The notes: generated from the sequence alone by a model not told the origin. A stretch of 64,000 bases of DNA from Mustelus asterias (GCF_964213995.1 NC_135804.1:67952001-68016000); one strand, 5' to 3'. Counted from the stretch's first letter, positions 1-64,000 are shown. Numbers and translations are program-made.

Positions 1-405
1 AAATTGGAGGAAACGTCATTGATGAAACGTCTGAAGATGGTTGGGCCCAGAACGGAACACTGCAACCTCCCGCAACTCCAGCTAGCTAACGTTCTGTTGG
101 ATGTGTGCGTGACAATCAACCCCACCCTCCAATTCCCAACCCCTCAATTCCTCTTAACTCAGTTTAGGTGGGGCTATTGATAATACACTCGCAGAAATGA
201 TGCCCTGATGTCAAAGGCATTCACTTTCACCGCGTGTCTCGAATGTATCTATTATATCCATACGCATAATAAGTCTGTAATGAGGTAAGGATATGAATGT
301 TTCTGGTGGGAAACAAAATGGACGCCAGCGATCTGGTTATTGCCATCAAAGTGCTGCTCGGTCGCATTGTCGAGCAAATCTCCCATTTCTTTGTTGATGA
401 TCTGG
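1..405 (-). mobile_element. Decayed L2-like (CR1-group) LINE ORF2 fragment
   Basis: gtcattgatgaa..ctgaagatggttgggcccag is the reverse complement of sequence inside the RT region of the LINE at ~35220-35260; no intact ORF. Confidence 0.6.
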
Positions 406-891
406 ACTAGAAAATAGACGAATAATTAATTTCTGAGAAACGACGTGAATCGCATGCCTTAGAATAACAAGAATCCGACCTGCTTTGAAAAGAACGCTCG
501 TGATTCTGCAGTGTAACCATAATATATGCAGATAGACCAGAGCGAAATGTTTCCAACACCGGCTTGGAACATGAAAAATATGTGCATAGCAGTAAAAGTT
601 TACATAGCAGTAAACGTATAAAAGTTACAAACAAAAATGAACGTCATGACCATCTGTCAGCTCGAGACTGTCCATTTTCCATTGTGCGGCTGAAAGGACA
701 TGTTTCGCAATAAACTGACATTCTGATGTTCCTGTGGTTACCTTATGTCAGTAGAACCAAAAGCTCATCCGGTGGATAGCTTTTTTTGCGAGAAAAATGC
801 AAAGGGGCAGTTACATTTGAAAGAAAATCATAAATTTATTGAATTTAATCATGTTACTGATGTAAGAATTTAATGATTGTTTTTGTTTCAG

Positions 892-993
892 CTTGCTTAC
901 AGTTTATCTCTCAAAATCAACTTTGAATACAGAGATGCATTCATGGTTACGAGGTGGCGCTTCTTGATCCGGAGCATATTTCTTCGATATCGG
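892..993 (+). other. Orphan exon-like segment
   Basis: Acceptor ttttgtttcag and donor gtgagt bound 102 nt that are open in phase 0 (LAYSLSLKINFEYRDAFMVTRWRFLIRSIFLRYR); no recognisable homology. Confidence 0.25.
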
Positions 994-1084
994 GTGAGTA
1001 CACAACTTGAAAGCCAAGAAATAAATTATGCCGTTCAAGTAAACAGACGGGAATTGTGTGTTATTCATTGACAAACTAAATATG

Positions 1085-1262
1085 CACATTCGTCCGGTGA
1101 AAATCCTGGAATTTCCTCCCTTACGGCATTGTGGGTCAACCCACATCACATGGAATGCAGCGATTCAAGAAGGCAGCTTTCCACCACCTTCTCAAGGGCA
1201 ATTCGAGATGGGCAATTAATACTGGCCAGTCAGCGACGCCCATGTCCCACGAATAAATAACA
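1085..1262 (+). mobile_element. 3' end of L2-like LINE
   Basis: tgcagcgattcaagaaggcagc..caccttctcaagggcaatt..gcgacgcccatgtcccacgaataaataa matches the tail at ~36070-36177. Confidence 0.65.
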
Positions 1263-2167
1263 ATTAACGACTGTGTTGAATTTGTAGGAGATGTGAATTG
1301 AGTCATATTTGGTGCTTTGCAGGCGACTCCGGCTAACCAATTACGCACCATATGTTCATCCCATGACGGAATGCATTGGAGTAATGTGAGGAATAAAAAT
1401 GGTGATCCATTCAGCTGGACTGTTCCTCTTGTGAAACATAAAATATTTATGAGGAACCAGTGAAGTCTTTAAGCTTCCAAAACCTCTTTGGCATTGACAT
1501 TAATAGGGTCTTTCATTTGATACGGCGGAGAAATGTTTTGTAATTGTCATTAAAAGAGCACGGATACCGGATTCGGACGGCTGTTTTAAGGCCTGATTCG
1601 TACCGACTGTCTAATACTTTACGGAAAGCGATTAATAATTTGAGCCGACTCCTAAAATGGAGACGCCTGCGGGGAAATACATATTTTGAAAATAAAAGAT
1701 TCGCAATTGATAAATCGGAAACTGAATTTGCATTAATCCCCAGGGTGCTCACGAGCGTGGTGACGACAGATTCTCTGCGCCGAACTGAGCACGTTATATA
1801 AATATGGGCATGATAAGTGGCGAGTTTTAAAACAGATGACCCAAGCACGGAACCGGAGTTTTATCAGTGCTCAAATTCTTTGTTGCATCTAGTGTGTTCT
1901 CTCGTTAGTTGATATCTCATTGATTCAATCGAACTGCATGAATATTGACATCTACCATGCGGAGTCACCGTTATGGGCGGACGTCCATCTCTTGACATTT
2001 CCAGATGAACGCTGTTGCCAACTTTTAAACCTTGTCATTTGCACTCAGCTTTGCCGAATCCGTTGATAAAGGTACTCTCTCTTCACTCTGTTCGTTGTGT
2101 AATCGTCCACAGCAAAGCAGGACTGAAAAAGAATGGCACTCCAGCGTGCGGCATATAGTTGCATAAA

Positions 2168-3958
2168 CATAGAGCATAGAACAGTACAGCACAGAACAGG
2201 CCCTTCGGCCCACGATGCTGTGCCGAGCTTTATCTGAAACCAAGATCAAGCTATCCCACTCCCTACCTTCCTGGTGTGCTCCATGTGCCTATCCAATAAC
2301 CGCTTAAATGTTCCTAAAGTGTCTGACTCCACTATCACTGCACGCAGTCCATTCCACACCCCAACCACTCTCTGAGTAAAGAACCTAGCTCGGACATCCT
2401 TCCTATATCTCCCACCATGAACCCTATAGTTATGACCCCTTGTAATAGGTCCAACCACCCGAGGAAATAGTCTTTGAACGTTCACACTATCTATCCCCTT
2501 CATCATTTTATAAACCTCTGTTAAGTCTCCCCTCAACCTCCTCAGCTCCAGAGAGAACAGTCCTAGCTCCCTCAACCTTTCCTCATAAGACCGACCCTCC
2601 AAACCAGGCAGCATCCTGGTAAATCTCCTTTGCACTCTTTCCAGTGCTTCCACATCCTTCTTATAGTGAGGTGACCAGAACTGCACACAATATTCCAAAT
2701 GTGGTCTCGCCAAGGTCCTGTACAGTTGCAGCATAACCCCACGGCTCTTAAACTCTAACCCCCTGTTAATAAAAGCTAACACACTATAGGCCTTCTTCAC
2801 AGCTCTATCTGCTTGAGTGGCAACCTTCAGAGATCTGTGGATATGGACCCCAAGATCTCTCTGTTCCTCCACAGTCTTCAGAACCCTATCTTTGACCCTG
2901 TAATCCACATTTAAATTAGTCCTACCAAAATGAATCACCTCAAATTTATCAGGGTTAAACTCCATCTGCCATTTTTCAGCCCAGCTTTGCATCCTATCTA
3001 TGCCTCTTTGCAGTCTACAACAGCCCTCCACCTCATCCACTACTCCACCAAGCTTGGTGTCATCAGCAAATTTACTGATCCACCCTTCAGCCCCCTCCTC
3101 TAAGTCATTAATAAAAATCACAAATAGCAGAGGACCACGCACTGATCCTTGTGGCACTCTGCTAGCAACCTGCCGCCAATCCGTAAATTTTCCATCCACC
3201 ACCACCCTCTGTCTGTGATCAGATAGCCAGTTACCTATCCAATTGGCCAACTTTCCCTCTATCTCACACCTCCTTACTATTATCATAAGCTGACCATGGG
3301 GGACCTTATCAAACGCCTTACTAAAATCCATGTGTCTGACATCAACTGCCCTAACTTCATCAACACACTTAGTTCCCTCTTCAAAAAATTCAATCAAATT
3401 TGTGAGGCACGACTTGCCCTTCACGAATCCGTGCTGACTATCCTGGATTAATGCATATCTTTCTAATTGGTCATAAATCCCTTCTCTAAGGACCTTTTCC
3501 ATCAACTTACCAACCACCGAAGTAAGACTAACCGGCCTATAATTACCAGGGTCATTTCTATTCCCTTTCTTAAACAGAGGGACAACAATCACCACTCTCC
3601 AGTCCTCTGGCACCATCCCCGTGGACAGTGAGGACCCAAAGACCAAAGCCAAAGGCTCTGCAATCTCCTCCCTTGCCTCCTAAAGGATCCTAGGATATAT
3701 TTCATCAGGCCCAGGGGAGTTACCGACCTTCAGTTTATTCAAAACTGCTCGTACATCCTCCATTGGAACATCTACTTCCTCCAACCTAGCCTGTAACACC
3801 TTCTCATCCTCAAAAACATGGCCCCTCTCCTTGGTGAACACTGAAGAAAAGTATTCATTCATCACCTCCTATCTCTACTGACTCCATAAACAAGTTCCCA
3901 CTACTGTCCTTGACCGGCCCTAACCTCACTCTGGTCATTCTTTTATTTCTCACATAAG
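2168..3958 (-). mobile_element. 5'-truncated CR1/HER1-type LINE, RT region and 3' tail
   Basis: ORF 2246-3652 has PGNYRPVSLTSVVGK, QHGFVKGKSCLTNL, FADDTK and RPHLEYCVQFWSP motifs; ctatg-type microsatellite tail near 2170. Confidence 0.95.
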
Positions 3959-4051
3959 AATAATGTAAAATACACCGCCAAAATGTCTGTATGGTGGTAG
4001 TAAGTCTCAGATACGCAAACAAACCTCTATAATCGATGCGCCTCATGCAGA

Positions 4052-4723
4052 TATTATGGTTCAGGTTAGAAACTCCAAAGTGTGTTATGAGGCCCTCCTG
4101 AGCCAGACGTTTTGCATCTTGAACATAGCTAGGATAAGCAAGAGATGTTTCATTCTAGGTATTATTCAAGTGAGCCCACAAGGGAGCTTTTATGAAACAC
4201 AATTTAATTAATTATTGAATCAAAACGCATTGCAAGAAATTTGCCAAGAACGTTTATCAGTTACAAACAAGAACAAAACAGCCAGACCAGTATTTAACCC
4301 TTAATGCATCTATGTAATGATGTTCCACTCAAAACCAAAATCCAATAAACAAAATCCCTCAGACAGATTTATCACTGCACAGGCTAAAGCTCACATGATA
4401 CGAGAATCCAGTATGTTGAATTCTGCTGTCAAATGATCTTGAAAACTCAGAGCACCCTGCAGTCGCATGAGCTCCGCAACGCACCAAACCACAGATTGAT
4501 TACTGCAGCATGGCTACAAGCCTTTCTTTTATTAAACTGGTAAAATTTTCAAAGCAGAACTGGGAGAGAAACTTATTTTCTAGCTTGCTGCTGAGACTGC
4601 TTCGAAGACTGCAGCCAGACCTACCCATAGCTTTTTTCTCCACCCAACAATGACATCACCTCAGGCTGTGAGCATGAAATCATTTTTTAAAAAAACATCT
4701 CTTAAAGGGACACTAACCTCACA
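4052..4723. repeat. Unclassified interspersed repeat, possibly a solo LTR
   Basis: Non-coding block of about 670 bp with tatt.../...caca ends and an LTR-like composition; no partner LTR in the window. Confidence 0.25.
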
Positions 4724-5011
4724 CAGTAAAACTATAAATGTTCCTGCCATTGCAAAAACAGGACAATATTCGCTAAGCAATTCTGCAATAGCAACTGCTG
4801 ATCGAATATCCCGTCATCAATCTTCTGTAATGGCTGATCATCAGCACCTTCGGCAGTAAAGTTACAATGTAATGAAAAAAAAACCGATTGTTCGAGCAGT
4901 ATAGTTGCTGAACACGTTATACACGTTGGCTATGTTTCACATTACTTTATTTTTTTTCAAAATTTCCTGCATTGTTTCTTCTAAATTGATTACATAGTTA
5001 ACTTTCCTAGT

Positions 5012-5310
5012 TGGAGAGCTGATGGCGCAGTGGGAATCCAACTTCTACCAATAATTCAGAGACTCAGGATAATGGTTTGTGAACATTTGTTAAATGTCAT
5101 CGTGGGAACCACTGGAAATTTAATTAACTCAATATAATTTGCAATTGAAAGCTAGTCTTATTAAAGTTGATCATAATTTTTTTTAAAAAATTGATTGTTT
5201 TGCACACAGCCCATGCATCGCCAAAGGTTTCCAGGAAGTAATTCTGCCATCTTTGCATTGTCTGACATACAAGTGATTGCACACCGACAGAAATATTATT
5301 AGTTACTAAT
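5012..5310 (+). mobile_element. Highly decayed tRNA-derived SINE (same family as 13698-13903)
   Basis: Box-A-like tggcgcagtgg head; ttgattgtt..ttccaggaagtaattctgccatc core resembles 13725-13790. Confidence 0.4.
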
Positions 5311-5821
5311 TGTCTTCTGAAGTTACAGAAGAAAGGCACTTGTGGCATGCGGCGTGCAGTTTTATAATGTACAATACACGGCCAAAATATCTGTGTGGTG
5401 GTAGTAAGTCTCAGTAATGCGAATTCAGTTCAAGAAGAATTACGGAAGGGTATCAGATTCAGACTATGCAAACAGCACCACCAACCCGTGAATTAACTGG
5501 GATAAATGAGAAACTGCTGGAGTTCTGATCTTACAAGGGTAAAACTCCCCGAAATTAAAAATTATTTTTCGATCAGGTCTATCATCTTATCGTTCGGCTA
5601 CAAGTGTCATCCACATTAAGTGTTGTATTGGTGACTGAATACATTCACACTGAAGCGAAGTACGTAAAGTAGGCGCATTTTAACTTCTGGTTGCAAATGC
5701 GGAGGTAAATAAATCGCATTTCAAAACTACATGCAAATTAAACAAAAACAAACACGTAATACATTTTATGAACAGGTATTCCTGAGTAGCATCACAGCAT
5801 AGCAAAAATCTTTGCAAAACG

Positions 5822-5980
5822 TTTCTCGTGGAATATGGGAGAGGCTGCCAAAACGTCACTGTTGCCCACATATATTTCCTTTTGAAAAGTTCGTCGTGGT
5901 CGCTTTCTTGAATGCTATAATAATTCTGCTGCGGGTAAGCCCGTTTTGTTAGAGGGAAAGGAATTTCAAGATGTTCATCA
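5822..5980 (-). mobile_element. Decayed L2-like LINE 3' tail
   Basis: Aligns in reverse with the tail at 1085-1262 and in the same orientation with the copy at 38930-39080. Confidence 0.5.
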
Positions 5981-6273
5981 TGTTCGGCGGAAACCTTCTT
6001 TCGTTTCCTCTGCCAATGTGCCAGCGTCGGTGAACGATTCTTTCAAAGTTCATACAGACTAAGGACTAACAAACCATTGCAAACCATAAGCCACTGCCGC
6101 AAAAATGGACAGCATTACTGTTTGATGTGTCAAAGATTAATATTGCCACGAATGGATATCCACTTCTTTTGCAGTTGGTGTGCACCTGCAAATTCATTGA
6201 CGCCAATCTAGTCAACACAGTATCAGGATGTTACATCAATCTCCAAGTGTTACGCCAGCAGGATTCGACTCAT

Positions 6274-7281
6274 GGAGCCCGATTTTACCATTGCGTCGCG
6301 CCCATTTTCGGACGCAAAAACGTGGTAACGTCGGGTGTGAGGCCATTGCGTCTGCGCAGATGCCCACTTTACCAAGGCCAGAAAATGGCCGCGATCCAAT
6401 TCGCGCCCGAAACGGGCGCAACGGCGATTTAAATGAATTTGCATTCATTTAAATTGAATTAATGGGCTGCCCGCCCACGTTTATCAGCATTTTCCCCTTT
6501 ACCATCAAGTTCATCAGTCCAGATATGGCGTGAAACAGACATGCTCGGCCAAGGTCTGTTTCGAGAGCTCCAGCTTCTGAAGAGGTGAGTTCAGAGCTTC
6601 CAACGGCTGTCTGACTCAGATCGGTGCTGGGAAGGGTGGAGGAGCGGGAGGGTGGGGGGGGGGGGGGGGGTTTGGCGGGGCGGTGGAGAGAGGCGGGACA
6701 GATCATTCTGATCATTCTCTGGTCGGGGGGGAGGGATGTCAGATCGTTTTCTGATGGATGGGGAGAGGGAGGAATGCCCGATGGTGTCTGGTTGGGGGGA
6801 GGGCGGGGACGGGGCGGCGGCAGAGAGAGGTCAGATTGTTGTCTGGTGGGGGGGAAGAGGGAGACCTGATCATTCTCTGGTGGGGGGAGACGGAGAGGTT
6901 GGGGGGGGGCGTTGGCAGGGGGGGTCCCCTTCCCCTCTGTGGGCAATCAGTGGGGGGGAAGTGGGGCAGGGGGTCACCGTTGGCCTGGTTGTGGGGGGGG
7001 GGTGGGTTGATAAGGGGGACAGTTATGTTGTGGGGATGGGGTGATGTCTGTGGGGACCATCGCTCCTGCTTTCCACTCCCGGGCCGCAAAAAGCGGACAA
7101 AGTGGCCCGGGAGCGATGTGACAGGGGCACATTTTTAATTTTTTTCTCACTGCGCATGCACAATTCAAAGCTCCGATACTTGCAACAGCGTTTCCGGCAC
7201 GCTAAACCCCGCCCACATCGCAATTCAAGCTTTTTTGTCAGGCTAAGTGCGTATGGGGGCGCTTCGGAACAGATTTCCCAA
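6274..7281 (-). mobile_element. Non-autonomous DNA transposon, inverted copy lacking one end
   Basis: Begins GGAGCCCGATTTTACCA; is the reverse complement of 7345-8583; G-rich internal subrepeats. Confidence 0.7.
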
Positions 7282-8583
7282 GGGGCCCGATTTTAACATT
7301 TTGATTCGACATGCTGAATTTGGGCGCAATTCAGATCTGTACTGTAAAAGCGTTCTCAGGCGCCCCCATACGCACTTAGCCTGAAAAAAATGTCATGAGT
7401 CTGAATTGTGCTGTGGGCGGGTCTTATCGCTCCAAAACGCTGCTGCTCCGATCGGAACTTTGAATTGCACATGCACAGTGAGAAAACAATTTGCAAAATG
7501 TGCCCCTGTCACATCTCTCCCAGGCTGCAAAAAGCGGATAAAGCAGCGGGGGAGTGAAAAGCGTGAACGATGGCCCCCACAGAGATCACCCCACCCCCCA
7601 CAACACGACTGTCGCCATTATCCAGCCAATCCCCTCCACTACCCAGATCGATCATGACCCTGTGCCCCCTTTCCCCTACCGATTGCCCGCAGAGTAGCAG
7701 CAGACCCCTCCTCTACCTGTCACCCCCCCACCCCCCCACCAGAGATCCATCTGGCCTCCCTCCCACCCCACCTGTGAGCGATTGGGCCTCCCCCCCACCA
7801 GAGAATGATCGGGCATCCCCCCCACCAGAGGATGATCATCCTCCCCCAACCAGATAATTATCTGGCCTCCCCTCCCGCAACGAATGATTGGGCCTCCCCC
7901 CCCCCCCCACCAAATAGTGATCGGGCCTGCCCCCGAGAGAATGATCGGGCCTCCCACCTCCCTCCCCCCTCCAGTAAATGATCAGGCCTCCCTCCTTCCA
8001 CCCTCCCCGAAAGGACAACGATCTGGCTTCTCCCCACCCCACCAGAGAATGATCGGGCCTCCATCCTCCCTCCATTCTCCCCCCACGCCCCCCCCACCAC
8101 CCCCCGTCCCACCAGAGATGCATTTGAGCCTCCTCACCCTCACCAGAGGACGAATGGGCCTACCTCCTCCCCTCCTTCGCACCCCGCAACCAGAGAATGA
8201 TCTGACCCACCTCCCTTCCCCCCAACCCAACGATCTGAGTCACAGAGTCGCTGGAAGCTCTGAACATACGTATTCAGAAGTTGAAGCGCCCGAAACACTC
8301 CTTTGCTGAACATGTCTGTTTCACGCTGAATCTGGATGGGCGAACACAATGGTAAACGGAGAAATGCTGGTAAAGGTGGGCGGACAGCCCATTAATTCAA
8401 ATTTAATGCATGCGAATGCATTTAAATCCCATTGCGCCTGTTTCGGGCGCGATTTGGATTGTGGCCATTTTCGGGTCTTGGTAAAGCGGGCATCTGCGTG
8501 GACGCGGGCATGGATCGTGTTAATGGCCTCACGTCAGACTTTACCAAGTGTTCGCGTCCGTACAATGGTAGAATCGGGCCTCC
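7282..8583 (+). mobile_element. Non-autonomous DNA transposon (MITE-like, possibly PIF/Harbinger)
   Basis: TIRs GGGGCCCGATTTTA (7282) and TAGAATCGGGCCTCC (8583); internal C-rich ccagagaatgatc subrepeats; no transposase. Confidence 0.7.
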
Positions 8584-8589
8584 AGAATC

Positions 8590-8830
8590 AAAGAATCCAT
8601 ACAGTCCCAAAGGATGCCATTTTGGCCTGTCCAGTCGGCACTGGCAGCAATCCCACCCAGACCCTCCCCCTGTAACCCCACGTCGTCACCCTGCAGGTCC
8701 AGCTGACACGAAGGGACAATTTAGTATGGCCAATCAACGTAACTCACACACGTTCGGAGTGTGGTATGGAATTGGAGCAAGCGGAGGAAACTAACGGAGA
8801 CACGGGGAAAACGTGCAAAATCCACAGAGA
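8590..8830 (-). mobile_element. Decayed HE1-type V-SINE fragment
   Basis: gacacgaagggacaatttagtatggccaatcaac.. is the reverse complement of the HE1 body at 22378-22712. Confidence 0.7.
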
Positions 8831-9637
8831 TCCAGATCCGCATTTAACTCTCCACAAAAACATAACTTAGCCTGGTGTGGTGGAGCGAAAGTAACGGCTC
8901 GTGACCAGAGATGTATCTGTGGTATTGGGTGAAGACGCGTCGCTTTGCGTTTAATGCATTTCCACTTTCCCAGTAAATTCGCATGAGCTTTTGTAGTGGA
9001 AATAGGGATTACGAGAAGAGTTAAACATATTTATCTCCATTTGCAAGAGATATAAACAGCAAAATTGAAGAATAATTTCTCAAAGGATCAAACCTCAAAA
9101 TCCTTATTGAGACAGCAGCGACCGAATAAAATCTTGTTCGTTTGAAAAGTTATTACAGTGGCCCGGATTTTGTTACCTGAATAGAAGTGTTATTTAACCT
9201 TATTCATTGTTTTTTGGGGGAGGGAACTGTACAGCAAGATATGCCGAAAGACAGAATTTCCTATGTTTCCTAATGGTCATCGAAACAATCTTCAAGAATT
9301 GTCGCAAGTGGTCGATTTATAAAGCGGCAGTGCCCAGAGCTGCGCCAATTTGTGAAGATTGCTAACAAGCTGCAGAGGTTTTAGCGATCTTTGGTTTGAA
9401 GCTGTTATGAGGAGGTACAATACACAACGTACAGGGACGTTGGCAGTAATTGCATGAGATGGACACAATCTGTACTTTGTAATCCAAGGCACAAAACATT
9501 CCGATTTGGAAATGTGTCCCTTTCTTCCATCTTCTTGCGTAAAATTCTTGGACAGCCCTCTCGCCGAGTGGTCCAGGTGCTATATGCAGTGCCGCAGCTC
9601 AAAGACGCTTTTTGCACCGTATTAAGCTCAGTTGAGG

Positions 9638-9696
9638 ATGGTCATCAAAGTTTGCTCTTGTCAGTGACATTCTCATGCCATTCATGTCACGCACAG
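9638..9696 (+). pseudogene. Possible frameshifted leader (signal peptide) exon
   Basis: ATG..cacag|gtaact; removing one base gives the phase-1 exon MVIKFALVSDILMPFMSRT(G); a TATA-like tttataaag lies at ~9317. Confidence 0.2.
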
Positions 9697-10860
9697 GTAA
9701 CTATGTCCTTGGATACAAACATAAGTAATCACGCAGGACTACACATACAAAGCAACTTCTGAAAGAGACGGGGACGCAGGTAGACATATAGACTAACAGA
9801 TATGCTCTTTGATAGATGCAAAGGCAAATAAAGCAAAATGCTGCAAATGCTGAAAATATAAAGCAAAAATACAAAATTATGTATATGTTCACCACGTCTG
9901 GAACCATCTGCGGAGAATGAAACAGAACTAGCGTTTCGAATCGGACGTTTTCCTGTCCTGAGTTTAAGAACAAAATCCAGGCCTTTGAATTACAAAATTC
10001 TAACGCACGACATGTTATTCAGTCTCTGTTGTCTCACGAAGGATTCTAAGGTCTGAACCTTAGGTTCTCTCCAAATATAAGTCAAGATCTGCTGAGTATT
10101 CCGAACATTTCATGCATTGATTAAAGGGAGGGGCGAACGTTAAATCAAAACATACAAATACCTTTATAGAAAGAGAGAAGCAGGAGTTGGCCATTCGGCC
10201 TTTCGAGCATGTTCAGCTGTTCATTGTGATCAAGGTTGATCATCAATCCAACACCTTAATCTCGCCTTCCCTCATGTCTGCTGATCCGTCTAGCCCTAAG
10301 AGCATTATCTAATTCCTTCTTGAAATCACACAACGTATTGACCTCAACTACTTTCTGTGGTAGTGATTTCCGAAGATTTACCACTCCCTGCGTGAAGAAA
10401 TGTTACTTTACTCACTCTTAACAGGTTTACTCATTATTCTCACACTATGCTCTCTAGTTCTGAGCACCTCCACCATCGAGAACAATATTTCTTTATCAAC
10501 CTCATCTAATCCTGCAAGAATTGTATAGGTTTCTACGAGATCCTCTGTCATTCTTCTAAGGTTCAATGGGTGTAATCATATCCGATTGAACCTTTCCATA
10601 TATGGCAGTCCCGCATTCCCGGAAACAGCTTCGAAAAACGTTACTGCCCTCTATCACAGCACAAATATCCTTCCTCTGATAAGGAGGCCAGAACTGCACA
10701 GAATACTTCAGATGTGGCCTCAGCAACGTCATATACAAATGCAGCAAAACATCCCTCCCTACTTCTATACCAAAATCCTTTTGCTGTGAAGTCCAGCATA
10801 CATTTTGTCTTCGGCACTGCCTGCTGTAGCAAAACGTTTACTTTCATTGATTGATGCACA

Positions 10861-11815
10861 ATTTGATTTGATTTGATTATTATTGTCACATGCATTTGTA
10901 TTCAGTGAAAAGTATTGTTTCTTCTGCACTATATAGACAAAGCATACCGTACATAGAGAAGGAAAGGAGAGAGTGCAGAATGTAACCTTACAGTCATAGC
11001 CAGGGTGCAGAGAAAGATTAACTTTATGCGATGTAGGTCCATTCAAAAGTCTGATGGCAGCAGGGAAGAAGCTATTCTTGATTTAGTTGGTATGTGCCCA
11101 CAGATTTTTGTATCTTTTTCCCGAAGAGAGCCTGCCCGGTGTGCGTGGGGTACTTAATTGTGCGGGTTGCTTTTTCGGGAAGGCTGCCCTGACGTCTGCA
11201 ATGGTGACCTCGCATACAAGTTCGTTTCAAGGCTTCTGGGGTGGAGAGCGTGGCATATATTGCATTGAGCTCATCGGGGAGGGTTGCGTTGGTAATGGCA
11301 ATTTTACATGCCTTCATCTTGTACGCCTTGCAGAGCTTGCCATAGTCGTGGGGAGTCCGTGTTGCAAGCCTCGGACTTACGTTCGTCCTGTACTGGCTTT
11401 TGGCATCATTGTTCGATCTCCTTCGGTCATATTTGACTTTGTTGTATCGGTCAAGGTCGCCTGACTTGAATGCTTCAGACCTGGACTTCAGCAAGCCGTG
11501 CATATCGCTGTTCACCTCTAGGTTCCGGTTGGGAAACACGCGATTTGTTTCTTTGGCACACAGTCTTCCAGACATTTAGGAACAAAGTCAGTTACCATAG
11601 TGGCGTAATCGTTGAGGCAGGTCGCAGAATTTTAAAATACTGACCAGTCTTCGACTGTACACTGTCCCGGAGGAGATCATCAAATTCCTCAGAGCAACAT
11701 TGCACGTCTTTCATTGACGGATTCTCCCATTTCAGTAAGCCAGGAGCAGGAGCACAGCCTTGTGGTCTGAAATGGTCTCGGTGATTATCCACCTCGCTCA
11801 ATTGACCCCCTGACA
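10861..11815 (-). mobile_element. Rex1/Babar-type LINE, internally deleted
   Basis: (tttga)n tail at 10861; translation LLKSRSEAFKSGDLDRY..LPDELNAIYA. Confidence 0.75.
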
Positions 11816-12029
11816 AATAATAACATGTCTTCTTCTTATTTCTACTGAAGGGATAAACTCATATTTATCCACATTATATTGCACTTGCCATGCATCTCCT
11901 CACTCACTCAGTCTGTTAAAGTCACACTGAAGTATCTCTACTTTCCGTCTGATACATCACTCGCCATCCAACATTGCATTACCTACAAATTTTGAGATAA
12001 TGCATTTAGAATCGCCAATACAAATGCAC

Positions 12030-13664
12030 CCCTCCCCGATTAGCTCAATACATTTTATGCCCGTATTGAGCAAGAGATCAGCGAGAGCATGCCTCCTACT
12101 CCAGAAGTCTCGGCCAAACTGATGTCCGAGTTCACCATCACATACGTCAGATCAACTTTCTCGAAAGTCTACCCTCGGAAAGCAAATCGTCCGGATGGGA
12201 TATCCGGATGAGCACTCAGATCCTGTGCAGACCAGCTGGCGGATTATTCCCAGACACATTTAACCTCTCTTTCCGCCAATCTGACGTCCAAATCTGCTTC
12301 AAGAAGACGACCCTCATCGCTCTCCCAAACAAAAGCCAGGCAGCTTGCCTTAATGACTGTCATCCGGTGCCTCTGACATCCATCATTATTAAGAGCTTCG
12401 AAAGTTAGCCATGGCACAAATCAATTCCAGCCTCCCAGATTACCCAGATCCATTACAGTTCACCTATCGCTGCAACAGGTTCACAGCAGAGGCCATCACC
12501 TTGGTGCTGCACTCAACATTGGAACACCTGCATAAGAAATGCACTTATGCCAGACTCCTATTTACTGACGACAGCTCAGTTTTCAACGCCATTATTGCTA
12601 CAATATTCATCTCCAAACTCCATAGCCTGGGGCTCGTCTCCTCCTTCTGTGACTGGATCCTAGCCTTTCTAACTCACAGATTGCAATCAGTAAGGATAGG
12701 CAACAGCACCTCCTCCACGATCATCCTCAACATTGGTGTCCTCAGCTGCTTCGCTTACTATGCTTCGTATAAACCTAAAACTGTGTGACCAAATTCCCCT
12801 CCGACTCGACTTTCAAGTTTACTGATGATGCCACCGTCGTGGGTCGGATACCACCGTAGTGGGTCGGATCTCAAACAATGATGTGATGGATAATAGGAAA
12901 GAGATAGAGATACTGATGAATTGATGCGAAGGCAATAATCTCTCCCTCAGTGTCAAAAAATTGAAGGAGATAGTCATCGAATATATCAAGGGGGTTAAGC
13001 GGAAATGGTCGCTAGGTTCAGATTTCTCGGTTTCCAGATAACCAAAAAACCGTTCGAGTCCCTCCACCTTTATGCTGTAGCTAAGAAAGCACAACAACGC
13101 CTCTGCTCTCTGAGGAGGCTAAATAAATTTGACATATCTGCTAAGACTCTCACCAACTTTTAAAATTCACCATAGGAATCATTTTTTTCTGGTTGTTTCA
13201 CAGCTTGGTATGGCTTCTGCTCTATCCAAGACCACAAGGAACTACAAATGGCCGTCAACGACGCCCAGCCAATGTTGCAAAGTAACCTCCCATCCATTGA
13301 CTCCGTCTACACTTCCTGCTGCCTTGGAAAAGCAGCCAGCATAATCAAGGAGCCCACGCACTCCCGACATACACTCTTCCACCTTTTTCCATCAGGAAGA
13401 AAGATATAAAAGTCTGTGGTCATCGACCAACCGACTGAAGAACAGCATCTTTCCCTCTGCCATCAGACTTTTGAATAGACCTACCTCGTATTCAGTTGAT
13501 CTATCTCTGCACCTGACCGACGAGTGTAACATTACATCCTGCGCCACCTCCTTTCCTTCTCTATGTACGGTATGCTTTGTCTGTATAGCGCACAAGAAAC
13601 AATAGTTTTCACTGTATAATAATACATGAGACGATAATGAATCAATTCAAATCAAATCAAATCA
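12030..13664 (+). mobile_element. Rex1/Babar-type LINE RT region and 3' end
   Basis: CLNDCHPVPLTSIIIKSFES and DPLQFTYRCNRFTAEAITLVLHSTLEHL..ARLLFTDDSSVFNAI; (tcaaa)n tail. Confidence 0.85.
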
Positions 13665-13697
13665 GACCAAATTAGTTCCCACTTCCAAATCATTCAC

Positions 13698-13903
13698 AGT
13701 CTAATGATGACCACGAAACCATTGTCAATTGTTGTAAGAAATCATCTGGTTCACTAATGTTCATTAGGGAAGAAAATCTGCCATCCGTAACTGGACTGGC
13801 CGACATGTGACTCCAAATCCACAACAATGTGGATTAAATGGCCTTAAGTTTGTCAATAATCGCTGGCCCAGCAAGCAATGCCCACATCCTGTGAATGAAT
13901 GAA
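13698..13903 (+). mobile_element. SINE core with L2-type tail (resembles SlmI/MetaSINE-type SINEs, from memory)
   Basis: gaccacgaaaccattgtcaattgttgtaagaaatcatctggttcactaatg..gcccacatcctgtgaatgaatgaa; the tail is shared with the L2-like LINEs in this window. Confidence 0.65.
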
Positions 13904-14389
13904 AGGAATGTATCCACATTAAACTGCATGTGTATGTATATGCCAACTCTATCAGTCTGTCCAAATCACACTGAAGCATCATTGTATCCTCCACAAAGCT
14001 CACCCTCTCACCTGGAACTCATCATCTGTAAATTTCGAGATATTGCATTTAGTTCCCAAATCCAGATCATTCATACGCAATGTGTACAGTTGAGGTCCGA
14101 GCATTGATCGCTGCATTGCCCTACCAGTCACTGCCTGCCAACTGATAAGAGACCCATTTATTCCAAACTTTGATTTCTTCCTGCCAATCAGCGTTCCCTC
14201 CATGTCAAGACACTACCTGCAATCCTAAGCATCTCAACTTTATATTGTAGTCTGCTATTTGTGACCTTGTCACAAGATCTGTGAAAATGTAAATAAGCCA
14301 CTCCCACGTGTTCACCTTCTTCAATTCTACTCGTGCCATCTTTGAAGAATTCCAGTAGATTTGTCAAGCATGATTTCCTTTCATCGATT

Positions 14390-14670
14390 CAAGTAAGGTT
14401 TATTTATTTGTCAAAAGTAGGCTTATATTCACACTGCAATAAAGTTACTGTGAAAATCCCCGAGTCGCCGCACGCTGGCTCCTGGACACTGAGGGAGAAT
14501 TTTGCATGGCCAATTCACATAACCTGCACATCTTTGGACTGTGGCAGAAAAGCAGGGCACCCAGAGGAAACCCACACAGGGAGAATCCACACAGACAGTG
14601 CCCTAGGCCGGAATCGAACTCCGATCCCTGGCGCTGTAAGGCAGCAGTGCTAACCACAGTGCCACCGTGC
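14390..14670 (-). mobile_element. HE1-headed V-SINE with alternative tail
   Basis: tRNA-like head (gcacggtggcactgtggttagcactgctgcc) and V core; the tail matches 56660-56737. Confidence 0.85.
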
Positions 14671-15489
14671 TTGCTTGACAACATCACTGTTTTCCAAATG
14701 CTGTGCTATGAAATCCCTGATAATGAATTCTAGTAACTTCCCTACTACCAACGTTATCCTCACTTATCTATAATTCCCTGTTTTTTTCTCTAACTCTCTT
14801 CTTGAATAGATTGGTTAAACATTATCTAGCCTCCGACTGTAGGAACCATGCCAGAGTCCAAAGAAGTTTGTAAAACGACTAAAATGGATTTCTATTTAAA
14901 GTCCCACTTCCTTAAGTATTCTGAGCTGACGAGTATCCAGCGCTGGAGATTTTTCCGCCTTCAGTCCCATAAATTTCCACAAAACTATTTCTCTATTAAT
15001 ACTGATTTTCTCCGGCTTCTCACTAAAATTTGTGTTGCGAAGAACTTCCGATACATTATTTCTGTCTTCCTTTGTGCAAACAGAAGCAAAGTACACATTT
15101 ATTTCCTCAGCCAATTTATTGTTCCACCTTATGAAATTCCCCCTTACTGAATGCAAAGGGCCGACATTCGTTTTTGTTCATCTCTTTTTTTTTGCATACA
15201 TTAAAAAACGTTTACAGTTAGGTTCTATGTTCCCCAGTAGCTTGCTTTCACGTTATATTTTCTTCCTCTCAATCAATTCCTTGGTCCGCCTTTGCTGAAT
15301 TTTTAAACTGCTCCCAATGCACAAGTCTATTTGTTTTTCTTGCGAATTTTAAAGTTTGTTATTTGAATATAAAACAATCTCTAATTTCCCTTGTTGGCCA
15401 TGGTTGGCCACGTTCCATTTGTACTCTCGCGCAAAATGGGAATACACAACTTTTGGAGTTCACCTGCTCATTCCTTGCACACCTGCGAT

Positions 15490-15955
15490 TCTCTCCAATT
15501 TTTACAGATGCGCGATAGATAATGTGCTTTCCGGATGTATCACAGCTTGCTACGGCTCCTGCTCTGACCAAGACCGCAAGAAAATATAACGGGTTGTGAA
15601 CGGAACCCAGTCCATCACGCAAAACAGTCTCCCATCCATTGACTCTGGCTACACTTTCCGTCGCTACAGAAAATCCGACAGCATAATTAAGGAGCCCACG
15701 CACCCCGGACATACTCTCTTGCAACTTCTTCTGTCGGGAAAATGATGAAAAATTCTGAGATCACGTACCAACTGACTCAAGAACACTTTGTTCCCTCCTG
15801 CAGCAGACTTTTGTATGGACCGACCACATATTAAGTTGATCTTTCTCGATAGCCTAGCTCTGACTGAAACTTAGTCTGCACTCTTTTTTCCTTCCCTTGT
15901 TTGCTCCTTCAGTGGTATGTTTTGTCCGTCGAGGGCGCCTGGAACAATAATTTTG
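15490..15955 (+). mobile_element. Rex1/Babar LINE 3' fragment
   Basis: LSNFYRCAIDNVLSGCITACYGSCSDQDRKK. Confidence 0.75.
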
Positions 15956-15959
15956 GAAC

Positions 15960-16730
15960 AACAGACTTGTGAGAAAATTTAAAATTCATGAAATAAAAGT
16001 GATAGTCTCAAAGTGGTTACGCAATTGGTTAAATAATTGAAAGCAGTTTAATGGTCATTTTCTCCTCGTTGTTTTTTGTGTATACATAATTGAGGGAGCA
16101 ATTAATAAGGTACATTGTATTCTAGGCTTTATTAAAAGGAACGTGGAGTACAAGAGGAAGGTGGATATGCAGAATTTAGACAAAATACCAGTTGCACGCC
16201 AGCTGGCGTATTGCGCCGTTAATGGACGCCACACTGCAGGAAGGATATGAGCATATTGAGGAGAGTGCTGGTGGGGTTTACAGTAATTATTCCAGGAATG
16301 AGAAACTTCAGTTATGAGGATAGATTCGAGACATTGGGGCTGTTGTCCTTGGAGAAAGGTGGCTCAGAGGTGATTTCATGGAGATTTTCAACATCATATT
16401 GGGCTGGACAGACTAGATAGGCTAAACTGTCTCCGCTCATAAAACGATCAAGAACGAATGGTGACAGATTGAATGTGATTTTCAATAGAAGCAAATGGAA
16501 TGCGAGGAAAAACATTTTCAAACAGCCAGTAGTACGGTCCTGGAGTGCATTAGTTGGAATTCCGGTGGAGGCATTTTGAATCGCTGCACTCAAAATGACA
16601 TTAGATGACGACTCAGATAGAAGCAATATGCATGGGTACGGCGAATAGGAAGAGGAATGGAAATAAGTCTGGATTTACTTTTGGACGACCAGTGCAGTTA
16701 TGGTGGGCCAAAGTAACTGATTCTCTGCCA
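15960..16730 (+). mobile_element. Decayed CR1 3' fragment
   Basis: Degenerate RPQLAYC../ccaggaatgagaaacttcagttatgagga motifs typical of the CR1 ORF2 end. Confidence 0.7.
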
Positions 16731-17150
16731 TACGAGTTGCGATCGTTGAAAACGATCACAACCATTGTTCCACTGGAGCAAGCAGAGAGGGAGTGATTTG
16801 TGGCAGAAGTGCTGGTGAGCGATTTATTTATTTAGTTAGTGTGTTTTTTGCCTTTATTTTTCGAGTAGTTTTTTTCTTACTTTGAAACTGAAAACCGGAA
16901 GTGGGCCGCTAAGGAGTCTGGGAAGGATTTTTTTTAAGCGCGCAAAGTATAAAAGGTGGGCTGCAGTATACAGCGAGCAGCGTCGGGAGCGGGCAGTGGA
17001 CTGAGTGGGAAGCAGAGTGAGAGCAAGAAGGGCTTTGGCTCACAGGGCTTTGGGGAACAGGGCGAGCAGGGGTGAGTTTTTCATTCTTATTTACTTTTCT
17101 CTGCGTACCTTGGAATAAAGGGTCAAATATGAGTGTGAAGCCAGTGTAGG

Positions 17151-18044
17151 ATGTGGGAGGTCCTGGAGGCACATGGCCTCCCAGACATCCACATCCGTGA
17201 GGGGTGTGTATGGCTGCGGTTCCTGAGGGACCGTGTTAGGGAGCTGGAACTGCAGCTCGAGGATCTCAGGATGTTCAGGGAGAATGACGAGGTGATAGAC
17301 AAGAGCTATCATCAGGTGGTCAAACCAGGGCCACGGGTGGAGGCCAAGTGGGTGACGGCCAGGAAGGGTAAAGCTCGGGTGATTGAGAGCACCCCGGTGG
17401 ATGTGCCCCTACACAACAAGTACTCCTGCCTGAGTACTGCTGGGGGGGACAGCCCGCCTGGGAGAAGCAGCAGTGGCCGTGTCTCCGGAGTGGAGTCCAG
17501 CCCTGTAACTCAGAGGGCTAAGGAAAAGATGAGGAAGGCAGTGTTAATCGGGGACTCGACAGTAAGTGGGTTGGATAGGCTTTTTTGCGGAGGCAGGCGG
17601 GAGTCTCGGATGGTGGTCTGCCTTCCTAGGGCCGGGATCCAGGATGTTGCTGGTCGAGTCCCAGAAATCCTGAGGGGGGAGGGAGAGGAGGCAGAGGTAG
17701 CGGTAAATATTGGTACCGCTGATGTGGGAAGGAAGGGGAAAGGGGTCATGAAAAGGGAGTATAGGGAATTAGGGAGACAGCTGAGAAGGAGGAAAGCAAA
17801 GGTAGTAATCTCAGGATTGCTGCCTGTGCCACGGGAGGGTGAGGGCAGGAATGGAGTGAGGTGGAGGATGAATGTGTGGCTGAGGGACTGGTGTGGGGGG
17901 CAGGGATTCAGGTTCCTGGACCATTGGGACCTCTTTAGGGGCAGGTGTGACCTGTACACAACAAACGGGTGGCACTTGAATATCAGGGGGACCAATATCC
18001 TGGCGGGAAGGTTGGCTAAAGCTACTGGGGAGAGTTTAAACTAG
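17151..18044 (+). CDS. CR1 ORF1 protein: coiled coil plus SGNH/GDSL esterase domain
   Basis: LRDRVRELELQLEDL coiled coil; VLIGDS, NIGTAD and NGWHLN blocks of the SGNH fold; the N-terminal Cys-finger appears damaged. Confidence 0.85.
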   Translation: MWEVLEAHGLPDIHIREGCVWLRFLRDRVRELELQLEDLRMFRENDEVIDKSYHQVVKPGPRVEAKWVTARKGKARVIESTPVDVPLHNKYSCLSTAGGDSPPGRSSSGRVSGVESSPVTQRAKEKMRKAVLIGDSTVSGLDRLFCGGRRESRMVVCLPRAGIQDVAGRVPEILRGEGEEAEVAVNIGTADVGRKGKGVMKREYRELGRQLRRRKAKVVISGLLPVPREGEGRNGVRWRMNVWLRDWCGGQGFRFLDHWDLFRGRCDLYTTNGWHLNIRGTNILAGRLAKATGESLN

Positions 18045-20177
18045 ATAGGTTGGGGGGAGGGGATCGAGACGAGTTGACTGAGAGCGAGAAGTTAGCTTGC
18101 AAACAGAGAAGGGTTATAGACAGTGCAAGAGGGAGGATGGACGGCGGATAGAGAAGGGGAGAGCTCAGACCAAAGGATTGAGATGTGTTTACTTTAATGC
18201 CAGGTGTATAGTGAATAAAGGGGATGAGCTCAGAGCATGGATCGATGCCTGGAAGTGTGATGTGGTGGCCATTACGGAGACTTGGATGTCTCAGCGACAG
18301 GACTGGATACTCCAGGTGCCGGGATTCAGATGTTTCAGGAAGGACAGGGAGGGAGACAAGAGAGGGGGTCGTGTGGCACTGCTGATCAGGGATAGTGTCA
18401 CAGCTGTAGAGAAGGTGTATGCTGTGGAGGGATTGTCTACAGAGTCTCTGTGGCTGGAGGTTCGGAGTGGGAAGGTGTCGATGACTTTGCCTGGAGTTTT
18501 CGATAGGCCACCCAAAAGTAGCAGGGATGTGGAGGAGCATATAGGGAAACAGATCCTGGAGAGTTTTAATAATAGCAGAGTTGTTGTGATGGGAGACTTT
18601 AATTTCCCAAACATAGATTGGAATATCCCTAGGGTAAGGGGATTGGATGGGGAGGAGTTCTTTAGGTGTGTTCGGTAGGGTTTCCTGACACAGCATGTGG
18701 ACAAGCCTCCAAGAGGAGAGGCTGTACTTGATCTGATACTGACAAATGAATCTGGACAGGTGTCAGATCTCTCAGTGGGAGAGCATCTTGGGGATAGCGA
18801 TCATAACTCTATTTCCTTTATGATTGCATTGGAAAAAGACAGGATCAGGCAATCGAGGAAAGCGTTTATATGGAGTAAGGGGAAATATGAAGACATAAGG
18901 CAGCAAATTAGAGGAGTAAATTGGAAGGAGGTATTCTCGGGGAAATCTACTGAAGAGAGGTGGCAGTTTTTCAAGGAATGTCTGTCTAGAGTTCTATAGG
19001 ACAACATTCCGAGCAGACAGGGAGGACTTGGTAGGTTAAAGGAACCGTGGTGCACGAATGCTGTGCGGGACCTAGTCGAGAAGAAAAGGAAAGCGTACAA
19101 AAGGTTCAGAGAGCTTCGCGAAGAGAGGGATATAGATGAGTATACGGCTTGTAAGAAGGGACTTAAGAAGGAAATTAGGAGAGCCAGAAGTGGTCACGAG
19201 AAGGCCTTGGCAGGTAGAATTAAGGAAAACCCAAAGGCGTTCTATAAATATGTGAAGAATAAAAGGATGAGACGTGAAGGAATAGGGCCTATAAAAGGTG
19301 AAGGCGGGAAAATCTGTACAGAACCAGTAGAAATGGCAGAGGTGCTTAATGAGTATTTTGCCTCTGTTTTCACAGAGGAGAAGGACATGGGTGGATTTAC
19401 TGCGGGCTTGCGGTGGACTGAAAAGATTGAGTAAGTGGACTTTAACAAAGAGGTTGTGCTGGAATCTTTGAATGGCATGAAGATAGATAAGTCACCGGGT
19501 CCGGATGGGATGTACCCCAGGTTGCTGTGGGAGGCGAGGGAAGAGATTGCAGAGCATCTGGCGATGATCTTTGCGTCGTCGATGGAGATGGGAGAGGTGC
19601 CGGAGGATTGGAGATTTGCGGATGTGGTTCCTATTTTCAAGAAGGGGAATGGGGATAGCCCAGGAAATTACTGACAGGTGAGTATAACCTCAGTGGTTGG
19701 TAAGCTGATGGAGAAGATCCTGAGGGACAAGATTTATGAGCATTTAGAGTGGTTTAGTATGCTCAAGAATACTCAGCATGGCTTTGTCAAAGGCAGATCG
19801 TGCCTTACAAGCCTGGTGGCGTTCTTCGAAAATGTGACTAAACACATTTATGAAGGGAAAGCGGTAGGTTTGCTTTATATGGATTTTATCAAGGCGTTTG
19901 ATAAGGTCCCCCATGGAAGGCTTCTAGAAAATGTGAGAGGGCATGGGATCCAAGGGGCTGCTGCCCTGTGGATCCAGAACTGGCTTGCCCAAAGGAGGCA
20001 GAGAATGGGTATAGATGGGCCTTTTTCTAAATGGAGATCGGTCACCAGTGGTGTGCCCCAGGGATCTGCTCTCGGACCCTTGCTGTTTGTCATTTTCATA
20101 AATGACCTGGATGAGGAAGTGGAGGGATGTGTTGGTAAGTTTGCCGATGACATGAGGGTTGTTGGGGTTGTGGATAG

Positions 20178-20914
20178 AACATGGAACATAGAACATTACA
20201 GCGCAGTACAGGCCCTTCGGCCTTCGATGTTGCGCCGAACAGTGAAACCAATCCAAAGCCCATCTAACCTACACTATTCCAATGTCATCGATATGTTTAT
20301 CCAATAACCATTTCAATGATCTTAATGTTGTCGAGTCTACTACTGCTGCAGGCAGGGCATTCCACGCCCTTACTGCTCTCTGAGTAAAGAACCTACCTCT
20401 AACATCTGTCTATATCTATCACCCCTCAATTTAAAGCTATGTCCCCTCGTGGTAGCTTTCACCATCCGAGGAAAAAGGCTCTCACTATCCACCCTATCTA
20501 ATCTTCTGATCGTCTTGCATGCCTCTATTAATTCACCTCTTAACCTTCTTCTCTCTAACGAAAACAACCTCAAGCACCTCAGCCTTTCCTCATATGATTT
20601 CCCCACCATACCAGGCAACATTCTGGTAAATCTCCTCTGCACCCTTTCCAACACTTTCACATCCTTCCTATAATGCGGCGACCAGAACTGTACGCAATAC
20701 TCCAAGTGCGGCCGCACCAGAGTTTTGTACAGTTGCAACATGACCTCCTGGCTCCGAAACTCAATCCCTCTACCAATAAAAGCTAACACACCATACGCCT
20801 TCTTAACAACCCTATCAACCTGGGTGCCAACTTTCAGGGATCTATGCACATGGACACCCAGATCCCTCTGTTCATCCACACTACCAAGTATCTTACCATT
20901 AGCCCAGTACTCTG
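20178..20914 (-). mobile_element. CR1 3' fragment inserted antisense into the CR1 above
   Basis: ORF 20370-20879 (RPHLEYCVQFWSPHY); (aacatag)n tail at 20178. Confidence 0.9.
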
Positions 20915-21029
20915 TAGTCTGGAGGGATAGTCTGGAGGGATGTCAAAAGTTACAGAGGGACACAGATAGGATGCAAGACTGGGCGGAGAAGTGGCAGATG
21001 GACTTCAACCCTGATAAATGCGTAGTGTA

Positions 21030-22300
21030 TGCTCCCAGCTACTCAGGATGTGTGCTGAACATAACTGATTTGATTGAAGCGTAACTGATCTTATTAAAAT
21101 TTCTCTTATCCAGCCCTTGGCTCTCATTTGCCATAACGATCTTAAATTGAACAGATTTATGATTGCTGTCTGCAAAATGCTCCCCCATTGATACTGCAAC
21201 CACTTCCTCGGTTTTTGTTAAGTTTAAAATGATGTCCAGATCCCTCTCTTGCAGGCCCTTCTAGGTACTGGCTTAAAAGGTTATGCTGCATGCATTTTAA
21301 GAATTCTGCTCCATCTAAACAATTCATAATATGGCTGCCCCAGGTCATGCTCTGGCAGTTGAAATCCCCCACTATCAATATCGTATTGCTTTTACACTTC
21401 TCTGGAATTTCCCTCCATGTCTGCTCTTCTATTTCTCTCACGCTGTTCGAGGGCGTGACAGAGGGCTGTTGTACTTGATCTGCTGATCAAAATCGTGACA
21501 TACCCTTCTCTTTCACATACTTTACTGTCTCACAAGATGTTCCTATATCATTGCAATATTGACCTGGCAATGCCACCCATCTCTGTACCATGTCCCAGTG
21601 AGAGCAATGAAAAATACCCACATGTTTTAGTTTGTGTCTTCAACTCCAATTCATTGTCCATCAGACTCCATGCATTGAAATATATACAATCCAATCATGC
21701 CAATCTATCTTTTTCCTGAATTCGTCAAAGAGTCATAGAGGTTCACAATATGGAAACAGGCCCTTTGGCCCAAGTTGTCCATGCCGCCCTTTTTTTTTTT
21801 AAACCCCGAAACTAATCCCAATTGCCCGCATTTGGCCCATATCCCTCTATATCCATCGTACCCATGTAACTATCTAAATGCGTTTTAAAAGACAAAATTG
21901 AACCCGCCTCTAAAACTACCTCTGGCAGCTTGTTCCAGACACTCACTGCCCTCTGTGTGAAAAAAAAGATCTAAAACATCTATGCATTCCTCACTGACTT
22001 GCTATGTTTTCTAATTCTCTCTGTGCATCGCTCCTTACTGAGAATTCAGTCAAGACCCCATCTCCTTTCCAACTTAGTATAAACCTATATCAATAACACT
22101 AACATCGCTGTGAGGTTTCTGCTCCCATTTCAACTCAGGCGCAAAACGTCCTCCTTGAGCAGATCCCAAAATCCACAAACATTGTCCCAAATCGGCTAAA
22201 TCCATCCGTCCAGCATTATCTCTCCAGCCACATATTCAACTAGACTAACCTCCTATTTTTTTATACTCACTATCACGGGCATCAAAAGCCATCCAGAGAT
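21030..22300 (-). mobile_element. Decayed CR1 APE/ORF1 region with a younger CR1 3' tail inserted at ~21728-21962
   Basis: ILIVGDFNCQSMTW APE motif; 21728-21962 is the reverse complement of 27190-27432. Confidence 0.6.
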
Positions 22301-22377
22301 TATCTATGAATACACAAGCAACGAAGTAGCTCAGAGATTAGAGAATGCTACAACTGACATTCCACTTTTAAAAGATG

Positions 22378-22712
22378 GGCGGCACGGTAGCACAGTGGTG
22401 AGCACTGCTGCTCCACAGCTTTAGGGGCCTGGGTTCGATTCCCGGCTTGGGTCACTGTCTGTGTGAAGTTTGCACATTCTCCTGGTGTCTGCGTGGGTTT
22501 TCTCCGGGTGCTCCGGTTTCCACCCACAGTCCAAAGATGTGCGGATTAGGTTGATTGGCCATGTTAAAAGTTGCCCCTTAGTGTCCTGAGATGCATAGAT
22601 TAGAGGGTTTAGCGGGTACAATATGTAAGGATACGGGGGTAGGGCCTGGGTGAGATTATGGTCGGTGCAGACTCGATGGGCCAAATGGCCTCTTTCTGCA
22701 CTGCAGGATTTC
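22378..22712 (+). mobile_element. HE1-type V-SINE, full length
   Basis: tRNA head with box A/B (ggtagcacagtgg; gggttcgattccc), V core ggtgctccggtttc..cagtccaaagatgtg, CR1-like tail gatgggccaaatggcctc. Confidence 0.92.
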
Positions 22713-22769
22713 TATTAACATCTGCATCCTGTTTTTTCTTTCTGCTTCTCAGATCCCTAACTTCTACTG

Positions 22770-25700
22770 AACATAGTGCATAGAACAGTATCGCAAAGCA
22801 ACAGGCCCTTTGGCCCATGGTGTTCTGCCAAATTAAACAAACCCCATCTGCCCTCCCTTGGCCTATATTCCTCTAATCCTTGTATATTCAGGTGCTTATC
22901 TAATTGTCTGTTAAACAAACATCTCTATCGTATCTGTGTGCACCACTGCCCCTGGCAGCGCATTCCTAACAGTTACCACTCTCTGTAAAATATTTGCCCC
23001 TTACATGTCCTTTGAACTTTCCCCCTTTCATCTTAAGTGCATACCACCGAATATTCCACATTTCAACTCTGGGAAAAGATATTCTGACTCTCAATCCTTC
23101 TCATAATTTTAGGGATTTCTAACAGGTCTCCCTTCAGCCTCCACTGCCGCAGAGAAAACAACACTAGTTTGTCCAGCCTCTCCTTATAGCTCATATCCTC
23201 TAATCCAGGCAGCATCCTTGTGAGCCTCTCCCACTCTCCAAAGCCTCTACATCCTTTCTGTAATGTGGCAACCAGAATTGAGCACCACACTCTAAGTGTG
23301 GCCTAACCAAAGTTTTATAAAGCTGCAACATGACATCCTGACTCTTGTACTTAATGCTTTGACCAGGAAATACAAGCATGCTATAAACCTTCTTTACCAC
23401 CCTTGTGTGGGGATTTTCAGGGAGCTATGAACTTGAACCCCAAGATCTGTCTTCAGGCTCTTGCCATTAACTATATATTTACCCTTAACATTTGATCTTC
23501 CAAAGTGCAGCACCTCACACTTGCCTGGATTATACTCCATCTACCATTTCTCTGCCAAAATCTGCAACTGATCTGTATCTCGCGGTATCGTTTGACAACC
23601 TACTACACAATCCACAATTCCACCTACATTTGTGTCATCTGCAAACTTACTAACGGATCTCCAAACAGAAAAGCACTCTTCCACCATTACTCTCTGACGT
23701 CTACAGGCAAACTAATTCTGAATCCATGTAACCAAGTCATTGTGGATCCATGCATCCGTATCTTTTGGATCAGCCTACTCGAATGGACCTTGTCAAAACT
23801 CTGACTAAAATCGATGTAGATAACATCCACTGCTCTGCCCTCCAGTATCAACTTCGTCACCCCATTGAATAAATCAACCAAGTTAGTAAGACATGATCTG
23901 CCCCGCACAAAGCCATACAGACTTTCCCTAACTAGGCCATGTTTTTCCAAATGTTGTAAATCCCATCCCTATGACTCCTCTCCAATAGCTTTCCAACCAC
24001 TGATGTGAGCCTGACCAGTCTATAATGTCTTGGATTATTCATTTTTCCTTTCTTGAACAGAGGGACAAAACTAGCTGCTCGCCAGTCCTCTGGGACATCT
24101 CCAGTAGTTTTCGAGGATACAAAGATTTTTGTCAGGGCCCCATAAATTTCCTCTTTTGCCCTCTCAACAATGGATCCCATCGGTTTCTGGGGACTTATCT
24201 ATTTAATGGTCTTCCATAGATCCAACATGACTTCCATCTTGAGCACCAAATGCCCTTCCATATAAGCATGCTCCACACGAATCACACTCGTCTCTATGTC
24301 CTTCACATTGGTGAATACCAATGCAAAGTGCTCATTTAGAATCTCACTCACATCCTCTGTCTTCAAGCACAAGTTCCCTCCTTTATCCGTGAATGGTCCT
24401 ACCCTCTCCCTAGCTATCCTCTTGTTTTAATATATGAATAAAATGCCTTGGGTTTCTTTAACCCTACCTGTCAACTTCACTTCCAAATTATCTGTACCAG
24501 TTATATCCTGCTGTTTTTATATTCCTCACGGGCCCTGTCCGATTGTAGCTTCTTAAACCTTACATCTGCTGATTCCCCCCCCCCCCCCCTTTTGATAGGA
24601 TTCACAACCTGCTACATAATCCAACGGTCTCTTACCTTACATCCTGGCCTCTGCTCCTTACTGGAACATACCAATCCTGAATTCTGATATGCAGGTCTTT
24701 GAACAATTGCCACGTGTCAAAATTGGACTTAACCGATATCAGATGTTCCTAATTAACTCTCCATAGCTCGTTCATAATTCTGTCGTAATTTGCCACCCAC
24801 CAATGTAGTAACTTCCCACAAAGTCCTCACTGATCCTTATTCACAGCTATCTTAAAACGTCAGGCGTTGTGATCTGTTTCCAAAATGGTTTCCCGCTGAA
24901 AGTTCAGTCGCCTGGCCATGCTTATTTGCCAATACATTATCCAGTATGGCCCCTCCTCCAGTTGAACTATCTGCATACTGTTTCAAGAAACTCTCTTGTA
25001 TGCAGCTGAGAAATTCTTACCCATCTCAGCCTCTTTCTCGAAGGAATTCCCAAACAATATTGGGAAAGTTAAAGTCACCCACTGTGACAACTTTGTTGTT
25101 ATTGCATCTTTCCATAATCTGCCTATATATTTGTTCCTCAATGTCTTGGTGGCTGTTGGAGGGGGGATGATAATATAGCCCCATCAGAGTGAATTCACCC
25201 TTCTTATTTGTTAGCTCCACCATATTGCCTCAGTGAAGGAGACCTCCATCATGTGCTCTCTCAGTGCAGATGTGGCATGCTCCTTAACTCGTAATGAAAC
25301 TCCTCCACCTTGTTTTGCCTGCCTCTCTATCGCGTCCAAAAACATCAAAGCCCTGGAAAGTTGAGCAGCAAGTGCTGTTCCTCTCTCAACCAAGTATCTG
25401 TAATGGCCACAACATCATAATCCCACGTATTGATCTATCTCCAAGCAGATCTGCCTTACTCATATTATTCAGTGTCGTGAAATAAGCACATGTCAGCCGA
25501 TCAGTCCCATTGTGTGTATTAAAATGTACCTGCCTGTTCTTCCTTTCAGACTTACTGGTCCTAACATTTATCTTCTCCTCAATCCCTCCACTTGCTGACC
25601 TGCTGCTCTCGTTCATAGCCCTCTGCCAAGCTAGTTTAACCAGTTCCACGTAACACTAGCGATCCTCCCTACAAGAATATTGGTTCCCCTACAGTGTAGA

Positions 25701-26520
25701 TGCAACCGCTCCCTCTTCTGCCCCTGCCCAAGAAAAGATCACAATAATCCATGAACCTGAAACACTGCCCGTGCACCATCTCCTTAGCCACGCATTCATC
25801 TGTCCTGGCTTACTATTCCTTGCCTCATTGGCACATGCCACTAGCAGTAATCTAGAGATTACTACCCTGGAATTCATGCTTTCAGCCGCTTCCCTAACTC
25901 CCAATACTCACTTTGCGGGACTTGCTCCCATTTTCAACCCATGTTGTTGCTCACCCACCCCCTCAAGGAATTCCGCTCAGATACATGCTTCACCCTGGCA
26001 ACAAAGGGTGAATATGTCGTCCTTGGTTCTGGAACGTGGCCTGTGAAACGCCTATCTGTGCCCCTACCTAACATGTCTACAACCACTATTGCTCGCTTGA
26101 ACTTTGCCCCACCCTGCTCTACAGCAGAGCCAGTTGTGGTGCCACAGGCCTGGATGTTGTTGTTATGCTCCCCTGAGAGGCTATCTCCCCTGAACAGTAT
26201 CCACAATGTTTTACTTGTTGGAGAGGGGAATGGCGGCAGAAGACTCCTGCACTACCTGCTTGTCTCTCTTCGCCGTCACCCTTCTACATGACTAAACTTG
26301 CTGCGTGATCATGTCCCTGTATCTATCTCACTCTCTGTCCCCTGTACGCTACTCAACTGTGTCCTACTGCCGCTCCAAACCGCACCACGCTGTTTGTGAG
26401 AAGCTGCAGCCCGTCACACTTCCTGCAGGCTGTTCCCTGATCTCCCACATCTGGCAGGAGGATCAAACCACTGCCCTAAGTGCCATCTCTGTCTCGTTAC
26501 ACTAAGAAAGAGAAAATAAT
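22770..26520 (-). mobile_element. Old near full-length CR1 LINE (ORF1 and ORF2 relics)
   Basis: Ordered fragments: RT end (LYKTLVRPHLEC), RT (FVRGRSCLTNL), APE (VTVGDFNFPNIVW), ORF1 esterase (VVISRLLLVA..MNAWLRRWC). Confidence 0.85.
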
Positions 26521-26699
26521 CTTACCTTGTGTTTACCTTGCTCGCCTTTCTCAACGTAGCCCGTTATCACCTAAGCCCGCACTTATACAAACCAGCAATA
26601 CTTCCACCACATAGCCCTCTCAAAATATGTTCTTTGTAATTACTGATTAACTCGTTACTTAAATTACAGTACAAACTTTACAAACAGTCCAACTACCTG

Positions 26700-27432
26700 T
26701 TCATAGCTCCTTGAAAGTGGAGTTAGAGATTGACAGAGTGGTGAAGAAGGCATTCGGATGCTTGGTTTCATCGGTCAGAACAGTGAATACAGGAGTTGGG
26801 ACGTCTTGTTGAAGTTGTACAAGAAGTAAGGCCACACTTGGAACACTGTGCGAGGGTCACTTGGAACACTGTGCGAGGGTCACTTCGAACAGCAATTCTG
26901 GTCTTCCCATTATAGAAAGGATATTATTAAACTAGAAAGAGCGCAGAAAAGATTTACGAGGATGCTACTGGGACTTGATGGATTGAGTTATAAGGAGAGG
27001 CTGAATAGACTGGGATTGTTTTCTCTGCAGCGCAGGAGGCTGAGGGGTGACCTTATAGAGGTCTATAAAATAATGAGGGGCAGAGACAAGGTAGATAGTC
27101 AATATCTTTTCCCAAAGGTAGGGGAGTCTAAAACTAGAGGGCATAGGTTTAAGGTGACAGGGAAGAGATACAAAAGTGTCCAGAGGGGCAATTTGTTTCA
27201 CACAGAGGGTGGTGAGTGTCTGGAACAAGCTGCCAGAGGTAATACTAGAGGCGGGTAGAATTTTATATTTTAAAAAGCATTTAGATCGTTACATGGGTAC
27301 GATGGGTATCGAGGGACATGGGCCAAATGCGGGCAATTGGGATTACCTGAGGGGTTTAAAAAAACATAAGGGCGGCATGGACAAGTTGGGCCGGAGGGCC
27401 TGTTTCCATGCTGTAAACCTCTATGACTCTCT
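26700..27432 (+). mobile_element. CR1 3' fragment
   Basis: QFWSSHYRKDIIKLERAQKRFTRML; local tandem duplication of cacttggaacactgtgcgagggt at ~26835-26885; ctatgactct tail. Confidence 0.9.
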
Positions 27433-27439
27433 GACCTTC

Positions 27440-28255
27440 TCGGCTCTAACAATTTTTCAGAACAGCTTCTCTCAATCTTTCTGTTCTTTTGGTTTCTGGA
27501 GGAGGGAAGAAAGGCAACATTCCGTTAATGTATTGTTTGGGGCTTACTATACGGGTTCGTCTGCAATCCACGTTTCAGTTGTTGTGACTGAGCCACTTTC
27601 TCCCAGAATGTTCCTCTGCTCCCTCTGTTGATGTCCCAACAGGACCACATCCTTTCTTTCTACATATATCGGTCGTTTCAATAATTACCACGATTTCTGT
27701 CTGTTTGCTCTCCCTCTTCAGAAAGCGCTGATGCCGTTTAGGTACCTGCCTGACCCTCGCACCTGAAAGACAAAATACCATCGTAGAGCCTCTTTTGCGA
27801 CCGCAGAAACACCTATTTGCTCTCTTACAATTCAGCACTATAGTTCTGCCATTCTTCCTCCTCATTTCTTGTGAAGCAGACCCACAATGAAGTTGGCTGC
27901 CACTGCTTTTCCCTGCACAATCATCTCACCCAACAGTATCCAAAACAGTATACCTTTTGGACAGGGGGATGGCCACAAGAGGTTCCTGCACTAACTGCCT
28001 TCCTCTACTCTACCTGGTGGTCATCCATGTGCTTTCTGCCTTTTGAGTCTTCACCATTTGTGACCGCCTTCGTGGACATGCTACCCGATGGCTAGCTAGG
28101 TATCGGAGAATCCACTCGCCCTAACTCCCAAATGCGGCTGGCCAATGGTTTCAGTTGAACACATTTCCTGCACACGTGGTCGGCGGGGAGCTCTGACGCA
28201 TCCATGATTTGTCACATCGCACAGAATGAGAATATGGCGGATACGAGGTCTTTCT
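27440..28255 (-). mobile_element. Decayed CR1 ORF1 region
   Basis: RCFCGRKRGSTMVFCLSGARV parallels RLFCGGRRESRMVVCLPRAGI of the ORF1 at 17151. Confidence 0.65.
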
Positions 28256-28917
28256 GACGACCCGGAAACACTTTCTTTGCGTTCTGAACAAAAAATACGC
28301 TTTCGTATGAATGTTATTAACTTTCGTCTCTTACGCTAACTTTGCTTCCTTTACGCTACATTCCCCGTTGACATTACTTCACTATGATGACTCTGACATT
28401 CACTTACTTGGATTTTTTTTCCTCAATTAATCCCGTCTTCCAAAATAAAAGCACACGACATCCGTTCATGTAACGCCGACAATTAACAAACTGCCACATA
28501 ATTTATTTTTATTTTTTCATTTTTCGTCTTGTATTAAGTTTCCAACTAAAATATTTTCCCTCTTTGCCGTCAGTTTGGAAGCAACTAAGAATAGGTAATT
28601 CCATTTAGCAGTTACTCAGCAACTAATGGACTTCCGGTTTCCTTGTGATGACACTATTTTTTCACGATTGTTTATGATGTACTCTTCCCCCTCAACTCCA
28701 GTCCTGTGTTTTTAACTTGACAACTCCGCCTTGCTCCCTGCAATCTTTGTTAAAATCTAACCTCTCTGCCCGCGATCTGTGTTTCCAAACTGTAACAAAA
28801 TTTCTAACACAAGACAACAGGCGGGCAGGAGTCTATTGTTTTTAATATTTTCCACATCTTCCTCGAATTATTTCTCCCATAATGACCGTAAAAGTTCTAC
28901 AAATTGGCTTTCTGCAG

Positions 28918-29222
28918 CATTTATGATTTATCTCATGAAAGATGAAGACGTGGTCAGTCAACTGTTGGCAATCAGGAAATTTTCAGTTCCATGTAATCCA
29001 TCCGACATCGAAATAAGGAAGGGCGAGTGCCACCAGCTGAAAATTTGGACCGTGAGCGTAAGAATTTACCTACTGTAACAAACGGTTATGATCATAATTT
29101 TTTAAAAAATCTGTCCAATGCAAATTCCTTTTGGACACACTATTTTTTATGGTGTTGTTTCGATGGCAGTGGCTAAAGGTGCCGTGTGGCCTCATAAATG
29201 CACTGAGCTATAGATCACGGAA
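28918..29222 (+). pseudogene. Putative degenerate V(J)-type Ig-domain exon
   Basis: Acceptor ctttctgcag and donor gtaaga bound 305 nt; across frameshifts it reads RRGQSTV..KEG..RK..FLKNLSNA..IFY[G]VVS..VW..K[C]TEL*IT, resembling V-set F-strand YxC and J-like GxGTxLxV motifs. Confidence 0.35.
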
Positions 29223-29289
29223 GTAAGATTAATTCATTGCGTTTGAGCAGTAAAATGACTGGCAGGAAGACAAGATATTTTACAAGCAG

Positions 29290-32200
29290 GAAGCATACAT
29301 AGGGAATACAATTATGCTGCAGCTGAATAAGACTTTGGCCAAGCCGCATTTGGAGTGTTATGTACAATTCTGGTCACCACACTGCTGGAAGGATGTTGTT
29401 GCATTGAAAGGGTGCAGACGAGATTGATCAGGACGACTTGGAGTATATGGACTATGCAGAAAGGTTGAACAAGCTTGTATTGTTTTCATTAGAGTGTCGT
29501 TGGATAAGGGGGTGCTAGTGGGGTGGGGGGAGGGGCGATGTCACTGATAGGGGTTTACAAGGTTATGACAGGCTTGGATGGAATAGATAGTCAAAACCTT
29601 TGTCCCAGGGTCGAAGGGTCAATTGCTCGAGGGCATAGGTTGAAATTGAGAGGGAGGAAGTTTAAAAGAGATGTAAGGGGCAAGTTTTTCACAGTTAATC
29701 AATTAACCAGAATTCAGAGAAGGAATTTGATATGCTACAGTTGGATCAAGTGGGATCTGATGGAGATAGTTTGACCCACACCAATCACATCTACATTAAT
29801 ATCTGCAACTAAACCATATGAATCTTCAGAGAAGAAGAGGGGATAAAAGAAGAGGAGGGATTGTGTTATTATTTACGGAGTCAGTTAGTTCAGAAAGAAT
29901 AGACGATACCTTGGAGGGGGCATCTAATGAAGCTTTGTGGTAGAGCTTCAAAAATAGCAGCCACATTGCTGGGTGTTTATTACAGACCGCTTGGTAGACA
30001 GCAGAGATTTGAGGATGAATATGTGCACAATTGGTGAAGGTGTGTCAAAATAATAACAATCGGATAATTAGAATAGGTTATTTCAACATTCCCGATATTA
30101 TCTGGGATATACATAATGTTAAGGTTCTGACTGAAGTGGATTTGTTTATATGTATGCAGGAGAACGTTTTAATCCAACGTGTCGTGTCCAACAGGGGAAG
30201 GAGCTACACTGTGCCTCACTCTGGGAAATGAAAATGACAGGCGGTCGAGCTAGTGGTTGGGGAGCACTTTTAATGATAACAATCACAACATGGTACAATT
30301 AGAGCTTATTTTGAGCAAGGATATAGATAAGTTGCACCAAAAGAAAACACGTTTCGATGGGGGAGAGCGTAGTTTAATAAAATAAAGAAGGATCTGCCAA
30401 GGTAGACTGGGAACAGCGACTTGTGGGGAAAGAGCACTCGAATAGGAAATCGAAATGGTATTATCTCTATGCTGAGAAGACGGAGGAACAAGGCCAGAGA
30501 AACATGGACGACCAGAGATATCAAAGGTAAGATGACAAAGCAAAGAGAGGTTTTTTTAAAATCAGATACAAGGGGAGCCAATCAGCGGAGACATTGGTCA
30601 AGTACAGGAAGTGCAGGCTGGAGCTTAAGAAAGCAGCTATAAATACAAAGAAGGGACACGAGAAAGCTCTGGCTGGTAAAAGTAGGGACAATCCCAAAAT
30701 ATTCACTCATTTATGAGGAGGGCCAAACTAGTGAAAGAGTAGGTCTATTCGAGACCAAGGAAGAGGGCATTAGTAGGTTGTTGAACGAATACTTCACTTC
30801 TGTCATCACCCGAGAATGAGGATGAAGTTATGGAATTCAAAGAGAAAGACTGCGAGGTACTTGAGTAAATTGAGATCGGGAAGGACATGGTATTGGAGGT
30901 GTTGGCAGGCTTACAATTTGACAAATCTCCATCTCCAGATGCATTATGTCCCAGGCTACTGTGGCAGGCAAGGGGATACTTTGCACGGGCTCAGAAACAA
31001 AATTGTAATTCCTTTCTGGCCACAGGGGAAGTGCTGGAGAACTCCCAATGTTGTTCTGCTATTGAAAAAGGGTTGTAGTGATAATCCAGGCAACTACAGA
31101 CCAGTAGGTCTCACATCAGTGTTAGGGAAACAATTGGATAAAATTCCAAGTCTATCTCCACTTGGAGAGGCAAGCCTTGATTATGGATAGTCGGCATGGC
31201 TTCATCAGAGGTCGTGTCTAACAAATTTGATTCACTTTTTGAGGATGTGACCAGGTTTGTAGAGGAGGGTAGTACTGTTAATGTAGTTTATATGGAATTC
31301 AGCAAAACAAGTTTTACTTGGTCTCTCATGGGAGACTTATAAAGAAGGCATATGTATATGTGATGCAGGGTAATTTAATAAAGTTGACTCAAAATTGGTT
31401 TAGTTGTAAGACATGGATTGTGATGACAGAATGCTACTTTTGTGACTGGAAATCGGTGCCATTGATGTACCATAGGGATCCGTGCCGGGATTCCTATTAT
31501 TCATCATTTACCTAAACGTCATAGATGACTATGTGGGCGATATAATTAATAAATTTGGAGATGACACAAAGATAAGCCGAGTGGTTAACAGTGAGGGTGA
31601 GTGTCATGGGCTACAGGAAAGGGTTGACGTGTTGGTCAAATAGCCAGATAAGTAACAGATGGAATTCAACGTTGCAAAGTGTGAGGTGATACACTTTGGA
31701 AGAAGTAATTTGAGAAGGAAATATTCAATAAACGACCTAACATAAAGAAATTCTGTGAAACAAAGTGACGTTGGCATATTTGTCAATAGATCTCTAAATA
31801 CGGAAGAGCATATTAGTAGGTTGCTGTAAATATCATAGAGCAATCCAGGCACAGATTGCAGTTGCATAGAACTTTGTTGAGGCCACAGCGAGAGTACTGT
31901 GTGCAGTTCTGGTAGACAGGATATCGGAGGGATGTAATTACACTGCAGAGCGTGCAGAGGAGAATTAACAGACTGTTGCCTGGGGTGGAGCGTTTAAGTT
32001 ACGAAGAGAGGTTCGACAGGCATTGGTAATTTTCTTTGAAGCAGAGATGACTGAGTAGCGACCTGATCGCCGTGTAGAGGATTATGAAGGGCGTGGCAGA
32101 ATAGATAAGGAGTAGCTATTCCCATTAATTGAAGAGTCAGCCACGAACGAATGCAAGTTCAAGTTGAGGGGCAGGGAGTTTAAGGGGGATGTGAGAAAAA

Positions 32201-32405
32201 CACCTTTTAACCCAGAGGGTGCTGACAGTTTGGAATGCACTGCTTGAGAGGATGGTAGAGGCAAGTTGCTTCATTTCCTTCAAAACGTGTCGGCATCAGC
32301 ATTTATCACGGCGTAACATTCAATGCTATGGACCACGTACTGGTAAATGGGATTAGCTGTGATCTAAGGTATTTCACACACGTTGGCAGAGACTCGATGG
32401 GCCGT
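29290..32405 (+). mobile_element. Decayed CR1 fragments (3' end piece plus a long APE-RT relic)
   Basis: IIRIGYFNIPDIIW, DKSPSPDALCPRLL, DNPGNYRPVGLTSV and VSHGRLIKK. Confidence 0.8.
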
Positions 32406-32569
32406 AAATTCCCGACAGTGCACAAGGAGGCCATTTGCCCATGGAAACTATATCAACTCGTCGAAATCCAATGCCCTTGAATATGTTGGAAATATTGGAG
32501 AAAACTCTGCTCATATTTTATGAGCTGATGCCAGGTCATTGGGCACTGTCAAAAATTCGCAATGGAAAA

Positions 32570-33075
32570 GGTTACGTGGAGGTTTTCATGATGGCAGCCA
32601 CTTTCGTTAAGCGAGGCATTCCATACATGTCCTTTATTTCTTTCAGGGAGGAGCGAGTATTTGCAAGGCTGATAATGTAATATAGAAGGTGGAGCGACCA
32701 CAGTCTGCGCACATGTCCAACAGCTTTGAGGTTTTGCAGCCTGTGCACACTCGAAAACTTACAATTGGCAACATGAACAAACTGACCACAGTACTGTGGA
32801 ACGGGTAGCCAGTCAAGTTGGGGGAGGGAAAAGAAATGCTTTGGTACCACGTGAACGGCGCATTACAGATTGGTATGCTGTTCGCTGCAGCCGATAATAA
32901 AACTCCCAAAAGCGATCTCGCCTGCCTGGTACAAAGATGAAGGACATTTCCTTGTGTCTAAAAATACAATTAGAATGGAATGGAAGGGATCCAGTTACCG
33001 TGGTGCACCTGTGCTTCAAAAACATTGACAGGAAACAATAAGAGGATCTTCTTGATTATGCATTTACTACTTCAG
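32570..33075 (+). pseudogene. Possible degenerate Ig V/C1-domain relic
   Basis: One frame with stops reads IM*YRRW..RFCSLCTLENLQL..YCGTGSQ..HYRLVCC..PKAISPAWYKDE; a strong acceptor lies at 32646. Confidence 0.3.
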
Positions 33076-33690
33076 GTGTCACTGGCGAGACCAGTGTGTT
33101 TCATCTCTTCGGGATTGTCATTGAGAAGGTTGTTCTGAGTCATTTCCATGAACCACGAAAGCCCCTGTGGATGGTACAACCGCAGTGTGGTTAGTTAAGG
33201 AATTCCCACAATATAGACCCAGTGAACGTAAAGGAACAGAGAAATAGTTCGTAGTAAGGATGGTGTGTAACTTCGAGGGCAACTTACAGAACGTCGTAAT
33301 TCAGTGCAGTGTTTCTGTGTCCTCCTACCACATAGAAGTGTCAAGTTTGGAGAACGCTGTCGAGGACGTCTTGTAGATTGTCTTGCATGCATCCGGTAGA
33401 TATTGCACTGCTCCCACGATGCGTTGGTGACGGAGAGACTGAATGTTGAAGTTGGTATATGCGGTACCAAACAAATCAGCGATTTTGCCCTGGAAAGTGT
33501 CTGACTGTTCGATTACCCACCACCACTCATAGCTCGATTTGGCCGGCCGGACTGCAAATCTTTGATATGATTCATTGGCTGTGGAAACACTTATTCCTCT
33601 TCCTCCCAATGTTTGTAGTTTTACCAGGTCGGTACAACATTTTTGCTACGTCCTGTGGTGTTCACGGCATGCTTTCTGCACTTTTCTATT
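33075..33690 (-). mobile_element. Decayed L2-like LINE 3' part
   Basis: Reverse-complement similarity to 35500-36177. Confidence 0.6.
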
Positions 33691-33701
33691 GAACGAGTGA
33701 T

Positions 33702-34762
33702 AAAGAACAAAGAACAACGAAATTTACAGCACAGGAACAGGCCCTTCGGCCCTCCAAGCCTGCACCGACCAAGCTGCCTGACTTAACTAAAACCCCAAAC
33801 GCTTCCGGGGACCATATCCCTCTATTCCCATCTCGTTCATGTACTTGTCAAGACGCCCCTTAAAAGTCACTACCGTATCCGCTTCCATTACCTCCCTTGG
33901 CAACGAGTTCCAGGCACCCACCACTCTCTGTGTAACAGATCTGACTCGTACGTCTCTTCTAAAACTTACCCCTCTCACCTTCAACCTATGCCCCCTAGTA
34001 ATTGACTCTTCCACCCTGGGAAATAGCTTCTGACTATCCACTCTGTCCACGTATCTCATAATCTTGTAGATGTCTATCAGGTCTCCCCTCAACCTCCGTC
34101 GTTCCAGTGAGAAAAAAACAAGTTTCTCCAACCTCTCCTCATAGCTAATGCCCTCCATACCAGGCAACATCCTAGTAAATCTTTTCTGTATCCATTGCAA
34201 AGCCTCCACGTCCTTCAGGTAGTGTGGCGACCAGAATTGAACACTATGTCCCAAGTGCGGCCTCACTAATGTTCTATAAAGCGTCAACATGACTTGCCAA
34301 TTTTTAATCTCAATACCCCAGCTGATGAAGGCAAGCATGCCGTATGCCTTCCAGATCCCTTTGCCTATCAATACTCTTAAGGGTTCTGCCATTTACTGTA
34401 TATTTCCTATCTGTATTCGACTTTCCAAAATGCATTACCTCACATTTGTCCAGATTAAACTCCATCTGCCATCTCTTCGCCCAAGTCGCCAACTGATCTA
34501 TATCCTGCTGTATTCTCTGATGGTCCTCATCACTATCCGCAAATCCAGCAACCTTTGTGTCATCCGCAAATTTACTAATCAATCCAATTACATTTTCCTC
34601 CAAATCATTTATATATAGTACAAACAGCAAAGGTCCCAGCACTGATCCCTGAGGAACACCACTTGTCACAGCCCTCCATTCAGAAACGGACCCTTCCACT
34701 GCTACCCTCTGTCTTCTTTGACCGAGCCAGTTTTGTATCCACCTTGCCAGCTCACCTCTGAT
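33702..34762 (-). mobile_element. CR1 3' fragment
   Basis: [22 protein letters not shown]; (aaagaac)n tail at 33702. Confidence 0.92.
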
Positions 34763-34764
34763 AG

Positions 34765-36177
34765 TGCAGCTATATCACTGCCATCCGCCTGGCATTGTGA
34801 ACGATTGTCCTCCACACAACCGGGCCAATTACCATGCTACCCATCCTCTCTCGATCATCGTTAAAATGACAGAACGGGTCATTAACAACACTGTGAAACC
34901 ATACTTCTTCAACAATAATGTACTCACGGACGCTCAGTTTTTGTTCCCCGGAGTCACTCATCTCCTGTTGTTATTACAGACTTGGTTCGAGCACGGACAA
35001 AAGTGCTGAAAGCCAGAGGTGAGCTGATTGCGACTGTCCTTGATATCACTGTGGCATTTGATTGAGTATCATAACCCTTGCAAAACTGGAGTCAATGGGA
35101 AACTGGGCCAAAAATCTCCACTGATTGGAGCCATACCTGGCACTAAGGAAGATGGTTGAGTGGTTGGTGGTCAATCATCTCAGCTCCAGGGCCTAATTGG
35201 AGGAGATCTTTGGAATAGTGACCTAGGCCCAACGATCTTCAATTGCTTCAACAACGATCTTCCTCCCATTATAAGGTCAGAGGTCATCTGCATATTCGCT
35301 GATGACTGCACAACGTTCAGTACTATCTGCGACTCTTGAGGTACTGAAGGAGTCCATGCCCAAACGGAGAAAATCTGGACTATATCCAGGCTTGGCCTTA
35401 AAGTGGCAAGTAACCTTTGCGCCACACAAATGCCAAGTAATGACCAGCTCCCAGAAGAGAGTGTCTAATCATCACATGTTTGAAATTCAATGACATTATC
35501 ATCGTTAAATCCCCCAGAATGAACTTTCTGCGTGTCGTCATTGACCTGAAACTGAACTAGACTAACTATATAAATAATGTGGTTACGAAAACAAGTCAGA
35601 GGCTAGCAATCCTGCGACTGGTAAGTCAACACATGACTCCCCAATCCTGTCCACCATCGACGAGGCAGAAGCCAGGAATGTAGTGGAAAACCTTTTACGT
35701 GCCTGATTGAATGCAGCTGCAACAACACTGAAGGAGCTTGACAGCATTCATAGCAAAGCCGGCTGCTTGATTGCTGTGCTTCCCATAAAGAGCTAATCCC
35801 TCCACCACAGATGAACAGTGGCAGCAGTGTGTCATCTACAATACTCACTACAATAACTTGCCATGGTTCCTCAGTCAGCACAATCTAAACCAATAACCAT
35901 GATCTTCTAGGTAGAATAGAGCAGCATATATCACCATTTGGAACTTGCCCTCCAAGCCATTCACCATCCGGATTTAGAAATGCATCGCCGTTCCTTCACT
36001 GCCGCTGGGGCTAAATCCTTCAACTACCTAACTAATTACACGGTGGGAGCACCATACTGTTGGGTCGGCAGCGTTTTGAGAAGACAGCTAACCACCAGCT
36101 TCTCACGACCATCTAGGGATGAGCAATAAAAAATGCTGGTCTCGCCAATGATGCCCACATCCCGTGAAATGAATAAA
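34765..36177 (+). mobile_element. L2-like LINE RT region to 3' end
   Basis: NRANY..LSIIVKMTERVIN..NNVLTDAQF; ttcgctgatgac (FADD); tail gcccacatcccgtgaaatgaat. Confidence 0.8.
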
Positions 36178-37156
36178 TATGCATGCATTTTCTTTCCATT
36201 TCAAAAAGTCCTCTCACATCGAATGTTGCAAACTGTTTCTCCACTAGTGTCCAAACTCACTGCATTCACATTTTCCTTCTTTTTTCTAATTCCATATGCC
36301 AGATAAATTCTGCCTGCCAATTTATTTCAAACGCTTTCCAATTACGAAACCCCCGCGAGGACATTGGTCCCAGTCGTGCTGAGGTGCAACATACCCTTTA
36401 TGAATAAACTCCATCAATCCTAGAACTGGTCCGAAATTCCCAAAAATGTGTACCTCATCCTTCTGCGACATACTTACAAACCTCACCGATCATTCGTATG
36501 ATCACATGTCTGCAGTGCTTGGCAGACAGCACTAGGCCGAATGTAGAAACCACTAAATACGAGGTTCTACCAGTTAGCATCCGCCCAAGATCCTGAAAGT
36601 CTGCGCTAATAATTGTTGTCTAGTTTTACTCACAGTAACATGCCACAAATTTTAATCTCGCTCTCTTCCTCTGCAGTGTATGCTGCAGCTTTTCTGTGAG
36701 ATTCTTTGTTCTAACACCGAGAGGCAACACATCTTGTGGGGCGCACAATGATAATTGACAGCATGCCTTTCTGCTCCGACACAGTGGAAACGTCTGCGAG
36801 AACAGTTAATTTCTACAGGGTGGATCGTGCTGTGTAGTCCCTCGCCAATTTGGTGTCAAGGTCTGAGCTGTAATGCTTCAAGATACCGTCACTCCAAATT
36901 CTAACATTCAATGTCTGCTTGAGAGTGACGCTAACCACGCAATCTCCTGTACTCTTTGCATTTTCTAGGGCCTTGAGATGGCGGCCCGACGAGTATCCTA
37001 ACCCATTTACTGCCTTTGGCTGACAACATCCCAGGAGGTACAAATCAACGAAATTGCATCCTGCATGATAGTTCGCATTAATTCCATTTGGCCCTCAAAG
37101 TTGAAGACATCAGCTCCAGCTGGAAGGGAAGGAGACATGCCTTGCACTCATGTTAG

Positions 37157-37476
37157 AACAAGGCATCGAAACTGCACAGAAGATCCAAAATAGCGCAGAA
37201 TCTGCAAGCAGCCGAAGCAGATGCGCAGGTATTACAAAACAATGTTTGCAACCTGTTCAAAACTACTAATATTATTGAAAACGTGTTCAACTACTCTATG
37301 CTTATAGGATATTGATCCACTCCGTACCAGCAACGCGATTTGAAAGTGCTAATCTCAGTTTTCATGAAAGAAAGAAACTTGCTGTTTCGAATGATATTCA
37401 TCATCCAGAGAAGCAGAATAATGCACAAATTCAAACAGAGCAAAAAATCACAAGTGCGCAAGCCCACGCTGACTGA
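37157..37476 (+). pseudogene. Putative relic cytoplasmic-tail exons of a paralogous receptor
   Basis: Exon 37157-37228 (donor cag|gtatta), 79-nt intron, acceptor cttatag at 37307; the frame from 37339 reads FESANLSFHERKK..EKQNNAQIQT, an ITIM/ITSM-like scaffold lacking both Tyr; the exon phases do not join cleanly. Confidence 0.35.
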
Positions 37477-38379
37477 GGCATTGGCATGCACAAAGAGCCA
37501 GGAAACAGTTATTCTCCATGTTTTGCGCAATGCGTGGATCCGTTCTTTCTATTTGCAGTCCAAATCCCGCCCTGTGATTGAGCATTTGCTGAAACCAGTT
37601 TCTTTACCCGTCCCCCCCCCCCCACCCGCCCCGCCGCCCAACCCTCCCACACCCACGTGCTAATTGTAATGATGGGGAATATTAAAGGATTTCGATTGTC
37701 AACAACATAAAATCTAGTATATATAGATCGTTGTGATTGTTTACGTTATTTTTGCGGCAATTCCGGTTTCCCATAGTTATCCAAAGAACCCTGCGGGAAT
37801 TTCCAGACATTTCTCACCAAGTTTCGTGATCCAGATGTTTTCGTATGCGATACTCCAGAAACAATGAAGGTGTCTGCAAATAATGTTTCTGTTACTTGAC
37901 TTACAATTTCATTTCAAAATGTAAGGTTCGCACAGGGATCAGCACCGTTGTTTCACAGCGCCAGGGACCTGTGTTCAATTCCGACCTCGCGTGACAGTCT
38001 GTGTGAAGTTGATCTCGAAATAGGCCATGAAATCCAACAGATCAGGGCGGTGTGTTTAGGGACAATCTTAGTCAACAACCATCATGCCGCAATATGGTCT
38101 GAGAAAATGATTGAAAAGTACAGGGACGGGGTGGCGGGGGGCGGGGGGACGGGGGGCGGGGGGGGGGGGGGGGGGGACGTTGGAGAGAAAACACAAAGCT
38201 CCAAAATTTGCGGCAAAAGCGGGGAGGGGGACGGAAGGAAGAATGGTGCAATGGAGATGAAAATAAACTCGTGAAGTGACTCGAAGAAATGACTTACAGG
38301 CAGCGTAAAAGAAGAACAGGTGGAAATAATAGAAGTGGTTATCAACAAAACGCGGGGTAATATTTGATAATTGACGCAT

Positions 38380-40070
38380 GAATAAGAAACAATAACGAAT
38401 ACTAACCATGTAGAATCGTCGAAGAAAGTGGCACAACTGAGATGAAAGCGAACTACACACCTCAATATTTAGAGGGCGAGAGATGATGCAGCATTGGCAG
38501 GCAGGTGGCAGATCACGTTCAATGCAGTGACGTGTGAGATAATGTATGTTTGTAGGAAGAACATAGAGCAACAAAATGAAATAAGGCGTGAATATATTAA
38601 CGGGATGTAGTGCCAGAGAGACCGAGCTGAATATCGGCATAGTTCACTAGAGATGGCCGTACAGGTGGAGAGAGCAATTAAAAAGCATGGTATTCTTGGA
38701 ATGGGGGACGAAAGTAAGGACGTTATGCTGAATTTACACAAGACAGCAGTTATACCTCAGCTACAGTATTGCACACAATTGTGTATGGCGAACTACAGGA
38801 GCGACTGTAGAAGAGGATTGCAAAAGTGGTTCGAGGAATGCGAATTGTCAGTTGAAAGGATAGATTGAAGTGGTTAAGAGTTTTCTCCTTGAAGATCAAA
38901 ACGCAAGGAGAAGTTTTTAAATTAACTTACACGATATGGGCGCCGCTGCCTCGTCCGGCATTTGTTGTTCCTTCCTATTTGCGATAGAGAAGGTGGTGAG
39001 CTGCATTCTTGAACAGCTGAAATACATGTGATGAAGGTACACCCACAATGTTGATGTGGAGGAAGTTCCAGGATTTTGAACCAGAGTCACTGAAGGAGCT
39101 GAAATATATTTCCAAGTCAGGGTGGTGACTGACTTAGCGTGGGACATCCAGGTGGTGGCGTCTGCTTCCATCGTGCGTCTCCAAGGTCGGGAGCGGCTTC
39201 TCATTGGGTTACGAGGTGCTGCCGAAGGAATATTGGTTTGTTCCTGCAGTCCACCTTGTAGGTGGTGCATATGACGGTCATTGTTGATAGCGGAATTGAA
39301 TTTTGAAGTTACTAGTGGATACGGTGCCAATCAATTTTGGGGTCTGGAAGCTGTTGAACATGTTGAGTGTTGGGTAAGCAGTCATGAGCACAAGTGGCGA
39401 ATATAGCACCACACTTCGCACCGATTGCTTACAACTGAGTTACCATCTAAGTGTCAATCACATTTCTGTGGTGCCACATGTAAAGTTGGAAGTTTTTTTC
39501 TCCCTCAAGGACATTAATGAACCAGTTGGGCTTTTACGGCAATGTGCAATGGTTTGATCCCGTGGTGGGATTCGAACCTGGGACCCTAAGACATTACGGT
39601 GGATCGCTGGAGGTTACTGATGCAGCAACGAGACCACTACGGCACTAACCTCTCGACATACAAATGATCCAAATTATTAGAAGGCGGCGGTGCGGTGCGG
39701 GGTGGGGTGGGGTGGGGGGCTGATTGAGGGGGTGGGGGGATTTAGGTCTCATTGGCTGGACCGAGTATGTAGAAAAACTATTACCATGCTTAAAAAGATC
39801 AGAACGACGAGGGAGCACAGGCCTACAGTGTGATGCAAAATAAGTAAAGGTGATGTGAAAGAATGATTTTTTTGTTACACAACGACCGGTTCGGATCTGG
39901 CATGCATTAGTTGAAAATGTGTTTGATGTCGTTTCAAACAAGGCATTTAAAAGGGCATTTTATTGTTATTTTAATAGAATCAATGTGTAGGTGTCCCGCG
40001 AACAGACAAGGTCAAAATGCTTATTTGGAGGAGCGATGCATACTTCATAGGCCAATTGGCCTCCTGCTCA
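38380..40070. mobile_element. Decayed plus-strand CR1 interrupted by a minus-strand L2 tail (~38920-39420) and a SINE head (~39480-39650)
   Basis: DVMLNLHKTAVIPQLQYC CR1 motif; L2 tail motif; reverse box B gtgggattcgaacc. Confidence 0.6.
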
Positions 40071-41892
40071 GTAAGAATGCTAAACATACGGGATACAGAA
40101 TGGTGTGGAAAAAAGTAAATTACAATACAAATGTAATGTTTAATGTTAATAATGAACAAAAATAAATAAAAAAATTAACTGCAAGTTATTAACACTCCCA
40201 TAAAGGAACCTCGCTGGAAAATATGCAGTCACTTCACAGTCAATTTCCGAAATGGTAAATTATTATTTTGTTTCGGTTATTGCCATGGAAACTGCCATGT
40301 TAAAGTTGTCATTTTATTAGGAGATCTCGCATGAAGCAGCTTTCTTAGAAGCAGCAGAGAAAATCGGTAAGTTCATAAGATCTAGATAGTATAACGTTCT
40401 CTTGCGGATTAGTTATATCCAAGCTTATTAAACTAAGTAAAAGATGAGATAACTTAGTCATTGTTAAACATGGGGTGGTGGGCGGGTGGGGGGCGGGGGG
40501 GTGGTGGTGGCGTGGGGGGTGGTCGGGGGGGGGGGGTGGGGGATGGGGTGTGGGGAAGCGGAAGAACGAATTGGATGCGGGCAGGAAGTCTGTTCAAACC
40601 GGTGATAAAGCAAACATGGAGAACTCTTACGGCAATTAGACAAATTATTGTAATATCAGTTGCCAAATAGAAAGTGGGACCATTAATCAAAAACACTTCG
40701 GGAATAATGTCCTATTTGAAAACATGAAAAAATATAACACCGCTTTCTTTAATGTAAGCTCGAGGTTATCCAACATGATTGAACACTTTGAAACAGAGTC
40801 GATAAGGCCCCTCCAAAACGCTTTCAATTAACTGTTATTTGCAGACAAATGACTAAGTTCAGAAGATGTATCGCCAGGGAAAGCAGAAGGAGCAACAAAT
40901 TAGCTACGAAATACAATATGATGAAGCACGCCTGAAAAAATAGATACTCAGTCATTTTCCACGGAGATCCTTGCCAAAACAACTGTTGCTTAATATTCGA
41001 ATAAATGGTGGAACACCAGCATGAAAAATGCAACTTCGAACTTATGGAGGAGAACAATTTGTGTGTGTGAAGTGTAGTTTTGGGATTAGTAAATGCAGAA
41101 CAGCATGGCGGAAACATGGAATGTTGCGTGAATAACCACTTACAAACGGCATATTATTGGTAAACCAACATAAATATAGGCCGGTAACACGTTTTAGGCC
41201 TGTAAAAAGCTTTACAGTGATGAGTCAGAAGGCTGCGCATTGATTAAAATGTTGTATCTGTCGACGAAAAAAGGTAAAAAGTGTGCAGTTACATAGAACG
41301 TTGAAAGTAAGGACGTAGGTTTCTAAGATTATTTAGACATGATTTCAGATCTACGGAGATATAATGGAATCATCTGCATAAATTATAAATCATTGAGTAC
41401 AGCGTGAACGGTTTTGACCACGACTAAAAAAAAATTAGAACGACTGGCAAGGTTTTTTGTTAATTAGCATGGAGCCAGAATTAAGATGTCATGCTTTCAT
41501 GAAATACGGAAAAGCTTGGATCTCTGAGCAGTGGCCTGATAGATGTTCTCAAGTATTTGACAGAGTGGACTCGAACCAAAACTCATCAACAGACATGCAA
41601 GAATAAATGCATTTCGCAGAAAATGGGCTGCATAAATTAAAACGAACTTTTGGAGAAGTAAAAAAAAGATAATGTGATTAAAATCAGCACTAGGGATATT
41701 TATGGTGTTCACTCATTCAATTGGAAGTTAGACGATTTGGTAAGGGCGAAATGACAAGAAAAAGAACGGATATCACAGAGGACTGACGAAGTGTCGTTGG
41801 AGATTGTGGAATATAATTACCAATATGACTTACTGGTCCGAAGGACTCTTTCAGTGTTGTAAATATTTAGAAGGACCAGTATTGTAACTTAC

Positions 41893-41898
41893 TTTATT
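41893..41898 (-). promoter_or_regulatory. Candidate polyadenylation signal of the minus-strand receptor gene
   Basis: AATAAA on the minus strand about 210 nt past the stop codon at 42111. Confidence 0.4.
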
Positions 41899-42110
41899 TG
41901 AAGGCAGTAATGTGAAATGTACATATTCTGCATTCAAGCAAAAATACATGATAACGGAAAACGAGTACTCTGAGTATTATCGGACACTATCATATATATG
42001 AACGAGAACTATACTATTTTCATCCCAGTAACGCTAGAGTCATTCCACACGGCGAAAGTACGTTATCCGCTTAAGGATCTACCAGCAAAGTTCAGTGCTC
42101 TGATCCGAAA

Positions 42111-42284
42111 TCATTTGTATATTAAGTCCCTGCCGAAGAATGCCAAATTTCTTTCATTCGGCTCTAATTTGACTGCCGCATATTCCGTACAATTTTCCTT
42201 CTGCTTCTGCATTCCTCTCTTAGCCGTACCAATCGTATTTAGGGCTGCATACGCCAAATTGCCATTGTCGCTTCTCTCCCGGAT
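42111..42284 (-). CDS. Terminal exon of an inhibitory immune receptor (ITIM plus ITSM tail)
   Basis: Acceptor tttctatgtctacag, phase 0; IRERSDNGNLAYAALNTIGTAKRGMQKQKENCTEYAAVKLEPNERNLAFFGRDLIYK*; LAYAAL fits (I/V/L/S)xYxx(L/V) and TEYAAV fits TxYxx(V/I). Confidence 0.85.
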   Translation of the reverse strand: MRERSDNGNLAYAALNTIGTAKRGMQKQKENCTEYAAVKLEPNERNLAFFGRDLIYK

Positions 42285-43449
42285 CTGTAGACATAGAAAT
42301 ATCAAACATTTAATGACACCTTTTCAGATAGATAGTTAAAAAATACTTGGACGCGCAGCCCGATGTTCTACTACAAAATCTGACTTTGGATACCTGAGTG
42401 ATAACGACATTGAAGTAGAATTATTTTACATGTTGACACCGCCCTACACAATACGCTATAACCAGGGACCTATGAATGATTATTTTCACATTTTGTACGT
42501 AAATAAATGTATGTCAAATTGTTGTGCGTCAAGAAAGATATTGTCGTTTGGTTTCCCGCCTTCAATTTCAAGCGTATACTCGATGAACATAAACAAGTTG
42601 AGCACAGAAAGATCAGATAGCCATGTGTCTATTGGTGTATTTAAAGATGCATAATCTGAATTATTCATTCAACCTTGATGCATAGTTTTCATCTTCATTC
42701 TCGATTTCAATTAGGTACTATTCGTATTAGGAGGCAATCCCCATATGTTTAAATCGTGTTGTTGTATTATTTCGTGCATGCCTGATACACCTCATCCTTA
42801 TGAAAACGACATCTTTTACAATTTTTATCGTCTCGAAATTATTTAAAAGCATGATTCGGCTGTCTTACCACTTAGAATACTGACGCTCTTCACTCATATT
42901 TTAAAATATTTCGTAGACATTGTTCTGATCTCCAGGTTCCTGCAAAAATATGCACCGTTTCTATGCTCCAATTGGATCACGCGCATTCAATTTGCATGGC
43001 CATTCCAACATGCAGAAATAGTATGGAAACGTATTTAAATTGAGTGACCACACGATGAGGCTGGACTTTTATTTTTCCTAATAGCTTGGTACAGTGCAGC
43101 ATTCAGGTATCCTTATTCTCACATTCAACTTTTACTTAAATGATTGCACGATACTGCCACTCCATCCCGAAAGACATTCCAACAGCTTCTCCCAAATTTA
43201 TTTTGTGGTTGTGAGTTTTTGCGCCTTTTCTTTCGTCCTAACTTCATTGACATGAGCTTAGTTGAATTTCAACTAATGTGCCAGGAATGCGGTATTCCCA
43301 TGTTTGTTTTTTTTAAAATAAGCATTACTCTTTTAGAACCTGTAGAACGAAAGAAAAACTGTTGCAGAAAAGAAACGACATTCAGTCCATCATTACTGCA
43401 CCGCGAAAAAAAGAGCAGGAAAGTGCTTATTTTAAGTCAGCTGCCCAGC

Positions 43450-46400
43450 ACGATTCCGTTGCCTTACAGCACGGCAGATTCAGATCCTTGTACCTTTTAA
43501 AGCATTGTCCATTTCAGCCTGAAAAGTCAACTCGCACAGTGAATTCCAAGGTGCCAGCACCAGCTTGCTGAAAAACAGTTTCCTTCATGCCCCCTGCAAT
43601 TCTATAGTCATCACCTGAAATCGTTCCTGAGTAAATTATATATCAGCTAAGTCTTTCCTGTCTATGATATTCTGCCCTCTCGTAATTTTATACGACTGAA
43701 TTAAGTCACCGCTTGCTCTCCTTGGTTCCAAGGAAAACAGATCCAATCTACATTTTTTTCTCATTGCTTCAATGTTTATTTCCTGCAACATTCATTTAAA
43801 TATCCTTTCCATGCTATCTGGAGCCATCGTCCTCTTGGTGTATTTTGGAGACTAGAACTCTACCCAAAATTCCATCTGCGACGAAACCACTGTTTGGAAC
43901 TGTTCCAACATTTATCGACCATAGCTCATTGAAAAAATGAAAATATTCATTGGTTTCTTTGCCAATTCATCCACATGACCTGCCACTTTTAGGGACCTAT
44001 GAGCATACACCCCAAGATCTCCCACGTCCGCTACCCCTCTCAATATCCTCCCGCTTATTGAGTATCCCAATGCTTTATTTGCCCTCCACTCTTACACTGG
44101 TTGAATTCTATTCACCTATTTTCTGCCCACTCCACCTAACAATGGCTCCGTGCTTCATGAAGAACTACACGGTCAATGTTCGTGTAATCTTCGGAATGTT
44201 CAATCCTGTCTCCGCGTCAACACTCATGTAACAACCATCCAGGACCCAATATTGCGCCTTCTGGAATGCCACTGGAAGTTACGCTCCAGACGCAGGCATA
44301 TTGTTTCATCATTACAATTTTTCATTCTTGTTGAACGAATTTTTCAATCAAATGGTCACTTTTCTCCTCATGCAAGAGGGTTACTTTTCTTATTGGTCTG
44401 AAATGTAGCACCTTATCAAATGACTGCACAAATATACACTGCCTCAGAAACAACCCTTGTTCCTAGCTCAATCAATGGATTAATTTGATAAGATATAAAA
44501 GCTGTTGCCTGTCCCTTATCGATAGTTGCCTTTATAAATGATATGTCATCCTGTTTCTCATAAACTAAGTGTAATAATTTGGCAAACGCCAAATTCAGAT
44601 TGGTCTATAATTATTTGAGCAGTCCCTCAAACCTTTCCAAAATAATGGTGCAATATTCACCGACCTCCAATCATATAGTAACTCGCTTTGATGAAAATTC
44701 AACATGATCCGGCAATCCGCTTTTCCAACCCTAGGTGTTTTAACAGCTTGGGTACAATTCATCCCACCATGGTGATTTTACCATCTTCAAGTACGTCAGT
44801 CCCTCCAAAACTTGCGCTCTCATGATGCCTGTCATCTCTTCCCTTACGAACCACAAAGAGGAACTACTCATTGACAACATTGCCCATATCTTTGCATCAA
44901 CACATGTTAGCTGGTACATATTTGATAAGTGCCATCTTTGCCTCAGTAATTCTCTTGCACTCCATGTAATGGCAAAACCTCTATGTATTGTCCTGCCTTG
45001 CACGTGTCAATTTTTTTTACATTTCTTTGTTTTTCTAATTTCATCTTTTGCAACATCCGTACTATTATTCTGCTGCTTTCTGCAGTAATCCAATTTTGTG
45101 ACTGACTTTTGTTTTAATTTCCTGCTTTTGCCAGAGATTTTGCAGTGATACCATATTTGCTGCGGGGTCCTATCTATATTTTGCTCATAGAATCTAGCTT
45201 TTGAAGGTCGCCCACTAAGTTGAAGCTATTTCCCCTTCGAGATGTTGTTTCGAAAGCTCACCTTTTAGCATAGAAAATGGTGTGCTCTGCAATTTAGCAC
45301 TTTTATGTCTGTTCCGATTTGTCCTTTTCTTTAATGGCAGTATGGCGCTTTCTTGGCGTTATGGTCACTCTCGAATATATATAAATATATATATGAATAT
45401 CCAGGGCCATTTCCTTAAGCACTCTGGGATGGAGATTATTTAGCCCTGGAGCTTTATCCACGTTCAATCTCCTTAATGACCGCTCAACCATCTCTCTACT
45501 AATACTGATTACCTTCAGCTCCTCGCTCGAACTTGTTTTTCTCAAAACTTCCAGTACATTATTCATGTCTTCGTTTGTGAAGGCAGAAGCAACGTACGAA
45601 TTTAGTTCCTCACTCATTTATTTGATCCGCATTATGATTTTTTTCTGTTTCTGACTGTACATTAGTTTTGTAAATTTTTTTCTCTTTACATATCCATCGG
45701 AACTATTACAGTCAGTTTTTATGTTGCCCGGTGTCTTTCTTTAATTCTCCATTTTCCCCTTCTAAGTCAATCCCTTGGTCCTATTTGCTGAATTTTAACC
45801 TGCTCCCAATACTCAGGTCTATAACTGTTTCTTGCCAGTTTGTATGTTTCTTCTTTGAATCTAATAAAACCGCTAATTTCTCTTGCAATCCATGGTTTGG
45901 CCACAGCTCCCTTACCACTCTTGCAGCAAACAGTAACAAACAACTTCTAGGAATCATAGAAACCCTACAGTATAGAAAGAGGCCATTCGGCCCATCGAGT
46001 CTGCACCGACCGCAATCCCACCCAGGCCCTACCCCCATATCCCGAAATATTTTACCCGCTAATCCCTCTAATCTACGCATCCCAGGACACTAAGGGGCAA
46101 TTTTAGCATGGCCAATCAACCTCACCCGCACATCTTTGGACTGTGGGAGGAAACTGGAGCACCCGGACGAAACCCACGCAGACACGAGGAGAATGTGCAA
46201 ACTCCTGGAGCTCAGCTCTTCGTTCCTCAATTGTCTGTCATTGCTTGCCCACTCTCCTTTCTTTCAGTCATGCTTCCTACCCTCTCATAGCCAATTCATA
46301 TCTCATACCATCATAACTACCTTTATTGGGATTCAGAATCCAGGTCTCAGACTCAACTACATCATTATCCACCATGACAAAGAATTATATCGGTTTACTC

Positions 46401-46910
46401 ATCCTTAAGGATTTTCTCTCACAATTTCTTATATTGTTCACCTCCATATGGTGCCCCCTCAAAGTTCTCTGCTCTAAGAAGAACAATCACGCCTATCCAG
46501 CCGACCAGCAAAAACAGTCGAGCCCACGCAATCTCCAAATGATTCTCCTCTGCACATTTTCCAGCAGAATTTGAACCATCCAAATGTTTGCCGACGTTGA
46601 CGGCACACATTTCTCTTCTATGGCCTACTGAGTCTTTCATACAGCTCTCTCATATCCACCTCTTATATTCCATGCCTTGCCTGGAAAAGTCAAGCACCCC
46701 TTGTGCATTTTAACCACGTTATTTCCCTATGCTGCTGCGGTCAGGACCTATGCATATGTACCTCTGTATTTCCTAGCGTCCTGCTGTTCATTGTGTATTC
46801 TTTCCATTCCAGTCCTCCGAATTCCAGGGTTGAATTCCATTTGCGCATCTTCTGTTTATTTCACCAACCAATCTGTACCGCCCTTTAATGTGAGGCTTTC
46901 CATCTCGCCA
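43450..46910 (-). mobile_element. Several decayed CR1 fragments
   Basis: MSEELNSYVASAFTNED..VDKAPGLNNLHPRVLKE and other degenerate CR1 ORF2 motifs. Confidence 0.6.
45950..46205 (-). mobile_element. HE1-type V-SINE (5'-truncated)
   Basis: Reverse complement of 22470-22712. Confidence 0.9.
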
Positions 46911-47999
46911 TGCGAAGCTGCCAGGCTGGCACTGCCCTAGTGGCAAGCTCACTTGCCCTCAGGCTCCCGGAGATGGGGCAGGGCTCAATGGCTGTTCTAT
47001 CAGAACTATTAAAACTCCGTCCCTTATGTAACTGCTGTCAGGTTATTATTCAATATTGTTTTCAAACTCAAGTATTTCGTGCAGCTTTTCTACTTTGGCT
47101 CTGCTAAAAACTGAGGAAAATGGAAAATATAGAATGGTAAGAGAATATTCACTCTCTCCTCACCATTCTCCATTACTCAGCAAATTTATGGTAATTACTC
47201 CAGTTGCACGTCATGCAGCTGAACGTAGCCGTCATTATTTGTACTACTGAGATTCAAATGACTCCACGACTTGACAGTTACAGAACGATATTAGGCCAGT
47301 TCGATATTTATCAGATCTCACCTGCTCTCGAGAAGAGATCTTCAATTAGGTTGGTCATCGCTGCACTAGCCCAGAAGAAAACTTAACAAAAGTAAATTTA
47401 TGTTGAAATGCAAAATTGCAAACAAGTCATACTACCCTTCAAATTTCAAATTTTACTCCCTCACTCGTCAATCTCCCAATAATTATACTCAATAACAGCT
47501 GCATCCCGTTTCCTTCGAGACTTCCTTTACAAGGCTGAAAATCACAATTGCACTCGCTATTCATCATAACATTGGTTTATAAAACACAAACGCGATTGTG
47601 GTAGTTTACTCTGATCAATGTTTAGATTACGCCCACCTTTCGTGGAATTGAGAATATTATGTTCCCGCAGTGGTCTATCTGACAGAATGCATAGTTTACG
47701 AATATCCTCCACAGATATGCTTCCACTTATTTGGTGCTTCGTTCAATGCTACATTGGGAGAAATGACGAGGATTTTCCGGCCGCAGTAGCCCTGAAGCCG
47801 GAATCCTGCCCGAGGTTAATCTATCCCTCGTCCTCTCAGGTTCGCCTCCCTGGCGAAAAGGGAAATTCGCCTCAATCAAAGGAGCCAGTTTCACGGCTCA
47901 AAAAGTGGTTATTATTATTCTTAAAGTATTTTTTCCGTTGAAACAGCATTATACCCATGTGCCATACGGCAAAGGCTGTGGATCGTGACATCGTGAGCG

Positions 48000-49330
48000 C
48001 AGTATTAGTAAAGGTCTGCGCTTGACGAGTTGCACCCCGAGACAGTGTTGCAGAACATCTACAACACTGCCACCAAAAGGGCGATGTGAAAAACTGCCAT
48101 TCTTTATCTGACTATGCAGAGTTAGACAAATCCAACACAGCCAATTATCAGCCTATCTGTCTTCTCTCGATAATTAGATAAGCGATGGAAGCTGAGACCA
48201 CCAGATCTACAATTTGACACTTAGAGAGCAATGCGATGTTGAACGACGATCAGGTTTGCTTCCACCAGGGCCGCTTCGTTCTGTTCAGATTTTTTTTTAA
48301 AACTTGTGTCGGAAACGAGATTTTGGGCTGGATTCAAGAGGTAAAGCGAATAAATCCCTTGATGTCAGCGAGCTAGCATTACAGCACAGCATCGTGGCAC
48401 TTTCTAAAACTGCTATCAATGATAATTTTGTCAATCGCCGAACTTGTTTTTCTTATGCCGAACAAAACGATGATGCTTGCAGTCGTAGATGCCCAAAAAT
48501 CTCACTCCCAGGCTCTTGCATCAGGAGTTTCACAGTTGTGTGTTCCAGGTCGAACAATATTTAGCTCTATCATATCTGTGTTACAAATGTTCGTCAACGA
48601 TTACAAAATTTTCATCAACATTCGCCGTCACCAGATATTGAAGCAATCGATATACATATGCAAAAAAAGCCTGGACTACAATGATGTTCCAGCTGATAAG
48701 TGAAAAGTAACATTCACGCAATGCAAGTGACAGGCAATTATCTTATTCAACTGGAGAGAATCTAACTAGCTCCTTCATATCCAAATATGTAATTGTCGCT
48801 ATTTCATCCACTATCAACATTCTCGATGTTACCATTGAAAAACATCGCAACTTGACGAGCAATGTAAATACAATAGCGAAAAGAGAGTGTCAATATTTGG
48901 TTTGCTGCGGTGAAGAACTCACCACTTGCCTTTCAAATTATGTCCACGATTTAACCGGACAGGAATTAGGTGTACAATGGAATAACCTTCACTTTCCTGG
49001 AGCGGTATAGCTTTAAAAGCCAAGGATCTCGATATGGTTCAAGCCGAAGCAAGCTACTCGATATGGCACGCGATCTACCACCTTCGGTATTCGCTCCATC
49101 CACCAAAGGCACACTGCGCCTGCAGCGTGTGTAGGATCTATAAGTCGGACTGAAGCAACTCACCATATTTTCTTCAATACCACCTTCCCAAATACACATA
49201 TTCTACGACTGAGACGCAGAAGACATGCAATGCCATGCATTCCCATTCAAGCATCTAGCATCCTGACTCGGAACAAACTTGCCTTTCCTTCCCTGGCTCT
49301 GGGTCCAAAACATGCAACAACTTCTCTGAG
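48000..49330 (+). mobile_element. Decayed L2-like LINE
   Basis: tccaacacagccaattatcagcctatctgtcttctctcg (NTANYQPICLLS); collinear with 34765-36177. Confidence 0.65.
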
Positions 49331-49419
49331 AACACGAGTGAACTTGTTAAATATTCATCTCACGTTATTCGTAAAATTCAAATGCAAATTTGCCACAGAT
49401 TCTTAGGCATTAACAGGAA

Positions 49420-50060
49420 AGTAAGCGGTGATTAGGACCAACAAATATCTGATTGCAACGATCCCATTTTTCAGTGACTTGCCCAAAACTCTGGAGGGTA
49501 TGGCAGTGAAAGCTATTATCTACCTACTTCTTAAATATGACGGCATTTCTTCTTCAACCACCCATGCAGTGAGTTCCAAAGATGCACCACCCTGTGGTTG
49601 AACAAAATCTTCCTCATCGCTCCTGTCAGCATTCAGCGTCTTGACATAAAGCAATGGGGTTATCGACCCACTTTGAATGGCAAACCTGCCTTCATTTTAA
49701 CCCTGTCAACGTCCCTTCTAATCTCAAACACCTCAATTTGCTCCCCTCTTAAACTTTGCTTCTCCAAGTAAAACAGCCCCAGTCCATCCAACCGTTCCTC
49801 AAGTCTCAGATCAGCCAGCACTTGAAGCATGTTGGTAGATCTCCTCTGCACGCTTTCGAATCCAATCAAATACGTCCGATAATGTGATGACGAGAACTGC
49901 ACACATCATTCCAGTTGTGGCCTAACAACAGTTTCATGTAATTACTGCATGACTACCCTGCCGTTTGATTCCATACCTGTGCTACTAAACGCAAGTACCA
50001 CATATGCATACTTAACCACCCTTTTTCCTTCTCCTGTCACCTTCAGGGATCTGTGCACAT
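49420..50060 (-). mobile_element. Decayed CR1 3' fragment
   Basis: QFSSSHYRTYLIGFESVQRRSTNML..EERLDGLGLF. Confidence 0.7.
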
Positions 50061-50958
50061 GTTTATGGGGTCGGGGGTCGGGGGGGGGGGGGGGTGATTA
50101 GGCTGATAGAAAACACGTAATCATGGTTTGAGAACACTAACACAAATCTGACTTAAGAATGAATGATCTTAGACAAGAGAAAGCGCTGACAAGAGGCTGT
50201 CACTTGAAGAGAGATCTAACTGAATAACAAGTATTTCCCATTTACAACATGCGTTTTGAATACATAAAGTGGATGTAGTTTGTTCTCAGAAAACATCTTG
50301 TGAAACTTCAGCGAACAGCAAGGTACAACAGGGCTTGATGGATGAGGCAGTAGACAGATCCTGCATTTACGAGGAAAATGGTGTTACTGCATGCGGCCAC
50401 CTTATTCGCAGTTGTCGGGAACAAAACGTCTACCAATACCAGTTTGATGAATAGAACTATACAGCTCCAAACACAGGTGCAAAGAAGACATAAGGATTTT
50501 CTCAGGGTCGGACGTGTGCCAAGTGTGTTTGAGTCTTTGGGAATCATTCTACCATTTCACTGTCCAGCATCTCGTGCTGCTGAGCAACCGAGGGAGGTAA
50601 CCTCCAGAATTAAGGACCAACAAGATCCCAGGAGGTCAGGCTGTTAGTTGTTATTGGCTGGAGTCGGAGACAGGGATGGCTATTGACTGATTTGTTGGAA
50701 TGTTTACTGGATTATGCTTACGGGAAAGGTGGGAAATCTGATTTTGAAAATGTATAATTGCCCTCACGGAGGCATTGCGCTTCAGAGTTATATTGGGCTG
50801 CCCGCATTCTCTACCTGGAGTGCTGGGCTTCTTTATATCATTCTCCATTCGATCGGTTGGTTGATAAAGTCACGTCTTAGAATCAGTACATTGAGTTCGT
50901 GAGTCTCTATGTTGGCTTAATTTGTAGCAATGCACAGCCTCTAAAGAAAACCTCATCA
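50060..50958 (+). repeat. ERV 5' LTR
   Basis: Collinear with 55837-56772 (catggtttgagaacactaacac..gaatgatcttagac..gaaagcgctgacaagag); ends CATCA. Confidence 0.8.
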
Positions 50959-51319
50959 ATTATTTGGCGCTGCCCACCGGCTGCCTTCATTGGCATAAGT
51001 TGGCAGGACTCGACTCCTAAGTGAGGGTGAGTATATTTTTATATTTGTTAGAGGAGTCCTTTTCAGGCCGTCAGGACCATAAGCTGACTCACGCGAATCG
51101 ACGTGAGGGTGTGTGGACCACAGTGTTACTGCAGAGTAAACCGCGCTCAGAGGAGGGGGGGAGGGGTGTGGATGGACAAAAGCTACCGCTCTCCATAGCG
51201 GACTGAAAAGGCATGCGGTAGGGCAGACGTGAGGACTTGAGGGCATTCAATACGAAGGACCGCGGTGAAAAATACCTCGATCACTTAGCCAGCAGGGCCA
51301 GAGAGAGCTGCACCCAAGG

Positions 51320-51772
51320 CAGTGCCGGATTTAGACTTGGTGAGGTCCTAAGCTATATAAAGCTTGGAGGCCCCTTGTTAAAAAGTTACAGTTTAAAAAC
51401 TGGAAACGTAATTATGTTGTTTCAACCGTGGATGTCGGCTCTGCAACGCTCACATTTGCATCACTTCCAGTGTTTTCCTCAGCTGAGATTCCAGCCTCTG
51501 TTGTCTCAGTAGCAGATGAACTAGGCTATGGTTGTTTTGGACTTTGAGGATCACCTTGGGTTTGCGGATCCTTATCTGTCTCTGGAGTAAATTAACTGTC
51601 AACTTTTGGTAAGCTTTTGAGTTGCTCTTCAAGCTGATGCTTTCTTTTTCTTTTCTGGTATCTGCTCTTAAATGTTCTCTTCATTGTAAACCTTCTGAAA
51701 TTGTGTGAGGCCCCTATGGATTGTGAGGCCCCAAGCTGTAGCTTGTTTAGCTTATGCCTAAATCCGGCACTG
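51320..51772 (-). mobile_element. Non-autonomous hAT (Tip100-like) deletion derivative
   Basis: Perfect 15-bp TIRs CAGTGCCGGATTTAG / CTAAATCCGGCACTG; the minus strand from ATG 51684 reads MKRTFKSRYQKRK/KHQLEEQLKSLPKVDS, a transposase-like N-terminus. Confidence 0.78.
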
Positions 51773-52399
51773 AACCACTCGAAGAGAGAGAGAGAGAGAG
51801 TGCCGCACCAAGAAGTGACAGAGGTTATCGGCGCTAGAGGTCCTCACAGGACGACAGCTAAGGGGTGATTAGGAGACAAAAATAGTGAAAGCGCTCGAGA
51901 GAGAGCGTCAGAAGTCCCCGTGGAAGGGGGTGTTGTGGGGGAGGGCGGGGGGGGGGGGGGGGCGTGGGGGGCGAGGGTGGTGAGAGTACCAGGTGGGCTT
52001 ACAGTGGGACTCAGGAAGTTTACAAAATACAGAGAGAGAACGGCAGACAGGCTGTGAGTATCCAAGACAGCCTGTGACACACAGAGAGGGCCGATCAGAA
52101 GGGTCGGAACGCCCTCGTGTGAATGCTTGTAAATTGCAGGTCAATTGTTAAACCGTTTCCAAATACCAGGAGTTAGTGTTTTTAGTGGAATTAATGCAGA
52201 CACGTTAAAATCAAATAGGGTCTTGAAATTGCTTAATTTTGAGAACGGACGAAGACCAAGGGAATTCTGAAAAAAAAAGGATACGAATTCCACAGTGATT
52301 TGAACTCTGCAATTTTTGGAGAGGTGATGTGTGTGCTCTCGGTAGGTGGTGGGGCGTTGTGTTTCGGAAATTGTAAGGAGAGTTAAAGAGTGAAAGAAG

Positions 52400-53336
52400 A
52401 TAGAATATAGAACATTACAGCACAGTACAGGCTCTTCGGCCCTCGATGCTGTGCCGAGCTTTGTCCGAAACCAAGATCAAGCTATCCCACTCCTTATCAT
52501 TCCGGTGTGCTCCCTGTGCCTATCCAATAACCGCTTGAAATTTCCGAAAGTGTCCGACTCCACTATCACAGCAGGCAGTCCATTCCACAGCCCAAGCACT
52601 CTCTGAGGAAAGAACCTATCTCGGACATCCCTCCTATATCTCTCAACATGAACCCTATAGTTATGCCCCCTTGTAACAGCTCCATCCACCCGAGGAAATA
52701 GTCTCTGAAGGTCCACTCTATCTATCCCCCTCATCATCTTATAAACCTCTATGAAGTCGCCTCTCATCCTCTTCCGCTCTAACGAGAAAAGCCCTGGATC
52801 CCTCAACCTTTCCTCATAAGACCTACCCTCCAAACCAGGCAGCATCCTGGTAAATCTCCTCTGCATTCTCTCCAATGCTTCCACATCCTTCCTATGGTGA
52901 GGTGACCAGAACTGCACACAATATTCCAAATGTGATCTCACCAAGGTCCTGTACAGTTGCAACATAACCGCACGCTCATAAACTCAAACCCCCGTTAATA
53001 AACGCTAACACACTATAGGCCTGCTTCACGGCTCTATCCACTTGAGTGGCAACCTTCAGAGATCTGTGGATATGAACCCCAAGATCTCTCTGTTCCTCCA
53101 CATTTCTCAGAACCCTGCCGTTGACCCTGTAATCCTCTTTCAAATTTGTCCTACCAAAATGAATCACCTCGCACTTATCAGGTTTAAACTCCATCTGCCA
53201 TATTTCGGCCCAGCCCTGCATCCTATCAATGTCTCTTTGCAGCCTACAAAAGCCCTCCACCTCATCCACTACTCCACCAATCTTGGTGTCATCAGCAAAT
53301 TTACTGACCCACCCTTCAGCCCCCTCCTCCAAGTCA
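52400..53336 (-). mobile_element. CR1 3' fragment inserted in the ERV; same subfamily as 2168-3958
   Basis: ORFs 52477-52965 and 52976-53332 are nearly identical to the C-terminus of ORF 2246-3652 (..RHMEHT..SGIA*). Confidence 0.92.
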
Positions 53337-54618
53337 ATAAATATGATAGTCTTAATTTAGCAGTTATAGTTGGGAATTGGAATATTTAAAAGCGATTCTG
53401 ATAATCTTGTTTTCGATTGATCTTAACAAAAACGAATAATGAGATAAAGCTTAGAATTAGTTTCTGAAAGTACGGAATTTTGACCTGATGATGTCCATTG
53501 AAGAAAATGTACTCTGCCCTTTTTTGAAATAAATAGAGATTTGACCCCATTCTGTCCCAGACAGAATGAATTTTTTTGTTTTAAGGTTTTGCAGCAGCTT
53601 TAAGGCATTCCAGAATTCATTTGTCTATGTTAAATACAGTAAATGTATTATCGTGAATCAAAATCTAGTATGGGGAGAGAATTTAGTGAAGAGTTACACA
53701 TGGAAGTATGGGAGTGAGTGTTTAATGATTCACAGATTAGTATAATCAGAAATGAGGGAAATAACCCAGTGGAATAAACTAACGTTAAAGGAAAGGAATA
53801 GGTATGGGATGTGGGAAGTGATCAGGGTCATCAAAGAGACATTATAGAACAGGTAAATAGAGTAGGACGGAATTAAAGCTGGGATTCCTTTGATGGATAC
53901 ACAGAACAGCAATGGTCATAAGGAATATACATTTAACGAGATTCTAGAAAGTAAAACGCAGTTTAAGTGATTGTTGTGGATGAAGAAGCTTTTAAAAATC
54001 AAGAGATTAAATAGACACTTATGAACAGTTGAAAGCCCATAACTCTGTTTTTCTGCATTTGGGACAATTCTGACATTAAGAAAATGCGCTGAAAGCAAGC
54101 TACCTTAATAACATTATGCCATTTAAGATAAACCACGAGCAATAGAAATAAATTACTGTCTGGAATCAAATTGAAAACTTTGATTTCTGTTTCAAAAATG
54201 CCATTATGTCATAGAATTCTGTAAAATAGTGGAAATTCCAGAGGACCGGAAGAAGGTTATGCTTTATGTTCAAAGATGTCTCCCCGGAAAGGGGTAAGAC
54301 AAATATTGGAGTTTTTAAATTACTACAGGAATTTTGTAGAACATTATGCTGTACCTGCCGAACCTTGACATTACCTGATTAAGGGAGGAAAACCTAGAGG
54401 TGAGAAAGTAATATGGGGAAATACAGAGAAGCAGGCTTTTTCAGTTTAAAACAGGCCGTGTAAAGGTCCCTGCCTTGGGACTGACAGCTGTCAAGAGAAC
54501 GATGGAATGCAAGCTGTGACAGAAGCCCAATAACATGGAGACAGAATAAGACCAGTGAGGTGCTACTCCTATATTTCCAGGAGACAACAGCAGAGAGAAT
54601 GCTGCAGGAGAGTTAACA

Positions 54619-54855
54619 GTGCAAGGGACAGAGCATGAATGTGTCGTGAAAGTGACAGAAACAGCAAGCGAAAGGTTAGCAGAGGAACCACTCGCAGGGG
54701 AAGGAGTGATTAATCTGTATGTAGATAGAGCCAGAAAGTATGTCAATGGTGAACGCCACATGGCATGGACGGTGGTGAATGGCGAAGGAACAGGAATTGC
54801 AGGAGAACAAATCCCAGGGAGTAATTCAGCACAAGTAGCACATTTGTTCGATTGA
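54619..54855 (+). pseudogene. pol: Retroviral pol relic: tether end and RNase H N-terminus
   Basis: EHEC..LYVDRARKYVNGERHMAWTVV..IPGSNSAQVA fits the retroviral RNase H consensus F/Y-x-DGS..G..VV..LP..SAQxAE. Confidence 0.75.
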
Positions 54856-55244
54856 ACAAATACTTAAAATGCAGACTCAGAGGGCAAACGATAAGGCTGA
54901 TGAGAATATGAGAGAGCTGTTGGTACAGCCCAGACGGAATTCAAACAGCGGGTCTGGCAGCCGCACAAGCCAGGGAAGTCGCAGACATTGATGTGAAATA
55001 AATACAGGAACAAGCATCAGAGGAAGAGAAAGATAAATGGGAAAAACGTGGAGGAAAGAGTGGTCAATATGGTGCATGGAGAATCGAATATCGAAGAATA
55101 GTCCAAGAAGTAATACAACAGGTCATATTGGCGGCAAATCGTATTGGTTTCCTGTTGGATGAAGGGTTCTTATTACCTTAGAGAATCTTCCGTGCACATC
55201 TCATACTCTTAAACTCCCTTGCTTGCCAAGACATCTGCGTGCTA

Positions 55245-55700
55245 CTACAGAGGGAGAACATTTTTGGCACAGTGTTTCCCCAATATGGAGTGGCTAGAAC
55301 AATGCAAGAGATTATAATTGTGTGCTCCAGTTTGAACAAGTTGCCAAATGATACAGCAACTGCCCTTGTGAAGATGAATTTCTGAGATGGTTGCCATGCG
55401 TACAGAATGGCATTGGGTTACGCCGTGGCAGCAAGGGGAGGGACATGGGCAGTAATTAGATTGGAATGTTGCATTTATATATCAGACAGAAAACATAACT
55501 AGTCTGGTTGTACACATCAAGAAGGAGGTGAAGAAACTCAAAGACCCTGAACAATTCATCTTTGGTGGTTGGCTCTCAAGCTGGATAGGTTATTTGGGTA
55601 CATCGATCCTGTAAGGGATTATATTATTTTTTATTGTGAAACAAGTGTCAGCAGTAATTGCATATTTGATCAGGACTGTCTAAGTCCATAGAAAGCACAA
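55245..55700 (+). pseudogene. env: Retroviral env TM-subunit relic
   Basis: VFPQYGVA fusion-peptide-like stretch and a heptad region; 55404-55487 reads RMALGYAVAARGGTWAVIRLECCIYISD (immunosuppressive domain plus degenerate CX6CC). Confidence 0.8.
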
Positions 55701-55836
55701 CAGCAGTGATGGCAGTCAGAATAAGCAAGAGTAGACCCCAGTAACCAACTTGTTCTTTAAGGACCAAGGCTAGTTACTAAGATCATCTTGTGTAGTGGCC
55801 TTACTTGGTCTTTGACCAACAGCCAAGAGGGGGGAC

Positions 55837-56772
55837 TGATGTAAGTGGGCTCAATTAGGCTAATTTAAAAAAAACACATGGTTTGAGAACACTAACACCA
55901 TACTGACTTAAGAGTGAATGATCTTAGACGAGAGAAAGCGCTGACAAGAGACTGTCAATTAAAGAGAGACCCAACTGAATGACAAATATCTCCCATTTAA
56001 AACATGTATTTTTTAATTTATAAAGTGGATGCAATTTGCTTTTAGTATACATTTTGTGAAACTTCATCAACAGCAAGATACAGCAGTGCTTGGTGGGATG
56101 AGGCAGCAAGACAGTGCTTGCATTCTGTAGGACAATAGTTTTGCTGAATGTGGCGACTTTATCAGCAGTTGTTAGGAACAAAATGGCTACAAATGCCCGC
56201 TTTATGAACAGAAACTATTCAGCTCAAAACTGGTAACATAGGTGCAAGGCAGACATAAGGATTTTCTCAGGGTCAGAAGAGTGCCACGTGGGTTAGAGTC
56301 TGTGGGACTCATTCTCTATTTCACTACCCAGGGTAACTGAGCGAGGTCACATTCGAAATTAAGGACAAATGAGATCCCTTGAGTTCAGTGTGTCAATTGT
56401 TATTGACTGGAGTTGGTGATACGGATGATTAGTGACTGATTTGTGTTAATGTTTGCTGGATTATGCCACGATGGCACAGTGGTTAGCACTGCTGCCTCAC
56501 AGCGCCAGGGACCGGGTTCAATTCCCGGCTTGGGCCACTGTCTGTGTTGCGTTTGCACGGTCTTCGTTCGTTTCCTCCGGGTGCTCCGGTTTCCTCCCAC
56601 ACTCTGACAGACGTGCTGGTTAGGTGCATTGACCCGAACAGCGCTGGAATGTGGCGACACGGGGAATTCCACAATAACTTCATTGCAGTGTTAATGTAAG
56701 CCTTACTTGTGACTAATAAATAAACTTTACTTTACTTTCCAGGAAAGGCGGGAAAATTGATTTTGAAAATGT
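55837..56772 (+). repeat. ERV 3' LTR (SINE-interrupted, 3'-truncated)
   Basis: Starts TGATG immediately after the PPT; resumes at 56740 with ggaaagg..gattttgaaaatgt, matching 50721-50753. Confidence 0.8.
56468..56737 (+). mobile_element. HE1-headed V-SINE with alternative tail
   Basis: ggcacagtggttagcactgctgcctcacagcgccaggg head; tail gccttacttgtgactaataaataaactttacttt. Confidence 0.85.
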
Positions 56773-58115
56773 TGGGCCAATTCATCTAACCTGCACATAT
56801 TTTGACAGTGGGAAGAAACACGAGCACGTGGAGGAAGGCATGCAGACAGGGGGCGGGGGGGGGGGGGGCGGCGCGGGGTGGGGGGAAGGGGTAAGGGGTT
56901 GGGGAGACGGTGTGGAGGGGGGGATTGTGCAAACTCCAGAGAGTCACCCAAAGCGGGAATTGAAGCCGGGTCCCTGGAGCTGCGGGGGAATATTCCTTGT
57001 CTTCCAGCTGTCGCCAAGGAGGATTTGAAAATTACTGTCGATGCCCCACATATCTCCTCACCTGCCTCCCTCAACAACCTGTGATGCATATCATCCATGC
57101 CTGCAGTTGTGCTCACTTTTAAGGCCGTTAAGCATGCTAGTACCTTCTTGCTTTATGTTAATTTTCTTTAAAATTTCATAGTCTTCCACTCTGATGCCTA
57201 CTACTGCGTCCTCTTTTTCCATTGTGAAGATCGTTGCAATGTTATTGAGGACTGTATCCACAACTTCCGGGTCATCCTACAGATTTCCTATATGGCCTCT
57301 AATTGACCCTATGGTTTTCCTCATATTATTTGGTACTTAATTTATTTAAAGTATATTTAGATGACCTGCATTCGAGTTCCTGATTTGGAGTCTGCCTGAA
57401 TCTGCCAATTAGGGAGTGGTTGTGCCGTGCTATTGATTGACATATTCAGAGAAGCACAAATTCACGATAAATATCTCTAAAATGGAAAATATGGCATATT
57501 AGCGAATACTAATATGAAATATTTCCTGTCAGTTGTCCCTGAGGTTAGCAACGAAGGGTTTTCCTACAAAATTGAGGTTACTTTGGAAATCTTGAAAACA
57601 TATTTTTCCCGTCATAATCTCATCTCTTTAATATCTTTAATTCTCTCTCTTTTTCCGCACCTCTCCCTTGTTCAATTTTAGGTTTCATATTTCTTTTTTT
57701 TAGGTGCAGACGTTCACGTTGAATTACAGCTCCAAATTAAATTATAGGTCTGCGTGCGGATTGGTCAACCTGCTCGTTAAATTTCTGTTGCACAGTAAAA
57801 TACGGATGTTGACATTTGAAAAACAGCCATACAGTTTAACACCTAAGTGCCTTAACGTTGGTCGTACAGGCTCTGCAACCTCAACGACTTCAACTTTGAA
57901 AACAGAATCGGAGCCGTTTTCATTCCATTTTCCAACGTACAAACTGATAATGAAAACTAAACTGGAAGTTCTGTTCGTCATTTCTAAAGCGGTATGCCAG
58001 AATTAGCAGATAAACATAATCTAAGATTTTGAGCACGTAAATAAAGAAACAGAAAACGAACATTTTTTTGAACGTAACAAAACGAATTCACTGCGTTTAA
58101 AACATATAAACATAC

Positions 58116-58153
58116 CGTTTCTGCAGAAGGAGGCGATACATCTCCAGCTGTCA
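58116..58153 (-). CDS. Short cytoplasmic exon of the inhibitory receptor
   Basis: Acceptor ttttttatttccaatgcatag and donor gtatgt; 38 nt, phase 1 to 0, (V)TAGDVSPPSAET; joins the TM and terminal exons in frame. Confidence 0.65.
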
Positions 58154-58537
58154 CTATGCATTGGAAATAAAAAATCGAAACGAAATTGTCAGGTTGTTTG
58201 TTTTACAGAGCAGGTGAGAATACAGTTTGCATCTTTGAAGTAACATACGGTTCCGAATTCTCCCATAGCGCTCGCCACTGGAATTTCAGCGGGCGGTGGG
58301 GGTAGTGGGGGGCGGGGTGGGGGGGGGGGGGGGGGGGAGAGTGGGGAGTGCTGGACGATGTTAACGTCCATTGAAGCCGGGAAGGAATCTCCGGTTTTTA
58401 GGCGAGCGCAGCCGGAGATCTGACATTATAAATGTACATAAATATAATTGTGCACGCACTATTCAAATACTCAACTCGCGTCAAATTTCGACATGCATTT
58501 TAACATTTTAAACGTAAATTGCTAAATCTGTTCTTAC

Positions 58538-58648
58538 CTTTGCAAGTCCGTAACGCGCATTGCTTCCCGATGATGGTCACAAGCACAAGACAGACGAGCC
58601 CACTGACGACGCACCCAGCTGTCAACAGTACAAATTTAATGCCGGTAT
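58538..58648 (-). CDS. Transmembrane exon of a type I receptor
   Basis: Acceptor attaatcttgcag and donor AAG|gtaaga; 111 nt, phase 1-1; (D)TGIKFVLLTAGCVVSGLVCLVLVTIIGKQCALRTCK with an uncharged hydrophobic core followed by a basic/Cys juxtamembrane segment. Confidence 0.85.
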
Positions 58649-58774
58649 CTGCAAGATTAATGAATGTTACTGAGAGGAATCTTCATATAGGAATAGGGAA
58701 AAAAATAACTCCAAAAGGATGACAAAATAACTGCACAAAAAATATTTTATTAGCTTCCTCCTTTCAGTGCAACT

Positions 58775-61035
58775 GTGATTTGATTCGATATATTGTTGTC
58801 ACATATATTAGTATACAGTGAAAAGTATTGTTTCTTGCGCGCTATACAGGCAATGAATACCGTTCATTGAGAAGGAAAAGTGAGAGGGCATGGAATCCAA
58901 GGGGCTGCTGCCCTGTGGATCCAGAACTAGCTGGCCCAAAGGAGGCAGAGAGTGGGTATAGATGGGTATTTTTCTAAATGGAGGTCGGTCACGAGTGGTA
59001 TGCCCCAGGGATCAGTTCTGGGACCCTTGCTGTTTGTCATTTTCATAAATGACCTGGATGAGGAAGTGGAGGGATGGGTTGGTAAGTTTGCCCACGACAT
59101 GTCAGAAGTTACAGAGGGATAGATAGGATGCAAGACTGGGCGGAGAAGTGGCAGATGGACTTCAACCCAGATAAATGCGTAGTGGTCCATTTTGGCAGGT
59201 CAAATGGGATGAAGGAGTACAATATTAAGGGACAGACTCTTAGTACGGTAGAGGATCAGAAGGACCTTGGGGTCCGGCTCCATAGGACTCTAAAATTGGC
59301 CCCGCAGGTGGAGGAGGTGGTTAGGAAGGCGTATGGTGTGCTGGCCTTTATCAATCGAGGGATTGAGTTTAGGAGTCCGGGGATAATGATGCAGCTATAT
59401 AAGACCCCCGTCAGACCCCACTTAGAGTACTGTGCTCAGTTCTGGCCGCCTCATTACAGGAAGGATGTGGAAAAGATTGAAATGGTGCAGAGGAGATTTA
59501 CAAGGATGTTGCCTGGATTGAGTGGCATGCGTTATGAGGATAGGCTGAGGGAGCTCGGTCATTTCCCCTTGGAGAGACATAGGATGAGAGGAGACCTAAT
59601 AGAGGTATATAAGATGTTGAGAGGCATAGGTCGGGTGGACTCTCAGAGGCTTTTTCCCAAGGTGGAAATGGCTGCTACGACAGGTTTAAGTTGCTGGGGG
59701 GGTAGGTACAGGGGAAATGTTTGGGGGGACGTTTTTTACACAGAGGGTGGCGGGCGGATGAAATTGGCTGCGGTCAGTGGTGGTGGAGGCAAACTCAATA
59801 GGTTCTTTTAAGAGACTCCTGGATGAGTACATGGGACTTAATAGGATGGAGGGTTATAGGTAGGCCTAGAAGGTAGGGATATTTTCGGCACAACTTGTGG
59901 GGCCGAACGGCCGGTTTTGTGCTGTAGTTTTTCTATGCTTCTATGTTTCGAAGGAAAGGAGAGAATGCAGAATGTAATGTTACAGTCATAGCTACGGTGC
60001 AGAGAAAGATCAACGTAATGCGAGGTAGGTCCATTCAAAAGTCTGATGGTAGCAGGGGAAAAACTGTTCTTGAGGCGGTTGGCACGTTAAATCGGACTTT
60101 GGTATCTGTTTCCCGACAGAAGAAGGTGAAAGAGAGTATGTCGGGGGTCCGTGGGATCATTGATTATGCTAACTGCTTCTCCGAGGCAGCAGAAAGTGTA
60201 GACAGTGCCCATGGATGGGAGGCAGGTTTGATTGGTGGACTGGGCTTCATTCACATCCCTTTGTAGTTTCTTGCGGTCTTGGGCAGAGCAGGAGCCATAG
60301 CAAGTTGCGATACAATCAGAAAGAATGTTTTCTAAGGTGCATCTGCAGATGTTGGTGAGAGTTGTTGCAGACATGACCAATTTTCTTTTTCTGCTGAGAA
60401 AGTCGAGGCGTTGTTGGGCTTTCCTATCTATAGCGTCCGCTTGGAGGAACCAGGATAGTTTGTTGATGATCTGGACACCTAAAAACGTGAGGCTCTCCAC
60501 TATTTCTACTTTGTCTCCATTGATGCAGACAGGGGCATGCCCTCCACTACGCTTTCTGAAGCTGATGACTTTCTCTTTCGTTTTGTTGACATTGAGTAAG
60601 AGATTATTGTGGTCACCCAGTTCACCAGATTATCTATCTCTTTCCTGCACAATGTCTCGTCATTAATGAGATCCAGCCCACAACCGTGGTGTCATCAGCA
60701 AACTTGAAAACCGAGTTGGATGGGAATTTGTCCATACAGTCAAAGGTGAATAAGGAATATAGTAAGGGGCTGATGCCATAGCCTTGCGGGAGCACCGATG
60801 TTGAGGATGATCACGGAGGAGGTGTTATTGCCTATCCTTACTGATTACGGTCGGTGGTTTAGGAAGTCAAGGATCCAGTCGCAGAGAATGGAGCCGAGCC
60901 CTAGGCCATGAAGTTTAGAGATGAACCTCGGAGGAACAATCGTGTTAAAGGCTGAGCTGCCGTCTATGAATAAGAGTCTGACATAGATGTCTTTGTTTTC
61001 TAGGTGTTCTAGGGTTGAGTATAGGGCCAGGGAGA
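58775..61035 (-). mobile_element. Rex1/Babar LINE 3' part, split by a CR1 insertion
   Basis: [34 protein letters not shown]; the tail gatttgatt at 58778 continues after 59949. Confidence 0.85.
58881..59948 (+). mobile_element. CR1 3' fragment
   Basis: ORF 59128-59811 is nearly identical to ORF 62563-63507; (ctatgtt)n tail; flanked by gaaggaaa(a)g on both sides. Confidence 0.92.
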
Positions 61036-62166
61036 GTTTTGAATCGTTGTGATGATAATTTAACTTAGGCACTTAGAATCTCGCATGTGATCAAAAGTAC
61101 AACACAATATATTTTAAAGATGTTAATCTTGGCTTTCTATCTGTGTTGTTGGTTGACTTGTGTTCGATCTGTGTGATTTGCTTTCAGCCATAAAGTTGAA
61201 CATCACTTTTGTATATCAGCCACCGAACACAAACTTAGTCTGACATGGATTTGATTGGCCGCAACTCTGAAGCCACATAGTAGGCAGCTCAAAATTAGTC
61301 TTGCAAACCAATCGGAGATATCTATTCACTATGCATTTATGAGAAGTGACCCGAGTAGATTTACCTGAGTTCGAGGGTAGCGGGCGCATTGCGGCACAGG
61401 ACCCAAGAGCGCACATTCTTAATAGCAATAGTGGCGCGGTTCAGGGTTATTGATATGTACTGGAAGCAATAGAATACGAAAGCACATCTTAGGGTACAGA
61501 CCTTGCAGAAACCAGAGGGGCTGTAATTAATGCAAGTGGGAACATTTCAAAACTGCTGCCGACTTAAGCGATTTAGAGTCAAAGAGAAACACAGGATATC
61601 TGAGAAACATAGAACGCTGTACGGATAGGGCAACAGGACGGAAGACAATCAGATAACAGGTCACTGAAATATTACAGTAATTTGAAATAGATTTCAAAAT
61701 TTTACTTTTAAAAGGGGGATTGGTGTGCTTGAAGAAGAAACGGTGTTCACCGCTTGCACTTTGTGGAGACGAAGCTCAAAGAATACACTGGGAAAAACCG
61801 ACCAGTGTTACTGAGAACCGTGGCTCAATACTGAACACCAGCATCGGGAGATTGTGGCGTAATCGTATGGTCACTCGACTCGTAACCCGGGTAAAGCTCT
61901 GGAGACAAGCTTCAAAACCTACCACAGTAAATAGTGCAAGTTTAATTCAATCATTTGCAATCTTCATATAAAAGTGTAATGCCCACTGAGAAACTATTGT
62001 TGAGTGTCGTACCAACAGAGCGTTCTTTAGGAAAATAAAATCTGTCCCAATACATCCGTGCAAAAAGTAAACCTGAAGCTATTACAATCATCTTAATTGA
62101 AAAGTTGTCGAGTGGAGTATCCATTTCGCCCTGCTCCTGACGTCGCCATGGATTACGCATTCGATT

Positions 62167-64000
62167 CATAGAAACATAGAAAACTACAAAACAGGCCCTT
62201 CGGCCCCACAAGTTGTGCCGAAAATATCCCTACGTGTTAGGCCTATCAATAACCCTCCATCCTATTAAGTCCCATGTACTCATCCAGGAGTCTCTTAAAA
62301 GACCCTATTGAGTTTGCCTCCACCACCACTGATGGCAACCGATTCCATTCGCCCACCACCCTCTGTGTGAAAAGCTTCCCCCTAACATTTCCCCTGTACC
62401 TACCCCCCAGCAACTTAAACCTGTGTCCTCTCGTAGCAGCCATTTCCACCCTGGGAAAATGCCTCTCAGAGCCCACCCGATTTATGACTCTCAACATCCT
62501 CTATACCTCTATTAGGTCTCCTCTCATCCTACGTCTCTCCAAGGAGAAAAGACCGACGTCCCTCAGCCTATCTTCATAAGGCATGCCACGCAATCCAGGC
62601 AACATCCTTGTAAACTCCTCTGCACCCTTTGAATCTTTTCCACATCCTTCCTGTAATGAGGCGGCCAGAATTGAGCACAGGACTCCAAGTGGGGTCTGAC
62701 GGGGGTCTTATATAGCTGCATCATTATCCCCGGACTCCTAAACTCAATCCCTCGATTGATAAAGGCCAGCACATCATACGCCTTCTTAACCACCTCCTCC
62801 ACCTGCGGGGCCGATTTTAGAGCCCTATGGAGCCGGACCCCAAGGTCCTTCTGATCCTCTACCGTACTATGAGTCTTTCCCTTAATATTGTACTCCTTCA
62901 TCCCACTTGACCTGCCAAAATGGACCACTATGCATTTATCTGGGTTGAAGTCCATCTGCCACTTCTCCGCCCAGTCTTGCATCCTATCTATGTCCCTCTG
63001 TAACTTCTGACATCCCTCCAGACTATCCACAACCCCACCAACCTTGGTGTCATCGGCAAACTTACCAACCCATCCCTCCACTTCCTCATCCAGGTTATTT
63101 ATGAAAATGACAAACAGCAAGTGTCCCAGAACTGATCCCTGGGGCACACCACTGGTGACTGACCTCCATTTAGAAAAAGACCCATCTGTACCCACTCTCT
63201 GCCTCCTCTGGGCAAGCCAGTTCTGGATCCACAGGGCAGCAGCCATTTGGATCCCATGCCCTCTCACTTTTTCTAGAAGCTTTGCATGTGGAACCTTATC
63301 GAACGCATTGCTAAAATCCATATAAACCACATCTACCGCTTTCCCTTCGTCATTGTGTTTAGTCACATTTTCGAAGAACTCCACCAGGCTCGTAAGGCAC
63401 GATCTGCCTTTGACAAAGCCATACTGAGTATTGTTGAGCATACTAAACCTCTCTAAATGCTCATAAATCGTTTCCCTCAGGATCTTCTCCATCAGCTTAC
63501 CAACCACTGAGTTTAGACTCAGCGGTCAGTAATTTCCTGGGCTATCCCTATTCCCCTTCTTGAAAATAGGAACCACATCGTCAATCCTCCAATCCTCCGG
63601 CACCTCTCCCGTCTCCATCGACGACGCAAAGATCATCGCGAGAGGTTCTGCAATCTCTTCCCTCGTCTCCCACAGTAACCTGGGGTACATCCGATCCGTA
63701 CCCTGCGACTTATCTACCCTGATGCCATTCAAAGATTCCAGCACGACCTCTTTGTTAAAGTCCACATACTCAATCTTTTCGGTCCACCGCAAGTCCACAG
63801 TACATCCACCCATGTCCTTCTCCTCTGTGAAAACCGAGGCAAAAAACTCATTGAGCACCTCTGCCATTTCTACTGGTTCTGTACAGATTTTCCCGCCTTC
63901 ACCTTTTATAGGCCCTATTCCCTCACGTCTCATCCTTTTACTTTTCACATATTTATAGAACGCCTTAGGGTTTTCCTTTATTCTACTTGGCAAGGCCTTC
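62167..64000 (-). mobile_element. CR1/HER1 LINE ORF2, continuing past the window end
   Basis: ORFs 63526-63993, 62563-63507 and 62246-62497; same subfamily as 16775-21027. Confidence 0.95.

What the first reader, a model, noticed from the sequence alone, without database searches (positions are those of the whole stretch)
42111..58648. Spliced gene for an ITIM+ITSM inhibitory immune receptor hidden among repeats
Seen: three minus-strand exons with canonical AG/GT sites and compatible phases (1-1, 1-0, 0-stop) join into DTGIKFVLLTAGCVVSGLVCLVLVTIIGKQCALRTCK-VTAGDVSPPSAET-IRERSDNGNLAYAALNTIGTAKRGMQKQKENCTEYAAVKLEP..*. An AATAAA lies downstream. The TM has no charged residue and the two Tyr are 23 residues apart. 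Established: an ITIM followed by an ITSM about 24-25 residues later is the layout in SIRP-alpha and PD-1 that recruits tandem-SH2 phosphatases SHP-1/SHP-2, and a phase-1 TM exon is typical of IgSF genes. Inference: this is a cartilaginous-fish SIRP/NITR/NKp30-like checkpoint receptor whose Ig exons lie beyond 64000. Orthology cannot be assigned from this window.
Basis: partly seen in the sequence, partly recalled or inferred. Interest (0 to 1): 0.85.

Follow-up and report, generated by a model that had tools for sequence, protein, structure and literature searches.

The report
Shark antigen-receptor-like inhibitory receptor tail
These three exons are the real membrane anchor and signalling tail of a shark gene whose outer part looks like an antibody light chain and whose tail carries two conserved motifs of the kind that switch immune cells off.

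Summary
Confirmed. The three minus-strand exons (58648-58538, 58153-58116, 42284-42111) have the stated splice sites, phases, stop codon and downstream AATAAA. The motif pair alone is weak evidence: 21 of 100 simulated windows contain one. Homology settles it. An exhaustive search with the tail exon alone found RefSeq XP_078066426.1 of the shark Mustelus asterias (335 aa, misnamed "immunoglobulin lambda-1 light chain-like"). Residues 1-228, outside the window, are a leader, a V domain with a J-like GxG strand and one C1 domain. Orthologues occur in nine shark species and their tree follows the species tree. The ITSM is canonical in 8 of 8 tails, the ITIM in 6 of 8, and the Tyr-Tyr spacing is 23 in 6 of 6. 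Paralogues include short-tailed forms with Arg in the membrane span, so the family looks like a paired-receptor family. It is not a demonstrated SIRP, NITR, NKp30, UrIg or B7 member. Seven full-text searches found no description. No RNA run was available, so splicing rests on the gene model and cross-species conservation. The scan has noted sister genes elsewhere in this genome.

The parts
58538..58648 (-). Stalk end, transmembrane and juxtamembrane exon (111 nt, phase 1-1). It encodes residues D229 (split codon) to K265 of XP_078066426.1. The hydrophobic core is uncharged.
   Evidence: sequence, AG/GT sites. (tblastn of P0001 residues 228-265 to 58652-58539, 97%). (predicted helix 234-261). 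(no charged residue in the core).
58116..58153 (-). Short cytoplasmic linker exon (38 nt, phase 1-0), residues V266 (split codon) to T278.
   Evidence: (P0001 residues 264-279 to 58160-58113). The linker is conserved in orthologues.
42111..42284 (-). Last coding exon: cytoplasmic tail, residues I279-K335, plus the TGA stop at 42113-42111.
   Evidence: (100% identity to P0001 residues 279-335, E 5e-29)..
42240..42257 (-). ITIM LAYAAL (Tyr290).
   Evidence: Y290, A291, A292, L293 and N294 are invariant in 7 of 7 aligned orthologues.
42171..42188 (-). ITSM TEYAAV (Tyr313), 23 residues after Tyr290.
   Evidence: T311, Y313, A314 and A315 are invariant in 7 of 7. The motif is canonical in 8 of 8 orthologue tails.
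41893..41898 (-). AATAAA polyadenylation signal about 213 nt after the stop codon. Its use is inferred, not shown.
   Evidence: pattern search on the minus strand; the first ~210 nt after the stop, which hold no AATAAA.
58154..58537 (-). Intron between the TM and linker exons (384 nt). It holds a C-rich low-complexity stretch (G-rich on the + strand, 58295-58346).
   Evidence: DNA contigs run continuously through it.
42285..58115 (-). Intron between the linker and tail exons (15,831 nt). No further match to the protein lies inside it.
   Evidence: no other significant tblastn match of P0001 in the window.
58649..64000 (-). Part of the intron upstream of the TM exon. It is filled with LINE reverse-transcriptase fragments, and no Ig exon lies here.
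   Evidence: ORFs; RVT_1 at 62563-63507; no Ig-domain match; word depth in the hundred-thousands to millions from 58773 on, so highly repeated DNA.

Best explanation
The finding is the 3' half of a functional single-copy shark gene, Mustelus asterias XP_078066426.1. The gene encodes a type I membrane receptor made of a leader, a germline V domain ending in a J-like GxG strand, one Ig C1 domain similar to light-chain and TCR constant domains, a short stalk, an uncharged transmembrane helix and an 80-residue disordered tail. The tail carries an ITIM (Tyr290) and an ITSM (Tyr313) 23 residues apart. Most likely mechanism (inferred): when the ectodomain binds its unknown ligand next to an activating receptor, Src-family kinases phosphorylate both tyrosines. 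The doubly phosphorylated pair docks the tandem SH2 domains of SHP-1/SHP-2, which dephosphorylate nearby signalling proteins and damp the cell. This is how SIRP-alpha and PD-1 work. Paralogues with the same ectodomain but an Arg in the membrane span and a 5-8-residue tail are the likely activating partners, signalling through an acidic-TM adaptor, so the family would be a paired-receptor system. Shown here: exon structure, identity with the public model, domain types, conservation of motifs and spacing, and existence of the paralogue types. Inferred: expression, phosphorylation, phosphatase recruitment, adaptor pairing and ligand.
For: The exons and splice sites are as described. The tail exon searched alone against 1.84 billion representatives gave 3 proteins at E<=0.001. 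The best was P0001, 100% identical over its last 57 residues, and it is XP_078066426.1 of Mustelus asterias. Pfam finds V-set/Ig_3 at 27-119 and C1-set at 143-212 with E 1.8e-11, against 0.0048 for CD80-like C2-set. A family profile aligns best to the J-C-lambda part of a PDB chain (86 bits). Foldseek's top rows are antibody light chains and TCR chains (E 3e-15). There are eight shark relatives at 46-67% identity, and the orthologue clade of 9 rows has 100/100 support and follows shark phylogeny. The ITSM is canonical in 8 of 8 tails, the ITIM in 6 of 8, and the spacing is 23 in 6 of 6. The motif residues are invariant while the residues between them vary. The AF2 model has a TM helix at 234-261 and a disordered tail. 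Paralogues P0016 and P0017 have a TM Arg and tails of 5 and 8 residues, and P0017 and P0015 lie on the same 152.9-Mb contig as P0001. SIRP-alpha ITIMs recruit SHP-1/SHP-2, and SIRP-beta pairs with DAP12 through a positively charged TM residue (passages of PMC12975943). PD-1 carries ITIM plus ITSM (passages of PMC11599192).
Against: There is no transcript evidence. No RNA run of this organism was offered, and the two runs laid are DNA contigs with no spliced joint. The motif pair arises by chance in about a fifth of windows of this size. Two orthologue tails have a non-canonical ITIM: Met at -2 in Chiloscyllium and Ala at +3 in Scyliorhinus torazame. An ITSM can also recruit SAP-type adaptors and switch the signal (recalled, not tested). 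One contig of run X2 carries a change in the acceptor AG of the TM exon (58650), so at least one allele may splice differently. Two public models (P0010, P0011) lack the TM exon residues exactly, so TM-less products may exist. The structure-based search ranks B7-H6, a ligand, first, although tied with many two-domain IgSF proteins.
Confidence: 0.78

Rival explanations
1. The gene is a B7-family (B7-H6 or B7-H3-like) cell-surface ligand rather than a receptor. Its V-C ectodomain would be read by a receptor on another cell, and the tail would have a minor or reverse-signalling role.
For: NCBI's automatic names for three family members are 'natural cytotoxicity triggering receptor 3 ligand 1-like' and for one 'CD276 antigen homolog'. 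CD276 aligns over both domains (67 bits, positions 34-217). B7-H6 is the top row of the representative-wide structural search (Z 15.7, rmsd 5.0, 192 aligned, 26% identity).
Against: The rows within one Z unit are tied, and they include Rst, PD-L2, Neph1 and butyrophilins. Other automatic names for the same orthologue group are SIRP-alpha-like, tapasin-related and Ig-lambda-like, so the names carry little weight. In the alignment the family's conserved G-strand motif (NGTGS) finds no matching GxG in CD276. The second domain scores as C1-set far better than CD80-like C2-set. Inhibitory members alongside TM-Arg members are a receptor hallmark. B7-H6 is not among the best 60 sequence matches of the V domain.
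Confidence: 0.08
2. The gene is the shark orthologue of SIRP-alpha, a true member of the SIRP family that lost one C1 domain.
For: It has a V domain with a J-like strand followed by a C1 domain, an uncharged TM and a tail with an ITIM-type pair. TM-Arg short-tailed paralogues resemble SIRP-beta (SIRP features from passages of PMC12975943). SIRP-alpha is hit at 61 bits. Three family members are auto-named SIRP-alpha-like.
Against: There is one C1 domain, not two, and one tyrosine pair, whereas as I recall SIRP-alpha has four tyrosines. SIRP-alpha scores no better than antibody chains, CD276 or UrIg2. SIRP-gamma is only rank 41 structurally (Z 13.6). No SIRP appears among the best 60 matches of the V domain. 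No synteny could be examined.
Confidence: 0.1
3. The tail acts as a switch or activating module, with the ITSM recruiting SAP/EAT-2-like adaptors as in SLAM-family receptors, or it does not signal at all.
For: The ITSM is the more strictly conserved of the two motifs (8 of 8 against 6 of 8). That ITSMs can bind SAP-family adaptors is recalled knowledge, not tested here.
Against: The fixed 23-residue spacing in 6 of 6 orthologues and the invariant YAALN core fit a two-site docking unit for a tandem-SH2 protein. Paralogues multiply the same unit four times (P0003, P0018).
Confidence: 0.08
4. The exons are chance ORFs among repeats, or a dead gene copy.
For: The motif pair alone is expected 0.22 times per window, and 9 TM-like stretches occur in the window. 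The surroundings are LINE debris.
Against: The exons match a public protein model exactly and are conserved in order and sequence in eight other shark species. Motif residues are invariant, the frame is open and all splice sites are canonical.
Confidence: 0.02

Closest known systems
SIRP-alpha / SIRP-beta paired receptors (tetrapods)
   Same: Both have a V domain with a J-like strand followed by C1-set Ig, an uncharged TM and a tyrosine-motif tail that recruits SHP-1/SHP-2. Both have sister genes with a positively charged TM residue and a very short tail (SIRP features: passages of PMC12975943; shark features).
   Different: The shark protein has one C1 domain instead of two and one ITIM/ITSM pair instead of, as I recall, four tyrosines. 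Sequence similarity to SIRP is no higher than to antibody chains, CD276 or UrIg2. The ligand is unknown.
UrIg and UrIg2, the described non-rearranging VJ-C1 genes of elasmobranchs (PMC12227049)
   Same: All are shark genes with a V domain ending in a J-like strand followed by C1-type domains. UrIg2, like this gene, was auto-annotated as an Ig light chain (sections 4 and 7 read). UrIg2 is hit at 62.6 bits.
   Different: UrIg has three C1 domains and is only secreted. UrIg2 has nine or more C1 domains plus a TM. The words ITIM and ITSM occur 0 times in that paper. This gene has one C1 domain and an ITIM/ITSM tail and belongs to a family with TM-Arg members.
PD-1 (CD28 family)
   Same: ITIM followed by ITSM in the tail, and an uncharged TM (passages of PMC11599192).
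   Different: PD-1 has a single V domain and no C1 domain.
NITRs of bony fish
   Same: A multigene family, mostly ITIM-bearing with a few activating members (abstract listing of PMC2442602). As I recall, their V domains also carry a J-like motif.
   Different: As I recall, the second NITR domain is I/C2-type, not C1. NITRs are described from bony fish only. They were not compared by sequence here.
B7-H6 / B7-H3
   Same: A two-domain V-C ectodomain. B7-H6 is the best structural row (Z 15.7, 26% identity) and CD276 aligns over both domains.
   Different: In the alignment the family's G-strand GxG finds no matching GxG in CD276. These proteins are ligands, not paired receptors. The structural scores are tied with many unrelated two-domain IgSF proteins.
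PRARP (chicken and other non-mammalian vertebrates; Fu et al. 2019, recalled; cited in PMC10751288)
   Same: As I recall, a non-rearranging VJ-type V domain with a possible ITIM in the tail.
   Different: As I recall, the architecture is V-C2, or V only in birds. The paper is not in the library and no sequence was available, so this was not tested.

Membership tests
ITIM/ITSM inhibitory IgSF receptors (functional class) | Type I membrane protein with Ig ectodomain and an uncharged transmembrane span | tested here: met
   V-set and C1-set domains. Helix 234-261. No charged residue in the 21-residue core.
ITIM/ITSM inhibitory IgSF receptors (functional class) | Cytoplasmic [ILVS]xYxx[ILV] followed by TxYxx[VI] at a spacing suited to tandem SH2 domains | tested here: met
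   LAYAAL at Tyr290 and TEYAAV at Tyr313, spacing 23. The spacing is 23 in 6 of 6 orthologues. ITSM canonical in 8 of 8, ITIM in 6 of 8.
ITIM/ITSM inhibitory IgSF receptors (functional class) | Phosphorylation-dependent recruitment of SHP-1/SHP-2 and inhibition of signalling | not testable with these tools
   Needs biochemistry.
SIRP family | One V-set plus two C1-set domains | tested here: not met
   Only one C1-set domain in 335 residues. The SIRP layout is from PMC12975943.
SIRP family | Closer in sequence or structure to SIRPs than to other V-C1 proteins | tested here: not met
   SIRP-alpha scores 61.2 bits against 86 (lambda-like chain), 67 (CD276) and 62.6 (UrIg2). SIRP-gamma is rank 41. 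No SIRP appears in the best 60 matches of the V domain.
SIRP family | Binds CD47 | not testable with these tools
   Needs a binding assay.
Immunoglobulin light chain (the RefSeq name) | V-J-C chain without membrane anchor or signalling tail, made from a rearranging (or germline-joined) Ig locus | tested here: not met
   The window encodes a TM helix and an 80-residue tail continuous with the C1 domain in the model. RSS or rearrangement status of the V exon could not be read because it lies outside the window.
UrIg / UrIg2 | VJ domain followed by three (UrIg) or nine or more (UrIg2) C1 domains | tested here: not met
   One C1 domain. UrIg and UrIg2 layouts are from PMC12227049 sections 4 and 7.
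NKp30 (NCR3) | Single V domain without a C domain (V-only layout recalled; the paper read calls NCR3 a nonrearranging VJ-domain gene) | tested here: not met
   A C1 domain is present.
NITR | V domain plus I/C2-type second domain; bony-fish gene clusters | tested here: inconclusive
   The second domain here is C1-set (E 1.8e-11). No NITR sequence was available for comparison. The NITR domain type is recalled.
B7 family | V domain without the J-like GxG bulge plus a C domain; acts as a ligand of CD28 or NCR-type receptors | tested here: inconclusive
   A GxG (NGTGS) is present in all 14 V-C1 rows of A3, and the V-only row P0003 has GTL instead. In the aligned CD276 G strand the GxG finds no match. 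B7-H6 nevertheless tops the tied structural list.
Paired activating/inhibitory receptor family | Closely related ectodomains on ITIM tails and on short tails with a basic TM residue | tested here: met
   P0016 and P0017 have a TM Arg and tails of 5 and 8 residues. P0001, P0013, P0015 and P0018 have long tyrosine-motif tails. All align over V and C1. Adaptor pairing itself was not tested.

The most novel reading that the evidence does not exclude
This gene is the conserved founding member of an undescribed, shark-wide third lineage of non-rearranging, antigen-receptor-like VJ-C1 genes, beside UrIg and UrIg2. Unlike those two, it is wired directly to immune signalling, with ITIM/ITSM tails in some members and an Arg-bearing membrane span in others. 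It would then be the cartilaginous-fish counterpart of KIR, NITR and SIRP paired receptors. It could also be a living relative of the signalling receptor from which rearranging antigen receptors, or SIRPs, arose.
Probability: 0.35. Interest if true: 0.8.

Novelty: new variant of a known kind. Interest (0 to 1): 0.58.

Why it matters
Single-exon VJ genes joined to C1 domains are sought as relatives of the gene the RAG transposon invaded. The recent literature I could read presents UrIg and UrIg2 as the shark examples, and neither is described with inhibitory motifs (PMC12227049). Here an antibody/TCR-like V-C1 ectodomain sits on a classic inhibitory tail, is conserved in all nine shark species found, and has activating-type paralogues. 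If expressed on leukocytes, it would give sharks a paired-receptor system that, in the papers I could search, has not been described for cartilaginous fish. It would also make testable whether V-C1 receptors signalled through ITIM and adaptor routes before somatic rearrangement existed. On the practical side, the RefSeq names of this orthologue group (Ig lambda-like, tapasin-related, SIRP-alpha-like, CD276, NCR3LG1-like) are mutually inconsistent and misleading.

Tried and rejected
RNA evidence. The look-up of sequencing runs (kind rna) listed no RNA holder. The two listed runs, laid on 57500-59500, are short DNA contigs that run through the introns, with no spliced joint.

I therefore could not read the V and C1 exons, the intron upstream of the TM exon, or any neighbours or synteny.

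Relatives outside sharks. Three word-indexed searches (P0001, profile A2, profile A3) returned family members from sharks only. One search also gave three weak unrelated Ig hits (45, 36 and 29 bits). The index needs shared 5-residue words and a length window, so absence in rays, chimaeras or bony vertebrates is not shown.

Family placement. Sequence against PDB, Foldseek and the representative-wide structural search show an antigen-receptor-like V-C1 unit but do not single out one known family. The ESM Atlas look-up gave only generic Ig clusters, the best scoring 0.94 and possibly being the protein's own cluster. A phylogeny with curated SIRP, B7, NITR, PRARP or NKp30 sequences was not possible, because no such sequences were held as stored proteins and sequence from memory is barred.

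Literature. Seven full-text searches found no paper describing a shark V-C1 receptor family with ITIM/ITSM tails. The UrIg paper in J Immunol 2023 is not held. Fu et al. 2019 (PRARP) and Flajnik et al. 2012 (B7H6/NKp30) were not in the library and are cited from recall only. Supplements are closed, and the supplementary gene tables of PMC12227049 and PMC10751288 might list this gene.

MHC linkage. A scan-notes look-up for 'MHC class' showed 8 of 107 fitting notes, all on other pieces of the genome. That gives no evidence either way.

Full report
OBSERVATION. On the minus strand the window holds three short exons exactly as described. The first is 58648-58538, preceded by ttgcAG and followed by GTAAGA. 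It encodes a split Asp codon and then TGIKFVLLTAGCVVSGLVCLVLVTIIGKQCALRTCK. The second is 58153-58116, preceded by gcatAG and followed by GTATGT, and encodes (V)TAGDVSPPSAET. The third starts at 42284 after ctacAG and runs for 57 codons to TGA at 42113-42111. The phases are 1-1, 1-0 and 0-stop. The tail holds LAYAAL (ITIM) and TEYAAV (ITSM), with the tyrosines 23 residues apart. An AATAAA on the same strand lies at 41898-41893.

IS IT MORE THAN CHANCE? The motifs alone do not establish it. The ITIM..ITSM pattern occurs once in the six-frame translation. A first-order Markov model of the window gives 0.22 per window, with at least one occurrence in 21 of 100 simulations, and the window has 9 hydrophobic stretches of TM quality. 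Independent evidence was therefore needed.

HOMOLOGY, EXON BY EXON. I sent only the tail exon (57 aa, by reference) to the exhaustive HMMER search of 1.84 billion representatives. Three proteins reached E<=0.001.
- P0001 (335 aa) is 100% identical over its last 57 residues, E 5e-29.
- P0002 is a partial Scyliorhinus torazame protein holding TM, linker and tail in the same order.
- P0003 is a Heterodontus protein whose tail repeats a similar tyrosine-motif unit four times.
P0001 is RefSeq XP_078066426.1, 'immunoglobulin lambda-1 light chain-like [Mustelus asterias]'. tblastn of P0001 against the window places residues 228-265, 264-279 and 279-335 on the three exons and gives no other significant match. 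The window therefore encodes residues 229-335, and residues 1-228 lie outside it. The 5.3 kb between the TM exon and the window end is LINE debris. A first-stage scan note (s1-891871, unchecked) places a VJ-C1 exon pair 10.9 kb beyond the window end.

WHAT THE PROTEIN IS. Pfam finds Ig_3/V-set at 27-119 and C1-set at 143-212 with E 1.8e-11, against 0.0048 for CD80-like C2-set. The V domain ends in YCCG, then nine residues, then NGTGSTIVV, a J-like GxG strand present in all 14 V-C1 family members aligned. The V-only isoform row P0003 has GTL there instead. A profile of seven orthologues aligns best to the J-C-lambda part of a PDB chain (86 bits). It includes the FYP, W-x-x-G and YxCxVxH hallmarks of C1 domains. 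CD276 (67 bits), UrIg2 (62.6) and SIRP-alpha (61.2) are all at about the level of ordinary Fab chains. The AlphaFold2 model (mean pLDDT 68, with ten-residue block means of mostly 68-91 over the Ig domains) has two beta-sandwich domains, a helix at 234-261 and a disordered tail. Foldseek's best matches are antibody light chains and TCR chains (E 3e-15). The representative-wide structural search puts B7-H6 first (Z 15.7, rmsd 5.0, 192 aligned, 26% identity). That row is tied within one Z unit with Rst, PD-L2, Neph1, B7-H3 and butyrophilins, and SIRP-gamma is rank 41. The V domain alone matches only generic Ig domains: contactin, Robo and pIgR, then PD-L1, CD79a and TCR-beta. B7-H6, NKp30 and SIRP are absent from the best 60 of 1332 matches. 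The ectodomain is thus an antigen-receptor-like V(J)-C1 unit that no solved family claims.

CONSERVATION. Word-indexed searches found the same protein in nine shark species:
- Mustelus asterias
- Scyliorhinus canicula
- S. torazame
- Heterodontus francisci
- Rhincodon typus
- Stegostoma tigrinum
- Chiloscyllium plagiosum
- Heptranchias perlo
- Pristiophorus japonicus
Identities are 46-67%. The automatic names contradict one another: Ig lambda-like, tapasin-related, SIRP-alpha-like, CD276 homolog, NCR3LG1-like. In a maximum-likelihood tree of 17 family proteins these form a 100/100 clade of 9 rows. Its branching follows shark phylogeny as I recall it: Heptranchias, then Pristiophorus, then Heterodontus, then Carcharhiniformes beside Orectolobiformes. 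That is the pattern of a single-copy orthologue. In seven full-length orthologues Y290, A291, A292, L293, N294, T311, Y313, A314 and A315 are invariant, while the residues between the motifs vary.

Eight orthologue tails were scored. S. canicula P0008 was dropped because its model has a different C-terminus, and P0009 because it is truncated. The ITSM is canonical in 8 of 8. The ITIM is canonical in 6 of 8; the misses are Chiloscyllium (Met at -2) and S. torazame (Ala at +3). The Tyr-Tyr spacing is 23 in 6 of 6 proteins with both canonical motifs. Two models (P0010, P0011) lack exactly the residues of the TM exon. This confirms the exon boundaries in other species. Because the exon is 111 nt long, it also means an in-frame TM-less product is possible.

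THE FAMILY. Profile searches also returned paralogues.
- P0015 (Mustelus) and P0013 (Heptranchias) have long tails with an ITIM-like motif.
- P0016 (S. canicula) and P0017 (Mustelus) have an Arg inside the membrane span and tails of 5 and 8 residues.
- P0012 has two V domains and a TM Arg.
- P0014 and P0019 have short uncharged tails.
- P0018 and P0003 (Heterodontus isoforms) carry four repeats of the motif unit.
P0015 and P0017 lie on the same 152.9-Mb contig as P0001. The pairs P0013+P0015 and P0016+P0017 are each well supported. The first pair, Heptranchias with Mustelus, links two species that branch far apart in the orthologue clade of the same tree, so that duplication is probably old. 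The second pair only links two Carcharhiniformes. Unchecked scan notes report further such genes and clusters in this genome, one 96 kb and others about 9 Mb before the window, and some on other pieces. I verified only the three Mustelus proteins above.

MECHANISM. The following are shown: an uncharged TM helix, basic juxtamembrane residues on the cytoplasmic side, a disordered tail, and two conserved tyrosine motifs at fixed spacing. The rest is inferred from the established behaviour of SIRP-alpha and PD-1 (passages of PMC12975943 and PMC11599192). Src-family kinases would phosphorylate both tyrosines. The pair would bind the tandem SH2 domains of SHP-1/SHP-2, and these would damp nearby activating signals. 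The TM-Arg paralogues would signal through an acidic-TM ITAM adaptor, as SIRP-beta does through DAP12. From memory, known tandem-SH2 docking pairs have spacings of roughly 23-26 residues.

WHAT COUNTS AGAINST IT.
- There is no transcript evidence. No RNA run was offered, and the two runs laid are DNA contigs with no joints at the exons.
- The RefSeq model is automated and I could not see its support.
- One contig of run X2 (depth 20) carries T>G at 58650 on the + strand. This changes the acceptor AG of the TM exon to CG, alongside a synonymous change at 58608. X1 and X2 come from the same sample and X1 shows the reference base, so this may be an allele. I did not follow it further.
- The structural top hit is a ligand, B7-H6.
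- Two orthologues have non-canonical ITIMs.

COMPARISON WITH WHAT IS KNOWN. The described non-rearranging VJ-C1 genes of elasmobranchs are UrIg (three C1 domains, secreted, liver) and UrIg2 (nine or more C1 domains, TM). The words ITIM and ITSM occur 0 times in that paper (PMC12227049: outline, sections 4, 7, 13 and 16, and a term search). The closest analogue by function and layout is SIRP-alpha/beta. However, the defining two C1 domains are not met, and similarity to SIRP is no greater than to other V-C1 proteins. NITR, NKp30, PD-1, B7 and PRARP each share some features and fail others (see the membership table). Seven full-text searches found no description of this family. Several key subscription papers and all supplements were out of reach, so 'not in print' is provisional.

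VERDICT. The coding structure already exists in RefSeq under a misleading name, so the exon model itself is not new. What appears new is the reading: a conserved shark V(J)-C1 receptor with an ITIM/ITSM tail, belonging to a family with activating-type partners. I class it as a new variant of a known kind (paired inhibitory IgSF receptors) and rate its interest as moderate to high for comparative immunology. Two things temper that rating: the lack of expression data, and the fact that the scan has flagged sister genes many times in this genome.

Noticed in passing
window 58650 (also 58608, 58666, 58667, 58693): One DNA contig of run X2 (depth 20) differs from the window at 58650 (T>G on the + strand), which turns the acceptor AG of the TM exon into CG. 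Run X1 of the same sample shows the reference base. This may be an allele that skips or re-splices the in-frame TM exon.
   Followed up: partly
proteins P0010 (Pristiophorus) and P0011 (Chiloscyllium, isoform X2), alignment A1: Both public models lack exactly the residues of the 111-nt TM exon while keeping the linker and tail. This suggests an in-frame TM-less (soluble) isoform, or a model error shared by two species.
   Followed up: partly
window 17151-18044 (+), 19678-20307 (+), 2246-3652 (-), 62563-63507 (-): These are LINE remnants: three ORFs with reverse-transcriptase domains and one with a GDSL-lipase-like domain, which as I recall is typical of the esterase ORF1 of CR1/L2-type LINEs. 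DNA from 58773 onward has word depths in the hundred-thousands to millions, so this element is extremely abundant in the genome.
   Followed up: partly
window 40471-40555, 51937-51971, 58295-58346: Similar G-rich (C-rich on the minus strand) low-complexity tandem stretches recur, one of them inside the short intron between the TM and linker exons. They are probably tails of one SINE-like repeat.
   Followed up: no
proteins P0003 and P0018 (Heterodontus francisci): Two isoforms of a paralogue carry four tandem copies of a roughly 37-residue tail unit with LTYAAL, an unusual amplification of the inhibitory module. One isoform lacks the C1 domain.
   Followed up: partly
protein P0002 (Scyliorhinus torazame) versus window 58718-58649: The catshark partial model reads through what is intron in Mustelus, upstream of the TM-exon acceptor. 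It still aligns at the protein level, so the catshark model start is probably intronic read-through.
   Followed up: no
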